The translations under genes were made by a program, and so were the position numbers. The notes below the pieces were generated by a model. That model was not told where the DNA came from, made no database searches, and saw only the letters and a list, made by a program, of their open reading frames with translations. A stretch of DNA of 64,000 nt. It comes from Shigella phage ESh24. Shown here piece after piece: positions 1-64,000 of the stretch; within the stretch, counting starts at the first letter, position 1; each line of letters begins with the position of its first letter. The DNA is taken from sequence record ON528734; one strand, given 5' to 3'.

Positions 1-77
1 GTAAAAGGTATTTTCGTAAGATCGTTAAGCTAGAAAAACAGTTTGTAACATGTGATTACACAGAAGTTTTAAAATAA
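1..77 (+). CDS. C-terminal end of an early ORF truncated by the window edge
   Basis: Frame starting at nt 3 is open (..KRYFRKIVKLEKQFVTCDYTEVLK*) to TAA 75-77, just before an early promoter; no start in window. Confidence 0.3.
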   Translation, partial: KRYFRKIVKLEKQFVTCDYTEVLK

Positions 78-80
78 CTA

Positions 81-109
81 TTTACTTTTGTTGGAAATTG
101 AGATACTAT
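81..109 (+). promoter_or_regulatory. T4-type early promoter
   Basis: -35 TTTACT 81-86, 17-nt spacer, -10 TACTAT 104-109; precedes sp. Confidence 0.6.
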
Positions 110-137
110 ATAAACATAAACTACTGAGGAGATTATC

Positions 138-431
138 ATGAAAAAATTTATCTTTGCCACAATTTTTGCTTTAGCTTCTTGTGCTGCTCAGCCTGCTATG
201 GCAGGTTATGATAAAGATTTGTGCGAATGGTCTATGACTGCTGATCAGACTGAGGTTGAAACTCAAATTGAAGCAGATATTATGAATATCGTTGAGCGCG
301 ATCGCCCTGAAATGAAAGCTGAAGTGCAAAAACAGCTTAAGTCTGGTGGTGTAATGCAGTATAATTATGTTCTGTATTGCGATAAAAACTTTAATAATAA
401 AAATATCATCGCTGAAGTGGTAGGTGAGTAA
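138..431 (+). CDS. sp: Spackle (Sp), periplasmic lysozyme inhibitor / superinfection exclusion
   Basis: 97 aa; signal peptide MKKFIFATIFALASCAAQPAMA; SD GAGGAG; sequence, length and position upstream of primase match T4 Sp as I recall it. Confidence 0.8.
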   Translation: MKKFIFATIFALASCAAQPAMAGYDKDLCEWSMTADQTEVETQIEADIMNIVERDRPEMKAEVQKQLKSGGVMQYNYVLYCDKNFNNKNIIAEVVGE

Positions 432-444
432 TTAGAGGTTAAGT

Positions 445-801
445 ATGTATAGTTCTGAATTTTCATATTTAAAAATGGAAAAAATTTCATACGATTTTAT
501 AGATGAAAAGGTTTATTATAGTTTCCATGAACCACGTTTTAATAGTGAGGTTGGGTTTATTGTAGTAAAAGACAATTTTATTTTAAAAATATATTCAGCA
601 TTAAAGGATTTTCATTACGAAAATATTAACCTAAAATTTAATAAAGAAAACGTTCGTAATTGCGCAGTAACAATTACAGGAAATAAAGGTACATGTGTTA
701 TGCTATCTGATGAAATTAATGATTTGCTAAATGATGCAGAAAATATTACTGCGCCATCTATTGATGACCAAATTTTTAATGCTTTTATGAATAGAGGTTA
801 A
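445..801 (+). CDS. hypothetical early protein (position of T4 61.2)
   Basis: 118-aa ORF with ATG, 13 nt after sp stop; AT-rich, ATA/AGA codons. Confidence 0.6.
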   Translation: MYSSEFSYLKMEKISYDFIDEKVYYSFHEPRFNSEVGFIVVKDNFILKIYSALKDFHYENINLKFNKENVRNCAVTITGNKGTCVMLSDEINDLLNDAENITAPSIDDQIFNAFMNRG

Positions 802-802
802 T

Positions 803-967
803 ATGAAAACATATAAAGAATTTATCAAAGAAGATATGGTCGCTGGAGATTCAGGTGGTAATCCTGAAAATATCTCTACTGGAACAACATCAGGTGCTGT
901 AGTAAATAAAGGTCCTGAACAGATTCCTAAAAAGAAAAAAGAGGAATCTAAAGAAAAAGAAGAGTAA
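803..967 (+). CDS. hypothetical small Lys/Glu-rich protein (position of T4 61.1)
   Basis: 54 aa, below ORF-track cutoff: MKTYKEFIKEDMVAGDSGGN..KKKKEESKEKEE*; ATG 2 nt after previous stop, ends 3 nt before gene 61. Confidence 0.5.
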   Translation: MKTYKEFIKEDMVAGDSGGNPENISTGTTSGAVVNKGPEQIPKKKKEESKEKEE

Positions 968-969
968 AA

Positions 970-1998
970 ATGTCATCAATACCTTGGATTGATAATGAGT
1001 TTGCATACCGTGCATTAGCTCATTTACCTAAATTCACACAAGTAAATAATAGTTCAACTTTTAAATTGCGGTTTAGATGCCCAGTGTGTGGAGATTCAAA
1101 AACCGACCAGAATAAAGCTCGTGGATGGTATTATGGTGATAATAATGAAGGAAACATTCATTGTTATAACTGTAACTATCATGCACCAATCGGAATATAT
1201 TTAAAGGAGTTTGAACCTGATTTATATCGTGAGTATATCTTTGAAATAAGAAAAGAAAAAGGTAAAAGTCGTCCAGTAGAAAAACCTAAAGAACTTCCTA
1301 AACAACCTGAGAAGAAAATAATTAAATCTCTTCCGTCATGTGTTCGATTAGATAAACTGGCGGAAGACCATCCAATTATAAAATATGTAAAAGCTCGTTG
1401 TATTCCAAAGGATAAATGGAAATATCTTTGGTTTACAACCGAATGGCCTAAATTAGTTAATAGCATAGCACCGGGAACATATAAAAAGGAAATTTCTGAG
1501 CCTCGTCTTGTTATTCCAATTTATAATGCTAATGGAAAAGCTGAGTCTTTTCAAGGACGTGCATTAAAGAAAGATGCTCCTCAAAAATATATCACCATCA
1601 AAGCTTATCCTGAGGCAACAAAAATCTATGGAGTCGAACGAGTTAAAGATGGTGATGTATATGTTCTAGAAGGACCTATAGATTCGCTTTTTATTGAAAA
1701 TGGTATAGCTATTACGGGTGGTCAATTAGACCTAGAAATTGTTCCATTTAAAGATAGACGTGTGTGGGTTTTAGATAATGAACCTCGTCATCCTGACACT
1801 ATTAAGCGAATGACTAAATTAGTTGATGCAGGAGAAAGGGTTATGTTTTGGGATAAATCTCCCTGGAAATCAAAAGATGTTAATGATATGATTAGAAAGG
1901 AAGGTGCAACCCCTGAACAAATTATGGAATATATGAAAAATAATATTGCCCAGGGGTTAATGGCTAAAATGCGGTTATCTAAATATGCTAAGATTTAA
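970..1998 (+). CDS. 61: DNA primase gp61
   Basis: 342 aa; Zn ribbon CPVCGDS..HCYNCNYH, TOPRIM-like VLEGPIDSLF and DNEPRH; matches T4 gp61. Confidence 0.95.
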   Translation: MSSIPWIDNEFAYRALAHLPKFTQVNNSSTFKLRFRCPVCGDSKTDQNKARGWYYGDNNEGNIHCYNCNYHAPIGIYLKEFEPDLYREYIFEIRKEKGKSRPVEKPKELPKQPEKKIIKSLPSCVRLDKLAEDHPIIKYVKARCIPKDKWKYLWFTTEWPKLVNSIAPGTYKKEISEPRLVIPIYNANGKAESFQGRALKKDAPQKYITIKAYPEATKIYGVERVKDGDVYVLEGPIDSLFIENGIAITGGQLDLEIVPFKDRRVWVLDNEPRHPDTIKRMTKLVDAGERVMFWDKSPWKSKDVNDMIRKEGATPEQIMEYMKNNIAQGLMAKMRLSKYAKI

Positions 1999-2195
1999 AT
2001 TAACCCAACTAAAGCAAATGCTAAATCTACGAATGTATCAAGAGTAACTACTGGAATACTAACGCCATGAGCAATAGCAACTGGCGATAAAACAAAATTC
2101 CAAAGTAAAATTCCTATCATAGCAGAAATAGTAAAAGCTATACGTTTCTTATTACCTTTTATGGCATTAACAAGTGCCATTAATTTTTGTACCAT
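1995..2195 (-). CDS. small two-TM membrane protein on the strand opposite to all flanking early genes
   Basis: 66 aa; strong SD AAGGAGG 4-5 nt before the ATG on the minus strand; two hydrophobic segments; its stop overlaps the gene 61 stop (TTTAAA). Confidence 0.6.
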   Translation of the reverse strand: MVQKLMALVNAIKGNKKRIAFTISAMIGILLWNFVLSPVAIAHGVSIPVVTLDTFVDLAFALVGLI

Positions 2196-2231
2196 ATGTC
2201 CTCCTTTAAATTAATATTTATCATAAATTTG

Positions 2232-2260
2232 TTTACTTTCTCAGCTTGTTATGGTATTAT
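2232..2260 (+). promoter_or_regulatory. T4-type early promoter
   Basis: -35 TTTACT 2232-2237, 17-nt spacer, -10 TATTAT 2255-2260; serves ORF 2286 and dam. Confidence 0.6.
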
Positions 2261-2285
2261 AAAATAAATTGCTGAGGATGATATA

Positions 2286-3625
<1,340 letters not shown>

Positions 3626-3626
3626 T

Positions 3627-3651
3627 TGCTTACATATTCAAATGATATAAT
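3627..3651 (+). promoter_or_regulatory. MotA-dependent middle promoter
   Basis: MotA box aatTGCTTAc 3627-3632, 13 nt, -10 TATAAT 3646-3651; upstream of gene 56. Confidence 0.55.
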
Positions 3652-3685
3652 TATTTAACTTATTAATGAATTGAAAGGAAAAATA

Positions 3686-4204
3686 ATGGCTCACTTTAAT
3701 GAATGTTCACAACTGATCGAAGGCGCTGATAAAGCTCAAAATGAATATTGGGATATTCTCGGTGATGAAAAAGACCCGCTGCAGGTTATGCTTGACATGC
3801 AGAAATCTTTGCAGGTTCGTTTAGCTAAAGATAAACCTGAATATAACCGTCATCCTGATGATTTGGCTACTGCAGGTGAAGTTGTTGATTGGCTGCGTAA
3901 TCAGAAAGATTATATTGACGATGAATTCCGTGAACTTCTGACTTCTCTTGGTGGTATGAGTAATGGTGAAAAAGACGCATCTGCTGTATGGAAACCTTGG
4001 AAGTCGCAGCATGGTGAACGTCGTGAAACTCTGATTACTGATTTGTCTCCACAGGACCAGTTAGAAATCAAATTCGAAATGATTGATATTCTCCATTTTG
4101 TTCTGAACATGTTTCAAGGTCTTGGTCTTACAGCAGAAGAAATCTTTAAACTTTATTATCTGAAAAATGCTGAAAATTTCGCTCGTCAAGACCGAGGTTA
4201 TTAA
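3686..4204 (+). CDS. 56: dCTPase/dUTPase gp56 (MazG-like)
   Basis: 172 aa from ATG 3686 (track TTG 3671 rejected); MAHFNEC..FARQDRGY matches T4 gp56. Confidence 0.9.
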   Translation: MAHFNECSQLIEGADKAQNEYWDILGDEKDPLQVMLDMQKSLQVRLAKDKPEYNRHPDDLATAGEVVDWLRNQKDYIDDEFRELLTSLGGMSNGEKDASAVWKPWKSQHGERRETLITDLSPQDQLEIKFEMIDILHFVLNMFQGLGLTAEEIFKLYYLKNAENFARQDRGY

Positions 4205-4234
4205 CAGCTCGTCTTAAAAGCCGCGAGAATTTAT

Positions 4235-4242
4235 TATAAATA
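4235..4242 (+). promoter_or_regulatory. late promoter
   Basis: Exact TATAAATA 31 nt upstream of soc. Confidence 0.7.
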
Positions 4243-4272
4243 ATCATGTAATTTAAATAAAAGGAGAATTAC

Positions 4273-4518
4273 ATGGCTAGTACTCGCGGTTATGTTAATA
4301 TCAAAACATTTGAGCAGAAATTAGATGGAAATAAGAAAATTGAAGGAAAGGAAATTTCAGTAGCTTTCCCTCTTTATTCTGACGTTCACAAAATTTCTGG
4401 TGCTCATTACCAGACGTTCCCTTCAGAAAAAGCAGCATATACTACTGTATATGAAGAAAATCAGCGTACTGAATGGATTGCTGCAAACGAAGATTTGTGG
4501 AAAGTAACTGGTGGTTAA
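4273..4518 (+). CDS. soc: small outer capsid protein Soc
   Basis: 81 aa MASTRGYVNIKTFEQKLDGNKKIEG..; matches T4 Soc; late promoter upstream. Confidence 0.9.
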   Translation: MASTRGYVNIKTFEQKLDGNKKIEGKEISVAFPLYSDVHKISGAHYQTFPSEKAAYTTVYEENQRTEWIAANEDLWKVTGG

Positions 4519-4525
4519 TAATTCA

Positions 4526-4549
4526 AGGACTCCTTCGGGAGTCCTTTTT
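4526..4549 (+). terminator. UUCG-tetraloop hairpin plus T-run
   Basis: aggactcc-ttcg-ggagtcct then tttt; identical copy at 58465-58488. Confidence 0.7.
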
Positions 4550-4560
4550 CATTTAAACGG

Positions 4561-4589
4561 TTTACTTTCCAAAATGAGTATGGTATAAT
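4561..4589 (+). promoter_or_regulatory. T4-type early promoter
   Basis: -35 TTTACT 4561-4566, 17 nt, -10 TATAAT 4584-4589. Confidence 0.65.
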
Positions 4590-4615
4590 AAAATTATCTT
4601 ATAGAGGAGAGCACT

Positions 4616-4828
4616 ATGTTAAATCGTTGGATTAAACCAAATGAAGACCTCCAGAAGGTTCTTGATAAAGCTATCTCTGATAAATGGGGTATGAAAAGCT
4701 GGGATTGCGATGTCGTTACGCATTCATTCATGATGCATGCAGATGGTTCAGTCGAGTTCAATGCTGAAATGCGATACACTGACTGGGGTGGATTTCAAAG
4801 AGTCGAATTTCAAAGAGGCTTTTTGTAA
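4616..4828 (+). CDS. hypothetical early protein
   Basis: 70 aa; SD GAGGAG 6 nt upstream of ATG; first ORF after the promoter. Confidence 0.6.
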   Translation: MLNRWIKPNEDLQKVLDKAISDKWGMKSWDCDVVTHSFMMHADGSVEFNAEMRYTDWGGFQRVEFQRGFL

Positions 4829-5166
4829 TGTTTATCTTTAATTGGTTTAAAAGTTTCTTTACGGATTTTTTCTCTACGACTCCTGGGGAAGGTGTAGTTC
4901 CTATTTCAAATGACTACCTTCCTTTAACTGTAGTTGAGTATGTTTATATGGGAGATGGAACAGTAGAAGAAGTTACTATGACTTATGAAGAAGCCCAAGA
5001 ATATTATAAAAATCCTTGGCGCTGGTCAGTACCTACATCATCTAACACACAGAATACACAGTCTAGTTCTGATTCATATGATACTAATGTTCCTGTTCAT
5101 GTATGGGCGGGTGATTCATGCGGAAGTTCTTGTGATTCTGGCTGTTCATCTACATCTTGTGATTGA
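4828..5166 (+). CDS. hypothetical protein with hydrophobic N-terminus and Cys/Ser-rich C-terminal tail
   Basis: 112 aa; TAATG coupling to previous ORF; tail [20 protein letters not shown]. Confidence 0.6.
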
Positions 5167-5174
5167 GGAAAATT

Positions 5175-5660
5175 ATGGAAGCGATTTTGTTTGAAATGTA
5201 TATTAGCAGTAATAGCATGTCGTTTGCTAAAGATGTTCCAATTACTGTAGCCGTAATGATTGATAAGGGTTATTGTGACCCAATGTATCTCGTAGAAAAT
5301 TTCGTTTCAATGCCAGTTCCAGAAGATGCTGAAATAAAACTTAAAAAGATCGGAATTATTGAAACTGTGCCAAATATTCCGTTTAGAGCAATTGAAGCAT
5401 TTACTAAATCCGAATACATTAATGTTAACACAGAAAAATATAATGATAAACCTTTATCTTTCTATTCATATGATTCAGTATATAGTTGGAAAATAGATAA
5501 AGGAAATAAATTTATAATTGTGAGTGAAGACGCTTTATCATACTTTATTTCTTCTGTATGGAATATTTTAAATCCAAATTTGCTAAAAATTCATGAATTT
5601 GACGGTGTCCATACTATTGTTTTAGGTAAAATAAATGAAAGCTCTCAAGAAGATTCTTGA
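5175..5660 (+). CDS. mrh: Mrh-like protein (modulator of host rpoH phenotype)
   Basis: 161 aa from ATG 5175 with SD GAGGA (track TTG 5163 rejected); length and position downstream of soc fit T4 mrh. Confidence 0.5.
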
Positions 5661-5838
5661 ATGGTTCAATAGACCAAACTCAATGTATATTGATGATGGT
5701 TGGGTTGAACAGGCAAATAAAGAAATGCAGAATGAATCGGAAGAATGGATGAAATCAATGATTAGTGCTGAGAAAGAAAAGAAATTAGAGCGCTCAGCGC
5801 TTAAATTGATGAGAGACATCTATGGGGATAAATCGTGA
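5635..5838 (+). CDS. hypothetical early protein
   Basis: 67 aa, ATG overlaps end of previous ORF by 26 nt. Confidence 0.5.
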
Positions 5839-5846
5839 ACAAAGAT

Positions 5847-5999
5847 ATGACGTTAGAAGAGGCTAAAGCAAAAGCAAATGAAGCAATGGATTTGCTTCTT
5901 AAAATCGGCAGTAAAATGATGGAAGAAAATGAGAAATATATCCAGGAAAACAAAATTCCCGATGGTCCATTAGTAGGCAAAAGGAAATCACATGATTGA
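5847..5999 (+). CDS. hypothetical small protein
   Basis: 50 aa [21 protein letters not shown].. (GTG 5835 alternative); stop overlaps next ATG 5992; below track cutoff. Confidence 0.4.
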
Positions 6000-6462
6000 A
6001 GTAGCAAAATTATATTCAATAGAATTTATGTCTAAAGAAGGTAAATCAGTAAATACACTTGATAAAAAATGCTCATTAATTATTCCTTTAGCAGAAAATC
6101 CGGATATTTTAATTAAAGATATAAAAGAAAGAAAATATCCAGAAAATGTTATTCTAATTATAAAGCATACTGAAGATATTTTGCAAAATACAGATTCACC
6201 ATTTTCTTCTTCTGAAGCTTTAACTATTAAAGGCTATAAAAGAGCTCATGAATATGGTCTTTTTGACATGTTTGAAGACGATAAAGTTAAATTAGCGAGT
6301 CAACCTTCTAAAAGTAAAACATTCATTATTGAAGATATTAAAGATATAAATGCATTTGTTAGGATGGTCTGGGCTCATTTTGATGTTGGACTACGCTGGA
6401 GAATGTCCGAAGAAGAAAGAAAGATTGTTGAAGCTAATCGTCAATTTGGTTTTTATCGCTAG
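5992..6462 (+). CDS. hypothetical early protein
   Basis: 156-aa ORF in the soc-modB early cluster. Confidence 0.6.
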
Positions 6463-6470
6463 GAATTAAT

Positions 6471-6653
6471 ATGGATTTATTTGAGATGTTAGAAGATAAT
6501 CATTCTACGAATAACCAGAATGATTCTAGTGATTATAAGAAAGAGTACCGTATAGTATTACAGAATTATGGAATTGAAGCCCCAGATGCTCTTCTAGAAG
6601 AACTAGCTTCATACCATCTTGACCCTCCGCCTTGGGCTCCCTGGGCAAAATAA
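6471..6653 (+). CDS. hypothetical small acidic protein
   Basis: 60 aa, ATG 8 nt after previous stop with SD AGGA. Confidence 0.5.
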   Translation: MDLFEMLEDNHSTNNQNDSSDYKKEYRIVLQNYGIEAPDALLEELASYHLDPPPWAPWAK

Positions 6654-6665
6654 TTCAAAAAGTTG

Positions 6666-6694
6666 TTTACTTTCCTTTCTAACGATGATATGAT
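6666..6694 (+). promoter_or_regulatory. T4-type early promoter
   Basis: -35 TTTACT 6666-6671, 17 nt, -10 TATGAT 6689-6694. Confidence 0.55.
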
Positions 6695-6720
6695 AGCTTC
6701 TGAAGTATACGGAGGCTATC

Positions 6721-7344
6721 ATGATTATTAATCCTGCAGATGTTGAACAGTTATCTATAAAAGCTGAAAGCGTTGATTTTCAATATGATATGTATAAAAA
6801 AGTCTGTGAAAAATTTACTGACTTTGAGCAGTCTGTTCTTTGGCAATGTATGGAAGCCAAAAAGAATGAAGCTCTTCACAGACAGTTGAATAAAATCATT
6901 AAAAAGCATTTAACTAAATCGCCATATCAGTTATATCGTGGTATATCAAAATCGACAAAAGAGCTCATTAAAGATTTACAAGTTGGAGAAGTGTTTTCAA
7001 CGAACAGAGTAGATTCATTTACTACTAGTTTGCACACAGCATGCGGTTTTTCTTATGTTGAGTATTTCACTGAAATAATATTTCGCTTAAAAACTGATAA
7101 AGCTTTTAATTACTCTGACCATATCAGCGATATTATACTTTCTTCTCCTAATACTGAGTTTAAGTACACGTATGAAGATACTGATGGGTTAGATTCAGAA
7201 AGAACTGATAACTTAATGATGATTGTGCGTGAACAAGAATGGATGATTCCAATTGGAAAGTATAAAATAACTTCTATTTCAAAAGAAAAATTACACGATT
7301 CATTTGGAACATTTAAAGTGTATGATATTGAGGTAGTTGAATGA
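6721..7344 (+). CDS. modB: ADP-ribosyltransferase ModB
   Basis: 207 aa; R-S-E ART motifs (LYRGIS, FSTNR, EQEWMIP); tandem with modA. Confidence 0.85.
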   Translation: MIINPADVEQLSIKAESVDFQYDMYKKVCEKFTDFEQSVLWQCMEAKKNEALHRQLNKIIKKHLTKSPYQLYRGISKSTKELIKDLQVGEVFSTNRVDSFTTSLHTACGFSYVEYFTEIIFRLKTDKAFNYSDHISDIILSSPNTEFKYTYEDTDGLDSERTDNLMMIVREQEWMIPIGKYKITSISKEKLHDSFGTFKVYDIEVVE

Positions 7345-7943
7345 AATACTCAGTAATGCAATTAAAAGATTTTAAAATAAAATCAATGGATGCATCGGTG
7401 CGTGCTTCTATTCGTGAAGAATTACTTTCTGAAGGGTTTAATTTATCTGAAATTGAACTTTTAATTCATTGTATTACCAACAAACCAGATGACCATACTT
7501 GGTTAAATGAAATAATTAAATCTCGTTTGGTTCCAAACGATAAACCTCTTTGGAGAGGTGTTCCAGCTGAGACTAAGCAGGTGTTAAATCAAGGAATTGA
7601 TATTATTACATTTGATAAAGTCGTATCAGCTTCATATGATAAAAATATAGCTCTACATTTTGCTTCCGGTTTAGAGTATAACACACAGGTTATTTTTGAA
7701 TTCAAAGCTCCTATGGTATTCAATTTCCAGGAGTATGCTATAAAAGCTCTACGCTGTAAAGAATACAATCCAAACTTTAAGTTTCCGGATAGCCATCGTT
7801 ATCGTAATATGGAATTAGTTTCAGATGAACAAGAAGTAATGATACCAGCTGGAAGTGTATTTAGAATTGCAGATAGATATGAGTATAAAAAGTATTCAAC
7901 ATACACTATCTATACTCTTGATTTTGAAGGATTTAATCTATAA
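7341..7943 (+). CDS. modA: ADP-ribosyltransferase ModA (RNAP alpha)
   Basis: 200 aa; LWRGVP, VSASYD, EQEVMIPA; ATGA overlap with modB. Confidence 0.85.
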   Translation: MKYSVMQLKDFKIKSMDASVRASIREELLSEGFNLSEIELLIHCITNKPDDHTWLNEIIKSRLVPNDKPLWRGVPAETKQVLNQGIDIITFDKVVSASYDKNIALHFASGLEYNTQVIFEFKAPMVFNFQEYAIKALRCKEYNPNFKFPDSHRYRNMELVSDEQEVMIPAGSVFRIADRYEYKKYSTYTIYTLDFEGFNL

Positions 7944-8000
7944 TGGAAGGACTTAGATTCATTATACCACGAAAGTTTTAAAGCATTTTACATAAAGTTG

Positions 8001-8029
8001 TTTACAAGTTAAAGTAAAAATGTTATAGT
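8001..8029 (+). promoter_or_regulatory. T4-type early promoter
   Basis: -35 TTTACA 8001-8006, 17 nt, -10 TATAGT 8024-8029. Confidence 0.6.
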
Positions 8030-8065
8030 ATAGTAGTCAAACCGTCCGTAAGATGTGAGAAAAAT

Positions 8066-8812
8066 ATGAAACTGTCTAATAATCAAATTCGTAAAATTAA
8101 ACGTCGTTTAGAGCATACTCAGGCATCTGCTAAAAGACGTTCTAAAGATTTTAACTTAGACTTCAATTACATTAAGAACATTTTAGACCAAAAAGTTTGC
8201 GCTTACTCGGGAGAACCTTTTGATAATCGTATTGAAGGAGAGAAATTATCATTAGAACGTTTTGATAATAACATTGGATACATTAAAGGGAATGTTATTG
8301 CAGTAAAGAAAAAGTATAATACATTTCGTTCTGATTATACTTTAGAAGAGTTGATTGAAAAACGGGATTTATTTGCTTTGCGAATTGGTCGTTCATCTGC
8401 GAAAAAAGTTCATAAACTAAATTTAGATGAAAAGAAATGGGCTAAAATCAAAAAGACTTATAATCAAATTAAAGCTATACAGAAAAAACGTGAAAACCGA
8501 ATTGAACACATTTCTCAGCTTTCTAAATCAAAACAAACCGCTGATATTAAATTAACTATTGTAGCACTTAAAGCTCGTATTGATGGTTCTCGTATAGCAG
8601 AAGGCGCTGAAGTTGTTAAATTGAACGTTCTTCTTAAAGGCTCGGATTGGAAAATTGTGAAAAAGTTGTCAGAAGCAGAAATGCAATATGACATGTGTGA
8701 TAAAATTATTCAAGGTGTAGAGCGGTATCAAAACTTGTCTTTTATTGATAAACTTAAACTGAAAAGAGGATACCCGCTAAATTGTTCAATTTTTAAACTT
8801 ATCCGAGGATAA
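8066..8812 (+). CDS. srd: Srd
   Basis: 248 aa, basic; position between modA and dda.1/dda and N-terminal sequence fit T4 Srd. Confidence 0.75.
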   Translation: MKLSNNQIRKIKRRLEHTQASAKRRSKDFNLDFNYIKNILDQKVCAYSGEPFDNRIEGEKLSLERFDNNIGYIKGNVIAVKKKYNTFRSDYTLEELIEKRDLFALRIGRSSAKKVHKLNLDEKKWAKIKKTYNQIKAIQKKRENRIEHISQLSKSKQTADIKLTIVALKARIDGSRIAEGAEVVKLNVLLKGSDWKIVKKLSEAEMQYDMCDKIIQGVERYQNLSFIDKLKLKRGYPLNCSIFKLIRG

Positions 8813-8813
8813 T

Positions 8814-9125
8814 ATGGTTTATGTATATGCGATAGTGTATAGAGATAAGGATGGATTTACGGCACCAGTTCCACTTGATGAACATCGTCCTGCTGTATTT
8901 TTTGAATGGAATATTGCTGATAAAGTATTTACCACTCTTAAAGAGCAGTATCAACTAGCTTTAGGTAAGGGAATTCCAAGATTAGTTGAGACTCCACGTA
9001 AATTTTGGTTTAATAAAATAGAAGTTAAACATGTTAAGCCTGATGTAGACACACAAAGATTATATCAGCGAATTTTAGATACTGGGCGTATTGTTAGTAT
9101 TCCAATTGCAGGGACTTTCCGATGA
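8814..9125 (+). CDS. hypothetical protein (position of T4 dda.1)
   Basis: 103 aa; ATG 2 nt after srd stop; overlaps dda start. Confidence 0.6.
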   Translation: MVYVYAIVYRDKDGFTAPVPLDEHRPAVFFEWNIADKVFTTLKEQYQLALGKGIPRLVETPRKFWFNKIEVKHVKPDVDTQRLYQRILDTGRIVSIPIAGTFR

Positions 9126-10441
9126 CATTTGATGATTTGACCGAAGGCCAGAAAAATGCCTTTAACATTGTTATGAGGGCTATTAAAGAAAAGAAACATC
9201 ATGTAACTATTAATGGACCTGCTGGTACTGGTAAGACTACTCTTACTAAGTTCATCATTGAAGCTTTAATATCTACGGGTGAAACTGGTATTATTTTAGC
9301 AGCTCCTACTCATGCAGCTAAAAAGATTCTTTCAAAACTGTCGGGGAAAGAAGCGAGTACTATTCACAGTATTCTTAAAATTAACCCAGTAACATATGAA
9401 GAAAATGTTCTTTTTGAACAGAAGGAAGTGCCAGATTTAGCTAAATGTAGGGTATTAATCTGCGACGAAGTGTCAATGTATGATAGAAAGCTATTTAAAA
9501 TTCTGCTTTCAACTATCCCGCCGTGGTGTACTATAATTGGAATAGGTGATAATAAGCAAATTAGACCTGTTGACCCAGGAGAAAACACTGCTTATATCAG
9601 TCCATTCTTTACACACAAAGATTTTTATCAGTGTGAACTTACTGAAGTTAAACGCAGTAATGCTCCTATTATTGATGTAGCTACTGATGTTCGCAACGGT
9701 AAGTGGATTTATGATAAAGTTGTTGACGGTCATGGAGTACGTGGATTTACTGGTGATACCGCTTTACGTGATTTTATGGTAAATTATTTTTCAATCGTCA
9801 AATCACTAGATGATTTGTTTGAAAATCGCGTAATGGCATTTACGAATAAATCTGTTGATAAGTTAAATAGCATTATTCGTAAAAAGATTTTTGAAACTGA
9901 TAAAGATTTTATTGTCGGTGAAATTATTGTAATGCAGGAACCATTAATTAAAACATATAAAATTGATGGAAAGCCTGTATCAGAAATTATTTTTAATAAC
10001 GGACAATTAGTTCGTATTATAGAAGCAGAGTATACATCAACATTTGTTAAAGCTCGTGGTGTTCCTGGAGAATATCTAATTCGTCATTGGGATTTAACAG
10101 TAGAAACTTACGGCGATGATGAATATTATCGTGAAAAGATTAAAATAATTTCATCTGATGAAGAGCTGTATAAGTTTAACTTATTTTTAGGTAAAACAGC
10201 AGAAACTTATAAGAACTGGAATAAAGGCGGAAAAGCTCCGTGGAGTGATTTTTGGGATGCTAAATCACAGTTCAGTAAAGTGAAAGCACTTCCTGCATCA
10301 ACATTCCATAAAGCGCAGGGCATGTCTGTAGACCGTGCTTTCATTTATACGCCTTGTATTCATTATGCAGATGCTGAATTGGCTCAACAACTTCTTTATG
10401 TTGGTGTTACCCGTGGTCGTTATGATGTGTTTTATGTATGA
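9122..10441 (+). CDS. dda: Dda SF1B DNA helicase
   Basis: 439 aa; Walker A GPAGTGKT, DEVSM Walker B; matches T4 Dda. Confidence 0.95.
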   Translation: MTFDDLTEGQKNAFNIVMRAIKEKKHHVTINGPAGTGKTTLTKFIIEALISTGETGIILAAPTHAAKKILSKLSGKEASTIHSILKINPVTYEENVLFEQKEVPDLAKCRVLICDEVSMYDRKLFKILLSTIPPWCTIIGIGDNKQIRPVDPGENTAYISPFFTHKDFYQCELTEVKRSNAPIIDVATDVRNGKWIYDKVVDGHGVRGFTGDTALRDFMVNYFSIVKSLDDLFENRVMAFTNKSVDKLNSIIRKKIFETDKDFIVGEIIVMQEPLIKTYKIDGKPVSEIIFNNGQLVRIIEAEYTSTFVKARGVPGEYLIRHWDLTVETYGDDEYYREKIKIISSDEELYKFNLFLGKTAETYKNWNKGGKAPWSDFWDAKSQFSKVKALPASTFHKAQGMSVDRAFIYTPCIHYADAELAQQLLYVGVTRGRYDVFYV

Positions 10442-10462
10442 TTAAATTTGAGGAAGCTATTC

Positions 10463-10708
10463 GTGGAAATAACTAAAGACCAGTTTTATCTACTTCAAGA
10501 TAAAGTGAGCGAAATATATGAAATAGCTTATAGTAAAAATTATAGAAATGTAAAAATTGAATCAGGCAAGTTAATGCTTCAATTGGAAGAAATTGAACGA
10601 GATTTGATTGCGTTAGAATTCTTTTGTGGTGAAGTGAAAACTGTTACAATCAGTGATTACATTTTAGGTGAAATTAGCCATCTTTATAAGGTGATTATTA
10701 ATGTTTGA
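10463..10708 (+). CDS. hypothetical protein (position of T4 dexA.2), start uncertain
   Basis: Open frame from TTG 10448; GTG 10463 has SD GAGGAA 7 nt upstream; no ATG until aa 42. Confidence 0.45.
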   Translation: MEITKDQFYLLQDKVSEIYEIAYSKNYRNVKIESGKLMLQLEEIERDLIALEFFCGEVKTVTISDYILGEISHLYKVIINV

Positions 10709-11384
10709 TTTTATTATAGATTTTGAAACAATGGGAAGTGGTGAAAAAGCAGCTGTTATTGATTTGGCTGTTATTGCCTTTGACCCTAATCCAGAGGTAG
10801 TTGAAACATTTGATGAATTAGTTTCGCGCGGCATTAAAATCAAATTTGATTTAAAAAGCCAAAAAGGACATCGTCTTTTTACTAAAAGCACTATTGAATG
10901 GTGGAAAAATCAGTCTCCTGAAGCTCGAAAAAATATTGCACAATCAGATGAAGATGTAAGCACTATCGATGGTATTGTAAAATTTAATGATTACATCAAT
11001 GCACATAACATCGATCCCTGGAAATCTCAGGGTTGGTGCCGTGGAATGTCGTTTGATTTTCCAATTTTAGTCGATCTCATTCGCGATATTCAACGTCTTA
11101 ACGGCGTTTCCGAGAATGAGCTTGATACGTTTAAGTTAGAACCTTGTAAATTCTGGAATCAGCGTGATATTCGTACCAGAATTGAAGCACTTCTCCTTGT
11201 TCGTGATATGACCACGTGTCCTCTTCCAAAGGGAACTTTAGATGGATTCGTTGCGCATAATTCTATTCATGACTGTGCGAAAGACATTCTGATGATGAAG
11301 TATGCTTTGCGATATGCTATGGGTCTTGAAGATGCTCCATCAGAGGAAGAGTGCGATCCTCTGTCTCTTCCAACAAAACGATAA
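10701..11384 (+). CDS. dexA: exonuclease A (DEDD 3'-5' exonuclease)
   Basis: 227 aa; FIIDFETMG (DxE), HNSIHDC; matches T4 DexA. Confidence 0.9.
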   Translation: MFDFIIDFETMGSGEKAAVIDLAVIAFDPNPEVVETFDELVSRGIKIKFDLKSQKGHRLFTKSTIEWWKNQSPEARKNIAQSDEDVSTIDGIVKFNDYINAHNIDPWKSQGWCRGMSFDFPILVDLIRDIQRLNGVSENELDTFKLEPCKFWNQRDIRTRIEALLLVRDMTTCPLPKGTLDGFVAHNSIHDCAKDILMMKYALRYAMGLEDAPSEEECDPLSLPTKR

Positions 11385-11391
11385 AAAGTTG

Positions 11392-11420
11392 TTTACTTCC
11401 TCGGTTAGTTGTGGTATTAT
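11392..11420 (+). promoter_or_regulatory. T4-type early promoter
   Basis: -35 TTTACT 11392-11397, 17 nt, -10 TATTAT 11415-11420. Confidence 0.65.
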
Positions 11421-11447
11421 AACACCATAGCTACTGAGGATAATAAA

Positions 11448-11945
11448 ATGAAAATTTATCGTGTTGAATCATCGTTTAGTATTCTTGATTATGAAGATGC
11501 TATAACAATACGTCGAAATCTTTGTGTTCAAATAACGCCGTACAGGAGTATAATAGATTCATGGAGCGAAGAGTGGCTATTACACGTAGGTTATGACAGA
11601 CCTAATTTTATGCATCATAGCGATAATAAAAGAATTCCTTTACCACACGAAGATAAACTATTAGTTAAAAACGCTAATATAGTAATTAATACTAAGTTCA
11701 AGAAAGATTATGTTGGAGTAGAATATCATATTCCAGGATGGTTTATAGCTCTTTATCATTTTGCTTTCGCTAGTGAATATGATATGATGAGATGGTTCAC
11801 ACGAGAAGAGAGGGAAGAATTATCTTCTAAAGGATTTTATCTTGCTGTATACGAAGTTCCTGAAGATGAAGTTATCATTGGTGGGCACCAAGTAATGTTC
11901 CGCAAATCGCATGCTGAACTTGTAGATTTTATTGAAATGAGATAA
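11448..11945 (+). CDS. hypothetical early protein
   Basis: 165 aa from ATG 11448 with SD GAGGA (track TTG 11409 lies inside the promoter); ATA/AGA/AGG codons. Confidence 0.6.
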   Translation: MKIYRVESSFSILDYEDAITIRRNLCVQITPYRSIIDSWSEEWLLHVGYDRPNFMHHSDNKRIPLPHEDKLLVKNANIVINTKFKKDYVGVEYHIPGWFIALYHFAFASEYDMMRWFTREEREELSSKGFYLAVYEVPEDEVIIGGHQVMFRKSHAELVDFIEMR

Positions 11946-11947
11946 TT

Positions 11948-12493
11948 ATGAAATTTAATTATAATCCTGAATGCATACCAAATCCGGTAGCTAAACTGAT
12001 TGATTTTGATGTTGTAAGCACTTATGTATGCCCTGTTAAACCACTGGAAATTAAGGAACCTACTATGACTACCGCTATTGAAATCGGCAAAACCTACAAA
12101 CTGGTTGAACCTAAAATTAAAACTAATGCCTTGATTTCTGGTCATAAAACTCTGACTGATGTTTTTGGCGAAGGCGAATTTATTGTTGAAGAATTTGCCA
12201 AAAGTGAGTGGTTTAACAAATCTTACGTCATCCACGGTCGCCGGTTAGATAATAACAAAATAAAGAAAAACCTGGTTTATGAAGATGAGTTCATCCTGTT
12301 CCAAGAAGTTGAAGAACAAGACCCTACAGACCTGTTGTGTGCTGCTGTGTCTATCCGTCGTCCTTTTGATAATCCTATCTGTGGTTGGGTAACAGACCAG
12401 TGGATTGAAGATGGTGTTGAGCTTCTGAACGTTGTCCATGCAGGAGATTTTAGTGTAGTACCTCGTAGTGCGGTGGTAGCTATTTTGAATTAA
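11948..12493 (+). CDS. MotB paralogue
   Basis: 181 aa; C-terminus CGWVTDQWIEDGVELLNVV aligns with MotB CGYITDQWVEDGVKLYNVV. Confidence 0.65.
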   Translation: MKFNYNPECIPNPVAKLIDFDVVSTYVCPVKPLEIKEPTMTTAIEIGKTYKLVEPKIKTNALISGHKTLTDVFGEGEFIVEEFAKSEWFNKSYVIHGRRLDNNKIKKNLVYEDEFILFQEVEEQDPTDLLCAAVSIRRPFDNPICGWVTDQWIEDGVELLNVVHAGDFSVVPRSAVVAILN

Positions 12494-12496
12494 TAG

Positions 12497-12525
12497 TTTA
12501 CAAACTCTTGGGACCAGAGTATAAT
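12497..12525 (+). promoter_or_regulatory. T4-type early promoter
   Basis: -35 TTTACA 12497-12502, 17 nt, -10 TATAAT 12520-12525. Confidence 0.65.
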
Positions 12526-12570
12526 GGTCCTGTGGAGTATAAAAATCTTTTTAACAAGTGAGAGATAACT

Positions 12571-13059
12571 ATGATTATTAATATTGGTGAAATTGCTCGT
12601 GTATCTGATAAATCCCGTTCTAAAGCAGCAGGAAAATTGGTCGAAATTGTAAGCATTCAGCTTAAACACGGCGTTAAAGATGAAGATTCTGAAGTAAAAG
12701 TGCGTATCATTCCTAAAGATGGAAAGTCTAAACCTCAGTTTGGTTATGTTCGTGCGAAATTTCTTGAATCTGCGTTTTTGAAAGCTGTTCCCGCTAAAGG
12801 AATTGAAACGATTGATACTTCGCATGTAGGTGTAGACTTTAAGTGGAAACTCGGTCAAGCTATTAAGTTCATTGCTCCTTGTGAATTTAAATTTATCAAA
12901 GATGATGGAAAGGCTGCTTATACTCGCGCTATGTGTGGATACATTACCGATCAATGGGTAGAAGATGGCGTTAAGTTGTACAACGTGGTATTTTTAGGAA
13001 CATACAAAGTCATTCCTGAAAGTTGGATTAAACACTATAGCAATGCTCTCTATGCATAA
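12571..13059 (+). CDS. motB: MotB, DNA-binding modifier of transcription
   Basis: 162 aa; length and position between dexA and gene 39 fit T4 MotB. Confidence 0.75.
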   Translation: MIINIGEIARVSDKSRSKAAGKLVEIVSIQLKHGVKDEDSEVKVRIIPKDGKSKPQFGYVRAKFLESAFLKAVPAKGIETIDTSHVGVDFKWKLGQAIKFIAPCEFKFIKDDGKAAYTRAMCGYITDQWVEDGVKLYNVVFLGTYKVIPESWIKHYSNALYA

Positions 13060-13084
13060 AGTTTAAAATTTTTTCATAAAACTA

Positions 13085-13113
13085 TATACATCAGTAGTTG
13101 ATTATGGTACTAT
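13085..13113 (+). promoter_or_regulatory. early promoter embedded in a 13-bp inverted repeat
   Basis: -35-like TATACA 13085-13090, 17 nt, -10 TACTAT 13108-13113; arms atcagtagttgat 13090-13102 and atcaactactgat 13120-13132. Confidence 0.5.
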
Positions 13114-13231
13114 ATCAATATCAACTACTGATATAGAAAACAACTTGGAGAATAAAATGGATAATTCGTTAAAGGTGCTGATACTCTTCTGAAACGCATC
13201 GCTCCAATGTTCAATTAATGAGGAAATTGTA

Positions 13232-13447
13232 ATGAAACGTAAAATTGTTCAGAACTGCACTAATGACGAATTTGAAGATGTATTATTTGATCCAGATTTG
13301 GTAGTGGTTCAAAAGGAACACACTATTAAGTTTACTCACTTGACTTCTGTTTATGTGTATGAGAAAGTCGGTGATAAACAGCCAATTTACGGTGTATTTC
13401 GTGAAATTACTGAAGACGGCACAACTTACTGGAAGGAAATTTATTAA
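13232..13447 (+). CDS. hypothetical early protein (position and length of T4 cef)
   Basis: 71 aa; SD GAGGAA 7 nt upstream of ATG. Confidence 0.6.
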
Positions 13448-13866
13448 TGGCTATTAAATTTGAAGTTAATAAATGGTATCAATTTAAAAATAAACAAGCT
13501 CAAGAAAATTTTATTAAAGACCATACTGATAACGGAATCTATGCACGACGTTTAGGTATGGAGCCTTTTAAAATTTTAGATGCTGATTATCTTGGGCGTC
13601 CTACTAAAATTATGACATCTATAGGTGTACTCAAACGTTGTGCCGGCGGTGATATCCTTGACGAAAACTTTATCTGGCTCTCTACTAACGAAGCTGGGTT
13701 CTTTGATGAAGTTGAAAATCCATATCAGGCTGCTGAAGAACAAGAGCAGGAAGAGCAAGAACAAATAGAAGATTTCATAGAATTCCCGGTAATGAAAGTT
13801 ACTATTGAAAATAATGAACAAGCATGGTCCTTGTATCAGATGTTGAAAGCTCACTTTAAGGAATAA
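13447..13866 (+). CDS. hypothetical early protein with acidic [10 protein letters not shown] stretch (position of T4 goF)
   Basis: 139 aa; TAATG coupling to previous ORF. Confidence 0.6.
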
Positions 13867-13868
13867 TT

Positions 13869-14045
13869 ATGCCAATGTATGATTATAAATGCCAATCCGA
13901 AGATTGCGGGCATGAATATGAAAAAATTAAAAAGATTTCTGAACGAGAAAATGATGTTTGCCCTAAATGTCATCGTTTGTCTACTCGTCGGCCTTCTGCT
14001 CCTAAGCATGTGAATGGTGGTTTTTACGACTTACTTAAAGGGTGA
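13869..14045 (+). CDS. small zinc-ribbon protein
   Basis: 58 aa, below track cutoff: MPMYDYKCQSEDCGHEYEKI..DVCPKCHRL.. (CxxC..CxxC, FmdB-like pattern). Confidence 0.55.
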   Translation: MPMYDYKCQSEDCGHEYEKIKKISERENDVCPKCHRLSTRRPSAPKHVNGGFYDLLKG

Positions 14046-14047
14046 TT

Positions 14048-14419
14048 ATGTTTAAAATCGGTAAGAAATATCGTATTCGCGAAGGCGAAGAAAAGAAATA
14101 TCTAATGTCTGCTATTTATAGGAATGGTTCTATTAATGCTGTAATATCTACAAGCGAATTTATCGTTGAAGATATGAAAGGTAATAATGTTACAATGATT
14201 AGTACAGCATCTGGAAATGATGGAAAAATTCTTCACAGTTTTCAGAGTAATGTTCTAATTTATGATGAAGAATTTGACTTCTTCGAAGAAGTTCCTGAAG
14301 ATTTTGATTTTGAATGCACCATCACTATGAAATCTGGTGACCCTCTTTCTTTTACAGTTAAAGATGAAAGAAGCCGTTTAAGAATTATTAGTCTCCTTCA
14401 AGCCATTAAATTTGAGTGA
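14048..14419 (+). CDS. hypothetical early protein, IGKxY / EEFxFFEEV family
   Basis: 123 aa from ATG 14048 (track GTG 14042 alternative); MFKIGKKYRIREGE..IYDEEFDFFEEVPED. Confidence 0.6.
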   Translation: MFKIGKKYRIREGEEKKYLMSAIYRNGSINAVISTSEFIVEDMKGNNVTMISTASGNDGKILHSFQSNVLIYDEEFDFFEEVPEDFDFECTITMKSGDPLSFTVKDERSRLRIISLLQAIKFE

Positions 14420-14423
14420 AATT

Positions 14424-14684
14424 ATGAAATATGTTAATCGTTCTATCGCGGCATTAGTATTAGCAGTATCTTTAGTAGGATGTACTGATGCTGATAATGC
14501 AACCAAAGTTTTGTCTTCAAGTGGTTTTACTAATATTGAAATCACTGGATACAATTGGTTCGGTTGTTCTGAAAATGATTTCCAACATACTGGATTTCGT
14601 GCTATTGGACCTACTGGGCAGAAAGTAGAAGGAACAGTATGTTCTGGTCTGTTCTTTAAGGATTCAACTATTCGTTTTAAATAA
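14424..14684 (+). CDS. predicted lipoprotein
   Basis: 86 aa from ATG 14424; lipobox LVGC after signal MKYVNRSIAALVLAVS. Confidence 0.6.
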   Translation: MKYVNRSIAALVLAVSLVGCTDADNATKVLSSSGFTNIEITGYNWFGCSENDFQHTGFRAIGPTGQKVEGTVCSGLFFKDSTIRFK

Positions 14685-14701
14685 AAGGCCTTCGGGCCTT
14701 T
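14685..14701 (+). terminator. UUCG hairpin
   Basis: aaggcc-ttcg-ggcctt directly after the lipoprotein ORF. Confidence 0.55.
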
Positions 14702-14726
14702 AGCTTTATGATTACCGGAGTATAAT
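14698..14726 (+). promoter_or_regulatory. early promoter for gene 39
   Basis: -10 TATAAT 14721-14726; weak -35 (CTTTAG) 17 nt upstream. Confidence 0.45.
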
Positions 14727-14753
14727 ATTCCCGAAACCAAACGAGGATAAGTG

Positions 14754-16571
14754 ATGATTAAGAATGAAATTAAAATTCTGAGCGATATTGAACATATCAA
14801 AAAGCGTAGTGGCATGTATATTGGCTCTTCTGCTAATGAAATGCATGAGCGCTTTCTGTTTGGTAAATGGGAAAGTGTTCAGTATGTACCTGGTCTTGTT
14901 AAGCTTATTGATGAAATTATCGATAACTCAGTAGATGAAGGTATTCGTACTAAGTTTAAATTCGCGAATAAAATTAATGTTACCATTAAAAATAATCAGG
15001 TAACAGTTGAAGATAACGGTCGCGGTATTCCACAAGCGATGGTTAAAACACCTACCGGTGAAGAAATTCCTGGTCCAGTTGCTGCTTGGACTATTCCAAA
15101 AGCAGGTGGTAACTTTGGCGATGATAAAGAACGTGTCACCGGTGGTATGAATGGTGTTGGTTCTAGTTTGACAAACATTTTTTCTGTGATGTTTGTCGGT
15201 GAAACTGGCGATGGTCAAAATAATATTGTAGTTCGTTGTTCAAATGGCATGGAAAATAAATCATGGGAAGATATTCCTGGAAAATGGAAAGGAACTCGTG
15301 TTACTTTCATTCCAGATTTTATGTCATTTGAAACTAATGAGCTGTCCCAAGTTTATCTTGACATTACACTGGATCGTCTCCAGACGCTTGCTGTAGTTTA
15401 TCCTGATATTCAATTTACCTTTAATGGTAAAAAGGTTCAGGGCAATTTTAAGAAATATGCACGACAGTATGATGAGCATGCTATTGTTCAAGAACAAGAA
15501 AATTGTTCTATTGCGGTTGGTCGTTCACCGGATGGATTTCGTCAATTAACTTACGTGAATAACATTCATACTAAGAATGGTGGCCATCACATTGATTGTG
15601 TTATGGATGATATTTGTGAAGACCTTATTCCACAAATCAAACGTAAGTTCAAAATTGATGTCACTAAAGCACGTGTCAAAGAATGTTTGACTATCGTTAT
15701 GTTTGTCCGTGATATGAAAAACATGCGATTTGACTCTCAAACTAAAGAACGACTTACTTCTCCATTTGGCGAAATTCGTAGTCATATTCAACTTGATGCT
15801 AAAAAGATTTCACGTGCTATTTTAAATAATGAAGCAATTTTAATGCCAATTATTGAAGCTGCTTTGGCTCGTAAATTGGCGGCAGAAAAAGCAGCAGAAA
15901 CTAAAGCAGCTAAAAAGGCTTCTAAAGCTAAAGTTCATAAACATATTAAAGCGAATCTTTGTGGTAAAGATGCTGACACTACATTGTTCTTAACCGAGGG
16001 TGATTCAGCTATCGGATATCTTATTGATGTTCGCGATAAAGAACTTCATGGCGGTTATCCATTGCGTGGTAAAGTTCTTAATAGCTGGGGTATGTCATAT
16101 GCCGATATGCTTAAAAACAAAGAACTATTTGATATTTGCGCAATCACTGGATTGGTTCTTGGTGAAAAAGCTGAAAACTTGAATTATCATAATATTGCTA
16201 TTATGACCGATGCTGACCATGATGGTCTAGGAAGCATTTATCCTTCTCTTCTTGGATTTTTTAGTAATTGGCCAGAACTGTTTGAGCAAGGAAGAATTCG
16301 CTTTGTCAAAACTCCTGTAATCATCGCTCAGGTCGGTAAAAAACAAGAATGGTTTTATACAGTCGCTGAATATGAGAGTGCCAAAGATGCTCTACCTAAA
16401 CATAGCATCCGTTATATTAAGGGACTTGGCTCTTTGGAAAAATCTGAATATCGTGAGATGATTCAGAACCCAGTATATGATGTTGTTAAACTTCCTGAGA
16501 ACTGGAAAGAGCTTTTTGAAATGCTCATGGGAGATAATGCTGACCTTCGTAAAGAATGGATGAGCCAGTAG
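14754..16571 (+). CDS. 39: DNA topoisomerase II large subunit gp39, unsplit (GyrB-like ATPase plus TOPRIM)
   Basis: 605 aa from ATG 14754; DNSVDEG ATPase motif, TOPRIM LTEGDSA and DADHDG; continuous frame through the point where T4 is split into 39 and 60. Confidence 0.95.
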   Translation: MIKNEIKILSDIEHIKKRSGMYIGSSANEMHERFLFGKWESVQYVPGLVKLIDEIIDNSVDEGIRTKFKFANKINVTIKNNQVTVEDNGRGIPQAMVKTPTGEEIPGPVAAWTIPKAGGNFGDDKERVTGGMNGVGSSLTNIFSVMFVGETGDGQNNIVVRCSNGMENKSWEDIPGKWKGTRVTFIPDFMSFETNELSQVYLDITLDRLQTLAVVYPDIQFTFNGKKVQGNFKKYARQYDEHAIVQEQENCSIAVGRSPDGFRQLTYVNNIHTKNGGHHIDCVMDDICEDLIPQIKRKFKIDVTKARVKECLTIVMFVRDMKNMRFDSQTKERLTSPFGEIRSHIQLDAKKISRAILNNEAILMPIIEAALARKLAAEKAAETKAAKKASKAKVHKHIKANLCGKDADTTLFLTEGDSAIGYLIDVRDKELHGGYPLRGKVLNSWGMSYADMLKNKELFDICAITGLVLGEKAENLNYHNIAIMTDADHDGLGSIYPSLLGFFSNWPELFEQGRIRFVKTPVIIAQVGKKQEWFYTVAEYESAKDALPKHSIRYIKGLGSLEKSEYREMIQNPVYDVVKLPENWKELFEMLMGDNADLRKEWMSQ

Positions 16572-16600
16572 TTTACTTTACCACAAGGATGTGGTATAAT
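16572..16600 (+). promoter_or_regulatory. T4-type early promoter
   Basis: -35 TTTACT 16572-16577, 17 nt, -10 TATAAT 16595-16600. Confidence 0.65.
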
Positions 16601-16626
16601 TAATTTGGGCAAATGAGGATATTGAA

Positions 16627-16830
16627 ATGAAATCATATAAAGTAAATTTAGAACTTTTTGATAAAGCAGTTCATCGAGAATATAGAATCATTCAACGCTT
16701 TTTCGATATGGGAGAAGCCGAAGAATTTAAAAACCGCTTTAAAGATATTAGAGATAAAATTCAATCCGACACCGCAACTAAAGATGAATTACTAGAAGTT
16801 GCTGAAGTTATTAAGCGTAATATGAATTAA
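16627..16830 (+). CDS. hypothetical protein (position of T4 rIIA.1)
   Basis: 67 aa; SD GAGGA; directly upstream of rIIA. Confidence 0.6.
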
Positions 16831-16840
16831 TGAGGAAATT

Positions 16841-19018
16841 ATGATTATCACCACTGAAAAAGAAACAATTCTTGGTAATGGTTCTAAATCAAAAGCATTT
16901 AGCATCACAGCATCTCCTAAAGTATTTAAAATTCTGTCATCTGATTTATATACAAACAAAATTCGCGCAGTAGTCCGTGAATTGATTACCAACATGATTG
17001 ATGCCCATGCTCTCAATGGAAATCCTGAAAAATTTATCATTCAAGTTCCTGGACGTTTAGATCCACGATTTGTTTGCCGAGATTTTGGTCCAGGTATGAG
17101 TGATTTTGATATTCAGGGTGATGATAATTCTCCTGGTTTGTATAATTCATACTTCAGTTCATCTAAGGCTGAATCTAACGATTTCATTGGCGGATTTGGT
17201 TTAGGTTCTAAATCTCCGTTTAGTTATACTGATACATTTAGTATTACTTCATATCATAAAGGCGAAATTCGTGGTTATGTAGCTTACATGGATGGTGATG
17301 GTCCGCAAATTAAACCTACATTCGTAAAAGAAATGGGTCCAGACGATAAAACTGGTATTGAAATCGTAGTTCCAGTTGAAGAAAAAGATTTTAGAAACTT
17401 TGCTTATGAAGTTTCTTATATCATGCGACCATTCAAAGATTTGGCTATCATTAATGGCCTTGACCGCGAAATTGATTATTTTCCGGATTTTGATGACTAT
17501 TACGGTGTAAATCCAGAAAGATACTGGCCTGATCGCGGCGGATTATATGCTATCTATGGCGGTATTGTTTATCCTATCGATGGTGTTATTAGAGACCGTA
17601 ATTGGCTAAGCATTCGCAATGAAGTGAATTACATTAAGTTTCCAATGGGTTCACTGGATATTGCTCCATCACGCGAAGCTCTTTCACTGGACGATCGCAC
17701 TCGCAAAAATATTATTGAACGAGTTAAAGAGCTTAGTGAAAAGGCATTCAATGAAGATGTAAAACGATTTAAAGAATCTACATCTCCTCGTCACACATAT
17801 CGTGAATTGATGAAGATGGGGTATTCTGCTCGAGATTATATGATTAGTAATTCGGTCAAATTCACGACTAAAAATCTGTCATATAAAAAGATGCAGAGCA
17901 TGTTTGAACCTGACAGTAAGTTATGTAATGCAGGAGTTGTGTATGAAGTAAATCTTGACCCTCGACTGAAACGCATTAAGCAAAGTCATGAAACTTCAGC
18001 CGTTGCATCAAGTTATCGTCTGTTTGGTATTAATACAACAAAAATTAATATCGTTATTGATAATATTAAAAATCGTGTTAATATTGTCCGTGGATTAGCA
18101 CATGCGCTAGATGATAGTGAATTTAATAACACTTTAAATATTCATCACAATGAGCGTCTTCTGTTTATTAATCCGGAAGTAGAATCGCAGATTGATTTAC
18201 TACCTGATATTATGGCAATGTTTGAAAGTGATGAAGTTAACATTCATTATTTGTCAGAAATTGAAGCTTTAGTTAAAAGCTATATTCCAAAGGTAGTTAA
18301 AAGTAAAGCTCCTCGTCCTAAAGCTGCTACAGCATTTAAGTTTGAAATTAAAGATGGGCGTTGGGAAAAAGAGGAATTATTTACACTTACGTCAGAAGCA
18401 GATGAAATTACTGGTTATGTAGCGTATATGCATCGTTCTGATATTTTCTCTATGGATGGTACTACATCACTTTGTCATCCATCTATGAATATTTTGATTC
18501 GTATGGCTAATCTTATTGGTATTAATGAATTTTATGTTATTCGTCCGCTTTTGCAGAAAAAGGTAAAAGAGCTTGGTCAGTGCCAATGTATTTTTGAAGC
18601 TTTACGTGATTTATATGTAGATGCTTTTGATGATGTAGATTATGATAAGTATGTAGGTTATTCAAGTTCAGCTCAACGATATATTGATAAAATTATCAAG
18701 TATCCTGAACTAGATTTTATGATGAAGTACTTCAGTACAGATGAAGTTTCTGAAGAATATACACGACTTGGTAATATGGTTAGTTCATTACGCGGTGTGT
18801 ATTTTAATGGTGGAAAAGATACCATCGGTCATGATATCTGGACAGTAACTAATCTCTTTGATGAATTATCACGTAATGCTTCAAAAAATAGTGATAAAAT
18901 GGTTGCTGAGTTTACCAAGAAATTCCGTATTGTTTCTGACTTCATCGGTTATCGCAGCTCTTTAAGTGATGATGAAGTTTCCCAAATCGCTAAAACTATG
19001 AAGGCCCTTGCGGCCTAA
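16841..19018 (+). CDS. rIIA: rIIA protector from prophage-induced early lysis
   Basis: 725 aa; N-terminal GHKL-like ATPase region; length and sequence match T4 rIIA. Confidence 0.95.
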
Positions 19019-19029
19019 TAAGGAAAATT

Positions 19030-19968
19030 ATGTACAATATTAAATGCCTGACCAAAAACGAACAAGCTGAAATTGTTAAATTGTATTCAAGCGGTAATTA
19101 CACCCAACAGGAATTGGCTGATTGGCAAGGTGTATCGGTTGATACAATCCGTCGTGTTTTGAAAAATGCTGAAGAAGTTAAACGCTCTAAAGTTACTATT
19201 AGCGGTGATATTACAGTTAAAGTTAATAGTGATGTAGTTATTGCTCCAGTTGCTAAATCTGACATTATTTGGAATGCATCTAAAAAATTCATTTCGATTA
19301 CTGTTGACGGTGTAACTTATAACGCAACTCCTAATACTCATTCAAACTTCCAGGAAATTCTCAATCTGCTTGTAGCGGATAAGCTGGAAGAAGCGGCACA
19401 AAAAATTAATGTTCGTCGCGCTGTTGAAAAATATATTTCCGGCGATGTTCGAATTGAAGGTGGAAGCTTGTTCTATCAAAATATTGAATTGCGGTCTGGT
19501 TTGGTTGATCGTATTCTTGACTCGATGGAAAAAGGCGAAAACTTTGAATTTTATTTTCCGTTCTTGGAAAATCTGCTGGAAAACCCAAGCCAAAAAGCGG
19601 TATCTCGACTCTTTGATTTCTTGGTAGCAAACGATATTGAAATTACAGAAGATGGTTACTTCTATGCTTGGAAAGTAGTTCGCAGCAATTACTTTGACTG
19701 TCACTCAAATACCTTTGATAACAGTCCGGGTAAAGTAGTTAAAATGCCGCGTACTCGCGTGAATGACGATGATACACAAACTTGTTCTCGTGGTCTGCAT
19801 GTGTGTTCTAAATCTTATATTCGTCACTTCGGTGGTTCAACCAGCCGAGTTGTAAAAGTTAAAGTTCATCCTCGCGATGTAGTATCAATTCCGATTGATT
19901 ACAACGATGCTAAAATGCGTACCTGCCAATACGAAGTAGTTGAAGACGTTACTGAACAATTTAAATAA
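19030..19968 (+). CDS. rIIB: rIIB
   Basis: 312 aa MYNIKCLTKNEQAEIVKLY..; classic rIIB start region AAGGAAAATTATGTACAAT. Confidence 0.95.
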   Translation: MYNIKCLTKNEQAEIVKLYSSGNYTQQELADWQGVSVDTIRRVLKNAEEVKRSKVTISGDITVKVNSDVVIAPVAKSDIIWNASKKFISITVDGVTYNATPNTHSNFQEILNLLVADKLEEAAQKINVRRAVEKYISGDVRIEGGSLFYQNIELRSGLVDRILDSMEKGENFEFYFPFLENLLENPSQKAVSRLFDFLVANDIEITEDGYFYAWKVVRSNYFDCHSNTFDNSPGKVVKMPRTRVNDDDTQTCSRGLHVCSKSYIRHFGGSTSRVVKVKVHPRDVVSIPIDYNDAKMRTCQYEVVEDVTEQFK

Positions 19969-19982
19969 GGGCTTCGGCCCTT
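19967..19982 (+). other. UUCG-tetraloop RNA hairpin overlapping rIIB stop
   Basis: aagggc-ttcg-gccctt; no long T-run, so stabiliser or weak terminator. Confidence 0.5.
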
Positions 19983-19996
19983 AACTAAGGAAAATT

Positions 19997-20191
19997 ATGT
20001 TAGGTTATCAAGCACGAGTAAAAGAAGAATACGATCAATTAATGCTCAAAATTAATGCACTGAGCAAATTTTTAGAAAGCGCAAAGTTTCTAACGGTTAG
20101 TGCAGTTGAGCAAGAACTTCTACTTTCACAGTTCATCTCAATGAAATCTTACGCAGAGTGTTTAGAAAAAAGAATTGCACAATTCAAATAA
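19997..20191 (+). CDS. hypothetical small helical protein
   Basis: 64 aa, SD AAGGAAA; between rIIB and denB. Confidence 0.55.
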   Translation: MLGYQARVKEEYDQLMLKINALSKFLESAKFLTVSAVEQELLLSQFISMKSYAECLEKRIAQFK

Positions 20192-20194
20192 AAT

Positions 20195-20218
20195 AAGGGG
20201 CTTCGGCCCTTTTGTTTT
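20195..20218 (+). terminator. UUCG hairpin plus T-rich tail
   Basis: aaggggc-ttcg-gcccttt then tgtttt. Confidence 0.6.
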
Positions 20219-20255
20219 AAGAGAAATTATGATTCCGACATAAAGGAAAGTTTAA

Positions 20256-20813
20256 ATGCAGAAAACAAATCCGGGTTTGCAGAGACTATTTCAGATTCCG
20301 ACATTTACCCTATCGAACAGTGACTTGACTAGTGAAATGAAGGTCAAAATTGCTGATACAGCAAGATACTCTTTAAAACAAAATCCAAATCAGGATAAGG
20401 CAGAAGTTATCGAAAGATGCCGTATCGCTGTGTACGCAGAGTTTTTTGTGGCAGATTGGCTAAGCGGATATGTCAATAAAGGCCAAGAAGATGTCGATGA
20501 TCCGTACACATATGCATGGGATGTTTTAGCACATCCAAAATACTGTGGGCTCCGTGTAGAAGTTAAGACACATCAAACTGACTCGCGTTGGATTTCGGTA
20601 ACAACGGGATGCAGCGGAGAGTATCCATATGGTTCTGGAATAAATCTAGGGCCCATTCTAAATCATCAAGTCGCTGACTGTATAATTATATTCAACACTA
20701 AAGAAATTCATCCAGGTGTCATCCAGTACACTCCGAAGTTCATCGGTGATAGAGAAGACCTTCGTAAGGTTGTAAGAAAAAGCAACTACAACGGATGGTA
20801 TCTTTCCATTTAA
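20256..20813 (+). CDS. denB: endonuclease IV (DenB)
   Basis: 185 aa; length and position downstream of rIIB fit T4 DenB. Confidence 0.75.
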   Translation: MQKTNPGLQRLFQIPTFTLSNSDLTSEMKVKIADTARYSLKQNPNQDKAEVIERCRIAVYAEFFVADWLSGYVNKGQEDVDDPYTYAWDVLAHPKYCGLRVEVKTHQTDSRWISVTTGCSGEYPYGSGINLGPILNHQVADCIIIFNTKEIHPGVIQYTPKFIGDREDLRKVVRKSNYNGWYLSI

Positions 20814-20830
20814 AAAATTTCACAAAACGG

Positions 20831-20859
20831 TTTACATACCACAAGGACCGTGGTACTAT
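20831..20859 (+). promoter_or_regulatory. T4-type early promoter with A/T UP-like element
   Basis: aaaaaatttcacaaaacgg then -35 TTTACA 20831-20836, 17 nt, -10 TACTAT 20854-20859. Confidence 0.7.
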
Positions 20860-20887
20860 ACAATTATCAACTACGGAGGAGCGGAAA

Positions 20888-21151
20888 ATGAAATTTAAAT
20901 TTTATTACGCTAAACATAAAATAACTGATGAATTCGTGTCAGTTGAATATTCTAGCGATGATGAAGGTATGATTTATACTCGCTTAGGATTATCGCATTG
21001 GGAGTCTGATACGCCTTATTTTTCAACTCCCGAAGAAATTACACGCTTAGTTAATGGTCATATGAATGACCACTGGGATGTAATTCTTTCAGATAGTCTT
21101 AAAGCGGCTATTAATAGTAATGAAATGAAAATTGCTGAGATTGAACTATGA
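20888..21151 (+). CDS. hypothetical early protein
   Basis: 87 aa from ATG 20888, SD GGAGGAG (track start 20795 reads through the promoter). Confidence 0.6.
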   Translation: MKFKFYYAKHKITDEFVSVEYSSDDEGMIYTRLGLSHWESDTPYFSTPEEITRLVNGHMNDHWDVILSDSLKAAINSNEMKIAEIEL

Positions 21152-21234
21152 GTTCATTATGGTGGTGTTTTGTTTGGTTAATTAGTATTCCAGTAATTTG
21201 TTTAACATTTACTTTTGTGATGAGGTTATTATGA
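21148..21234 (+). CDS. hydrophobic micro-protein
   Basis: 28 aa MSSLWWCFVWLISIPVICLTFTFVMRLL; ATGA overlap with previous ORF. Confidence 0.4.
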   Translation: MSSLWWCFVWLISIPVICLTFTFVMRLL

Positions 21235-21329
21235 AAATTATGAATTCTGTACTTATTGCTTGCGCGTGGTGGGTTGCACAGGTTTCAGCGGTAGTAGTTG
21301 GTATTCACATTTATTACGAATATTTTTAA
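21231..21329 (+). CDS. hydrophobic micro-protein
   Basis: 32 aa MKIMNSVLIACAWWVAQVSAVVVGIHIYYEYF; ATGA overlap. Confidence 0.4.
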   Translation: MKIMNSVLIACAWWVAQVSAVVVGIHIYYEYF

Positions 21330-21336
21330 AAAGCTG

Positions 21337-21365
21337 TTTACAAGACTGTTCTTCCGTGGTACTAT
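21337..21365 (+). promoter_or_regulatory. T4-type early promoter
   Basis: -35 TTTACA 21337-21342, 17 nt, -10 TACTAT 21360-21365; leader ctatcaactacggagga shared with promoter at 20831. Confidence 0.65.
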
Positions 21366-21393
21366 TACCCTATCAACTACGGAGGAACAGAAA

Positions 21394-21507
21394 ATGAAAA
21401 AGATTATTAAAGCTATATGGAATGTAGTTATAATACTAATAGTTTTGAGTATATTCCCAATCGTTTTAATGATTGATGTATTAAACGCTTACTTTGGATT
21501 TATGTGA
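21394..21507 (+). CDS. hydrophobic micro-protein
   Basis: 37 aa MKKIIKAIWNVVIILIVLSIFPIVLMIDVLNAYFGFM; SD GGAGGAA. Confidence 0.45.
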   Translation: MKKIIKAIWNVVIILIVLSIFPIVLMIDVLNAYFGFM

Positions 21508-21514
21508 GGAAAAT

Positions 21515-21712
21515 ATGAAGCGTAAACGCAGTGCTTTTACATTTATTGAATGGTTTTTCGATAATATTTTTCCGGCTTTATTCATTTTCATGCTGATTTT
21601 TGCCTTAGGTTCAGTTGTAGTTGGAATCTATTTGATGGCGGTAGTCGGAATGGATATTCATCAAAATGGTTTAAAATCCGTAGTTGAAACAATTTGGAAT
21701 GGTGTAAAATGA
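21515..21712 (+). CDS. small membrane protein
   Basis: 65 aa from ATG 21515 with SD GAGGAAAA; two hydrophobic segments. Confidence 0.5.
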   Translation: MKRKRSAFTFIEWFFDNIFPALFIFMLIFALGSVVVGIYLMAVVGMDIHQNGLKSVVETIWNGVK

Positions 21713-21819
21713 TGAATTTGTTGAGCGGTTGGTTTTATATTCTTATGTTTTACATTGGTGCAAATTTTCCATATTGGATGGGATGGTCAACAACTGCATT
21801 TGGATTTTATACTCCTTGA
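21709..21819 (+). CDS. hydrophobic micro-protein
   Basis: 36 aa MMNLLSGWFYILMFYIGANFPYWMGWSTTAFGFYTP; ATGA overlap. Confidence 0.4.
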   Translation: MMNLLSGWFYILMFYIGANFPYWMGWSTTAFGFYTP

Positions 21820-21827
21820 GGTGAATT

Positions 21828-22043
21828 ATGAAAAGTTTTAAAGATGTAAAAGTTGGTGAAATTTTCTGTTTAGATAACGGTGATCAGTTAATTCGTATTT
21901 CACCTCTTAAGAGCACTAGCGAGAAACCGACAGTTAATGCTACTTTAGCAAATAACAGTAACGAACGTTTCTGTATTGAAAGTGATACTGAAACTTATAC
22001 TGTAGAAGAGTTTTGGGAATTGAGCGTCGCCTGCGACGATTAA
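21828..22043 (+). CDS. hypothetical early protein
   Basis: 71 aa; SD GAGGTG; directly upstream of ndd. Confidence 0.55.
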   Translation: MKSFKDVKVGEIFCLDNGDQLIRISPLKSTSEKPTVNATLANNSNERFCIESDTETYTVEEFWELSVACDD

Positions 22044-22103
22044 TTTAATGGCCGTGTGTATTCATGCGGCCTTGGAGTAGAAAATAATTTAGAGGAAATT
22101 AAT

Positions 22104-22562
22104 ATGAAATACATGACTGTTACTGATCTGAATAATGCAGGCGCTACTGTTATTGGTACAATCAAGGGCGGTGAGTGGTTTTTGGGAACTCCGCATAAAG
22201 ATATTTTATCTAAACCTGGATTTTACTTTTTAGTGAGTAAATTAGATGGTCGTCCATTTAGTAATCCATGTGTGTCTGCACGATTTTATGTGGGTAATCA
22301 GCGTTCTAAGCAAGGATTCAGCGCAGTTCTAAGTCATATTCGTCAACGCCGGTCTCAACTTGCGCGTACTATTGCAAATAACAATGTTCCATACACAGTA
22401 TTTTATCTGCCTGCTTCTAAGATGAAACCTCTGACGACGGGATTTGGTAAAGGTCAGTTAGCTTTAGCGTTTACTCGTAATCATCATTCTGAGTATCAAA
22501 CACTTGAAGAAATGAACCGTATGTTGGCTGATAACTTTAAATTTGTTTTACAGGCATATTAA
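22104..22562 (+). CDS. ndd: nucleoid disruption protein Ndd
   Basis: 151 aa from ATG 22104 (SD AGAGGAAA); [25 protein letters not shown].. matches T4 Ndd. Confidence 0.9.
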
Positions 22563-22642
22563 TGAGTAATTTCCACAACGAACACGTGATGCAGTTCTAT
22601 CGTAATAATTTTAAAACTAAAGGCGTCTTCGGACGCCAGTGA
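22562..22642 (+). CDS. stp: Stp peptide (anti-EcoprrI, activator of PrrC anticodon nuclease)
   Basis: 26 aa [26 protein letters not shown]; TAATG coupling to ndd; essentially the T4 Stp sequence as recalled. Confidence 0.85.
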
Positions 22643-22649
22643 GGAAAAT

Positions 22650-22812
22650 ATGGTTATTCTGGTTTTTTATTGAACTTATTACGGCTATTGTCTGTTCGGT
22701 TTGCTTCTTTTTAGGCATGTGGACCCCAGGTTCAGTATTCTTAAGTTTTCTGTTTATTGCCTGGGTGCTTTCTACTTCTGTTGGCTTACTTAAGATGATT
22801 AAAAATGATTAA
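22650..22812 (+). pseudogene. ac: ac (acridine sensitivity) membrane peptide, apparent +1 frameshift at a T6 run
   Basis: ATG 22650 with SD GAGGAAAA stops after 7 codons (TGA 22671-22673); hydrophobic frame IELITAIVCSVCFFLGMWTPGSVFLSFLFIAWVLSTSVGLLKMIKND continues in +1 to TAA 22810-22812; removing one T of 22663-22668 gives one 53-aa ORF. Confidence 0.6.
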
Positions 22813-22945
22813 GAAAATCTTGGGCTATTCATTAGCCCTTGCTATTTTATTAATAGCGTTATATTATGGAGTAATGTTCGGATTAATTCAAGTCGTGCTT
22901 TTCATTTCTGATGTTATTATGGCACTACATTCACTAGTATGGTAA
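22805..22945 (+). CDS. hydrophobic micro-protein (position of T4 52.1)
   Basis: 46 aa MIKKILGYSLALAILLIALYYGVMFGLIQVVLFISDVIMALHSLVW. Confidence 0.45.
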   Translation: MIKKILGYSLALAILLIALYYGVMFGLIQVVLFISDVIMALHSLVW

Positions 22946-22949
22946 ATTT

Positions 22950-24278
22950 ATGCAACTGAATAATCGCGATTTAAAAAGTATCATTGATAATGAAGCATTG
23001 GCTTATGCTATGTACACGGTTGAAAATCGTGCTATCCCAAATATGATTGACGGATTTAAGCCAGTTCAACGATTTGTTATTGCTCGAGCTCTTGATTTGG
23101 CACGAGGAAATAAAGATAAGTTTCACAAACTCGCTTCTATTGCAGGTGGTGTAGCGGACCTTGGATATCATCATGGTGAAAACTCTGCGCAAGACGCAGG
23201 TGCTTTAATGGCTAACACTTGGAATAATAACTTTCCTCTGTTAGATGGTCAAGGAAACTTTGGTTCTCGTACCGTCCAAAAAGCAGCAGCAAGTCGTTAT
23301 ATTTTTGCTCGTGTAAGTAAAAATTTCTATAACGTATATAAAGATACTGAATATGCTCCGGTACATCAAGATAAAGAACACATTCCGCCTGCTTTCTATT
23401 TGCCTATTATTCCTACTGTTCTTCTTAATGGCGTTTCCGGTATTGCAACTGGTTATGCAACTTACATTCTTCCTCATAGTGTTTCTTCTGTCAAGAAAGC
23501 TGTACTACAAGCTCTTCAAGGAAAGAAAGTAACTAAACCGAAGGTAGAATTCCCAGAATTTCGTGGTAAAGTCGTTGAAATTGATGGGCAATATGAAATT
23601 CGTGGAACATATAAGTTTACTTCACGAACTCAAATGCATATCACTGAGATTCCGTATAAGTATGATCGTGAAACTTATGTGAGTAAAATCTTAGACCCAC
23701 TTGAAGATAAAGGCTTCATTACATGGGATGATGCTTGTGGTGAGCACGGCTTCGGCTTTAAAGTTAAATTCCGTAAAGAATATTCTTTGAGCGATAATGA
23801 AGAAGAACGCCATGCAAAAATTATGAAAGACTTCGGGTTGATTGAGCGTCGTTCTCAGAATATTACGGTTATTAATGAGAAAGGAAAGCTACAAGTTTAC
23901 GATAACGTAGTCGATTTAATTAAAGACTTTGTTGAAGTTCGTAAAACTTATGTCAAAAAACGAATTGATAACAAAATCAAAGAAACTGAATCAGCTTTTC
24001 GTTTAGCCTTTGCCAAGGCACATTTCATTAAGAAAGTAATTTCAGGTGAAATTGTTGTACAAGGTAAAACTCGTAAAGAACTAACCGAAGAACTTTCTAA
24101 AATTGATATGTATTCTTCTTATGTTGATAAACTAGTCGGAATGAATATTTTTCATATGACTTCCGACGAAGCAAAGAAACTTGCTGAAGAAGCAAAAGCT
24201 AAAAAAGAAGAAAACGAATATTGGAAAACTACTGATGTAGTTACAGAATACACCAAAGATTTAGAGGAAATCAAATGA
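22950..24278 (+). CDS. 52: DNA topoisomerase II medium subunit gp52 (GyrA-like cleavage subunit)
   Basis: 442 aa; active-site region AAASRYIFARV; matches T4 gp52. Confidence 0.95.
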   Translation: MQLNNRDLKSIIDNEALAYAMYTVENRAIPNMIDGFKPVQRFVIARALDLARGNKDKFHKLASIAGGVADLGYHHGENSAQDAGALMANTWNNNFPLLDGQGNFGSRTVQKAAASRYIFARVSKNFYNVYKDTEYAPVHQDKEHIPPAFYLPIIPTVLLNGVSGIATGYATYILPHSVSSVKKAVLQALQGKKVTKPKVEFPEFRGKVVEIDGQYEIRGTYKFTSRTQMHITEIPYKYDRETYVSKILDPLEDKGFITWDDACGEHGFGFKVKFRKEYSLSDNEEERHAKIMKDFGLIERRSQNITVINEKGKLQVYDNVVDLIKDFVEVRKTYVKKRIDNKIKETESAFRLAFAKAHFIKKVISGEIVVQGKTRKELTEELSKIDMYSSYVDKLVGMNIFHMTSDEAKKLAEEAKAKKEENEYWKTTDVVTEYTKDLEEIK

Positions 24279-24424
24279 GTCCATTCATAGGTATTACAAG
24301 CGCTGCATTAGTATCTGGTAGCATTTTACTGGCGGGTTTAGGCGTTGTTCCAGCCGTAGCAGGAGGTCTTCTTGCGTTCGGAATTCAACGTGTTATCATG
24401 ACAGTTATCACAGTCATGCAGTAA
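24275..24424 (+). CDS. small membrane protein (position of T4 motA.1)
   Basis: 49 aa MSPFIGITSAALVSGSILLAGLGVVPAVAGGLLAFGIQRVIMTVITVMQ; ATGA overlap with gene 52. Confidence 0.45.
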   Translation: MSPFIGITSAALVSGSILLAGLGVVPAVAGGLLAFGIQRVIMTVITVMQ

Positions 24425-24429
24425 TTTTA

Positions 24430-24455
24430 GGGAGAGCCTCGGCTCTCCCTTTTTT
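24430..24455 (+). terminator. hairpin plus T-run
   Basis: gggagag-cctcgg-ctctccc then ttttt. Confidence 0.7.
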
Positions 24456-24481
24456 ATTTTAAAATTTTTTTCACAAAACGG

Positions 24482-24510
24482 TTTACAACCAAAGCATACT
24501 GTGGTACTAT
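24482..24510 (+). promoter_or_regulatory. T4-type early promoter with UP-like element
   Basis: aaaatttttttcacaaaacgg then -35 TTTACA 24482-24487, 17 nt, -10 TACTAT 24505-24510. Confidence 0.7.
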
Positions 24511-24551
24511 ACAACTATCAACTACTGATACAGAATTACGGAGATTAGAAA

Positions 24552-25187
24552 ATGTCTAAAGTAACTTACATCATCAAAGCTTCTAACGATGTTCTGAATG
24601 AAAAAACTGCTGCGATTTTAATTACTATTGCTAAGAAAGATTTCATTACAGCCGCAGAAGTTCGTGAGGTGCATCCAGATTTAGGTAACGCAGTAGTTAA
24701 TAGTAATATTGGGGTGTTGATTAAAAAAGGCCTGGTGGAGAAATCTGGTGATGGATTAATCATTACTGGTGAAGCTCAGGATATTATTTCAAATGCAGCA
24801 ACTTTATATGCACAAGAAAATGCTCCGGAACTGCTGAAAAAACGAGCAACTCGTAAAGCTCGCGAGATTACTTCCGATATGGAAGAAGATAAAGACTTCA
24901 TGTTAAAACTTTTAGATGAAAATGGATTTATTCTTAAAAAGGTTGAAACTTACCGCAGTAACTATCTTGCTATTTTAGAAAAACGCACTCACGGAATTCG
25001 CAATTTTGAAATTAACAATAATGGAAATATGCGAATTTTTGGATATAAAATGATGGAACATCATATTCAGAAATTTACTGATATCGGAATGTCATGTAAA
25101 ATCGCTAAAAACGGTAATGTGTATCTTGACATTAAACGCTCGGCAGAAAACATTGAAGCAGTAATCACCGTAGCATCTGAACTGTGA
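24552..25187 (+). CDS. motA: MotA, activator of middle transcription
   Basis: 211 aa MSKVTYIIKASNDVLNEKTAAILITIAKKDF..; matches T4 MotA; SD is GGAG. Confidence 0.95.
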   Translation: MSKVTYIIKASNDVLNEKTAAILITIAKKDFITAAEVREVHPDLGNAVVNSNIGVLIKKGLVEKSGDGLIITGEAQDIISNAATLYAQENAPELLKKRATRKAREITSDMEEDKDFMLKLLDENGFILKKVETYRSNYLAILEKRTHGIRNFEINNNGNMRIFGYKMMEHHIQKFTDIGMSCKIAKNGNVYLDIKRSAENIEAVITVASEL

Positions 25188-25197
25188 GGAATAAATA

Positions 25198-25527
25198 ATG
25201 AACAAGTTAGAAATTGTTAATGAACTTCGTCGTTGTGCAGAACCCACTCAAGAGGGGTGGGACATCTGGTATCATGGAGCTTATCTTGGAACTATCGTAA
25301 AGATTAAGACTGGCAAATACATGATTATTCGTGAAAGTAAAGATGCTCCAGTAGGTATTCGCAATAATTTCATGGCAGCGATAAGTTCCTTTACGGATTC
25401 AGCTTACGAAATTTACCTTGCTGATTATAAAGAATTCCAGGAATCTCAACCAGTTATTCGTTCAATTGGTGTTAACAAAGCTCAACAGAAAACTTTGTGG
25501 CAACGTATTAAAGGATGGTTTAAATGA
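25198..25527 (+). CDS. hypothetical early protein
   Basis: 109 aa; SD GAGGAA; motA-arn cluster. Confidence 0.6.
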
Positions 25528-25985
25528 AAACTTTTAAAGAACGTTTAGCTCTGTTAGATAAAGCTTTGTTACGTGAGACTCCGGAAAGTCTGGCTGCTAA
25601 ATTAGCTTCTTACGGCGGTGAATATACAGAACAAAATGTTTTAGATGAAGTTCCTGAAATCTGTTGGCAGACTGCATATTGGGATGAAAACCAAAAGTAT
25701 CAACGACGAATTGTCTGTGCAGCCAACCGTTTTAAATTAAAAGATGGACGAACTCTTATTATTCCGGGTGCTCGTCATTATTCTAAAGATATGGCAGCAG
25801 TTTTAGATGTAGTTAAACCTCAATTAGTTACTCAACAAGTTTGTGATGATGACCAAGGGTTTATTGACCAATATAGTAATTATTGGACACGTGAAGAAGC
25901 AATGATTATTGCAACTTACGCTGGACAAGTACGTATTGAACGTGGTGGTAGTGAAAAAGAACTTTACTCTGAGGACCTTTACTAA
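25524..25985 (+). CDS. hypothetical early protein
   Basis: 153 aa; ATGA overlap with previous ORF. Confidence 0.6.
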
Positions 25986-26281
25986 TGAATATTAAAAAGT
26001 TTCAAATTGATGGAATTATGAATCAAATCCAGGCGCTGGAATATGCCAATAAAATGATGTCAACTAATTGGGGAATTTATACCAATGAACCTGCATTTCA
26101 GTTTTGTGATATGGAATTAACTAAAAAGCTCGTAGGAAAAGATTATGTATGTCCATTTAGTTCTCCAGTAAATGGAATGTTAAAACCTGCTTTACGCGAT
26201 CTTTATATTGCGATGAATGAAGAGATGATAAAAGATCTAAAACGTCAACTGAAGGTAATTCAATTTGGCCAGGGAAATTAA
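25985..26281 (+). CDS. hypothetical early protein
   Basis: 98 aa; TAATG coupling. Confidence 0.55.
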   Translation: MNIKKFQIDGIMNQIQALEYANKMMSTNWGIYTNEPAFQFCDMELTKKLVGKDYVCPFSSPVNGMLKPALRDLYIAMNEEMIKDLKRQLKVIQFGQGN

Positions 26282-26483
26282 TTCAAAATCCGATTATTTT
26301 AATTCTCTCAATGATAAAGATAAAAATCTAATACGGCATTTTATTGTTGAGATGGGATATACTGACACACGTGATTTAAGAGAACATATATTTGAATGTG
26401 GTGTAGCTAAAAAGTTTTCATTCACATGCAAATGTTTGAGAGAGGTAATTCAGCACTATGAACAATTTAGTCGCAAAACATAA
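26265..26483 (+). CDS. hypothetical early protein with TTG start
   Basis: 72 aa; only TTG 26265 available, SD GAAGG 9 nt upstream; overlaps previous ORF by 17 nt. Confidence 0.4.
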   Translation: MAREINSKSDYFNSLNDKDKNLIRHFIVEMGYTDTRDLREHIFECGVAKKFSFTCKCLREVIQHYEQFSRKT

Positions 26484-26577
26484 TTTTAATAAAGCTTCTG
26501 TCCATAAAGATAAGAAGAAAGCGTTTAAAGAATCTAATCGCAAACAGAAACATAAGGGGAAGGTCTATGATTATTGA
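26458..26577 (+). CDS. possible very basic 39-aa peptide
   Basis: MNNLVAKHNFNKASVHKDKKKAFKESNRKQKHKGKVYDY; overlaps both neighbours out of frame; weak SD. Confidence 0.3.
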   Translation: MNNLVAKHNFNKASVHKDKKKAFKESNRKQKHKGKVYDY

Positions 26578-26846
26578 TTCTCAATCTGTGGTTCAATATA
26601 CAATCAAAATTGATATTCTAGAAAAGCTATATAAGTTTTCTACCAAATTTATACCATTCAATTGTTAATGAATTAGTTGAAGAATTACATCTTGAGAATA
26701 ACGATTTCTTGATTGGAACTTATAAAGACCTCTCAAAAGCAGGATATTTTTACGTAATTCCAGCTCCAGGAAAAAGTATTGATGATATATTAAAAACTAT
26801 AATGATTTACGTCCATGATTACGAAATTGAAGATTATTTCGAATGA
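26567..26846 (+). pseudogene. arn: arn (anti-restriction nuclease, McrBC inhibitor), apparent +1 frameshift at a T4 run
   Basis: MIIDSQSVVQYTIKIDILEKLYKF then frame stops at 26666-26668; +1 frame continues LPNLYHSIVNELVEELHLENNDFLIGTYKDLSKAGYFYVIPAPGK..HDYEIEDYFE*; 280 nt, 279 after removing one T of 26636-26639, which gives 92 aa as in T4 Arn. Confidence 0.7.
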
Positions 26847-26995
26847 GTCATAATCTTGAAAAGGTAATCGAGCACAATGTAGCTCAGGAACGTGAGTCGT
26901 TCAAGGAATTCGTAGAAAAAATTTTTGAAGAAAATAACACAGACCAGTTTACAAATCAAGCGTCTGATGATATTATAACAAAGTCAACTAATTGA
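26843..26995 (+). CDS. hypothetical small acidic protein (position of T4 asiA.1)
   Basis: 50 aa MSHNLEKVIEHNVAQERESFKEFVEKIFEENN..; ATGA overlap with arn stop. Confidence 0.45.
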   Translation: MSHNLEKVIEHNVAQERESFKEFVEKIFEENNTDQFTNQASDDIITKSTN

Positions 26996-27007
26996 GTGGT
27001 ATAGTTA

Positions 27008-27280
27008 ATGAATAAAAACATTGATACAGTTCGTGAAATTATTACTGTTGCATCTATTTTGATTAAATTTTCCAGAGAAGATATTGTTGAGAATCGTGCT
27101 AATTTTATTGCATTTCTGAATGAGATTGGAGTAACGCATGAAGGTAGAAAGTTAAATCAGAATTCATTCCGTAAAATTGTTTCTGAATTAACCCAAGAAG
27201 ATAAGAAAACCCTCATCGACGAATTCAACGAGGGTTTTGAGAGTGTATATCGATATCTAGAGATGTATACGAACAAATAA
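27008..27280 (+). CDS. asiA: anti-sigma70 factor AsiA
   Basis: 90 aa MNKNIDTVREIITVASILIKFSREDIVENRANFIAFLNEIG..; matches T4 AsiA. Confidence 0.95.
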   Translation: MNKNIDTVREIITVASILIKFSREDIVENRANFIAFLNEIGVTHEGRKLNQNSFRKIVSELTQEDKKTLIDEFNEGFESVYRYLEMYTNK

Positions 27281-27937
27281 TTATTTAGCCCTTCCTAATA
27301 TTCTGGCCGCCTGAGCACATATTGATTCAAGGCGGTCATTACTTATATGATCATTTCTATACCAGTACATGGTTATCGTTCCAGCATAGATATTATCCAA
27401 ATTAAAATATGGACAACTGTACATGTAGTTTATTTCGGGAGTAGGCTTTTTAGTTGGTAAAAAAGCAAATTTTGAGTTGGAATAATAATGACGTCCATTT
27501 AAATGAACTATATATTCATCCATAGTTTTATCAACAGGATATCCTCCAAGTGATTTTTCACTTATTGTTGAAGGTAATTTTCCTTCATATGCTATAATAT
27601 CAACAAAATAGTTTAAGTTTTTAGGGCGGAAAGAATACACCGCACTAAAGTCTGCCTCAGATGATATATGAACTATCTGGAGTTGTTCCAGGGCGACAGA
27701 TTCAAAGCGTGCATTTCTTTCCTTTTCAATAATTTCACTGTATGTTTCATACTTTGATTGCTTATAGTACTCAAAGAAACTATCTCCCCTATACCAAACA
27801 ATCGCCATTATAAACAAAAGAATTACGACAGCTACCCGGGAAGCAAGAACCTTCCCGGTAGCATTATCTTTGAACAAGCGATCTAGAACACCCAACAGAA
27901 TATCAGAGGGCGAAAATGATATTCTAGGTGCTGCCAT
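27281..27937 (-). CDS. t: holin T
   Basis: 218 aa MAAPRISFSPSDIL.., single TM VAVVILLFIMAIVWY, large periplasmic domain; matches T4 T. Confidence 0.95.
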   Translation of the reverse strand: MAAPRISFSPSDILLGVLDRLFKDNATGKVLASRVAVVILLFIMAIVWYRGDSFFEYYKQSKYETYSEIIEKERNARFESVALEQLQIVHISSEADFSAVYSFRPKNLNYFVDIIAYEGKLPSTISEKSLGGYPVDKTMDEYIVHLNGRHYYSNSKFAFLPTKKPTPEINYMYSCPYFNLDNIYAGTITMYWYRNDHISNDRLESICAQAARILGRAK

Positions 27938-27955
27938 AGACCCTCCTTTTAAGGA

Positions 27956-27963
27956 TATTTATA
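27956..27963 (-). promoter_or_regulatory. late promoter for t
   Basis: TATAAATA on minus strand (plus tatttata) 19 nt upstream of the t ATG. Confidence 0.7.
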
Positions 27964-27982
27964 TGCTGAGAGGTATTACCAT

Positions 27983-28762
27983 TTAAATCCAGGAACCATA
28001 GATCGTGCCTGTTGCACCCCATGATGGCGAAGAACCGAATACCGCTCTACCTGGAGCACCACCGCCGGATCTAGATAAGTGATTACCCCATCCATCTCCA
28101 CCCCGACCTCCAGCATCACCGCCATTGCCACCGCCAAATTGACTTGTATTACCACCGCCGCCTGGACCGTCATAACTAGCATTGCCACCAGGCCAATTAA
28201 CACCACCGCCACCGAGACCAAATGGTCTGCCACCGCCACCACCAGCTGTAGCATACGCGTCCCAGCTATTCTTTAACGACACTGCACCACCGCCACCGCC
28301 GCCTGATGCAATAACGCCATAGTTCCAAATGCGGAGTCGTCCACCAATATCATTTTGGATTACGTCGCCACCATTAGTGCCTGGGCTTCCATTTACGCTA
28401 CCATTACCACCTCGGCCCCACATATGAACACCACCATGAATATTCAAAGTAACATATTCGTTAGGAGTATCACCATACATGAAGAATAAAGGAACGTCTT
28501 TAGAATATGATACTAAGTTGCCTGTGATATTAAACACTATAGGAGCGCCACCGGCTTCAAAACAACGGTCACGGAACCATTGACCATTAAAGTTATGGTC
28601 TGCTCCAAGAGTGTGAATAATTTCTCTTGAACGTCCAGCGAATTGTGACATCCAAGATGGGTTCCCTAGACGTAATTCTCTAGAAGCTGCTGACATCCAA
28701 CGTTGACCTGTTTCAGCCACTGCTGATGTTCCAATCCAACCAGGTATTCCTACTACTGCCAT
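27983..28762 (-). CDS. 38: gp38, T2/T6-type receptor-recognising adhesin at the long tail fibre tip
   Basis: 259 aa; conserved N-terminal [27 protein letters not shown]; C-terminal half made of Gly-rich motifs (GGGGGG, GGGGG, GGGG) separated by short variable segments; SD GGAGG. Confidence 0.9.
28055..28417 (-). repeat. glycine-rich motif array inside gene 38
   Basis: aa 116-236: [52 protein letters not shown]; seen as ccacc/gccacc runs on the plus strand. Confidence 0.85.
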
Positions 28763-28773
28763 AAAAACCTCCA

Positions 28774-28787
28774 GGGCCCGAAGGCCC
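28774..28787 (-). other. intercistronic UUCG hairpin between genes 37 and 38
   Basis: minus strand gggcc-ttcg-ggccc, immediately before the gene 38 SD. Confidence 0.5.
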
Positions 28788-28792
28788 TTTTA

Positions 28793-31700
28793 TTATTTTA
28801 TCAATGATTTAATTAATGCTTTCAACTCAGCAATTTCAGATTTCAATTCCTTGATTTCGTCAGTATGCTCGTTGATAGTGGCAGTATTTAAACCAATAAT
28901 ACCGTTATAGTTCAAACGAAGCAGTCCGGTCTCTTTATCTTCAGAAACAAGTTCAGGAAATACTTTTTGAACTTCCTGGGCGATTAAACCGGCGGACGGT
29001 TTAACTTCATCAGTAACGGGGTTTTTAAGCAGATAAGTATAACCACCTAAGAGTTTAGATTTCTCTTGTGCGTTATCGATAAGCTTAATTTCCGATTTAC
29101 AACGAATATCAGAACGAATATAAACGTCGTTAACGTCAATGTTATCGCGAACATACATACCGGCGTTACAGTGGAAGTTAACGTTACTAAAGGTCTGGGC
29201 CAGCCCAGCTCGAATACTGAATACACCTTGACCATTAGCATACATGTTGTAGATGCCATCGCTTTCCCAGACCAATCCAGTGTCATTGTCACCAATTGCT
29301 ATGCATGGCGTAGACCAAGCGGGTTCAATACCTACACCAATACCCGCCCAACCGGAAACAATTCTTCCTGGGGAAGTAAACTGCCCGTTGGCCAAAAATT
29401 GATAAACCGCTGCAGGATGTCCTTGTTCTGGTGTATTTTCAGTTGAACGAACAATTATACAACCGGTACCCCAACCTGCGGTACCTGAACGTAAAGTACC
29501 TAGCTCTACACTTGTGTTATATCCATACCCCGTTGAAGAACTTCGTCCTTTAATAATAGGATAGTACACATTCCCGTTTAATTCGCCATGTTCTACAAAT
29601 ATAGGAGCTTCAAGGTTATATTGTAGGCTAATCATACCTGAGTTTTGAGAGACCCATCTTGTAGCATTAACGTACATACGGTTTTCACTCATTTGAACCA
29701 AGCCAAAAGCGCTTGGGCTAAATGTAATGGCGCCAGCGTCATTCAAATCAATACCGGTTGTTGTTTTATAGTTGTAAAAAGATACTGTGTCAGATTGGCC
29801 ACCTTTACCAACAAACCAACTATTAGCACCACCAACTTCTGAACGAATATGCGAACTATTAATTGCATTAGGTGCTCTAATTACTAAAGCATCATCGGCC
29901 GCAGCAATAGTTAATTTTCCGGTCATCGTATCGCCTTCTTTGGCAATACGAGTAGCTATTGCATCGCGAATATTTGTAATGTCTCCTGCTGAAGTAAACG
30001 TTTTCCAAATATCCGAGAAAATATTACCATTACGAGCAATAGCAGCTTCGCCACCGCCGACCAGAACGTTATCGGGAAAATTAACGGTACCATCGGCGTT
30101 AAATCTTGATGTATGGCCTTGTGAACCATCTTCTTTGATATGGTGTAAAACAAATGTACCCGAATTAATTTCAGTACCTAAAGACCAAACAGCTTTACTG
30201 TTTAAAAACTTCTGTTTAACAATAGGATAATATTTACTTACTGCGTCATCATCGATTTCCTGGAAAATAGGAGCTGCTTGAACATATTGAATATCATAAC
30301 CACCAGCGCCCGCGCCGTGACCAGTAAATTTAATATAACCGTTTGCTGCGAACGTATTGTAACTTGATTGTAAATCTGGAATAGTAACTTTACCAGTATC
30401 TAAAGCCATACTAAACGGGCGAAGTGGACCGATATCGCCGTGTTTACCTTCACCGTAAGCAGTTGGAATAATATGAAGACTACCTTCTGAACGTCTAAAA
30501 ATGGCTCCATAATCTGCGTTCCAAATACGAAGCGCATTCACTGCTCCAGATGAAATTTCACCTGTTGTGTGAACTCCTCTATCTCCAGCAGTAACACCAG
30601 ATGATTCAAATGAACCATTAACGTTCATTTCTACTTCGCCAGTAGTAAGTCTTTGAATATAGCTCATCCAGCTAGTTGCATCAGAAATTTCCATAATGTT
30701 TTTACGGATACCTCCGCTTGGATCAACAAACGTATTACCCCAAACTTTAATATCCATATTATCAACCGAGCTGTATCCTGTTGTGTTGCCTCTAAACATT
30801 AGTGTAGAAGAATTATTTCTACCATCTATATTAACAGAACCGCCAATAACGTCAATATTACCAGGAGTAACTAACAAACCGCCGTGAGTATTAATGTTTG
30901 TAGTACCCTTACCGCGGAAATAATGATGATAATTACCACCTTGATAATATCCTAAAAGAGTTTGACCGTCGCCGTATGCGTTATTATCGTGGTATGTTAC
31001 TACAGTAGCAAGAGCATAGTTTTCTGTCGGTGGCGTTGTCATAAGAATCCCATCCGGAGAATAACCCATAACCATTTTTCTAAGGCTTTGTGTTTCCGCA
31101 GGACCGTAAATGAAAGTTCTTGTTCCGTTGTTTACTGTATGAAAATATCCGTCCTGGTGCCATTTTAGCCCGGTATCATTATCACCAAGAGCAATCGAAG
31201 CAGTCCCTAATTCAGAATATCCTTTAGAGCCACCCGGAAGACCTATAGAAATAGAATGGCCTGCTTTCAATCCACCGGCCCAGTTAAACGACCAAAGATA
31301 AGTGTCTAAGCCATCTCCGGAATACCAGGTTATTCCGTCATTAACATTAACTTCGTGGAAAATACCTGCTCCTACAGCATTTCGCATAACACGTAGGTGG
31401 TTAATAGCCGTTTCGCCTTCTGCCATTGGAGTGTTATTTGATAATGAATAGATATCATAATCGCCTGTCTTCTTCCCGTTTGTAATAACTTTGTCGGTCA
31501 GAATTTGTGGAGACGAAATAGATTTCCATGCTGATACTTCAGGTGAAGTAAATAGGCCACTGCCTGAAAATGCATAAGTGCTTTCGCTACCAGCGGCGTA
31601 GTCTTGAACCCTGATATTAAGTACTTGTGTAGTTAAACCATCATTAGCCGGGGCATAAATGATTCCACGTTCGCGACTATTGCCATCGAAAAAACGAACA

Positions 31701-32059
31701 TGCGCTGTACCTGAACTTTTTGTAATAAGTTCTCCGCCTTCAGTCATAATCTGCCCAGCAGCAATAATATCACGAGTTACTCGAGCAATACCAGTTAAAT
31801 TAAAATTACCAGTCTGGGTGAATGTACCGTTTAAAGTATAATCACCAGTTTGGTTATAATTGCCTTTATGAATAACATTCCCGTCAATACTACCGCCTTT
31901 AGCAAAACCTAAATCAATAATATTTCCCTGGTCATCTTTAGTAAAAAGTACACGGTCTTTTAAGTTTATAGCCAATTCACCTTCGGCTAATACTGAAGCA
32001 GCTGGACGTTGACCTGCCGTTTTGCTTCTTTTAAATTGTATTTGTTTTAAAGTAGCCAT
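28793..32059 (-). CDS. 37: long tail fibre distal subunit gp37 with C-terminal S74-type intramolecular chaperone
   Basis: 1088 aa; N-terminus MATLKQIQFKRSKTAGQRPAASVLAEGELAINLKD typical of gp37; C-terminus has SDIRCK.. then coiled-coil ELKSEIAELKALIKSLIK. Confidence 0.9.
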   Translation of the reverse strand: MATLKQIQFKRSKTAGQRPAASVLAEGELAINLKDRVLFTKDDQGNIIDLGFAKGGSIDGNVIHKGNYNQTGDYTLNGTFTQTGNFNLTGIARVTRDIIAAGQIMTEGGELITKSSGTAHVRFFDGNSRERGIIYAPANDGLTTQVLNIRVQDYAAGSESTYAFSGSGLFTSPEVSAWKSISSPQILTDKVITNGKKTGDYDIYSLSNNTPMAEGETAINHLRVMRNAVGAGIFHEVNVNDGITWYSGDGLDTYLWSFNWAGGLKAGHSISIGLPGGSKGYSELGTASIALGDNDTGLKWHQDGYFHTVNNGTRTFIYGPAETQSLRKMVMGYSPDGILMTTPPTENYALATVVTYHDNNAYGDGQTLLGYYQGGNYHHYFRGKGTTNINTHGGLLVTPGNIDVIGGSVNIDGRNNSSTLMFRGNTTGYSSVDNMDIKVWGNTFVDPSGGIRKNIMEISDATSWMSYIQRLTTGEVEMNVNGSFESSGVTAGDRGVHTTGEISSGAVNALRIWNADYGAIFRRSEGSLHIIPTAYGEGKHGDIGPLRPFSMALDTGKVTIPDLQSSYNTFAANGYIKFTGHGAGAGGYDIQYVQAAPIFQEIDDDAVSKYYPIVKQKFLNSKAVWSLGTEINSGTFVLHHIKEDGSQGHTSRFNADGTVNFPDNVLVGGGEAAIARNGNIFSDIWKTFTSAGDITNIRDAIATRIAKEGDTMTGKLTIAAADDALVIRAPNAINSSHIRSEVGGANSWFVGKGGQSDTVSFYNYKTTTGIDLNDAGAITFSPSAFGLVQMSENRMYVNATRWVSQNSGMISLQYNLEAPIFVEHGELNGNVYYPIIKGRSSSTGYGYNTSVELGTLRSGTAGWGTGCIIVRSTENTPEQGHPAAVYQFLANGQFTSPGRIVSGWAGIGVGIEPAWSTPCIAIGDNDTGLVWESDGIYNMYANGQGVFSIRAGLAQTFSNVNFHCNAGMYVRDNIDVNDVYIRSDIRCKSEIKLIDNAQEKSKLLGGYTYLLKNPVTDEVKPSAGLIAQEVQKVFPELVSEDKETGLLRLNYNGIIGLNTATINEHTDEIKELKSEIAELKALIKSLIK

Positions 32060-32067
32060 AAGTCCTC

Positions 32068-32724
32068 TTAATAATAGCCGAAATCTTGAACAGAATCCTT
32101 AATTACGATTTGGTCAAATCGCGGAACATGCGAGGGTTGAGATGCAGGATTCTGTGAAAAAAGGTTTGGCGCAGTTAAATTTCCTGTCATAGTGTCTCCA
32201 GAGCGTAATACTCTAGAGTTTGCATTTGTTGTAACAATATTTATTGCCCCATCAACATAATCTTTTCTCGTAAGGTCATAATTATTTACTGGTGATAACG
32301 AAGTTGCGCGTATTTGTGATGCTTCAATTACACCCTTTGAGCTAATATCTCCGTTTCGTGTGTTAATTACTACAGTTCTACCTGCTGCCCCTTGTGATGA
32401 TTTAAAGCCGATACCATACCATGAAACAATATCCATATTTGTAGTATCATATGTAGCATTATCACCAGGACCGGCAAAAATACCGTTGTCACCTGACCCA
32501 GCACCAGGAACAGTCATTCCTTTATTAAAAATTACTTTATTTAAATATGTACCACCATTAGCTTTAGAAACGAAATCGTTATCAGCAGCTTGTGGTTTAT
32601 TATATTCTGAATATATTTTAAATGATTTATAGAGTACATCGTCACCGGCTGGATTCAATGGAAAATTTCCTTGATGCCAAATGACAGAGCCTCCAGTTGT
32701 TGAACCTACTTTTAAATCAGCCAT
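32068..32724 (-). CDS. 36: long tail fibre distal connector gp36
   Basis: 218 aa MADLKVGSTTGGSVIWHQGNFPLNPAGD..; position between 35 and 37. Confidence 0.9.
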   Translation of the reverse strand: MADLKVGSTTGGSVIWHQGNFPLNPAGDDVLYKSFKIYSEYNKPQAADNDFVSKANGGTYLNKVIFNKGMTVPGAGSGDNGIFAGPGDNATYDTTNMDIVSWYGIGFKSSQGAAGRTVVINTRNGDISSKGVIEASQIRATSLSPVNNYDLTRKDYVDGAINIVTTNANSRVLRSGDTMTGNLTAPNLFSQNPASQPSHVPRFDQIVIKDSVQDFGYY

Positions 32725-32747
32725 TGTATGCCCCTTTATTTTAATAG

Positions 32748-32755
32748 TATTTATA
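32748..32755 (-). promoter_or_regulatory. late promoter for genes 36-37-38
   Basis: TATAAATA on minus strand 24 nt upstream of the gene 36 ATG. Confidence 0.7.
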
Positions 32756-32763
32756 AAGAAAAA

Positions 32764-32781
32764 GGGAGCCCGAAGGCTCCC
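32764..32781 (-). terminator. UUCG hairpin plus T5 after gene 35
   Basis: minus strand gggagcc-ttcg-ggctccc then ttttt. Confidence 0.7.
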
Positions 32782-32786
32782 TCAAT

Positions 32787-33902
32787 TTAAACTTCTCTAA
32801 ATTCTTGCCCAAACACTTTACCAGTTTTAGACGATGCTTGTGTAGGAAGTACCATTATATCTGGAGGTGAAGCAGATTCGCAGATATAATTAACTCGAAT
32901 GCCATTAACGCCAAACTCTGCAGGTTTTGAAATGCCACCATTTCTTGACACTTCAGAAAAGCTTAAATTTCTCATACCGCCTTGACCCGCTTGTGCAGTT
33001 CTCTGTGCGTATATCGTAAATCCTACTGCATTTTCAGGAACAACTACATAATCTTCCTTTAACTCCCAAGACCCAGCTTGCCCAGTAAACTCAGCTTGGG
33101 TAGAGGAAATATATCCATTCGACGCATTATAAAAACGAATTGAAATATTAGTAGTTCCCAACGCTAATAAATCAGCATCAGCATATAGTTGTGCTTTAAG
33201 ATAAAGAACATCTCCAGGAATTAAATTATAGTCAGAAAGTTTACTTATTGCAGATGCTGTAGGTAGACGTGCAATTTCGTTATTAGTTCCACCAACAGCT
33301 GACATAAATTGCTCAACGCTTTCATATGTTCTTTTAGGAAATCCTGTCGCTCCAACATCTTCTAAACTATCAAATACTACGTCTAATATAGTTTGATAGT
33401 CATCTGTGCTTTTTCTGTTACTCAGTTTAACATGCTCTAATGCGATAGCTCTTTTAGAAGAAGTGTAAAAGGCAGCATATGATACGTCAAATCTTGACAA
33501 TAAAGAATCAGATGGAAAAGCAGATGTTCCTGCCGTTCTTAACCAAGATACTACTTCAGGAGGAAAATTAACCTTTCCGCTAGTTAATATGGCAACAAGT
33601 CTATTGCTTGAAAAAGAATTCATGAAACTAACAAAAGCAGCAGATGTTGTATCATTTGAAGTAGAAAAAACATATGACTTACTATCAACCAATGCTCCCG
33701 TGGAAGGGTCAAAAACTCTTAAATGAAGACCTGCACTAAATGTTTGACTTCCTACAGGATTATCTTGAAATTTAACATAAGGCCCTGCGGTAGAAAGCGG
33801 GCAAGAACCCGCTATACTTATTTTATATCTTACTGAATTACTTTCCGATAAAAATGGCGTTTGGACATATCCTTGTCCAAACTCTGCCATAAATTTTTCC
33901 AT
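32787..33902 (-). CDS. 35: long tail fibre hinge protein gp35
   Basis: 371 aa; SD AGAGG; 8 nt downstream of gene 34. Confidence 0.85.
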   Translation of the reverse strand: MEKFMAEFGQGYVQTPFLSESNSVRYKISIAGSCPLSTAGPYVKFQDNPVGSQTFSAGLHLRVFDPSTGALVDSKSYVFSTSNDTTSAAFVSFMNSFSSNRLVAILTSGKVNFPPEVVSWLRTAGTSAFPSDSLLSRFDVSYAAFYTSSKRAIALEHVKLSNRKSTDDYQTILDVVFDSLEDVGATGFPKRTYESVEQFMSAVGGTNNEIARLPTASAISKLSDYNLIPGDVLYLKAQLYADADLLALGTTNISIRFYNASNGYISSTQAEFTGQAGSWELKEDYVVVPENAVGFTIYAQRTAQAGQGGMRNLSFSEVSRNGGISKPAEFGVNGIRVNYICESASPPDIMVLPTQASSKTGKVFGQEFREV

Positions 33903-33910
33903 AATACCTC

Positions 33911-36900
33911 TTATTCAACCCATTCAAATTTAACAGTTTTATTCACTGGGTCAGGAATAATGCGAACATTACCAATTCGTAAGAAATCACGAATAGTAAG
34001 ATTCCCCATTGTAGCATTATCAGATGGTAAAGCACCGATATCAGACGGTTGAGGAGGGTTACCTCCATCAAATACCTGAACAAAACTTGACCAAGAATTT
34101 TTGGTTTTCTGCCATGTGCGGGTCCAACGAGTGGTACGCGCTTCTGGAGTTGTTGGATAAGTAATCCAATCTTGATAAAGCGAATCAAGTGTGTTACCAA
34201 ACTGAGTCAGTGTACCAGGAGATTTAACTTCTTCGCCACGTTCTAAATATGGAAGACCAGTCACTTCATTAGTTTTTTCAACCATTTTAAAATAACCTGG
34301 GAACTGGTTATAAGTAGCTGAATCGTTAATATCAATTGACCAGAATCCTACAGTATCAGATGTTGGCGCACGTGTATATAAGTCAGATGTTTTAGTACCT
34401 TGAGAACGAATTCTCGAGTTAACAGTTAAACCACCAGAATTTATAGTAGCACCTTTGGCGATGATTAAGCTTTCACCAATCGTTACTTGACCAGATGCAT
34501 TATTAATAGCTAATGGGCGTAATCCATTGAATCCACCAGTCTGATCACCCGATGCAGTAAGCATAAAATTCGTTACTGATCCATCATTGCGAACAATGAA
34601 ACCATAATTTCCGTTAATAGCACGGAAAGCATTTGCGCTTCGAGAAATAATTTCACCAGTTGCAGTGACTGAATTACCAAATGTTGCTACGCCATTTGCA
34701 TTCAATGTTCCTGAAGCATTAACATTTATCGGTGTTACTGTACCGTTGATATTAAATGTTATATTTCCAGCTTTATTGCGCTGAGAATAAAAATGACTAG
34801 ATGTTTCATCACTAACTTCAAATACGGTAGAACGTGTTGTATCTAATTCCCCACTAAATTGATTTCCCCACACTCTAACAGTCATCGTTTGGGCTGGGTT
34901 TGTTCCAGTTTGAGGTCCTTTCTCAAAAATCAATCGAGTTGCTGTTCCAGTATTAGAAATCGTTAGTACACTATTTGCTGTAACTGAACCACCAAACGTA
35001 GCAGTACTAGATGATACAAGAGGGGCACTCAGATTCGTTTGTTGGGTTAAGGTTAGTGAACCATTAACCGTCTGCGCAATGTCCCTACGAATGAACTGAG
35101 ATGAATCTAGACCATCCAATAAATTACTATCAGCAGCTTTTGCTTTTAACGGTAAATAATTTGCTAATACACGGTTTAATTCGTATGGTGATACTGCATA
35201 GCTATTTTTCTCATACAGTTCTAAATCTTGGGTAGAACCGACTGTATCATTACCGACAAATGTAATTGAACCAGATGAAGTTTTAACAAAGCCTCTTACT
35301 GTAGTAGTAGCTGCCCAGGTAGGTTCACTCTGTACAATCCATTTTAAATTTTTTGGAGATACAGCAGTATTTGCTGACGTTCCAGTCACAGTTTCAGACT
35401 GAGTTGCAACTTTAATAACACCTTCTTGTGCTTCAGTAGATTTAGTACCTAAAAGCTTTTTAGGAGTTATTAAAACATTATCTAATTTTCCAGCAGCAGC
35501 TTCAACTTGTGTAGCCACACGAAGTGTACCACGTTGTGTCTCATTTGCTTCAAGAATATTAAGGGTATAATGGTCCCAGAGAGTTCCTGATTCAACTAAT
35601 CCAGATAGAGCAACAACAGAAGTACGATCAGTACTATTAAATCTAGTTTTAATTTTTAATGGTGTAGAGATACGAGTATCGTCGACGCCTGCGTCGAATT
35701 CAACTTGTGTAGCAATTTCAGCTATACCACTTAAACTTTCAGTTGCTCTACGGTCATTTAAAGTTTTAGGAGTGACTGCACGAGTATAATCAGTTCCTGT
35801 ATTAACTTCAGATTGTGTAGCAATTTCAATTAATCCAATTCTTCCATCAGTTGATGTCTTTTTGTGTAACGTTTCTGGCGTTACAACAGCATTTGCCCAT
35901 CCTTCTTGACTCTGTCCAGCAATTACTTCACTTTCAACTGCTAAAATTACTGCACCTTGTTGCGTTGGAGTAGCTTTATATTGATCTAAAGCTTTAGGTG
36001 AAACAACTAAATTATTAGTGTTTTTATTATAAACGTTTGTACCATTTAATTCACGGCTAGAAGCTGGAGTAGCACCTGCAGTAGATACAAAAGTTACAAT
36101 ACCAGATAATGATTCAGAACCTTGACGAGCTTGAAGCTTTTTAGGAGTAATGATGGTTGTATCATCTGTTCCTGCGTTTGTTTCTTGCTGCGTAGCAATT
36201 TCAGCAACACCTCTGCGAGTTTCTGTAGCAGTTCTTTCATTCAGCTTTTTAGGAGTGATGATAATATCATCAGCAAAAGAGAATGTAGTATCCTGGTTAA
36301 CTTGAGCAGTAGTTGCTATTCTTGCGATACCTCTGCGAGTTTCAGTAGCAGTACGATTAGCTAACGTTTCTGGAGTAATTGCTAATTCTTTTTGTGGAGA
36401 ATTTTCTAAATCGACATTAGCTTGAGCTTGTGTAGCTAAAGCAATTACGCCTAATCTTGCTCTAGTAGAATCATTTAAAGAGTCTACTCTTTCTACAGTT
36501 GGAACGTTTTGCTGTACAACCCAGTATTTTCCATCAGAATCTTCAATATATGCAAGCTCTAAAACTGGAACATAATTAGTTTCACCGTTAAAAACTAATT
36601 CTTGAACTGTAACCCACTCAGCTCCAGGCGGATATTCTGAGCGTTTTGGGAATTGCAGCAATTGAACTGAGGAAGCAATTTTATCTTCACCAGCAGCTTT
36701 GATTTTAACTGTTTGTCCTTTTCTCATGTAATTCATGGAAATTTTAACAGTATCACCAACAGAAATATCAGTCGGAAGCTGAAGCTCAATTGTTTGAGTT
36801 GCTCCGTTATTCGCACCAAACACCATGACTTCTTCATTTGGACGAATATTAGAATTAGTTGTTATAATGCGTAAACGTGCTTTACTATCCCCGTCAAACA

Positions 36901-37780
36901 ATCTCCACAATTTCTCATTATCATCAAACATCAAGAAACCGTCAATCGTTGTACGGCCTTCAATGGAATGAGTTCCAACTTCTTGTACTGAAGTCGTTTC
37001 ATCGTATGTAGTAACAATTGTATGATAAAGCGGATTTAGTTTATCTAAATCGACGAAATTAATAATATCGCCATGATTAGCAAATCTTGGAAGTTTAACA
37101 TTAATTGGTGCAGCAGAAGTAAATCTACGTACGATAAAATCGTTGGATTGCGCTTGATAAAGACTCGCTGGAGTTACAACTGCCGCTTCTCTACTATAAT
37201 CAGCAACATACATTTGCCACAGACGATTACTAAAAATTAAAACTATCTGTGACTTTGGATGAGTCATTAGTACTGAACGTACTTGTTCACCTCTAAAGTT
37301 TACAATGCTTTGTACCGGAGCTGTAATTAAAACCTGGTTAACTCCAGGTTTTCCTCCAATATCTTGGAGAACGATAGTATCACCATCAATTGGAGAAGAT
37401 GGCAAAGTAAATGTAATGTCATTACCCGCTGCGGTGTTAACTGAAATCGATTCGCCTGATTTTAATTGATAAGGTCCTGACGAAACAGTTGTCCAGTTTG
37501 CATCGGTACGTAATGCTCTCCAGCGTCCGCTATTAAAAGCTCCTGCTGGTTTTGGAATATCATTTATAGCAGCCCAAAAGCGGTTATCATAAATGATTAC
37601 AAAATCTTTTAAATATCCACGAGTTGGATCATATTGTTGAACTGTGTTTTCTTGAATTAAGTAATCAACGTTAACACCGTCAGTTCCTACGGTACGATCA
37701 GCTAAAGCTACGTTGATTATTTTATCGCCACCTGCGTCCAGACCATCTTCTGCTCTGAACTTTCTTTTAATCTCGGCCAT
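33911..37780 (-). CDS. 34: long tail fibre proximal subunit gp34
   Basis: 1289 aa MAEIKRKFRAEDGLDAGGDKIINVALADRTVGTDGVNVDYL..; same length as T4 gp34. Confidence 0.95.
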   Translation of the reverse strand: MAEIKRKFRAEDGLDAGGDKIINVALADRTVGTDGVNVDYLIQENTVQQYDPTRGYLKDFVIIYDNRFWAAINDIPKPAGAFNSGRWRALRTDANWTTVSSGPYQLKSGESISVNTAAGNDITFTLPSSPIDGDTIVLQDIGGKPGVNQVLITAPVQSIVNFRGEQVRSVLMTHPKSQIVLIFSNRLWQMYVADYSREAAVVTPASLYQAQSNDFIVRRFTSAAPINVKLPRFANHGDIINFVDLDKLNPLYHTIVTTYDETTSVQEVGTHSIEGRTTIDGFLMFDDNEKLWRLFDGDSKARLRIITTNSNIRPNEEVMVFGANNGATQTIELQLPTDISVGDTVKISMNYMRKGQTVKIKAAGEDKIASSVQLLQFPKRSEYPPGAEWVTVQELVFNGETNYVPVLELAYIEDSDGKYWVVQQNVPTVERVDSLNDSTRARLGVIALATQAQANVDLENSPQKELAITPETLANRTATETRRGIARIATTAQVNQDTTFSFADDIIITPKKLNERTATETRRGVAEIATQQETNAGTDDTTIITPKKLQARQGSESLSGIVTFVSTAGATPASSRELNGTNVYNKNTNNLVVSPKALDQYKATPTQQGAVILAVESEVIAGQSQEGWANAVVTPETLHKKTSTDGRIGLIEIATQSEVNTGTDYTRAVTPKTLNDRRATESLSGIAEIATQVEFDAGVDDTRISTPLKIKTRFNSTDRTSVVALSGLVESGTLWDHYTLNILEANETQRGTLRVATQVEAAAGKLDNVLITPKKLLGTKSTEAQEGVIKVATQSETVTGTSANTAVSPKNLKWIVQSEPTWAATTTVRGFVKTSSGSITFVGNDTVGSTQDLELYEKNSYAVSPYELNRVLANYLPLKAKAADSNLLDGLDSSQFIRRDIAQTVNGSLTLTQQTNLSAPLVSSSTATFGGSVTANSVLTISNTGTATRLIFEKGPQTGTNPAQTMTVRVWGNQFSGELDTTRSTVFEVSDETSSHFYSQRNKAGNITFNINGTVTPINVNASGTLNANGVATFGNSVTATGEIISRSANAFRAINGNYGFIVRNDGSVTNFMLTASGDQTGGFNGLRPLAINNASGQVTIGESLIIAKGATINSGGLTVNSRIRSQGTKTSDLYTRAPTSDTVGFWSIDINDSATYNQFPGYFKMVEKTNEVTGLPYLERGEEVKSPGTLTQFGNTLDSLYQDWITYPTTPEARTTRWTRTWQKTKNSWSSFVQVFDGGNPPQPSDIGALPSDNATMGNLTIRDFLRIGNVRIIPDPVNKTVKFEWVE
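35339..36469 (-). repeat. about nine tandem ~36-40-aa phage tail-fibre repeats within gp34
   Basis: aa 438-814; units of form T-x-x-x-x-G-(I/V)-x-x-(I/V)AT-Q-x-E-x-x-x-G-x-x-x-x-x-(A/I)(I/V)(T/S)P-K-x-L, e.g. TATETRRGIARIATTAQVNQ..IITPKKLNER and TATETRRGVAEIATQQETNAG..IITPKKLQAR. Confidence 0.85.
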
Positions 37781-37814
37781 TCTCCCGGGCTCCTATTGTG
37801 TTTTCAATAATAAG

Positions 37815-37822
37815 TATTTATA
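37815..37822 (-). promoter_or_regulatory. late promoter for gene 34
   Basis: TATAAATA on minus strand 35 nt upstream of the gene 34 ATG. Confidence 0.7.
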
Positions 37823-37826
37823 CTTG

Positions 37827-37855
37827 TTTACTTTAAGATTTGGATGGTATATAAT
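37827..37855 (+). promoter_or_regulatory. T4-type early promoter for rnh, divergent from gene 34
   Basis: -35 TTTACT 37827-37832, 17 nt, -10 TATAAT 37850-37855. Confidence 0.65.
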
Positions 37856-37884
37856 AGAAATCTCACTAATTGAACGAGGTTCAT

Positions 37885-38802
37885 ATGGATTTAGAAATGA
37901 TGCTGGATGAAGATTATAAAGAAGGAATTTGCTTTATTGACTTTAGTCAGATTGCGCTTTCAACTGCTTTAGTAAACTTCCCAGATAAAGAAAAAATTAA
38001 TTTATCAATGGTTCGTCATTTGATATTGAACTCAATTAAGTTTAATGTCAAAAAAGCAAAAACGCTTGGATACACTAAAATTGTACTGTGTATTGATAAC
38101 GCGAAATCTGGATATTGGCGTCGTGATTTCGCTTATTATTATAAGAAAAACCGTGGAAAAGCACGAGAAGAATCGACTTGGGACTGGGAAGGTTATTTTG
38201 AATCCAGCCATAAAGTTATAGATGAATTGAAAACTTATATGCCATATATTGTTATGGATATTGATAAGTATGAAGCAGATGACCACATTGCTGTTCTTGT
38301 TAAAAAGTTCTCTTTAGAAGGACATAAGATTTTAATCATTTCATCGGATGGTGACTTTACACAGCTTCACAAATACCCAAATGTTAAGCAATGGTCGCCG
38401 ATGCATAAGAAATGGGTTAAAATTAAAAGCGGTTCTGCTGAAATTGACTGTATGACTAAAATCCTTAAAGGCGACAAAAAGGATAACGTTGCTTCAGTTA
38501 AAGTACGATCTGACTTTTGGTTTACTAGAGTTGAAGGTGAACGAACTCCTTCAATGAAAACTTCAATCGTTGAAGCTATTGCTAATGACCGTGAGCAAGC
38601 TAAGGTGCTTCTCACAGAATCTGAGTATAATCGTTATAAAGAAAATTTAGTTCTAATTGATTTTGATTATATTCCTGATAATATTGCTTCAAACATTGTG
38701 AATTACTATAATTCATATAAATTACCACCGCGTGGCAAAATTTATTCATATTTTGTAAAAGCGGGTCTTTCTAAATTAACTAATAGCATTAATGAATTTT
38801 GA
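37885..38802 (+). CDS. rnh: RNase H / 5'-3' flap exonuclease
   Basis: 305 aa from ATG 37885 (track TTG 37870 rejected); MDLEMMLDEDYKEGIC.. matches T4 RNase H. Confidence 0.95.
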   Translation: MDLEMMLDEDYKEGICFIDFSQIALSTALVNFPDKEKINLSMVRHLILNSIKFNVKKAKTLGYTKIVLCIDNAKSGYWRRDFAYYYKKNRGKAREESTWDWEGYFESSHKVIDELKTYMPYIVMDIDKYEADDHIAVLVKKFSLEGHKILIISSDGDFTQLHKYPNVKQWSPMHKKWVKIKSGSAEIDCMTKILKGDKKDNVASVKVRSDFWFTRVEGERTPSMKTSIVEAIANDREQAKVLLTESEYNRYKENLVLIDFDYIPDNIASNIVNYYNSYKLPPRGKIYSYFVKAGLSKLTNSINEF

Positions 38803-38810
38803 GGTGAATA

Positions 38811-39080
38811 ATGGCTAAAAAAGAAATGGTTGAATTTGATGAAGCTATCCATGGCGAAGACTTGGCTAAATTTATTAAAGAAGCATCTGATCATAAACTG
38901 AAAATTTCCGGTTATAATGAATTGATTAAAGATATTCGAATTCGTGCCAAAGATGAACTTGGTGTTGATGGTAAGATGTTTAATCGTTTGTTAGCTTTGT
39001 ATCATAAAGATAATCGTGATGTGTTTGAAGCTGAAACTGAAGAGGTAGTTGAACTTTATGACACAGTTTTCTCTAAATGA
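38811..39080 (+). CDS. dsbA: dsDNA-binding protein DsbA
   Basis: 89 aa; position and length match T4 DsbA. Confidence 0.85.
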   Translation: MAKKEMVEFDEAIHGEDLAKFIKEASDHKLKISGYNELIKDIRIRAKDELGVDGKMFNRLLALYHKDNRDVFEAETEEVVELYDTVFSK

Positions 39081-39396
39081 TATTCGTCCGGTCGATGAGG
39101 CCGGGCTTTCAGAAAAAGAACTTTCCCTTAAAAAGGAAAAAGATGAAATCGCAAAGCTTCTTGATCGACAAGAAAATGGATTTATTATTGAAAAGATGGT
39201 AGAAGAATTTGGAATGAGTTATCTTGAAGCTACGACAGCATTCTTGGAAGAAAATTCTATTCCTGAAACTCAATTTGCTAAATTTATTCCTTCGGGTATA
39301 ATTGAAAAAATTCAGTCAGAAGCTATTGACGAAAATCTTTTGCGTCCTTCTGTTGTTCGTTGTGAAAAAACTAATACATTAGATTTTCTACTATGA
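39058..39396 (+). CDS. 33: late transcription co-activator gp33
   Basis: 112 aa from ATG 39058: MTQFSLNDIRPVDE..TNTLDFLL; matches T4 gp33. Confidence 0.9.
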   Translation: MTQFSLNDIRPVDEAGLSEKELSLKKEKDEIAKLLDRQENGFIIEKMVEEFGMSYLEATTAFLEENSIPETQFAKFIPSGIIEKIQSEAIDENLLRPSVVRCEKTNTLDFLL

Positions 39397-40046
39397 TTAA
39401 ACTCCGCATGCCTGCTGGTGGTGAAAGATACATTGATGGTAAATCAGTTTATAAATTATACTTAATGATAAAACAACATATGAATGGAAAATATGATGTT
39501 ATTAAGTACAATTGGTGCATGCGGGTGTCTGATGCCGCTTATCAAAAGCGAAGGGATAAGTATTTTTTCCAGAAGTTATCAGAAAAATATAAATTAAAGG
39601 AACTTGCTTTAATCTTTATAAGCAATTTGGTTGCTAACCAAGATGCTTGGATTGGTGACATCTCTGACGCTGATGCACTTGTGTTTTATCGTGAATATAT
39701 CGGACGCTTAAAGCAAATTAAATTTAAGTTTGAAGAAGATATTCGCAACATTTATTATTTTAGTAAAAAAGTTGAAGTTTCTGCTTTTAAAGAAATCTTT
39801 GAATATAATCCAAAGGTTCAATCAAGTTATATTTTTAAACTGCTTCAGTCGAATATAATTTCGTTTGAAACGTTTATCTTGCTTGATTCGTTTTTAAATA
39901 TAATTGATAAACATGATGAACAGACTGATAATTTAGTTTGGAACAATTATTCTATAAAGTTAAAGGCTTATAGAAAAATTTTAAATATTGATTCACAGAA
40001 AGCTAAAAGTGTTTTCATTGAAACTGTGAAATCTTGCAAGTATTAA
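39393..40046 (+). CDS. 59: helicase loader gp59
   Basis: 217 aa MIKLRMPAGGERYIDGKSVYKLYLMIKQHMNGKYD..; matches T4 gp59. Confidence 0.9.
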   Translation: MIKLRMPAGGERYIDGKSVYKLYLMIKQHMNGKYDVIKYNWCMRVSDAAYQKRRDKYFFQKLSEKYKLKELALIFISNLVANQDAWIGDISDADALVFYREYIGRLKQIKFKFEEDIRNIYYFSKKVEVSAFKEIFEYNPKVQSSYIFKLLQSNIISFETFILLDSFLNIIDKHDEQTDNLVWNNYSIKLKAYRKILNIDSQKAKSVFIETVKSCKY

Positions 40047-40047
40047 T

Positions 40048-40071
40048 TGCTTATTATAAATAGATTATAAT
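40048..40071 (+). promoter_or_regulatory. MotA-dependent middle promoter for gene 32
   Basis: MotA box aatTGCTTAt 40048-40053, 12 nt, -10 TATAAT 40066-40071. Confidence 0.55.
40055..40062 (+). promoter_or_regulatory. late promoter for gene 32
   Basis: Exact TATAAATA 84 nt upstream of the gene 32 ATG. Confidence 0.55.
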
Positions 40072-40079
40072 TATCTCAC

Positions 40080-40145
40080 TGACCAGCTATGAGGTCATAC
40101 ATCGTCATAGCACCAACTGTTAATTAAATTAAAAAGGAAATAAAA
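40080..40145 (+). promoter_or_regulatory. gene 32 autoregulatory translational operator (H-type pseudoknot plus unstructured A/U tract)
   Basis: S1 tgacc 40080-40084 pairs ggtca 40093-40097; S2 gctatga 40086-40092 pairs tcatagc 40105-40111; then ttaattaaattaaaaaggaaataaaaATG. Confidence 0.8.
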
Positions 40146-41054
40146 ATGTTTAAACGTAAATCTACTGCTGAACTCGCTGCACAAATGGCTAAACTGGCTG
40201 GAAATAAAGGTGGTTTTTCTTCTGAAGATAAAGGCGAGTGGAAACTGAAACTCGATAATGCGGGTAATGGTCAAGCAGTAATTCGTTTTCTTCCGTCTAA
40301 AAATGATGAACAAGCACCATTCGCAATTCTTGTAAATCACGGTTTCAAGAAAAATGGTAAATGGTATATTGAAAACTGTTCATCTACCCACGGTGATTAC
40401 GATTCTTGTCCAGTATGTCAGTATATCAGTAAAAATGATCTGTACAACACTGACAATAAAGAGTACAGTCTTGTTAAACGTAAAACTTCTTACTGGGCTA
40501 ACATTCTTGTTGTAAAAGACCCAGCTGCTCCAGAAAACGAAGGTAAAGTATTTAAATATCGTTTCGGTAAGAAAATCTGGGATAAAATCAACGCAATGAT
40601 TGCAGTTGATGTTGAAATGGGTGAAACTCCGGTTGATGTAACTTGTCCGTGGGAAGGTGCTAACTTTGTACTGAAAGTTAAACAAGTTTCTGGATTTAGT
40701 AACTACGACGAATCTAAATTCCTGAATCAATCTGCGATTCCAAACATTGATGATGAATCTTTCCAGAAAGAACTGTTCGAACAAATGGTTGACCTTTCTG
40801 AAATGACTTCTAAAGATAAATTCAAATCGTTTGAAGAACTAAGCACTAAGTTCAGTCAAGTTATGGGAACTGCTGCTATGGGTGGTGCCGCAGCAACTGC
40901 CGCTAAGAAAGCTGATAAAGTTGCTGATGATTTGGATGCATTCAATGTTGATGACTTCAAAACAAAAACTGAAGATGATTTTATGAGCTCAAGCTCTGGC
41001 AGTTCATCTAGTGCTGATGACACGGACCTGGATGACCTTTTGAATGACCTTTAA
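40146..41054 (+). CDS. 32: ssDNA-binding protein gp32
   Basis: 302 aa; Zn site [14 protein letters not shown]; acidic C-terminus [21 protein letters not shown]. Confidence 0.97.
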
Positions 41055-41086
41055 TAGATTATATTACTAATTAATTGGGGACCCTA

Positions 41087-41110
41087 GAGGTCCCCTTTTT
41101 ATTTCAAAAA
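41087..41110 (+). terminator. hairpin plus T-run after gene 32
   Basis: ggggacc-ctaga-ggtcccc then ttttt. Confidence 0.75.
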
Positions 41111-41126
41111 TTTTTTCACAAAACGG

Positions 41127-41155
41127 TTTACATCCTTGTCCTTCCATGGTACTAT
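41127..41155 (+). promoter_or_regulatory. T4-type early promoter with UP-like element
   Basis: caaaaattttttcacaaaacgg then -35 TTTACA 41127-41132, 17 nt, -10 TACTAT 41150-41155. Confidence 0.7.
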
Positions 41156-41198
41156 ACAACTATCGGCAATACTGCTGATGATTAAAGAGGAAAATAAT

Positions 41199-41429
41199 AT
41201 GGCTAAAGTTGATATTGACATTGTTGATTTTGAATATATTGAAGAGATTATTCGTAATCGTTATCCTGAACTTAGTATCACAAGTATTCACGATGATCCC
41301 AATTATTGCAATTTTTCTATTGTCATTGAAGGTCCTCTTGAAGACCTCACCCGCTTTATGGCTAATGAATATTGTGATGGTATGGATTCTGAAGACGCAG
41401 AATTTTACATGGGATTGATTGAACAATAA
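41199..41429 (+). CDS. hypothetical acidic early protein
   Basis: 76 aa from ATG 41199 with SD AGAGGAAAA (track start 41136 reads through the promoter). Confidence 0.55.
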
Positions 41430-41436
41430 TTATCAA

Positions 41437-41453
41437 GGGGCTATTACAGCCCC
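41437..41453 (+). other. RNA hairpin
   Basis: ggggct-attac-agcccc between two early ORFs. Confidence 0.45.
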
Positions 41454-41473
41454 GTTAAAATGAGGAAAACGCA

Positions 41474-41839
41474 ATGTATATCGGTAAAAAGTATGAACTT
41501 GTTCCAAGACTTATTGATACATTTATTAATTATCGCCCACGTTCTAATTCAGCAATAGTTAAAATTATTCAAGAAAATGGCGGATGGTTTGAAGTTAAAG
41601 AAGCTTTCTTTGTTGATGGATTTAGAGTAATAAAACACATTGAATGCGCAAATGGAAAGCATTTTTACTTTAACGTTTGTGAAGACGAATTTCATTGTTT
41701 TCGTGAGTATAAAGAACTGACTTCTGAAGAAGATGAAGTCAAAGACAAGGTTTCTGGCGTAACAAAAATTCACTGCATTGTAGACGAAAACAATGTAGAT
41801 GAAATCATTGAACTTTTGCGAAAAACTTTCAAAAAGTAG
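41474..41839 (+). CDS. hypothetical early protein, IGKxY / EDEFxxF family
   Basis: 121 aa MYIGKKYELVPRL..VCEDEFHCFREYKE; SD GAGGAAAA. Confidence 0.6.
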   Translation: MYIGKKYELVPRLIDTFINYRPRSNSAIVKIIQENGGWFEVKEAFFVDGFRVIKHIECANGKHFYFNVCEDEFHCFREYKELTSEEDEVKDKVSGVTKIHCIVDENNVDEIIELLRKTFKK

Positions 41840-41868
41840 TTTACAACAGGGTAGTAGTGTGATACTAT
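41840..41868 (+). promoter_or_regulatory. T4-type early promoter
   Basis: -35 TTTACA 41840-41845, 17 nt, -10 TACTAT 41863-41868. Confidence 0.65.
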
Positions 41869-41893
41869 TACCCTATCAACTAAGGAGAATAAA

Positions 41894-42136
41894 ATGAGAT
41901 TACAACGCCAGAGCATCAAAGATTCGGAAGTTAGAGGTAAATGGTATTTTAATATCATCGGTAAAGATTCTGAACTCGTTGAAAAAGCTGAACATCTTTT
42001 ACGTGATATGGGATGGGAAGATGAATGTGATGGATGCCCTCTTTATGAGGATGGAGAAAGCGCAGGATTCTGGATTTACCATTCTGACGTCGAGCAGTTT
42101 AAAGCTGATTGGAAAATTGTGAAAAAGTCTGTTTAA
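41894..42136 (+). CDS. hypothetical early protein
   Basis: 80 aa; SD AAGGAGAA. Confidence 0.55.
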   Translation: MRLQRQSIKDSEVRGKWYFNIIGKDSELVEKAEHLLRDMGWEDECDGCPLYEDGESAGFWIYHSDVEQFKADWKIVKKSV

Positions 42137-42146
42137 GGAAAATAAT

Positions 42147-42389
42147 ATGATTTTTGTATTTGAATTTATGAATGATGAATTCGATTATGCAATTTTTAAC
42201 GCATTGCATAATCCTGATTTAAATGAATTTAATGAAATGTTTTCTGACGCTTTGAGCATGTCAGAAGAATACTGTGGAGAATGTCAACGTGTTTGTGTGA
42301 CAGTTTTTGAAAACAAAGAAAAGACTTACGAAGAATTATTCTTTGATGCTAATAAAGCCACTGAATGGTTTATTGAAAGGGGGTTTTGA
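42147..42389 (+). CDS. hypothetical acidic early protein
   Basis: 80 aa; SD AAGGAAAA. Confidence 0.55.
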   Translation: MIFVFEFMNDEFDYAIFNALHNPDLNEFNEMFSDALSMSEEYCGECQRVCVTVFENKEKTYEELFFDANKATEWFIERGF

Positions 42390-42977
<588 letters not shown>

Positions 42978-42996
42978 AATAACGTGTGGCGGAAAT

Positions 42997-43344
42997 ATGA
43001 ATTTTAATTATTACCCTATTCTATTAGAAAAAGATGATAAGCAGCCAAAGTGGCAGGGTCCTCAGTTTATTAAAGGCGTCTATCAATTAGTAGTTCCTAA
43101 AGACAAGATTTATAGCAGTTGTTTCACTGAATCCGCCTGCAGTATTTTCGGTAATAGTTCTCCGTATTGGAATTTTGACATAAAGCTGGATAGAAATATC
43201 GATATTTGGTTGAAAGCTATGGATATTGGTAATATCACGTTTGATGAGAATAATTATCATATTATTGGTCGCTTTTCCAAACGCGGTAAAGAATTGTATT
43301 TCACACCTGAAATTGAAAGAAAATTTGATGCTAAACCGTATTGA
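42997..43344 (+). CDS. hypothetical protein inserted between frd and td
   Basis: 115-aa ORF with ATG and weak SD; no recognisable motif. Confidence 0.55.
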   Translation: MNFNYYPILLEKDDKQPKWQGPQFIKGVYQLVVPKDKIYSSCFTESACSIFGNSSPYWNFDIKLDRNIDIWLKAMDIGNITFDENNYHIIGRFSKRGKELYFTPEIERKFDAKPY

Positions 43345-43387
43345 TTATTTAGCTTCATAAAATGTATTATAATATATAAGGTACTAA

Positions 43388-43936
43388 ATGAAACAATACC
43401 AAGATTTAATTAAAGACATTTTTGAAAATGGCTATGAAACCGATGACCGAACAGGCACAGGAACAATTGCTTTGTTTGGTACTAAATTACGCTGGGATTT
43501 AACTAAAGGTTTTCCTGCAGTAACAACTAAGAAGCTCGCTTGGAACGCATGTATTGCTGAGCTTCTATGGTTTATTTCCGGTTCTACCAATGTTAATGAT
43601 TTACGTCTTCGTACTCATGGTAGTCTTATTCAAGGTAAAACTATCTGGGATGACAATTATGAAAACCAAGCTAAAGACCTAGGATATCATAGTGGTGAAC
43701 TTGGTCCAATTTATGGAAAACAGTGGCGTGATTTCGGTGGTGTGGATCAATTAGTTGAAACTATTGATCGTATTAAAAAATTACCAACTGATCGACGTCA
43801 AATCGTTTCAGCATGGAATCCAGCTGAAATCAATCAAATGGCATTACCGCCCTGTCATATGTTCTATCAGTTTAATGTGCGTAATGGCTATTTAGATTTG
43901 CAGTGGTATCAACGATCAGTAGATGTTTTCTTGGGT
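43388..43936 (+). CDS. td: thymidylate synthase, exon 1
   Basis: 183 codons ending ..RSVDVFLG; catalytic MALPPCHMFYQF; ORF-track stop 43937-43939 is the first intron triplet. Confidence 0.95.
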
Positions 43937-44039
43937 TAATTGAGGCCTGAGTATAAGGTGACTTATACTTGTAATCTATCTAAACGGGGAACCTCTCTAG
44001 TAGACAATCCCGTGCTAAATTGTAGGACTGCCCTTTAAT

Positions 44040-44067
44040 AAATACTTCTATATTTAAAGAGGTATTT
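44040..44067 (+). promoter_or_regulatory. hairpin sequestering the I-TevI SD, with a late-promoter-like TAATAAATA at its 5' edge
   Basis: aaatacttct 44040-44049 pairs agaggtattt 44058-44067 (one G-U pair); SD GAGG lies in the 3' arm; taataaata at 44036-44044. Confidence 0.55.
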
Positions 44068-44805
44068 ATGAAAAGCGGAATTTATCAGATTAAAAATACT
44101 TTAAACAATAAAGTATATGTAGGAAGTGCTAAAGATTTTAAAAAGAGATGGAAGAGGCATTTTAAAGATTTAGAAAAAGGATGCCATTCTTCTATAAAAC
44201 TTCAGAGGTCTTTTAACAAACACGGTAATGTGTTTGAATGTTCTATTTTGGAAGAAATTCCATATGAGAAAGATTTGATTATTGAACGAGAAAATTTTTG
44301 GATTAAAGAGCTTAATTCTAAAATTAATGGATACAATATTGCTGATGCAACGTTTGGTGATACATGTTCTACACATCCATTAAAAGAAGAAATTATTAAG
44401 AAACGTTCTGAAACTGTTAAAGCTAAGATGCTTAAACTTGGACCTGATGGTCGGAAAGCTCTTTACAGTAAACCCGGAAGTAAAAACGGGCGTTGGAATC
44501 CAGAAACCCATAAGTTTTGTAAGTGCGGTGTTCGCATACAAACTTCTGCTTATACTTGTAGTAAATGCAGAAATCGTTCAGGTGAAAATAATTCATTCTT
44601 TAATCATAAGCATTCAGACATAACTAAATCTAAAATATCAGAAAAGATGAAAGGTAAAAAGCCTAGTAATATTAAAAAGATTTCATGTGATGGGGTTATT
44701 TTTGATTGTGCAGCAGATGCAGCTAGACATTTTAAAATTTCGTCTGGATTAGTTACTTATCGTGTAAAATCTGATAAATGGAATTGGTTCTACATAAATG
44801 CCTAA
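44068..44805 (+). CDS. I-TevI: GIY-YIG homing endonuclease I-TevI
   Basis: 245 aa MKSGIYQIKNTLNNKVYVGSAKDF.. (GIY-YIG), Zn finger CKCGVRIQTSAYTCSKC, C-terminal HTH. Confidence 0.97.
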   Translation: MKSGIYQIKNTLNNKVYVGSAKDFKKRWKRHFKDLEKGCHSSIKLQRSFNKHGNVFECSILEEIPYEKDLIIERENFWIKELNSKINGYNIADATFGDTCSTHPLKEEIIKKRSETVKAKMLKLGPDGRKALYSKPGSKNGRWNPETHKFCKCGVRIQTSAYTCSKCRNRSGENNSFFNHKHSDITKSKISEKMKGKKPSNIKKISCDGVIFDCAADAARHFKISSGLVTYRVKSDKWNWFYINA

Positions 44806-44952
44806 CGACTATCCCTTTGGGGAGTAGGGTCAAGTGACTCGAAACGATAGACAACTTGCTTTAACAAGTTGGAGATATAGTCTGATCTGCATGGTGACAT
44901 GTAGCTGGATATAATTCCGGGGTAAGATTAACGACCTTATCTGAACATAATG

Positions 44953-45264
44953 CTACCATTTAATATTGCATCATATGCTGCGTTAGTTCATATTGTAGCT
45001 AAGATGTGTAATCTTATTCCTGGAGATTTGATATTTTCTGGCGGTAATACTCATATCTATATGAATCATGTGGAACAATGTAAAGAAATTTTACGTCGTG
45101 AACCTATGGATTTATGCGAATTGCAATTAAAATTTCCAGATGAATTTGATGAATGGGACACAGAATCGCAGGTATTTTGGTTGAGTCAATTCGCAAAGCC
45201 GCATAATTTTGTTCTTAACAACTATGAATCACACCCTTCTATTAAAGGAAAGATGGCGGTGTAA
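44953..45264 (+). CDS. td: thymidylate synthase, exon 2
   Basis: 103 codons [25 protein letters not shown]; the track ATG 44950 is the last intron triplet. Confidence 0.95.
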
Positions 45265-45284
45265 TTTTATTATTGCGAGGATAT

Positions 45285-45548
45285 ATGATTTTACGATTTA
45301 AAGATACTTCTGGTGTCGTTCTTTTTACACTTCCTAATCCAAGCGAGTTAGAAGTTCCAGGACCAAATCAGCCTATTATCATTTATGGCAAAAAATATTA
45401 TACTCATAAAATGACTCGTGAGTATTTTGATAATAAAATTTCTACAGTTAAAACTTCTTCAGATTGTTACTATGATATTACTGTTTTAACGGAAAAACAA
45501 TATGACGAATTATCACCGCGCGGGCCGTCTATGCCAGGTAGTGAATAA
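45285..45548 (+). CDS. hypothetical early protein (position of T4 nrdA.2)
   Basis: 87 aa from ATG 45285 with SD GAGGA (track TTG 45273 rejected). Confidence 0.55.
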
Positions 45549-45828
45549 ATATAAATCCGACTTTGATGTTAATATTCACCGTGGTACATTTTGGGGAAAT
45601 TACGTCGGTAAAGATGCTGGCAGCCGGGAGGCTGCCATTGAATTATTCAAAAAAGATTTTATACGTCGAATTAAATCCGGAGAAATAACTAAAGCACATT
45701 TAGAGCCTTTACGTGGAATGAGGCTAGGATGCACATGTAAACCAAAGCCGTGTCATGGTGATATAATAGCTCATATAGTTAACCGATTGTTTAAAGACGA
45801 TTTTCAAGTTGAGGACTTATGCAATTAA
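45502..45828 (+). CDS. hypothetical protein, DUF4326-like pattern (position of T4 nrdA.1)
   Basis: 108 aa; [35 protein letters not shown]; overlaps previous ORF by 47 nt and nrdA by 10 nt. Confidence 0.55.
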
Positions 45829-48083
45829 TTAATGTTATCAAAAGTAGTGGTGTTTCTCAGAGCTTTGACCCGCAAAAAATTATTAAAGTTTTATCTTGGG
45901 CAGCTGAAGGAACATCAGTCGATCCTTATGAATTATATGAAAATATTAAATCATATCTCCGTGATGGAATGACAACTGATGATATTCAGACTATTGTCAT
46001 TAAGGCCGCTGCGAATTCTATTTCAGTTGAAGAGCCTGATTATCAATACGTAGCCGCGCGCTGTTTAATGTTTGCTCTTCGTAAGCATGTTTATGGGCAG
46101 TATGAACCACGTTCATTTATTGACCATATTTCTTACTGTGTAAATGAAGGTAAATATGACCCTGAATTATTGTCAAAATATTCAGCAGAAGAAATTACAT
46201 TTTTAGAATCAAAAATTAAGCACGAGCGGGATATGGAATTTACTTATTCCGGGGCGATGCAATTAAAAGAAAAATATCTCGTTAAAGATAAAACTACTGG
46301 TCAAATTTATGAAACTCCACAGTTTGCATTTATGACTATTGGAATGGCACTGCATCAAGATGAACCTGTTGATAGATTAAAACATGTTATTCGTTTTTAT
46401 GAAGCAGTATCTACTCGACAGATTTCATTGCCAACTCCTATTATGGCTGGTTGTCGTACTCCGACTCGACAGTTTAGTTCATGCGTTGTTATTGAGGCAG
46501 GTGATTCATTGAAGTCTATCAATAAGGCTTCCGCTTCAATTGTTGAATATATCTCTAAACGCGCTGGAATTGGTATTAACGTTGGTATGATTCGTGCCGA
46601 AGGTTCTAAGATTGGCATGGGTGAAGTACGCCATACCGGTGTTATTCCTTTTTGGAAACATTTTCAGACTGCTGTTAAATCATGTTCACAGGGTGGAATT
46701 CGTGGCGGCGCTGCTACTGCTTATTATCCTATTTGGCATTTGGAAGTTGAAAATCTTCTCGTTTTGAAAAATAACAAAGGTGTAGAAGAAAACCGCATTC
46801 GTCATATGGATTATGGTGTTCAGCTGAATGATTTGATGATGGAACGTTTTGGAAAGAACGATTACATTACTTTGTTCAGTCCGCATGAAATGGGTGGCGA
46901 GCTTTATTATTCTTATTTTAAAGATCAAGACCGTTTCCGTGAATTATACGAAGCTGCAGAAAAAGACCCTAATATTCGTAAAAAGCGTATTAAAGCCCGT
47001 GAACTGTTTGAATTGCTTATGACTGAACGCTCAGGAACAGCAAGGATTTATGTGCAGTTCATTGATAATACGAATAACTATACTCCGTTTATTCGTGAAA
47101 AGGCACCTATTCGCCAGAGTAACTTGTGCTGTGAAATTGCTATTCCAACAAATGATGTGAATAGTCCTGATGCTGAAATTGGCTTGTGTACTCTCTCTGC
47201 ATTCGTACTAGATAATTTTGACTGGCAAGACCAAGATAAAATTAATGAATTAGCAGAAGTTCAAGTTCGTGCTCTTGATAATCTTTTGGATTACCAAGGA
47301 TATCCAGTTCCTGAAGCAGAAAAAGCTAAAAAGCGTCGTAACCTCGGTGTAGGTGTTACTAACTATGCAGCTTGGCTGGCAAGTAACTTTGCTTCTTATG
47401 AAGATGCTAACGATTTAACACATGAACTATTTGAGAGATTACAGTATGGACTCATTAAAGCATCCATTAAGCTCGCCAAAGAAAAAGGACCTTGCGAATA
47501 TTATTCAGACACTCGTTGGTCTCGAGGCGAATTACCTATCGACTGGTACAATAAAAAGATTGACCAAATCGCAGCTCCAAAATACGTTTGTGACTGGTCG
47601 TCGCTGCGGGAAGACCTTAAGCTCTTTGGCATCCGTAATAGCACATTATCAGCACTTATGCCATGTGAGTCATCTTCCCAAGTTTCTAACAGTACAAACG
47701 GTATCGAGCCTCCACGTGGACCAGTCTCTGTTAAAGAATCAAAAGAGGGCTCCTTTAATCAAGTCGTGCCCAATATTGAACATAACATAGACCTATATGA
47801 TTATACATGGAAATTAGCTAAGAAAGGTAATAAACCTTATCTTACGCAGGTAGCTATTATGCTGAAATGGGTATGTCAATCAGCTTCGGCGAATACATAT
47901 TATGACCCACAGATTTTTCCAAAAGGAAAGGTTCCAATGTCAATAATGATTGATGACCTTTTGTATTTTTGGTATTTTGGCGGAAAAAATTTCTATTATC
48001 ATAATACCCGTGATGGTTCTGGTACTGATGATTATGAAATAGAAACTCCTAAAGCTGAAGATTGTTCATCCTGTAAATTATGA
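45819..48083 (+). CDS. nrdA: aerobic ribonucleotide reductase large subunit
   Basis: 754 aa; class Ia motifs (SNLCCEI), C-terminal redox pair CSSCKL; matches T4 NrdA. Confidence 0.97.
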   Translation: MQLINVIKSSGVSQSFDPQKIIKVLSWAAEGTSVDPYELYENIKSYLRDGMTTDDIQTIVIKAAANSISVEEPDYQYVAARCLMFALRKHVYGQYEPRSFIDHISYCVNEGKYDPELLSKYSAEEITFLESKIKHERDMEFTYSGAMQLKEKYLVKDKTTGQIYETPQFAFMTIGMALHQDEPVDRLKHVIRFYEAVSTRQISLPTPIMAGCRTPTRQFSSCVVIEAGDSLKSINKASASIVEYISKRAGIGINVGMIRAEGSKIGMGEVRHTGVIPFWKHFQTAVKSCSQGGIRGGAATAYYPIWHLEVENLLVLKNNKGVEENRIRHMDYGVQLNDLMMERFGKNDYITLFSPHEMGGELYYSYFKDQDRFRELYEAAEKDPNIRKKRIKARELFELLMTERSGTARIYVQFIDNTNNYTPFIREKAPIRQSNLCCEIAIPTNDVNSPDAEIGLCTLSAFVLDNFDWQDQDKINELAEVQVRALDNLLDYQGYPVPEAEKAKKRRNLGVGVTNYAAWLASNFASYEDANDLTHELFERLQYGLIKASIKLAKEKGPCEYYSDTRWSRGELPIDWYNKKIDQIAAPKYVCDWSSLREDLKLFGIRNSTLSALMPCESSSQVSNSTNGIEPPRGPVSVKESKEGSFNQVVPNIEHNIDLYDYTWKLAKKGNKPYLTQVAIMLKWVCQSASANTYYDPQIFPKGKVPMSIMIDDLLYFWYFGGKNFYYHNTRDGSGTDDYEIETPKAEDCSSCKL

Positions 48084-48134
48084 TATAATTTGACTCATGG
48101 ACGAGTCACTATCTATTAACTAAGTGGAAAATTT

Positions 48135-48810
48135 ATGAGCACAGTTTTTAATACAAATCCAGTTGATGTTTTAAAAGAACCTATGTTTTTTGGTTCAGGT
48201 CTTGGTATTGCGCGTTATGATATTCAGCGGCATCGAGTATTTGAAGAACTTACTGAGAAGTCTTTATCATTTTTCTGGCGTCCTGAAGAAGTAAACTTAA
48301 TGATGGATGCTGCGCAATTTAATAAGCTTCCTCAGTATCAGCAAAATATTTTTACTAATAACCTGAAGTATCAATCACTTTTGGATAGCATTCAGGGTCG
48401 TGCGCCATCTGCTGTACTTATGTCATTAATTTCAGACCCGAGTCTTGATACATGGGTTGCTACATGGACTTTTAGTGAAACTATTCACAGTCGTTCATAT
48501 ACACATATCATGCGAAATCTTTATACTGATCCATCGAAGGTATTTGATGAGATTGTATTAGATGAAGCTATTATGAAACGCGCTGAATCCATTGGACGTT
48601 ATTATGATGATGTTCTGATTAAAACCCGTGAATGGGAAAATGCTAAAGAATTTGTAGAACTAGCTAAAGAATCTCCTGATGCCGACTTTCGTTTAAACAG
48701 GGCTATTAAACAAGAAGCCGAAGCTAAACGCGCTTTAATGAAATCTCTTTACCTCTGTTTACACGTTATTAATGCCTTAGAAGCTATTCGTTTTTATGTA
48801 TCTTTTGCGT
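48135..48810 (+). CDS. nrdB: ribonucleotide reductase small subunit, exon 1
   Basis: 225 codons plus 1 nt, ..ALEAIRFYVSFA then T of a split Cys codon; ORF-track stop 48810-48812 spans the splice site. Confidence 0.9.
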
Positions 48811-49895
48811 AAAATGCGCCTTTAAACGGTAACGTTTATCGAAAACTCCTTTAATTGCTGGAAAGTCCTTTATAGGAAAACTAGCAGCCAAGGTTTTGCT
48901 TGCACCTTTAATTAGTATAATATGATTATACTTTTAAGAGGATGCACAATTGAACTATAGAAAAATTTGGATAGATGCTAACGGACCTATACCTAAAGAT
49001 TCTGATGGAAGAACATACGAAATCCATCATAAAGACGGTAACCGTGAAAATAATGATTTAGATAATTTGATGTGCCTTTCTATACAGGAACATTATGATA
49101 TACATTTAGCTCAAAAAGATTACCAGGCTTGTCATGCTATAAAGCTTAGAATGAAATATTCTCCTGAAGAAATTTCTGAATTAGCTTCTAAAGCCGCAAA
49201 ATCTAGAGAAATCCAGATTTTTAATATCCCTGAAGTACGAGCTAAAAATATTGCCTCTATTAAATCTAAGATAGAAAATGGTACATTTCATCTTTTAGAC
49301 GGTGAAATACAGCGTAAATCTAATTTAAATAGAGTTGCATTAGGTATACATAATTTTCAACAAGCTGAGCATATTGCAAAAGTTAAAGAACGCAATATTG
49401 CAGCTATAAAAGAAGGTACTCATGTATTTTGCGGTGGTAAAATGCAGTCAGAAACTCAATCAAAACGGGTAAATGACGGTTCACATCATTTCTTGTCAGA
49501 AGACCATAAGAAAAGAACATCAGCAAAAACATTAGAAATGGTTAAGAACGGGACCCATCCTGCACAAAAAGAAATCACATGTGATTTCTGCGGTCACATT
49601 GGTAAAGGTCCTGGATTTTATCTAAAACATAATGACAGATGTAAATTAAATCCAAATAGAATTCAATTGAATTGTCCATATTGTGATAAGAAAGATTTAT
49701 CACCATCAACATATAAACGATGGCACGGCGACAATTGCAAAGCAAGGTTCAACGACTAGTCTTCGGACGTAGGGTCAAGCGACTCGAAATGGGGAGAATC
49801 CCTCTGGGATTGTGATATAGTCTGGTCTGCATAGTAATATGTAGCAGTTCATAAGAGAACGGGTTGAGAATTAGCGAGCTCAATCGAACATAACG
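48811..49895 (+). mobile_element. nrdB group I intron, long form (1085 nt) carrying full-length I-TevIII
   Basis: Splicing 48810 to 49896 gives [32 protein letters not shown] (R2 iron-ligand region); 3' core tagggtcaagcgactcgaaa and gatatagtctggtctgcat parallels the td intron; ends ..cgaacataacg. Confidence 0.85.
48950..49759 (+). CDS. I-TevIII: HNH homing endonuclease I-TevIII, full length
   Basis: 269 aa; TTG start with SD AAGAGGA 7 nt upstream; HNH EIHHKDGNRENNDLDNLMCLSIQEHYDIH; C-terminal Zn fingers CDFCGH..HNDRC and CPYCDK..HGDNC. Confidence 0.85.
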   Translation: MNYRKIWIDANGPIPKDSDGRTYEIHHKDGNRENNDLDNLMCLSIQEHYDIHLAQKDYQACHAIKLRMKYSPEEISELASKAAKSREIQIFNIPEVRAKNIASIKSKIENGTFHLLDGEIQRKSNLNRVALGIHNFQQAEHIAKVKERNIAAIKEGTHVFCGGKMQSETQSKRVNDGSHHFLSEDHKKRTSAKTLEMVKNGTHPAQKEITCDFCGHIGKGPGFYLKHNDRCKLNPNRIQLNCPYCDKKDLSPSTYKRWHGDNCKARFND

Positions 49896-50398
49896 GTACC
49901 TTTAACTTCCATAAGAACATGGAAATCATGGAAGGTAATGCCAAGATTATGAAGTTCATTGCACGCGATGAACAGCTTCACCTTAAAGGCACCCAATATA
50001 TTATTCGTCAGCTTCAATCCGGTACTGATGGTGATGAATGGGTTAAAATTGCCAAAGAGTGTGAACAAGAAGCAGTTGATATTTTCATGGAAGTTAACCG
50101 CCAAGAAAAAGATTGGGCAGTTCATTTATTTAAAGATGGCGATGTTCCTGGATTAAATACAAATAGCATGTGGAGCTTTATTGATTACTTAACTGTATCT
50201 CGTATGAAACAGTGTGGTCTTCCATGCCCGATTACCGATGCTCCGGTTAAACATCCATATCCTTGGATTCGTGAATACCTTAATTCTGATAATGTTCAAT
50301 CCGCGCCGCAAGAAGTAGAACTGTCATCTTATCTTGTTGCACAGATTGATAATGATGTTGATGATAAAGTTATGATGAGTTTTAAAAAATACTTTTAA
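49896..50398 (+). CDS. nrdB: ribonucleotide reductase small subunit, exon 2
   Basis: Starts with GT completing the Cys codon, then [33 protein letters not shown]..; exons total 392 aa. Confidence 0.9.
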
Positions 50399-50402
50399 GG
50401 AG

Positions 50403-50422
50403 TGGGCCGCAAGGCCCATTTT
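50403..50422 (+). terminator. GNRA hairpin plus T-run after nrdB
   Basis: tgggcc-gcaa-ggccca then tttt. Confidence 0.7.
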
Positions 50423-50425
50423 ATT

Positions 50426-52013
<1,588 letters not shown>

Positions 52014-52017
52014 GTTG

Positions 52018-52046
52018 TTTACAAGTCCCTCATGCTGTGTTATAGT
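52018..52046 (+). promoter_or_regulatory. T4-type early promoter
   Basis: -35 TTTACA 52018-52023, 17 nt, -10 TATAGT 52041-52046. Confidence 0.6.
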
Positions 52047-52077
52047 AGTCTTACTGACATAACATGAGGACTTTATG

Positions 52078-52581
52078 ATGGATTTGCAGCTTATTACTAC
52101 TGAAATGGTCGTTGAAGCATACGGTGATACTACAGATGGGATTTCTGTATTTAAAGGAAATCGTCGAGTTGGATATATCACCGATCTTAAGAAAGATTTA
52201 GCTAAGCAAGTCAAGCGGAAAACGACCATTAAAGAATATCGAAATCGTCGTCTTGAGCAAGCCCGTGATATGCTTCCTGATGCGGTTGAGGAGATGAAAG
52301 TCTTTTTAGAAAATCAACTCGCTAAGTATGAGTGCGAAGTATTCATTAATCAGACTCAACCTAATGTTCATATCAATAGCTGCAAATGCTATATCATCGT
52401 TAATCCTTTGACGGGAAAACATCGTCTTGGAATTAGTAATCCAAATCGTAGCGCATCGGATATGGCAGAAGATGTTGAGGCATGCTTTAAAATTTCTAAA
52501 TCTCCGGCTGAACACCATATTTTAATTAACGGTCTTTCTCAAGACGATATTGTAGAGGTTATTAAAACTTTATGCAATTAA
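52078..52581 (+). CDS. alc: Alc, inhibitor of host (dC-DNA) transcription
   Basis: 167 aa from second ATG; MDLQLITTEMVVEAYGDTTDGISVFKGNRR.. matches T4 Alc. Confidence 0.9.
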   Translation: MDLQLITTEMVVEAYGDTTDGISVFKGNRRVGYITDLKKDLAKQVKRKTTIKEYRNRRLEQARDMLPDAVEEMKVFLENQLAKYECEVFINQTQPNVHINSCKCYIIVNPLTGKHRLGISNPNRSASDMAEDVEACFKISKSPAEHHILINGLSQDDIVEVIKTLCN

Positions 52582-52925
52582 GTAATACGACAGCAGGTTT
52601 GCTATTAATTGTAATAGCATTGGGCGGAACATCTATTATTTTAAAAAATAAGGTAGAAAGATTAGAAACATCAGTTACTGAAATTACAAAAACAGCCAAT
52701 GAAAACGCTTTAGCATTAAATAATTTGCGAATTCAGTATAATTATATTGATGCGATGAATAATAAAAATCGTGAGGCAATTGCTGCTATTGAGCGTGAAA
52801 ATGAAAAACTGCGCAAAGACGCAAAGAAGGCGGATGTGGTGGCTCATAAGCCAGGATTGGTTGAAAAACAAATCAACAATTCCTTCAACAAGTTCGCAGA
52901 AGACATCCAGGACCTTTCTAAATGA
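52572..52925 (+). CDS. pseT.3: i-spanin (Rz-like inner-membrane spanin subunit)
   Basis: 117 aa; N-terminal TM GLLLIVIALGGTSIIL then coiled-coil periplasmic domain; followed by a lipoprotein ORF. Confidence 0.75.
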   Translation: MQLSNTTAGLLLIVIALGGTSIILKNKVERLETSVTEITKTANENALALNNLRIQYNYIDAMNNKNREAIAAIERENEKLRKDAKKADVVAHKPGLVEKQINNSFNKFAEDIQDLSK

Positions 52926-53221
52926 TTAAACTATCGGCAGTAATATTATCTATTGGTCTTCTAGTTGGTTGTTCTACAAAGCCTCTAGAAGTAAAGAAAG
53001 AAACAGTTCATCCTAATTGGCCTGTACAAATAAAGTCATATGATGAAGCTAAACTATCTTGGCAAGTTAAAGTTATTGATGGTAAAGCTTGGGTCGGTAT
53101 GCCATTTGAAGATTCCCAGGAATTTCGTATTTGGCTTAATGATGTAAAACGATATGTACATGACCAGAAAACTATGATATGTTATTATCGTCAAGAGCTA
53201 AAAGAGGATAAATGTAAATGA
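52922..53221 (+). CDS. pseT.2: o-spanin (Rz1-like outer-membrane lipoprotein)
   Basis: 99 aa; lipobox LLVGC after signal MIKLSAVILSIG; ATGA overlap with the i-spanin. Confidence 0.75.
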   Translation: MIKLSAVILSIGLLVGCSTKPLEVKKETVHPNWPVQIKSYDEAKLSWQVKVIDGKAWVGMPFEDSQEFRIWLNDVKRYVHDQKTMICYYRQELKEDKCK

Positions 53222-53444
53222 TTTCATGGCATCAATTTGAACATCTCAAAGGATTGATTTATGAATCTGAGATGGCCGCAATGATTTATGGACGCCAGAT
53301 TCAACGATTAGAATCTTTACCTCCAACTAATGATGTTTTATTAGCTCAATCTCGGGTTAATCTTAAAAATGAATATCAAAATAAGTGGGGTAAAGCATCT
53401 AAAGACCTGCATGATTATATTCAATCATTGGTTGAGAAAAATAA

Positions 53445-53448
<4 letters not shown>
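53218..53448 (+). CDS. hypothetical protein
   Basis: 76 aa; ATGA overlap. Confidence 0.55.
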
Positions 53449-54669
<1,221 letters not shown>

Positions 54670-54670
<1 letters not shown>

Positions 54671-54867
54671 TGGCTTTGCACCATGAAACTTGGGCTATTG
54701 TTATTGTAAATAGCGGTTTAGTTGGTACTAGTAATGGGCAATTTTGTGTATTTACTAGTGAAAATAGAGCATGGGAGGAATGTCTTAAATTAAGAGAAAA
54801 GAATCCTGATGTTGAACTAGTAGTAAAGAAAACTAAACTGCCTTTACCATGGAAAACTTATGAATAA
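54670..54867 (+). CDS. hypothetical protein
   Basis: 65 aa from ATG 54670 (TAATG with pseT stop); track start 54640 is inside pseT. Confidence 0.5.
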
Positions 54868-55060
54868 CCTAGAAAAGATTTATCATCTTTGTGATAAAAT
54901 TGAAAAAGAAAAGAAATATCTATTTTGTTTATGGCCTATTGTTGATGGAAGAGTAGGCTTAGATGTTCTTGATTATGAAACAGAAGACAGAGTAGATGGT
55001 TCAACTTTTGATAACGCTTTAGATGTTATTGATTGGCTTGAAGAAAATTATGTGAGGTAA
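54860..55060 (+). CDS. hypothetical acidic protein
   Basis: 66 aa, overlaps previous ORF by 8 nt. Confidence 0.5.
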   Translation: MNNLEKIYHLCDKIEKEKKYLFCLWPIVDGRVGLDVLDYETEDRVDGSTFDNALDVIDWLEENYVR

Positions 55061-55062
55061 AT

Positions 55063-55338
55063 ATGTTTCCGACTTACTCTAAAATCGTAGAAGTAGTGTT
55101 TAGCCAAATTATCGCTAATAATATGTTTGAAAAACTTGATAATGCAGCTGAGCTTCGAATCCATGCTCAAGTGACTCATGTATTGAATACTTTGCTTCCA
55201 GACCAGGTGGATTCTGTTGCCATCACGTTGTATCCAGGTTCCGCGCATATCATTGTTGTATTCGGTCTTGATGCTGAGCTAGTCATCAAAGGCGATATTC
55301 GTTTTGAATCGCAGACAGCAGAATTCAAAGCAATTTAA
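55063..55338 (+). CDS. hypothetical protein
   Basis: 91 aa; ATG 2 nt after previous stop. Confidence 0.55.
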   Translation: MFPTYSKIVEVVFSQIIANNMFEKLDNAAELRIHAQVTHVLNTLLPDQVDSVAITLYPGSAHIIVVFGLDAELVIKGDIRFESQTAEFKAI

Positions 55339-55341
55339 TAG

Positions 55342-55370
55342 TTTACTTTACGGTAGAGTTGTGATATTAT
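55342..55370 (+). promoter_or_regulatory. T4-type early promoter
   Basis: -35 TTTACT 55342-55347, 17 nt, -10 TATTAT 55365-55370. Confidence 0.65.
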
Positions 55371-55399
55371 AGCTCTACCAAACAAATGAGGAAAACAAA

Positions 55400-55639
55400 A
55401 TGCTGCTAAGTGAAAAACCGATTACTGTTAAAGAATTCCAAGAAAAAGTTAAGTTATTTGCACAGGAATTGGTAAATAAGGTTTCTGAACGATTTCCTGA
55501 AACATCGGTTCGTGTTATTACCGAAACTCCTCGTTCAGTATTAGTAATTGTGAATCCAGGTGATGGCGATCAAATATCGCATCTTAAACTGGATTTTGAT
55601 GGATTAGTTGAAGCACAAAGGGTGTATGGCGTACTATGA
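55400..55639 (+). CDS. hypothetical protein
   Basis: 79 aa; SD GAGGAAAA. Confidence 0.55.
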   Translation: MLLSEKPITVKEFQEKVKLFAQELVNKVSERFPETSVRVITETPRSVLVIVNPGDGDQISHLKLDFDGLVEAQRVYGVL

Positions 55640-55974
55640 TGAATTTAACTGATATAATTGATAATTGTCTTGAAAATGATACTGGCGATCATAGAGCGCT
55701 TGATTCTGAAACAGCACAGTTCATTAGAATAACTTTAATGAATGATACTCTGGTGAATAGTATTCATCCTTCTGTGTATGATGCTATTATTGTGACGAAG
55801 TATCCAGTTGAGCTTCACAAAAAGATGGTTGGCGCAATTTTTATTGATAAGAAAAACCGCTTTAAAGACGGGCAGAATATAATTAGTTCTATTATTAAAA
55901 GTATAACTAAACTTCGTCACGAAATTTATCGTGTTGAAACTGCTAAATCTGCTTATCTGGTGATTATGAAATGA
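55636..55974 (+). CDS. hypothetical protein
   Basis: 112 aa; ATGA overlaps on both sides. Confidence 0.55.
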   Translation: MMNLTDIIDNCLENDTGDHRALDSETAQFIRITLMNDTLVNSIHPSVYDAIIVTKYPVELHKKMVGAIFIDKKNRFKDGQNIISSIIKSITKLRHEIYRVETAKSAYLVIMK

Positions 55975-56552
55975 AAGCGAGTACAGTACTTCAAATTGCA
56001 TATTTAGTATCACAAGAATCAAAATGTTGCTCCTGGAAGGTAGGAGCAGTAATTGAAAAGAATGGACGTATTATTTCTACTGGGTATAATGGTTCGCCTG
56101 CCGGTGGTGTGAACTGCTGTGATTATGCTGCCGAGCAAGGTTGGTTGTTGAATAAACCTAAACATACTATCATTCAAGGTCATAAGCCTGAATGCGTATC
56201 ATTTGGTTCAACTGATCGCTTTGTCTTGGCGAAAGAACACCGTAGCGCTCACTCTGAATGGTCGTCTAAAAATGAAATTCATGCTGAACTAAATGCAATT
56301 TTGTTTGCTGCACGAAATGGTTCTTCTATTGAAGGTGCTACTATGTATGTAACACTTTCTCCTTGTCCAGATTGTGCAAAAGCGATAGCTCAATCTGGTA
56401 TTAAAAAGCTGGTTTATTGCGAAACATACGATAAAAATAAACCTGGCTGGGATGATATTCTGCGAAATGCAGGTATTGAAGTGTTTAATGTTCCTAAGAA
56501 AAACTTGAATAAGTTAAACTGGGAAAATATCAACGAATTCTGTGGTGAATAA
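55971..56552 (+). CDS. cd: dCMP deaminase
   Basis: 193 aa; Zn motifs HAELNA and PCPDCAKAI. Confidence 0.95.
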   Translation: MKASTVLQIAYLVSQESKCCSWKVGAVIEKNGRIISTGYNGSPAGGVNCCDYAAEQGWLLNKPKHTIIQGHKPECVSFGSTDRFVLAKEHRSAHSEWSSKNEIHAELNAILFAARNGSSIEGATMYVTLSPCPDCAKAIAQSGIKKLVYCETYDKNKPGWDDILRNAGIEVFNVPKKNLNKLNWENINEFCGE

Positions 56553-56789
56553 TGAAATTTCGTTTGGTAAAGCTCACAGCAATTAGTTCTTATTCTAATG
56601 AGAACATCTCGTTTGCTGTAGAGTATAAGAAATATTTTTTTCTCTAAATGGAAACAGTATTATAAAACTGATTGGACTAGTATTGATAGACCATATAGTT
56701 GGAAATCTGATTTAGAAAAATGCCAAAAATTACTTTCCACTCTTAAAGAACGTGGAACAACTCATATTAAAACTGTAATAGGTAAATAA
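56552..56789 (+). pseudogene. small ORF downstream of cd (position of T4 31.2), apparent +1 frameshift at a T7 run
   Basis: ATG 56552 (TAATG with cd) gives MKFRLVKLTAISSYSNENISFAVEYKKYFFL* (stop 56645-56647); +1 frame continues FSKWKQYYKTDWTSIDRPYSWKSDLEKCQKLLSTLKERGTTHIKTVIGK* to 56789; removing one T of 56635-56641 gives one 78-aa ORF. Confidence 0.6.
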
Positions 56790-57098
56790 ATGAAACTGAC
56801 AACTGAGCAGAAAGTAGCAATTCGCGAAATTTTGAAAACTAAATTGTCCATGGGTGTTTCAAACGTAGTTTTTGAAAAGTCTGATGGTACTATTCGTACT
56901 ATGAAAGGTACTCGTGATGCAGACTTTATGCCAACCATGCAAACCGGTAAGTTGACTGAATCTACTCGGAAAGAATCTACGGATATGATTCCAGTATTTG
57001 ATGTTGAACTTGGTGCATGGCGAGGTTTTTCTATTGACAAATTGATTTCCGTTAATGGTATGAAAGTTGAGCATTTACTCCAATTTATTGGTAAATAA
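56790..57098 (+). CDS. hypothetical protein (position of T4 31.1)
   Basis: 102 aa; ATG 1 nt after the upstream stop. Confidence 0.6.
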   Translation: MKLTTEQKVAIREILKTKLSMGVSNVVFEKSDGTIRTMKGTRDADFMPTMQTGKLTESTRKESTDMIPVFDVELGAWRGFSIDKLISVNGMKVEHLLQFIGK

Positions 57099-57154
57099 AT
57101 GCTTTAAGAATTATTTGTTATTATTAACTCATCTGTTAACAAAAAGGAAAAACG

Positions 57155-57490
57155 ATGTCTGAAGTACAACAGCTACCAATTCGTGCTGTCGGTGAATATG
57201 TTATTTTAGTTTCTGAACCTGCACAGGCTGGTGATGAAGAAGTTACAGAATCAGGACTTATTATCGGTAAACGTGTTCAAGGTGAAGTTCCTGAACTGTG
57301 TGTAGTTCACTCTGTTGGTCCTGATGTTCCTGAAGGTTTCTGCGAAGTTGGTGATTTGACTTCTCTTCCAGTTGGTCAAATTCGAAATGTTCCGCATCCT
57401 TTTGTAGCTCTGGGTCTTAAGCAGCCAAAAGAAATTAAACAAAAATTTGTTACCTGTCATTATAAAGCTATTCCGTGTCTTTATAAGTGA
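57155..57490 (+). CDS. 31: co-chaperonin gp31 (GroES analogue for capsid folding)
   Basis: 111 aa [40 protein letters not shown]..; matches T4 gp31. Confidence 0.95.
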
Positions 57491-57498
57491 TATAAATA
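57491..57498 (+). promoter_or_regulatory. late promoter upstream of rIII
   Basis: Exact TATAAATA directly after the gene 31 stop, 140 nt before rIII. Confidence 0.55.
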
Positions 57499-57637
57499 AT
57501 AATATGAATTGGGTGTCGGAATAATAAGTTAACCGAACAATTCTATGTGGTAGTCTACAACTGAGAGATCTGTCGAAAGAAGATGAAATTCAGAAGAACG
57601 TGACTACCGAGTTTTAATCTCTAACGAGAATTTTTAA

Positions 57638-57886
57638 ATGATTAAACAATTACAACACGCTCTTGAACTGCAACGAAACGCATGGAATAATGGTCACGAA
57701 AACTATGGCGCATCTATTGATGTTGAAGCCGAAGCTCTTGAAATCCTGCGTTATTTCAAACATCTAAATCCTGCTCAAACTGCATTAGCTGCTGAGCTTC
57801 AGGAAAAAGATGAACTTAAGTATGCTAAGCCTCTGGCTTCTGCTGCACGAAAAGCAGTTCGTCACTTTGTGGTAACATTGAAGTAA
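57638..57886 (+). CDS. rIII: lysis inhibition accessory protein rIII
   Basis: 82 aa MIKQLQHALELQRNAWNNGHENYGASIDVEAEALEILRYF..; matches T4 rIII. Confidence 0.9.
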   Translation: MIKQLQHALELQRNAWNNGHENYGASIDVEAEALEILRYFKHLNPAQTALAAELQEKDELKYAKPLASAARKAVRHFVVTLK

Positions 57887-58283
57887 TTTATTGGAGATTC
57901 ACTGCCTTAGTGTGAGCTAAAATCGAGGAGCCATCGAACTGTCTGATTAATGATTTGCGAATCATTATAGTTTTAAGACCCTGGCAGTTTTATGGTGTAC
58001 CTCTTGAATGTTATTTTATAGCGGCAAGTGCATGCTACCCCGAGGTGATGGCCAATCGGGAGTACGCCTTAAGGCCTATATATCCATCAGTATATATCTT
58101 ATCCTCGAGTAATCGGACCCGGAACCTTTAAGCTAACGGTGTGCAACAGATAAGAGCTATAAGGTATGATGACGGGTTTATGGTTATCCTGGTCGTTAAA
58201 TATCCAAAAACCTATGTTCCCCTTGAGGGCTTGCGCAGGCAATGCCAATAAGTCCTGCATTTTCATTTAAAAGAGAATTTATA

Positions 58284-58460
58284 ATGGCAAAACAAGCTAA
58301 AGCAAAGAAAGCAGTTGAAAAGAAAGTTGGTGATTCTAAACGCGCTGGTTACAAGCGTGGGTCGAACTCTCGTATCAATCAAACTGTTGAGAAGATCATG
58401 CGCCGAGCACGTGCGGTTCTTCGAGATGATGCTTCTCGTTTTGGTAAGCAGAAAGCATAA
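58284..58460 (+). CDS. very basic 58-aa protein
   Basis: MAKQAKAKKAVEKKVGDSKRAGYKRGSNSRINQTVEKIMRRARAVLRDDASRFGKQKA from ATG 58284 (SD AAGAGAA); the upstream in-frame ATG 58242 lacks an SD. Confidence 0.55.
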   Translation: MAKQAKAKKAVEKKVGDSKRAGYKRGSNSRINQTVEKIMRRARAVLRDDASRFGKQKA

Positions 58461-58464
58461 GTTG

Positions 58465-58489
58465 AGGACTCCTTCGGGAGTCCTTTTTT
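58465..58489 (+). terminator. UUCG hairpin plus T-run
   Basis: aggactcc-ttcg-ggagtcct then ttttt; identical to 4526-4549. Confidence 0.7.
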
Positions 58490-58514
58490 ATTTTCCAAAG
58501 ATTGCATAAAGTTG

Positions 58515-58543
58515 TTTACAGTATGGTTCCTTTGTGATAGTAT
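58515..58543 (+). promoter_or_regulatory. T4-type early promoter
   Basis: -35 TTTACA 58515-58520, 17 nt, -10 TAGTAT 58538-58543. Confidence 0.6.
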
Positions 58544-58566
58544 TATCTTACACAAACAAAAGAAAA

Positions 58567-58578
58567 GGGCTTCGGCCC
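58567..58578 (+). other. UUCG hairpin in the 5' leader
   Basis: gggc-ttcg-gccc between the promoter and the SD GAGGAAAA of ORF 58597. Confidence 0.45.
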
Positions 58579-58596
58579 CTTACTGAGGAAAATATT

Positions 58597-58884
58597 ATGT
58601 TTATGACTACTTATTTTGATACCCGTAAAAATTTCTGTGAAGTGGTTTTCTCAAAGGCGCCTAAAGACCTTCCTGCTCATTTGCAACCTACCAGTGAATC
58701 GATTAAAAATTACGTTGATGTGGTTTGTCCTTTAGAATTCCGTACAGTAAATGGGCGTGATACTTTAGCTATCACTAAACTCAATCGTGAAATTGACATT
58801 GACCCTTCAATTGCGAGTGAAATTAACATTTCTGATATTGGCGGTGGTAATGTTAAATCACACGGCTTTCAGATGAGGTTCTAA
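58597..58884 (+). CDS. hypothetical early protein
   Basis: 95 aa from ATG 58597 (track GTG 58534 reads through promoter and hairpin). Confidence 0.55.
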   Translation: MFMTTYFDTRKNFCEVVFSKAPKDLPAHLQPTSESIKNYVDVVCPLEFRTVNGRDTLAITKLNREIDIDPSIASEINISDIGGGNVKSHGFQMRF

Positions 58885-59081
58885 TGAAATTCTTTTTAGG
58901 TCAAACTGTTGAATTAAAGGGAGTTGGTATACCTGGATTAATTTCTAAGGTTCTACCTCCATTTAAATGGAGTGGTATTCAAATAAAAGAGGCTTATATT
59001 GTTTCCTGGGTAGATGGAAATGAAGACCTTCGCATGGGTGATGAATTATCTCCTATTTACGGATTAAAGGAATTAGTATGA
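58884..59081 (+). CDS. hypothetical protein
   Basis: 65 aa; TAATG coupling. Confidence 0.5.
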   Translation: MKFFLGQTVELKGVGIPGLISKVLPPFKWSGIQIKEAYIVSWVDGNEDLRMGDELSPIYGLKELV

Positions 59082-59284
59082 ATATAATTAATAAGATTTT
59101 TGGAATTCAGTACATTAAGGTCACATATAAAGTAACAGATAAAAATCCATATACTGATGAACATGAAGAACCACGAGTTGAGTCTGTTATATTAGAAAAG
59201 GACCCTAACTGGCCAGTTGAATTTCGTCTTCCTTGCTATGGTCATTGGGCTGATGTTGAAATTATAAGTATTGAAAATGCCTGA
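59078..59284 (+). CDS. hypothetical protein
   Basis: 68 aa; ATGA overlap. Confidence 0.5.
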   Translation: MNIINKIFGIQYIKVTYKVTDKNPYTDEHEEPRVESVILEKDPNWPVEFRLPCYGHWADVEIISIENA

Positions 59285-59735
59285 GTTAGAGATTAGAAGC
59301 AATTTTAGGTGGCCATCATGTGCATTAAGTAATTTCGCCCAATGGCCTTTCGTTATGGATGGTATTCAATTTGGAGGTCTTGAAGGATTCCTCCAAGGAT
59401 GCAAGGTGAAAAATGTTGAACAACAACGTCGTATATTTGGGTTATCTGGGCTTGCCGCCCAACAAGCTGGAAGGTCTTATGCTAGAGCTCAGGACCGTGG
59501 GACCCTCTTCTGGCTTGGAGTTCCGTTTTCAAGATACTCACCAGCGTGGAAAGAGTTGTACACAAATGCATATTTTGAAGCAGCGATTCAAAACAAGGGT
59601 TTTCGTGATGCATTACAAGCCTCTAAAGGAAAAATTTTGAAGCATAGCATGGCTAGTGGTCTAACAAAAGATGATACAATACTAACCGAAGCTGAATTTA
59701 TTGATGTGTTAAACCTATTAAGAGACTCTCTATGA
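59277..59735 (+). CDS. NADAR (YbiA/DUF1768)-like protein
   Basis: 152 aa from ATG 59277; LSNFAQWPFVMDGIQFGGLEGFLQGCK parallels the YbiA motif FSNFAAWPIKVDGKTWPTSEHYFQAQK as I recall it. Confidence 0.5.
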   Translation: MPELEIRSNFRWPSCALSNFAQWPFVMDGIQFGGLEGFLQGCKVKNVEQQRRIFGLSGLAAQQAGRSYARAQDRGTLFWLGVPFSRYSPAWKELYTNAYFEAAIQNKGFRDALQASKGKILKHSMASGLTKDDTILTEAEFIDVLNLLRDSL

Positions 59736-60571
59736 AGCCTACTATTTTAACTGATATTGATGGAGTATGTTTAAGCTGGCAATCAGGCCTTCCTTATTTT
59801 GCTCAGAAATATAATCTTCCGTTGGAACATATTTTAAAAATGATCCAAGATGAGAAATTTATTTCTCCTGGTAAGCTCTTTAATTGCGATGAAGAACTTG
59901 GTGTTAAATTAATCGAAAAGTATAATCGTTCAGATTTTATTCGTTACTTGTCTCCATATAAAGATGCCCTGTGTGTAATTAATAAATTAAAAGAAGATTA
60001 TAATTTTGTAGCTGTTACAGCATTGGGTGATTCTATTGACGCTCTGTTGAATCGTCAATTTAATTTGAATGCTCTTTTTCCTGGTGCCTTCTCAGAAGTA
60101 ATGATGTGTGGTCATGATTCTTCAAAAGAAGAGTTATTCAAAAAGGCAAAAGAGAAATATAACGTAATTTGTTATATTGACGATCTCGCTCACCACTGCG
60201 ACCACGCGAGTGAAATATTAAATGTTCCTGTTTATTGGATGGCTCGAGGGGAGCGTGACAGTATTCCAAAAACTGCGCAGCGAGTTTATACATGGAATGA
60301 TGTAGAGAATAAGCTTTTTCCATCGAAGGAAAATAAAGAAAGTTTTGATAGTGAAAAAGCTATAAAAGATTTAATTGAGAAGATGGTTAAAAACGATTCT
60401 TTTCCTTGGAACACTACCTGGAGAACGCCTGGATTTAATCCTTATAATCATCCATATCATCCATATCAGACACATCCATTTCAGACATGGAACTATATTA
60501 AACCTGGTGGCATAGAGTATTTGTATAATAGACCTACTGGTGGTGATAATATTTTCCAAGGAGCATTCTAA
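59732..60571 (+). CDS. HAD-superfamily phosphatase-like protein with aromatic/His/Pro-rich tail
   Basis: 279 aa; motif I ILTDIDGV; C-terminal PGFNPYNHPYHPYQTHPFQTWNY. Confidence 0.55.
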   Translation: MKPTILTDIDGVCLSWQSGLPYFAQKYNLPLEHILKMIQDEKFISPGKLFNCDEELGVKLIEKYNRSDFIRYLSPYKDALCVINKLKEDYNFVAVTALGDSIDALLNRQFNLNALFPGAFSEVMMCGHDSSKEELFKKAKEKYNVICYIDDLAHHCDHASEILNVPVYWMARGERDSIPKTAQRVYTWNDVENKLFPSKENKESFDSEKAIKDLIEKMVKNDSFPWNTTWRTPGFNPYNHPYHPYQTHPFQTWNYIKPGGIEYLYNRPTGGDNIFQGAF

Positions 60572-60840
60572 TGTTTGTTGTTCACACTATTTATGAAAAT
60601 GAAGGTAATACTACACGTGATTACGGTCACGTAAATCAATTTTTTAGATGCAATCCAGAATTCCGAGCTCAAAAAGACGAACGAATTTTTAAAAAATGTG
60701 TAGAGCAAGGTTTCATTTACGTTAAGCACTGGATGCAAGGAAATAAAGTTAGAACTACATATCATAAGTCTTTGCCTGAGCTTAATGATGAATTGATTTA
60801 TAATAGAGCTGTAAACCAAACTCTAAAGGATGAACAATGA
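60571..60840 (+). CDS. hypothetical protein (position of T4 30.1)
   Basis: 89 aa; TAATG coupling, ATGA overlap with the ligase gene. Confidence 0.55.
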   Translation: MFVVHTIYENEGNTTRDYGHVNQFFRCNPEFRAQKDERIFKKCVEQGFIYVKHWMQGNKVRTTYHKSLPELNDELIYNRAVNQTLKDEQ

Positions 60841-62300
60841 TTCTTAAAATTCTGAACGAAATAGCATCTATTGGTTCAACTAAGCAGAAGCAAGCAATTC
60901 TTGAAAAGAATAAAGATAATGAATTGCTTAAACGAGTATATCGTCTGACTTATTCTCGTGGGTTACAGTATTATATCAAGAAATGGCCTAAACCGGGTAT
61001 TGCTACCCAGAGTTTTGGAATGTTGACTCTTACCGATATGCTTGACTTCATTGAATTCACGTTAGCTACTCGGAAATTGACTGGAAATGCGGCAATTGAG
61101 GAATTAACTGGATATATTACTGACGGTAAAAAAGATGATGTTGAAGTTTTGCGTCGGGTGATGATGCGAGACCTTGAATGCGGTGCTTCAGTATCTATTG
61201 CGAACAAAGTTTGGCCAGGTTTAATTCCTGAACAACCTCAAATGCTTGCAAGTTCTTATGATGAAAAAGGCATTAATAAGAATATCAAATTTCCAGCCTT
61301 TGCCCAGTTAAAAGCTGATGGAGCTCGGTGCTTTGCTGAAGTCAGAGGTGATGAATTAGATGATGTTCGTCTTTTATCACGAGCTGGTAATGAATATCTA
61401 GGATTAGATCTTCTCAAGGAAGAGTTAATCAAAATGACTGCAGAAGCTCGTCAGATTCATCCAGAAGGTGTGTTAATTGATGGCGAATTGGTATACCATG
61501 AGCAAGTTGAAAAGGAACCAGAAGGCCTAGATTTTCTTTTTGATGCTTATCCTGAAATTAGTAAAGCTAAAGAATTCGCCGAAGTAGCTGAATCACGTAC
61601 TGCATCTAATGGCATCGCCAATAAATCTTTAAAGGGAACTATTTCAGAAAAAGAAGCTCAATGCATGAAGTTTCAGGTCTGGGACTATGTTCCATTAGTA
61701 GAAATATATGGTCTTCCTGCATTTCGTTTAAAGTATGATGCACGTTTTTCTAAACTAGAACAAATGACATCAGGCTATGATAAAGTAATTTTAATTGAAA
61801 ACCAGCTAGTAAATAACCTAGATGAAGCTAAGGTAATTTACAAAAAGTATATTGACCAAGGTCTTGAAGGTATTATTCTCAAAAATATCGATGGATTATG
61901 GGAAAATGCTCGTTCAAAAAATCTTTATAAATTTAAAGAAGTAATTGATGTTGATTTAAAAATTGTAGGAATTTATCCGCACCGTAAAGACCCTACTAAA
62001 GCAGGTGGATTTATTCTTGAGTCAGAGTGTGGAAAAATTAAAGTAAATGCTGGTTCAGGCTTAAAAGATAAAGCCGGTGTAAAATCGCATGAACTTGACC
62101 GTACTCGCATTATGGAAAACCAAAATTATTATATTGGAAAAATTCTAGAGTGCGAATGCAACGGTTGGTTAAAATCTGATGGCCGCACTGATTACGTTAA
62201 ATTATTTCTTCCGATTGCGATTCGTTTACGTGAAGATAAAACTAAAGCTAATACATTCGAGGATGTATTTGGTGATTTTCATGAGGTAACTGGTCTATGA
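60837..62300 (+). CDS. 30: ATP-dependent DNA ligase gp30
   Basis: 487 aa; adenylylation motif AQLKADGARCF (KxDG); matches T4 ligase. Confidence 0.97.
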   Translation: MILKILNEIASIGSTKQKQAILEKNKDNELLKRVYRLTYSRGLQYYIKKWPKPGIATQSFGMLTLTDMLDFIEFTLATRKLTGNAAIEELTGYITDGKKDDVEVLRRVMMRDLECGASVSIANKVWPGLIPEQPQMLASSYDEKGINKNIKFPAFAQLKADGARCFAEVRGDELDDVRLLSRAGNEYLGLDLLKEELIKMTAEARQIHPEGVLIDGELVYHEQVEKEPEGLDFLFDAYPEISKAKEFAEVAESRTASNGIANKSLKGTISEKEAQCMKFQVWDYVPLVEIYGLPAFRLKYDARFSKLEQMTSGYDKVILIENQLVNNLDEAKVIYKKYIDQGLEGIILKNIDGLWENARSKNLYKFKEVIDVDLKIVGIYPHRKDPTKAGGFILESECGKIKVNAGSGLKDKAGVKSHELDRTRIMENQNYYIGKILECECNGWLKSDGRTDYVKLFLPIAIRLREDKTKANTFEDVFGDFHEVTGL

Positions 62301-62485
62301 AAGCTTACTTAGAAACAATTGTCATTGCTCAAAAAGAAGGTGGAGATGTTTCTACTTCTGTATCACAAGTCATTCTCGAATTTGTAGATGCATATGCTTA
62401 TAATAAATTCACAGAAACATTTGATGCCTATGAAAAAGGTCCAAAGTTTGAAATATACCGTACTCTCTTACCACTAGATTACTAA
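62297..62485 (+). CDS. hypothetical protein
   Basis: 62 aa; ATGA overlap with gene 30. Confidence 0.5.
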   Translation: MKAYLETIVIAQKEGGDVSTSVSQVILEFVDAYAYNKFTETFDAYEKGPKFEIYRTLLPLDY

Positions 62486-62500
62486 AGGCCTTCGGGCCTT
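62485..62500 (+). terminator. UUCG hairpin
   Basis: aaggcc-ttcg-ggcctt overlapping the preceding stop codon. Confidence 0.55.
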
Positions 62501-62506
62501 TAATTT

Positions 62507-62514
62507 TATAAATA
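62507..62514 (+). promoter_or_regulatory. late promoter for alt
   Basis: Exact TATAAATA 24 nt upstream of the alt ATG. Confidence 0.7.
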
Positions 62515-62537
62515 GAATAAACACTAGAGAGGATATG

Positions 62538-64000
62538 ATGGAACTCATTACAGAATTATTTGACGAAGATACTACTCTTCCGATTACAAACTTAAATCCA
62601 AAGAAGAAAATACCACAAATTTTTTCAGTTCATGTTGATGACGCAATTGAACAACCAGGCTTTCGTTTATGTACCTATACATCTGGAGGTGATACTAATC
62701 GCGATTTAAAGATGGGCGATAAAATGATGCATATTGTTCCTTTTACATTAACTGCTAAAGGTTCAATTGCTAAATTAAAAGGTCTTGGTCCAAGCCCAAT
62801 TAATTATATCAATTCAGTTTTTACTGTTGCAATGCAAACAATGCGCCAGTATAAAATTGATGCTTGTATGCTTCGTATTCTTAAGTCTAAAACTGCTGGC
62901 CAAGCTCGACAAATTCAAGTTATTGCTGATAGACTTATCCGTAGTCGTTCAGGTGGCAGATACGTCCTTCTTAAGGAACTCTGGGATTATGATAAAAAGT
63001 ATGCATATATTCTTATACATCGCAAAAATGTATCACTAGAAGACATTCCAGGAGTTCCGGAAATTAGTACCGAGCTCTTTACTAAAGTTGAATCGAAGGT
63101 CGGTGATGTTTATATCAATAAAGATACTGGGGCTCAAGTAACTAAAAATGAGGCAATTGCAGCATCTATTGCACAAGAAAATGATAAACGTTCTGACCAA
63201 GCTGTAATCGTTAAAGTTAAAATTTCACGTAGAGCAATTGCGCAAAGTCAATCATTGGAATCTTCTAGATTTGAAAGTGAATTATTCCAGAAGTATGAAT
63301 CTACCGCAGCTAATTTCAATAAACCTGCTACAGCTCCTTTAATTCCTGAAGCAGAAGAAATGAAGCTTGGAATTAATTCATTAGCTTCTAAAACTAAGGC
63401 AGCAAAAATTATTGCTGAAGGAACTGCAGATGAACTTCATTATGACTATAAATTCTTTTCAAAAAGTGAGGTTAATGAAGTTTCTGAAAAAATTAAAGAT
63501 GTAATTCTTAATGCGATTAAAAATGAACCAACTACTTCAATAAAATGTTTAGAGAAATACGCAGCAGCTGTTAATCAATTATTTGAAGAATATAAAGATA
63601 ACTGGCTTGATAAACATAATAAAACTCGTAAAGGACAGACAGATGAAGTCTGGGAAGAAATAACTAAAAATTCCTGGAACGCAGCAAAAACTAAATTCCT
63701 CAAACGAATGATTTATAGCTTTTCTGGAATTGGTGCAGGTCCAATGATTGATATTACTATTGCCCGTGATGGTTCTAAATATACTCCATCACAAAAGCGC
63801 GGCATTAGAGAGTATTGTGGTTCAGGATATACTGACATCAATAATCTTCTTTTAGGACGCTACAATCCAGAACGATATGATGTAATGAGTGAAAAAGAAA
63901 TTGAATCTGCTATAAATAACTTAGATTCAGCTTTTGAAAATGGTGACCGTATACCAGAAGGCATTACAGTTTATCGTGCTCAAAGTATGACTGCTCCTAT
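62538..64000 (+). CDS. alt: ADP-ribosyltransferase Alt (virion-packaged), 5' part; runs off the window end
   Basis: Open frame MELITELFDEDTTLPITNLNPKKKIPQIFSVHVDD.. with no stop to nt 64000, so absent from the ORF track; reaches the ART region GITVYRAQS; ATG 62535 is an alternative start. Confidence 0.9.
   Translation, partial: MELITELFDEDTTLPITNLNPKKKIPQIFSVHVDDAIEQPGFRLCTYTSGGDTNRDLKMGDKMMHIVPFTLTAKGSIAKLKGLGPSPINYINSVFTVAMQTMRQYKIDACMLRILKSKTAGQARQIQVIADRLIRSRSGGRYVLLKELWDYDKKYAYILIHRKNVSLEDIPGVPEISTELFTKVESKVGDVYINKDTGAQVTKNEAIAASIAQENDKRSDQAVIVKVKISRRAIAQSQSLESSRFESELFQKYESTAANFNKPATAPLIPEAEEMKLGINSLASKTKAAKIIAEGTADELHYDYKFFSKSEVNEVSEKIKDVILNAIKNEPTTSIKCLEKYAAAVNQLFEEYKDNWLDKHNKTRKGQTDEVWEEITKNSWNAAKTKFLKRMIYSFSGIGAGPMIDITIARDGSKYTPSQKRGIREYCGSGYTDINNLLLGRYNPERYDVMSEKEIESAINNLDSAFENGDRIPEGITVYRAQSMTAP

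What the first reader, a model, noticed from the sequence alone, without database searches (positions are those of the whole stretch)
26567..26846. arn (anti-McrBC DNA mimic) carries a +1 frameshift at a T4 run
The N-terminal 24 residues (MIIDSQSVVQYTIKIDILEKLYKF) and the +1-frame continuation (LPNLYHSIVNELVEELHLENNDFLIGTYKDLSKAGYFYVIPAPGK..DYEIEDYFE*) together reproduce the 92-aa T4 Arn as I recall it. In this sequence, aag-tttt-cta has one T too many (26636-26639). The zero frame therefore ends after 33 codons at 26666-26668. If real, this phage lacks a functional inhibitor of the host McrBC restriction system. That is tolerable if its hmC is fully glucosylated. It is the same lesion class as in ac and in the ORF after cd.
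Basis: partly seen in the sequence, partly recalled or inferred. Interest (0 to 1): 0.5.

Follow-up and report, generated by a model that had tools for sequence, protein, structure and literature searches.

The report
Frame-broken arn gene in T4-like phage
In this T4-like phage sequence the known anti-restriction gene arn is broken by one extra T, an ordinary lesion that is either a recent, tolerated mutation or a base-calling error, and only the sequencing reads can decide which.

Summary
The window is a Tequatrovirus segment and arn lies at 26567-26846 (+). It reads AAG-TTTT-CTA (26636-26639), where relatives read AAG-TTT-CTA. The zero frame therefore stops at 26666-26668 after 33 codons.

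Removing one T gives a 92-aa protein that is 89/92 identical to T4 Arn (PDB 3WX4) and matches the whole Pfam DM_Arn profile. The product as written keeps only 18 of 79 profile positions and loses the acidic charge (net +1 instead of -9).

The TTTT allele is unique. A seed-spanning 42-mer hits 0 of 50,697 phage records, while the wild-type 41-mer hits 413.

The whole 64-kb window has only two further true frame breaks, in ac and 31.2. Both are also single-T insertions in T runs that were found in no other phage record. All larger genes are intact.

I favour a genuine recent null or leaky mutation (about 0.55) over a sequencing artefact (about 0.4). Programmed recoding is unlikely. The mutant site is a UUU_U tetranucleotide, which is known to be prone to +1 slippage, so a trace of wild-type Arn is possible.

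This is an ordinary lesion in a known gene, and interest is low.

The parts
26554..26563 (+). Shine-Dalgarno region of arn (AAGGGGAAGG), intact
   Evidence: Sequence. The predicted duplex with the anti-SD is -8.4 kcal/mol, against -10.6 for a prfB-type SD.
26567..26668 (+). arn zero frame as written: 24 native codons, 9 out-of-frame codons, then TAA (33-aa product)
   Evidence: Pfam DM_Arn scores only 25.6 bits (cutoff 26) and covers profile positions 1-18 of 79. Net charge is +1.
26636..26639 (+). T4 run holding the one-base insertion (relatives have T3). In the mRNA it reads as zero-frame codon UUU followed by U, i.e. a UUU_U site.
   Evidence: Alignment A1. The TTTT 42-mer hits 0 phage records, while the wild-type 41-mer hits 413. 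There are also 0 hits in IMG/VR and in the JGI metagenome contigs. Codon register is shown.
26640..26846 (+). Remainder of arn (codons 25-92 plus TGA) in the +1 frame, with no stop codon and no sign of decay
   Evidence: It is 97-98.6% identical to T6 and ECP52 Arn residues 24-92. Apart from the insertion, the gene differs from RB3 at three positions, and each of those states also occurs in T4 or in contig L018.
26709..26846 (+). The only canonical in-frame restart candidate (TTG, 45-aa C-terminal fragment); unlikely to be used
   Evidence: There is no SD (-2.7 kcal/mol). It would cover DM_Arn profile positions 40-79 only.
26843..26995 (+). asiA.1. Its ATG overlaps the arn stop (ATGA) and it has no SD of its own, so its expression may depend on ribosomes finishing arn (inferred polar effect).
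   Evidence: The anti-SD duplex is only -1.0 kcal/mol.
22650..22812 (+). ac (acridine resistance) with the same class of lesion: T6 run at 22663-22668 against T5 in AugustSocin. The zero frame reads MVILVFY and then stops.
   Evidence: The T6-allele 42-mer hits 0 phage records.
56552..56789 (+). 31.2 (the ORF after cd) with the same class of lesion: T7 run at 56635-56641 against T6 in relatives. The zero frame stops at 56645-56647.
   Evidence: The T7-allele 42-mer hits 0 phage records.

Best explanation
This is a genuine, evolutionarily very recent single-T insertion in the T3 run at arn codon 24, probably from replication slippage. It shifts the frame by +1.

Shown: translation from the intact RBS yields a 33-aa peptide (24 native residues plus 9 out-of-frame). 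This peptide lacks three quarters of the DM_Arn domain and its acidic surface.

Inferred: the phage therefore makes little or no Arn DNA mimic. The loss is tolerated because Arn matters only when phage hmC DNA is not glucosylated. The allele is probably leaky. The mutant mRNA reads AAG UUU_UCU, and a +1 slip of P-site tRNA-Phe from UUU to the overlapping UUU restores exactly the wild-type sequence (...LYKF-LPNLY...). Such a slip is likely to occur at a low level. Premature termination may also lower expression of the translationally coupled asiA.1.

The ac and 31.2 lesions in the same window are independent events of the same kind.
For: - The insertion is real in the given sequence and is the only indel in the gene.
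- Overall sequence quality looks high. tblastn of all T6 CDS, plus an ORF-based scan against T6 and ECP52, finds every larger gene intact (34, 35, 36, nrdA, rIIA, rIIB, 39, 52, dda, 30, 32, 59, rnh and others). The only true frame breaks in 64 kb are in arn, 31.2 and ac.
- Only about 20% of homopolymer runs in mapped coding DNA lie in ORFs of 100 aa or less. Random base-calling errors would therefore put 3 of 3 there with p of about 0.008-0.01. Selection on real mutations predicts this pattern.
- T3 is a short run, which is atypical for a homopolymer consensus error.
- Frame-changing indels are demonstrably tolerated in this neighbourhood. A 2-bp deletion splits the T6-type ORF249c in the window, RB3 and ECP52. 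T4 record MT984581 carries a 1-bp deletion in arn itself.
- Dispensability: Arn acts on McrBC restriction of T4gt, i.e. non-glucosylated phage (PMC12707154). hmC-lifestyle genes in the window are intact (alc at 306 bits, a gene 56 dCTPase homologue, denA, denB, cd).
[quoted passage not shown] The codon register was verified.
Against: - The allele occurs nowhere else. It hits 0 of 50,697 phage records against 413 for the wild type. It is absent from IMG/VR and JGI metagenome contigs. Neither the 33-aa nor the 45-aa product is on record.
- The gene shows no secondary decay, and the insertion is its only private change. That is equally what a sequencing error would look like.
- All three frame breaks are the same event type, a +1 T in a T run on the same strand. 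This could point to a systematic artefact.
- No reads are available.
- The small-ORF enrichment test uses a category chosen after seeing the data.
Confidence: 0.55

Rival explanations
1. The extra T is a sequencing or assembly artefact, an over-called T in a homopolymer. The real phage would then have TTT and an intact 92-aa Arn. The ac and 31.2 breaks would be artefacts of the same process.
For: - The allele is unique among 413-484 related records and all other collections searched.
- The downstream 68 codons are perfectly preserved, and the gene has no other private change.
- The window has three unique frame breaks of one identical type, +1 T in T runs of 3, 5 and 6.
- Deposited T-even records do contain probable errors. 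For example, T6 MH550421 has an extra C in essential gene 52, which is left unannotated there.
Against: - There is no frame error in about 41 kb of larger genes, so 3 of 3 in ORFs of 100 aa or less has p of about 0.01 under random placement.
- A T3-to-T4 change is an unusual consensus error on any platform.
- Candidate-private 1-bp indels elsewhere are intergenic and of both signs, as expected for natural variation and not for a one-directional error process.
Confidence: 0.4
2. Programmed recoding: in this phage arn is normally expressed by an efficient +1 ribosomal frameshift at AAG UUU_UCU. The gene would then be functional and regulated at the translational level.
For: - The site is a perfect UUU_U +1 re-pairing site in the correct register, and the slip restores the wild-type protein (PMC5009743).
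- The ac and 31.2 lesions are also zero-frame UUU_Y sites.
- The local RNA fold is slightly more stable than shuffled sequence (z = -2.0).
Against: - There is no conservation. All 413-484 relatives encode Arn in a single frame.
- There is no SD-like stimulator upstream (-0.3 kcal/mol against -10.6 for a prfB-type element).
- The A-site codon is an ordinary UCU, not a stop or a known hungry codon.
- The weak A-U hairpin is also present in wild-type alleles.
Confidence: 0.03
3. A C-terminal Arn fragment made by re-initiation at TTG 26709 (45 aa) supplies the function.
For: The fragment covers DM_Arn profile positions 40-79 at 86 bits and is acidic (net -4).
Against: - There is no SD (-2.7 kcal/mol).
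- The TTG lies 41 nt past the zero-frame stop.
- The fragment lacks the N-terminal half of a small single-domain protein.
- No such product is on record anywhere.
Confidence: 0.02

Closest known systems
Bacteriophage T4 Arn (anti-restriction nuclease; DNA mimic; PDB 3WX4; Pfam PF22134 DM_Arn)
   Same: After removal of one T, the product is 92 aa and 89/92 identical to T4 Arn. It matches the full Pfam profile at 179.8 bits and has a net charge of -9. The gene order is the same, arn.2 - arn.1 - arn - asiA.1 - asiA - t.
   Different: S70 is the T2-type state. A 2026 preprint reports that this state abolishes Arn's inhibition of the PUA-Cal-HAD defence (PMC12871103).
arn allele of T4 record MT984581
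   Same: It is another deposited T-even genome whose arn carries a single-base homopolymer indel.
   Different: That lesion is a deletion (A3 to A2) near codon 86. It alters only the last few residues and is annotated there as a 285-nt CDS. The window's lesion removes residues 25-92.
UUU_Ynn +1 shift-prone sites in bacteria (argI, Fu and Parker 1994; Yersinia YopN-TyeA), as reviewed in PMC5009743
   Same: The zero-frame tetranucleotide UUU_U allows perfect re-pairing of tRNA-Phe in the +1 frame.
   Different: There is no evidence here that the shift is used, no conservation, and no known stimulator.
'Savior indel' with compensatory low-level frameshifting (herpesvirus thymidine kinase G7 run), as reviewed in PMC5009743
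   Same: A one-base indel in a homopolymer run is itself slippery, so a trace of full-length product could still be made.
   Different: The run here is only four bases, and no selective benefit of reduced Arn is known.
prfB (RF2) programmed +1 frameshift
   Same: Both involve a +1 shift of a P-site tRNA onto an overlapping UUU.
   Different: prfB needs an internal SD three bases upstream and a zero-frame UGA in the A site. Neither is present here.

Membership tests
Arn / DM_Arn (PF22134) | Sequence matches the family profile above the curated cutoff over the whole domain | tested here: met
   The conceptually repaired 92-aa product scores 179.8 bits (cutoff 26) over profile positions 1-79 of 79. 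It matches PDB 3WX4 at E 1.6e-55.
Arn / DM_Arn (PF22134) | A single uninterrupted ORF of about 92 codons encodes the domain | tested here: not met
   The zero frame stops after 33 codons. That product scores 25.6 bits, below the cutoff of 26, and covers profile positions 1-18 only.
Arn / DM_Arn (PF22134) | Conserved genomic position between arn.1 and asiA.1/asiA in T-even phages | tested here: met
   Annotated RB3, T6 and ECP52 regions and tblastn mapping.
Arn / DM_Arn (PF22134) | Strongly acidic surface, as required for DNA mimicry | tested here: inconclusive
   The repaired product has net charge -9, and the product as written has +1. Only composition was tested, not surface geometry.
Arn / DM_Arn (PF22134) | Inhibits McrBC restriction of non-glucosylated hmC DNA | not testable with these tools
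   This needs plating of glucosylation-deficient phage on mcrBC+ and mcrBC- hosts.
Programmed +1 ribosomal frameshift (prfB type) | Slippery P-site codon that allows re-pairing in the +1 frame | tested here: met
   AAG UUU_UCU in the zero-frame register.
Programmed +1 ribosomal frameshift (prfB type) | Internal Shine-Dalgarno stimulator just upstream of the shift site | tested here: not met
   The best anti-SD duplex in the 22 nt upstream is -0.3 kcal/mol, against -10.6 for a prfB-like element.
Programmed +1 ribosomal frameshift (prfB type) | Slowly decoded or stop codon in the zero-frame A site | tested here: not met
   The A-site codon is UCU (Ser), and the zero-frame stop lies 9 codons further on.
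Programmed +1 ribosomal frameshift (prfB type) | The frameshift arrangement is conserved among relatives | tested here: not met
   No record carries TTTT, while 413 carry the in-frame TTT.
Sequencing homopolymer artefact | Reads disagree with the consensus, or the consensus is not reproduced by an independent chemistry | not testable with these tools
   No reads are available, and the source genome was not found in any collection.

The most novel reading that the evidence does not exclude
The three private lesions (arn, ac, 31.2) are all single-T insertions that create zero-frame UUU_Y sites. At each site a +1 slip of tRNA-Phe restores exactly the wild-type protein. This phage might therefore tolerate, or even exploit, leaky frameshift alleles that turn accessory genes down without switching them off. 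That would be compensatory ribosomal frameshifting in a T-even phage.
Probability: 0.07. Interest if true: 0.5.

Novelty: already known. Interest (0 to 1): 0.18.

Why it matters
If the extra T is real, this is a natural or laboratory T-even isolate that lacks most or all Arn. It could serve as a ready-made arn mutant for three uses:
- testing McrBC sensitivity of non-glucosylated progeny;
- testing Arn's reported effects on H-NS and on the PUA-Cal-HAD defence;
- measuring in vivo +1 slippage at UUU_U.

If it is an artefact, it flags three positions (22663-22668, 26636-26639 and 56635-56641) that should be corrected before annotation, so that arn, ac and 31.2 are not reported as pseudogenes. 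Either way the finding adds no new kind of biology.

Tried and rejected
1. Finding the same allele or the source genome.
- The exact 35-mer and a degenerate 30-mer for TTTT gave 0 hits in IMG/VR and in the JGI metagenome contigs.
- A seed-spanning 42-mer gave 0 hits among phage records. It was validated by the wild-type control, which hit 413 records.
- Exact-product look-ups of the 33-aa and 45-aa fragments, gp38 and the holin found nothing on record.
- Contigs with an identical arn.3 (L005, L006) are only about 96% identical to the window and carry an intact arn.
- Contig Ga0129313_1000271 shares the downstream arn haplotype, but it carries TTT and has 6 other differences in arn.

2. 61.1 as a fourth lesion: rejected. 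The window ORF 803-967 ends cleanly before gene 61, and ECP52 annotates an ORF of the same 165-nt length that ends just before its primase gene. Only T6 differs.

3. Other apparent frame splits were reference-specific or spurious:
- the T6 ORF249c fusion;
- the ECP52 ndd-stp fusion;
- antisense ORFs;
- the nrdB split, a roughly 1.1-kb interruption consistent with its intron.

4. Stimulatory RNA structure: there is only a weak A-U fold (z = -2.0), and it is shared with wild-type alleles.

5. Restart at TTG 26709, or at the out-of-frame ATG at 26668: neither has an SD, and the ATG is in the wrong frame.

6. The structural paper on Arn (PMC4175342) is not held, so I made no residue-level structural argument.

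7. The glucosyltransferase genes lie outside the window, so glucosylation could not be assessed.

Full report
**What the window is.** The region matches 484-494 Tequatrovirus (T4-like) records at 92-99% identity. It lies in reverse orientation relative to the T4 map. The source genome itself is not in the phage collection: the best match over 24 kb is about 95% identical. The local gene order is arn.4, arn.3, arn.2, arn.1, arn, asiA.1, asiA and then t on the other strand, as in RB3, T6 and ECP52.

**Checking the observation.**
- arn starts at ATG 26567, behind a strong Shine-Dalgarno sequence (AAGGGGAAGG, 26554-26563; -8.4 kcal/mol with the anti-SD).
- Positions 26636-26639 are TTTT.
- The zero frame reads MIIDSQSVVQYTIKIDILEKLYKF-STKFIPFNC and stops at 26666-26668.
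- The +1 frame continues LPNLYHS...DYEIEDYFE and stops at 26844-26846.
- Alignment with RB3 and T6 shows a single gap column inside the T run and no other indel.
- tblastn with T6 Arn, and also with ECP52 Arn, splits at residue 24 into two frames.
- Removing one T gives a 92-aa protein that is 89/92 identical to T4 Arn (PDB 3WX4, E 1.6e-55). It matches the whole Pfam DM_Arn profile at 179.8 bits.

**How unusual the allele is.**
- All 484 related records align over the whole gene. Of the 60 rows listed from a spread down the ranking, 59 span 279 bases against our 280, and one T4 record spans 278.
- A 42-mer centred on TTTT forces every 28-base megablast seed to span the site. It matches none of 50,697 phage records.
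- The control 41-mer with TTT matches 413 records, 305 of them perfectly.
- Degenerate patterns for the TTTT allele find nothing in IMG/VR or in the JGI metagenome contigs. The wild-type pattern finds 6 IMG/VR contigs.
- Neither the 33-aa product nor the 45-aa TTG-initiated fragment is on record as a called gene anywhere.
- Apart from the insertion, the window's arn differs from RB3 at three positions. Each of those states also occurs in T4 or in a metagenomic contig.

The insertion is thus the only private change in the gene. It is either very recent or not real.

**Context in the rest of the window.** I compared the window with T6 and ECP52 at the DNA level and the protein level.
- All larger genes are intact.
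- There are three true frame breaks in the 64 kb:
  - arn, T3 to T4;
  - ac, T5 to T6 at 22663-22668, which leaves the zero frame as MVILVFY-stop;
  - 31.2, the ORF after cd, T6 to T7 at 56635-56641, with a stop at 56645-56647.
- The ac and 31.2 alleles also gave no match among the phage records. I ran no wild-type control for those two queries.
- An apparent fourth break in 61.1 is not a lesion. ECP52 annotates an ORF of the same 165-nt length ending just before its primase gene, and the ORF scan shows a split against T6 only.
- About ten further single-base indels that both references lack are intergenic and of both signs, as expected for natural variation.
- Only about 20% of homopolymer runs in mapped coding DNA lie in ORFs of 100 aa or less. 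Random base-calling errors would hit only such ORFs three times out of three with p of about 0.01. This category was chosen after seeing the data, so the figure is only indicative.

**Consequence for the protein.**
- The product as written keeps 24 native residues.
- It covers 18 of 79 DM_Arn profile positions and scores below the Pfam cutoff.
- Its net charge is +1, against -9 for the full protein.
- A functional DNA mimic is therefore not expected from the zero frame. This is an inference.
- The only canonical in-frame restart codon is TTG 26709. It has no SD and would give only the C-terminal half.
- asiA.1 starts at the ATGA overlap with the arn stop and has no SD of its own (-1.0 kcal/mol). 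Early termination in arn may therefore lower its expression. This is also an inference.

**Possible leakiness.** The mutant mRNA reads AAG UUU_UCU in the zero frame. [quoted passage not shown] It also describes indels in homopolymer runs that are compensated by low-level frameshifting (PMC5009743). A +1 slip of tRNA-Phe here re-pairs perfectly and restores exactly the wild-type Arn sequence. The same holds for ac (GUU UUU_UAU) and 31.2 (UUU UUU_CUC).

I found nothing that would make this efficient:
- no SD-like element lies upstream (-0.3 kcal/mol, against -10.6 for a prfB-type element);
- the A-site codon is an ordinary UCU;
- the local fold is weak and made of A-U pairs (z = -2.0);
- the arrangement is absent from every relative.

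Programmed recoding is therefore unlikely, but a trace of full-length Arn is plausible.

**Biology of losing Arn.** According to the EcoSal Plus review, Arn is a DNA mimic that inhibits McrBC restriction of T4gt, the glucosylation-deficient phage, and it also interacts with H-NS (PMC12707154). A 2026 preprint reports that T4 Arn also inhibits the PUA-Cal-HAD defence. That inhibition depends on N70, and the T2-type S70 protein is inactive (PMC12871103). The window's repaired Arn has S70.

The window carries intact hmC-lifestyle genes: alc, a gene 56 dCTPase homologue, denA, denB and cd. The phage very probably has modified DNA, but the glucosyltransferase genes lie outside the window and could not be examined.

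**Real mutation or artefact.**
- For a real mutation:
  - the sequence is otherwise clean in about 41 kb of larger genes;
  - the lesions fall only in small accessory genes;
  - T3 is a short run for a consensus error;
  - frame-changing indels are tolerated nearby, such as the 2-bp deletion that splits the T6-type ORF249c in the window, RB3 and ECP52;
  - a T4 stock record carries a 1-bp deletion in arn.
- For an artefact:
  - the allele is unique;
  - the gene shows no decay;
  - all three lesions are the same event type;
  - deposited T-even records do contain probable errors, such as the extra C in gene 52 of T6 MH550421.

I put a real mutation at about 0.55, an artefact at about 0.4, and the remainder on recoding or restart. 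Only the reads or resequencing can settle it.

**Verdict.** This is a frame-broken copy of a well-known gene, not a new kind of feature, and it merits low interest.

Noticed in passing
window 22650-22812 (T run 22663-22668): ac (acridine resistance) has one extra T (T6, against T5 in AugustSocin). The ATG frame stops after 7 codons, and the rest of the gene happens to be in frame with an upstream GTG at 22639. The allele is absent from all phage records.
   Followed up: yes
window 56552-56789 (T run 56635-56641): Gene 31.2 (the ORF after cd) has one extra T (T7, against T6 in T6 and ECP52). The zero frame stops at 56645-56647. The allele is absent from all phage records.
   Followed up: yes
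window 803-967: The 61.1 homologue looks frame-split against T6, but it is a clean 54-codon ORF ending just before the gene 61 ATG. ECP52 annotates an ORF of the same 165-nt length at this position. This is a natural allele, not a lesion.
   Followed up: yes
window 2286-2846: A 186-aa ORF abuts the start of dam (2846-3625). It is absent at this position in T6 and ECP52 but present in 163 phage records, where it is annotated as hypothetical. It has a weak, sub-threshold Pfam hit to the DpnII (GATC) restriction endonuclease (16.8 bits against a cutoff of 23) and a motif that looks like PD-(D/E)xK. It may be a nuclease-like partner of Dam.
   Followed up: partly
window 26265-26577: The T6-type 104-aa ORF249c, which the T6 annotation notes as conserved in distant T4-like phages, is split here by a 2-bp deletion near 26460 into arn.1 (72 aa from a TTG) and a 39-aa ORF. 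RB3 and ECP52 show the same split. This is a fixed natural frame-split right beside arn.
   Followed up: partly
L014 (T4 record MT984581), arn codon ~86: This T4 stock record has a 1-base deletion in arn (GAAATT to G-AATT) that changes the C-terminal residues. It is annotated there as a 285-nt CDS.
   Followed up: partly
L003 ~41207-42538 (T6 record MH550421); window 22950-24278: The T6 record leaves essential gene 52 unannotated and has an extra C relative to the window (window position 24087). The window's gene 52 is an intact 442-codon ORF. This is probably an error or lesion in the T6 record.
   Followed up: partly
L016 22692-23231 (ECP52): ECP52 annotates a 180-aa 'nucleoid disruption protein' that corresponds to ndd fused to stp. 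In the window ndd (22104-22562) and stp (22562-22642) are separate, as in T6.
   Followed up: no
window 48809-49898: nrdB is interrupted by about 1.1 kb between its two coding parts (residues 1-221 and 223-388 of the T6 protein). This is consistent with the known group I intron of T-even nrdB. T6 instead has mobE next to an uninterrupted nrdB.
   Followed up: no
window 26772-26774 (Arn codon 70 in the repaired frame): The repaired Arn has S70 (with I13 and I74) where T4 has N70. A 2026 preprint reports that N70S abolishes Arn's inhibition of the PUA-Cal-HAD defence, so even an intact copy would be the T2-type variant.
   Followed up: partly

Follow-up and report, generated by a model that had tools for sequence, protein, structure and literature searches.

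The locus considered here raises two related questions: whether the intron in the nrdB gene of Shigella phage ESh24 [GenBank accession number ON528734] is the long form known from phage RB3, with an intact I-TevIII homing endonuclease, and whether that endonuclease gene retains the signals for its expression. The stretch of DNA analysed, referred to as the window, is 64,000 nt long. An interpretation drawn from the window without database searches (the sequence-only reading) had described positions 48811–49895 as the long wild-type form of the intron. We are highly confident that the element is the long T-even nrdB group I intron with an intact I-TevIII in the P6a loop, in a U5-type variant that lacks the late promoter.

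The window reads as T4-like (Tequatrovirus-type) phage DNA, in which the genes td, nrdA, nrdB, denA and rnlA are found in this order, all on the + strand. The segments of the nrdA-nrdB region are as follows.

45819–48083, + strand: nrdA, uninterrupted, encoding the ribonucleotide reductase (RNR) large subunit of 754 aa (ORF list; annotated as nrdA in RB3 and T4)
48084–48134, + strand: nrdA-nrdB spacer of 51 nt, without mobE or hef (sequence, ORF list)
48135–48810, + strand: nrdB exon 1, with a final U whose partner in P1 is a G within the internal guide sequence
48811–49895, + strand: nrdB group I intron, long form, 1085 nt, with a terminal G (alignment to the RB3, T4 and U5 introns)
49896–50398, + strand: nrdB exon 2 (sequence and spliced translation)

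The unspliced nrdB frame runs into a stop at 48812 and is picked up again downstream, and removal of the intron restores the uninterrupted host frame. Exon 1 closes with T at 48810, the intron opens with AAAATGCGCC at 48811 and has G 49895 as its last base, and exon 2 begins with GTACC at 49896. Joining 48135–48810 to 49896–50398 gives a NrdB of 392 aa, in which a TGT Cys codon is split as T / GT. Pfam Ribonuc_red_sm matches residues 33–335 of the spliced product, across the junction (E = 3.7e-37), and the score of 128.7 bits against a cut-off of 33.6 assigns it to the small subunits of class Ia RNR. It is identical to RB3 NrdB at 388 of 392 residues. The P1 pairing is formed by GCGU of the exon (48807–48810) with GCGC of the intron (48816–48819), including a U48810-G48816 pair. 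The splice at 48810/49896, the 1085-nt intron, the split Cys codon and the 392-aa R2 protein had all been given by the sequence-only reading and proved exact in the sequence, the joined translation and the Pfam match. For annotation, 48810/49896 is the junction at which nrdB is to be joined, and the intron ORF with the TTG start, described below, is to be named I-TevIII.

The ribozyme core lies at the two ends of the intron. Its components are listed here, with helix labels taken from RNA folds and the group I consensus.

48811–48899, + strand: ribozyme core, 5′ half, identical to RB3
48816–48819, + strand: predicted guide sequence GCGC
48824–48837, + strand: predicted helix P2
48846–48849, + strand: predicted 5′ strand of P3
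48856–48886, + strand: predicted helices P4/P5
48888–48899, + strand: predicted 5′ strands of P6 and P6a
49737–49895, + strand: ribozyme core, 3′ half (RF00028 alignment, MFE fold)

The 3′ half contains, in order, the 3′ strands of P6a and P6, J6/7, P7, P7.1, P7.2, the 3′ strand of P3, P8, J8/7, P9, P9.1, P9.2 and the terminal G, and P6, J6/7 and P7 overlap the final I-TevIII codons and the stop. Folding recovers P2, P4/P5, P6a, P7, P7.2, P8, P9, P9.1 and P9.2, the names being assigned by group I analogy. At the gathering threshold, Rfam RF00028 was not detected in 40000–54000 or in the whole 64,000-nt window. Under an E-value threshold it gave 34 bits (E = 1.2e-6; gathering score 50), in a match that has only the 3′ half aligned correctly, the two halves of the core being separated by the ORF; the match does align the diagnostic segments AAGGUUCAACGACUA and GAUAUAGUCU. 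The score falls below gathering because an ORF insertion of ∼840 nt in P6a separates the core halves, and as the proven nrdB intron of T4 scores about the same in this test (35.7 bits), the low value reflects a limitation of the model. Both introns, that of nrdB and that of td, are false negatives of a standard scan at the gathering threshold, because endonuclease ORFs in P6 split their cores.

Outside the ORF and a 6-nt loop deletion, there are no mismatches between the window and the RB3 intron. P9 reads CUGCAUG/CAUGCAG in T4 and CUGCAUA/UAUGUAG in the window; the two changes, G:C to A:U and G:C to G:U, preserve the pairing. By its sequence identity to the self-splicing introns of RB3 and T4, the segment is the T-even nrdB group I intron.

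In a megablast search with 48700–50000, RB3 was the best match (99.2% over 1.3 kb), with nrdB and I-TevIII annotated there. Alignment to the RB3 and T4 introns, which the sequence-only reading had proposed, shows the window intron to be the RB3 intron minus 6 nt plus one substitution, whereas T4 is missing 491 nt. The lengths given in the sequence-only reading agree with the records: about 0.6 kb with a truncated ORF for T4 (598 nt, ORF annotated as defective) and about 1.09 kb with a 269-aa I-TevIII for RB3 (1091 nt, 269 aa). RB3 and the window have in common the insertion site, the ribozyme core, the 269-aa TTG ORF with its HNH motif and zinc fingers, and a hairpin at the ribosome binding site (RBS). 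They differ in that the window is without AATATA and the TATAAATA late promoter, making the intron 6 nt shorter; in a single G-to-T substitution, which gives Y23 in the window and D23 in RB3, Y23 being the commoner residue in databases; and in mobE, found between nrdA and nrdB in RB3 and absent from the window.

In phage U5 [AY262133] the intron has the 6-nt deletion and the Y23 codon of the window, and otherwise the two introns differ at 4 positions. However, I-TevIII of U5 is frameshifted after the HNH motif and hef is found upstream of nrdB, while in the window the ORF is intact and hef is missing. The alternative I-TevIII hairpin of U5 was noted by Edgell et al. in 2010 (PMC2988022). In T4 the intron, its insertion site, the hairpin and the middle promoter are those of the window, and the 3′ core is nearly identical, but T4 has lost 491 nt between GAAGAACATA and GAAGACCATA and with them the HNH domain; T4 keeps TATAAATA.

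A second intron in the same window, in td, offers a further comparison.

43937–44952: td group I intron, 1016 nt; spliced Td of 286 aa
44068–44805: I-TevI ORF, full-length 245-aa GIY-YIG, with a late-promoter-like AATAAATA at 44037

The td intron with I-TevI resembles the nrdB intron in being of group IA, in having an endonuclease ORF looped out from P6, and in its regulation by hairpin and promoter (PMC2988022). The parallel between the 3′ cores of the two introns that had been remarked on earlier holds, and within the window they align well (GTAGGGTCAAG.GACTCGAAA ... GATATAGTCTG.TCTGCAT). In contrast, I-TevI is a monomeric GIY-YIG enzyme in a different host gene, and its late-promoter-like box is still present in the window. 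Two long ORF-bearing introns, td and nrdB, are found within 6 kb in this phage.

The coding features within the nrdB intron are the following.

48936–48942, + strand: Shine-Dalgarno sequence AAGAGGA, 7 nt 5′ of the TTG start
48950–49759, + strand: I-TevIII ORF, TTG start, 269 aa (ORF list, Pfam, phrog_12324, identity to e11/2)
48959–49093, + strand: HNH region, I-TevIII residues 4–48 (motif, Pfam)
49580–49642, + strand: zinc finger 1, residues 211–231 (CX2CX12-13HX3C)
49673–49738, + strand: zinc finger 2, residues 242–263 (CX2CX12-13HX3C)

A 269-aa ORF starting at TTG 48950, with AAGAGGA 7 nt upstream, an HNH motif and two C-terminal zinc fingers, is what the sequence-only reading had described, and the ORF list, Pfam and the motifs reproduce it exactly. 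The ORF product matches Pfam HNH_3 (E = 6e-13), and the match to phrog_12324 (‘intron-like DNA endonuclease’, 269 positions) covers residues 1–269 of 269 (E = 1.9e-193). It is 100% identical to the protein of phage e11/2 and shares 268 of 269 residues with the RB3 enzyme. Mutagenesis of the RB3 enzyme has identified residues of the HNH motif that are important for cleavage and of the zinc fingers that are important for binding (Robbins et al. 2007, PMC1865063). Every tested residue found important in that study is kept in the window protein, and the HNH residues H26, H27, N39 and H48 are all present. On this comparison, I-TevIII of the window is very probably catalytically competent. The D23Y change beside the HNH histidines was considered as a damaging change and dropped, Y23 being found in e11/2, phiD1, at least 26 further records and many assemblies. 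A PDB sequence search found no solved relative of I-TevIII. The linker between the HNH region and the zinc fingers (residues 74–114; 49169–49291) gives a marginal match to Pfam FlgM, an anti-sigma-28 factor (26.2 bits; cut-off 25), in a charged helical stretch and probably by chance. Identical I-TevIII proteins in public contigs have this weak hit precomputed as well.

Among phage records, 692 match the nrdB segment and 126 include the intron 5′ region, about 84 of these having the long form. In tblastn searches, 87 records match at least 80% of I-TevIII and at least 28 have e11/2-level identity, RB3 and sibling phages being more distant by one residue. The exact protein occurs in 294 blocks of a public assembly collection. 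Judged by these matches, the long form is not peculiar to RB3, and the element is already known and widespread. The intron is ∼99.8% identical to those of RB3 and U5, while for nrdB exon 1 the identity is 94.5% with RB3 and 85.8% with U5, and the exons match RB3 without a break over the 49 nt preceding the intron and the 97 nt following it. An intron that is far better conserved than exon 1 and has identical flanks is what spread by homing with co-conversion is expected to leave behind.

The interval between nrdA and nrdB varies among phages and is either empty or occupied by mobE, hef or a gene for a D12-class methyltransferase. That mobE is absent from the window and the gap only 51 nt had been observed before and is correct: the nrdA stop is at 48083, the nrdB ATG at 48135, and the spacer is free of ORFs. 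The same 51-nt spacer is found in e11/2, and contigs L008, L010, L012 and L017 are also empty between nrdA and nrdB. A mobE-less junction is common. At the mobE/hef position, vB_Eco_BGP (locus 902–1645) has a MethyltransfD12 (Dam-like) gene. In e11/2 (locus 1–3128), L009 and fPS-2, nrdA itself is split by an inserted HNH ‘MobE’-like ORF.

Expression of the endonuclease depends on the short region between the 5′ core and the ORF, where the following features were located.

48894–48921, + strand: predicted MotA-dependent middle promoter, with MotA-like TTTTGCTTGCA, a 12-bp spacer and TATAAT at 48916–48921
48894–48926, + strand: homing-site-like putative operator, identical to the exon 1/exon 2 junction at 24 of 33 positions
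48902–48945, + strand: RBS-sequestering hairpin, arms 48902–48921 and 48925–48945, loop AUG (RNA folds)
48918–48919, + strand: site of the 6-nt deletion, AATATA of RB3 and T4 being absent (alignments)

In T4, the three intron endonucleases are each served by a separate middle and/or late promoter within the intron. Read-through transcripts form a stable hairpin that sequesters the Shine-Dalgarno sequence, and the promoter is positioned such that its own transcripts cannot form this hairpin (PMC2988022). The description of the window intron as a long wild-type form is right in that it is long and has a full-length I-TevIII, but the U5-type deletion of 6 nt removes the TATAAATA late promoter. 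The hairpin loop is 3 nt in the window and 9 nt in RB3 and T4. The stem and the predicted energy of −17.9 kcal/mol are the same with either loop, and AAGAGGA is buried. The box lost with the deletion matches the T4 late-promoter consensus and is present in the 9-nt loop of RB3, T4 and every other non-deleted copy examined (14 loci). Upstream of the I-TevIII ORF, the window intron contains no octamer with one mismatch or fewer to this box, and none lies on the + strand in 40055–57491, whereas RB3 has a perfect one. I-TevIII of the window is hence without a late promoter of its own, a regulatory feature that lies outside the definition of the protein family. As the hairpin stem is unchanged and the late box gone, read-through mRNA should stay untranslatable and late starts internal to the hairpin should cease.

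What is retained is the predicted middle promoter. The geometry of TTTTGCTTGCA, 12 bp and TATAAT agrees with the published middle-promoter consensus (PMC2988021), and the identical sequence in fPS-2 is annotated as ‘predicted middle promoter’. Transcription from it is predicted to start at ∼48928, inside the 3′ arm of the hairpin, so that middle transcripts would leave the RBS free. To judge from these predictions, this promoter could be the only possible source of translatable I-TevIII mRNA in the window. The nrdB-intron middle promoter is reportedly functional in T4 (Gott et al. 1988). The case for a working middle promoter is made up of this work, the general statement of a review (PMC2988022) and a predicted annotation. 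The homing-site-like operator overlaps the middle promoter, and the 6-nt deletion is at the 3′ edge of the operator. A homing-site-like sequence that probably overlaps the promoter has been put forward as a putative operator for autorepression (PMC2988022).

Following the RB3 and T4 literature, the intron RNA would self-splice from the nrdB pre-mRNA and so restore the 392-aa RNR small subunit. An I-TevIII dimer, as in RB3, would bind intron-less nrdB across the insertion site via two zinc fingers, and repair of the double-strand break, with an intron-bearing genome as template, would transfer the intron together with adjoining exon sequence to the recipient. In the long nrdB transcript the hairpin would bury the Shine-Dalgarno sequence and block translation of the endonuclease, only transcripts starting within the hairpin being translatable; in the window variant, these could originate only at the predicted middle promoter that is still present, if it works. 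Expression of I-TevIII, and hence autonomous homing, may be reduced or shifted to earlier in infection. Site-specific double-strand cleavage of intron-less nrdB and homing of the intron have been published for RB3 alone; in RB3, the dimeric state of I-TevIII, dimeric cleavage, the cut sites and the mobility of the intron are established, with homing of 4.3% per recipient compared with <0.1% for the T4 intron (PMC1865063). From its sequence, the earlier description of the window intron as presumably mobile is plausible.

The 6-nt deletion is common to phage U5 and about 10 other records. In every other deletion carrier found, the I-TevIII ORF is dead, by a 2-nt frameshift at window positions 49105–49106 in U5 and by deletions of ∼490 nt in Lv5cm and FL18. 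In the three deletion carriers examined (U5, Lv5cm and FL18), hef directly precedes nrdB. An intact ORF together with the 6-nt deletion was found in the window alone, from which both hef and mobE are absent. A 281-nt query covering the deletion site and the HNH region, run against the phage collection, retrieved U5 as the only other record with the deletion and a long ORF, which is the frameshifted one, and exact-pattern scans of IMG/VR and JGI metagenomes yielded no further copy with the deletion and an intact ORF. None of 10 contigs with the exact I-TevIII protein has the deletion, and all 10 keep TATAAATA.

Three other accounts of the locus can be weighed against this evidence. The 6-nt difference might have arisen during sequencing or assembly, as an error within an AT-rich repeat of a phage that truly has the RB3-type promoter (TATAATATAAATATG). 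The deletion does sit in an imperfect tandem repeat, AATATA AATATG, where slippage occurs easily, in vivo and during sequencing alike; however, the identical deletion is present in U5, FL18, Lv5cm, F26, LH2, FL23, FL44, FL12 and G8, and its presence in independently sequenced phages marks it as a real, circulating allele, which makes an error very unlikely. Translation from a start other than TTG 48950, giving a different I-TevIII protein, is if anything even less probable. TTG is a rare start codon, and a review loosely describes the three intron endonucleases as all starting at AUG (PMC2988022), but the next in-frame ATG is codon 41, beyond the catalytic H26, H27 and N39, while the ATG at 48943, directly adjoining the Shine-Dalgarno sequence, is in another frame that meets a stop after 3 codons. 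TTG is also the annotated start in both RB3 records [X59078 (Eddy & Gold; CDS 191–1000) and KM606994], and numbering from it places H26, H27, N39, H48, C211, C214, C242 and C245 on the published mutated residues (PMC1865063).

On the third account I-TevIII is intact but effectively silent, since without the late promoter its only messages would be those with the RBS buried in the hairpin, and the intron, no longer autonomously mobile, is at an early stage of endonuclease decay. This account deserves more weight but is still doubtful. In its favour, the sole TATAAATA is deleted while the hairpin keeps its full predicted stability, the deletion is missing from all 10 of the exact-protein contigs, and the other carriers found are all degenerate, those beyond U5, Lv5cm and FL18 also by ∼490-nt deletions. 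Carriers of the deletion may belong to a lineage without continuing selection on I-TevIII. As a tentative sequence of events, which we regard as possible though not probable, the late promoter would have been lost as a first step with the ORF left intact, as in the window, and the other carriers would then have lost the ORF, the three examined relying on Hef. Against silence, the MotA box and TATAAT are untouched and the predicted start at ∼48928 would free the RBS; the ORF has no damaging change and encodes the common allele of the protein; and the decayed carriers are related, with hef in all three of those examined, and do not represent independent events. Because the deletion carriers are related to one another, the association between promoter loss and ORF decay is only suggestive. 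The pattern is compatible with promoter loss before ORF decay, and is also compatible with an ORF that decays after a nearby endonuclease has taken over mobilisation of the intron in trans, the role of mobE for the T4 nrdB intron (PMC2790892). If decay has indeed begun, regulatory loss would precede coding loss, and the window phage would be a natural test allele.

Publications already cover the intron and I-TevIII, how both work and are regulated, and the hairpin variant of the U5 type, and the discovery value here is small. The one addition is the late-promoter-less variant with an intact ORF, a combination not found elsewhere in the collections searched. With the late promoter deleted, the ORF intact and neither mobE nor hef next to it, this natural allele lends itself to separating late- from middle-promoter dependence of I-TevIII expression and homing.

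The short intron of the T4 type is bounded by a pair of imperfect direct repeats of 10 bp, 491 nt apart, both of which are present in the window.

49008–49017, + strand: GAAGAACATA, first repeat
49499–49508, + strand: GAAGACCATA, second repeat

As both repeats are intact, the same 491-nt deletion could occur in the window. At the junction repeat of the short introns, the variant with A is kept in T4, and that with C in Lv5cm and FL18, which suggests that independent deletions or differing crossover points lie behind the two. The FL18 (Mosigvirus) intron, at locus ∼3944–4535, looks like a mosaic, with the 6-nt deletion of the U5 type in the 5′ part and, in the 3′ core, T4-specific substitutions in the P8 loop and P9 together with a missing A near the 3′ end.
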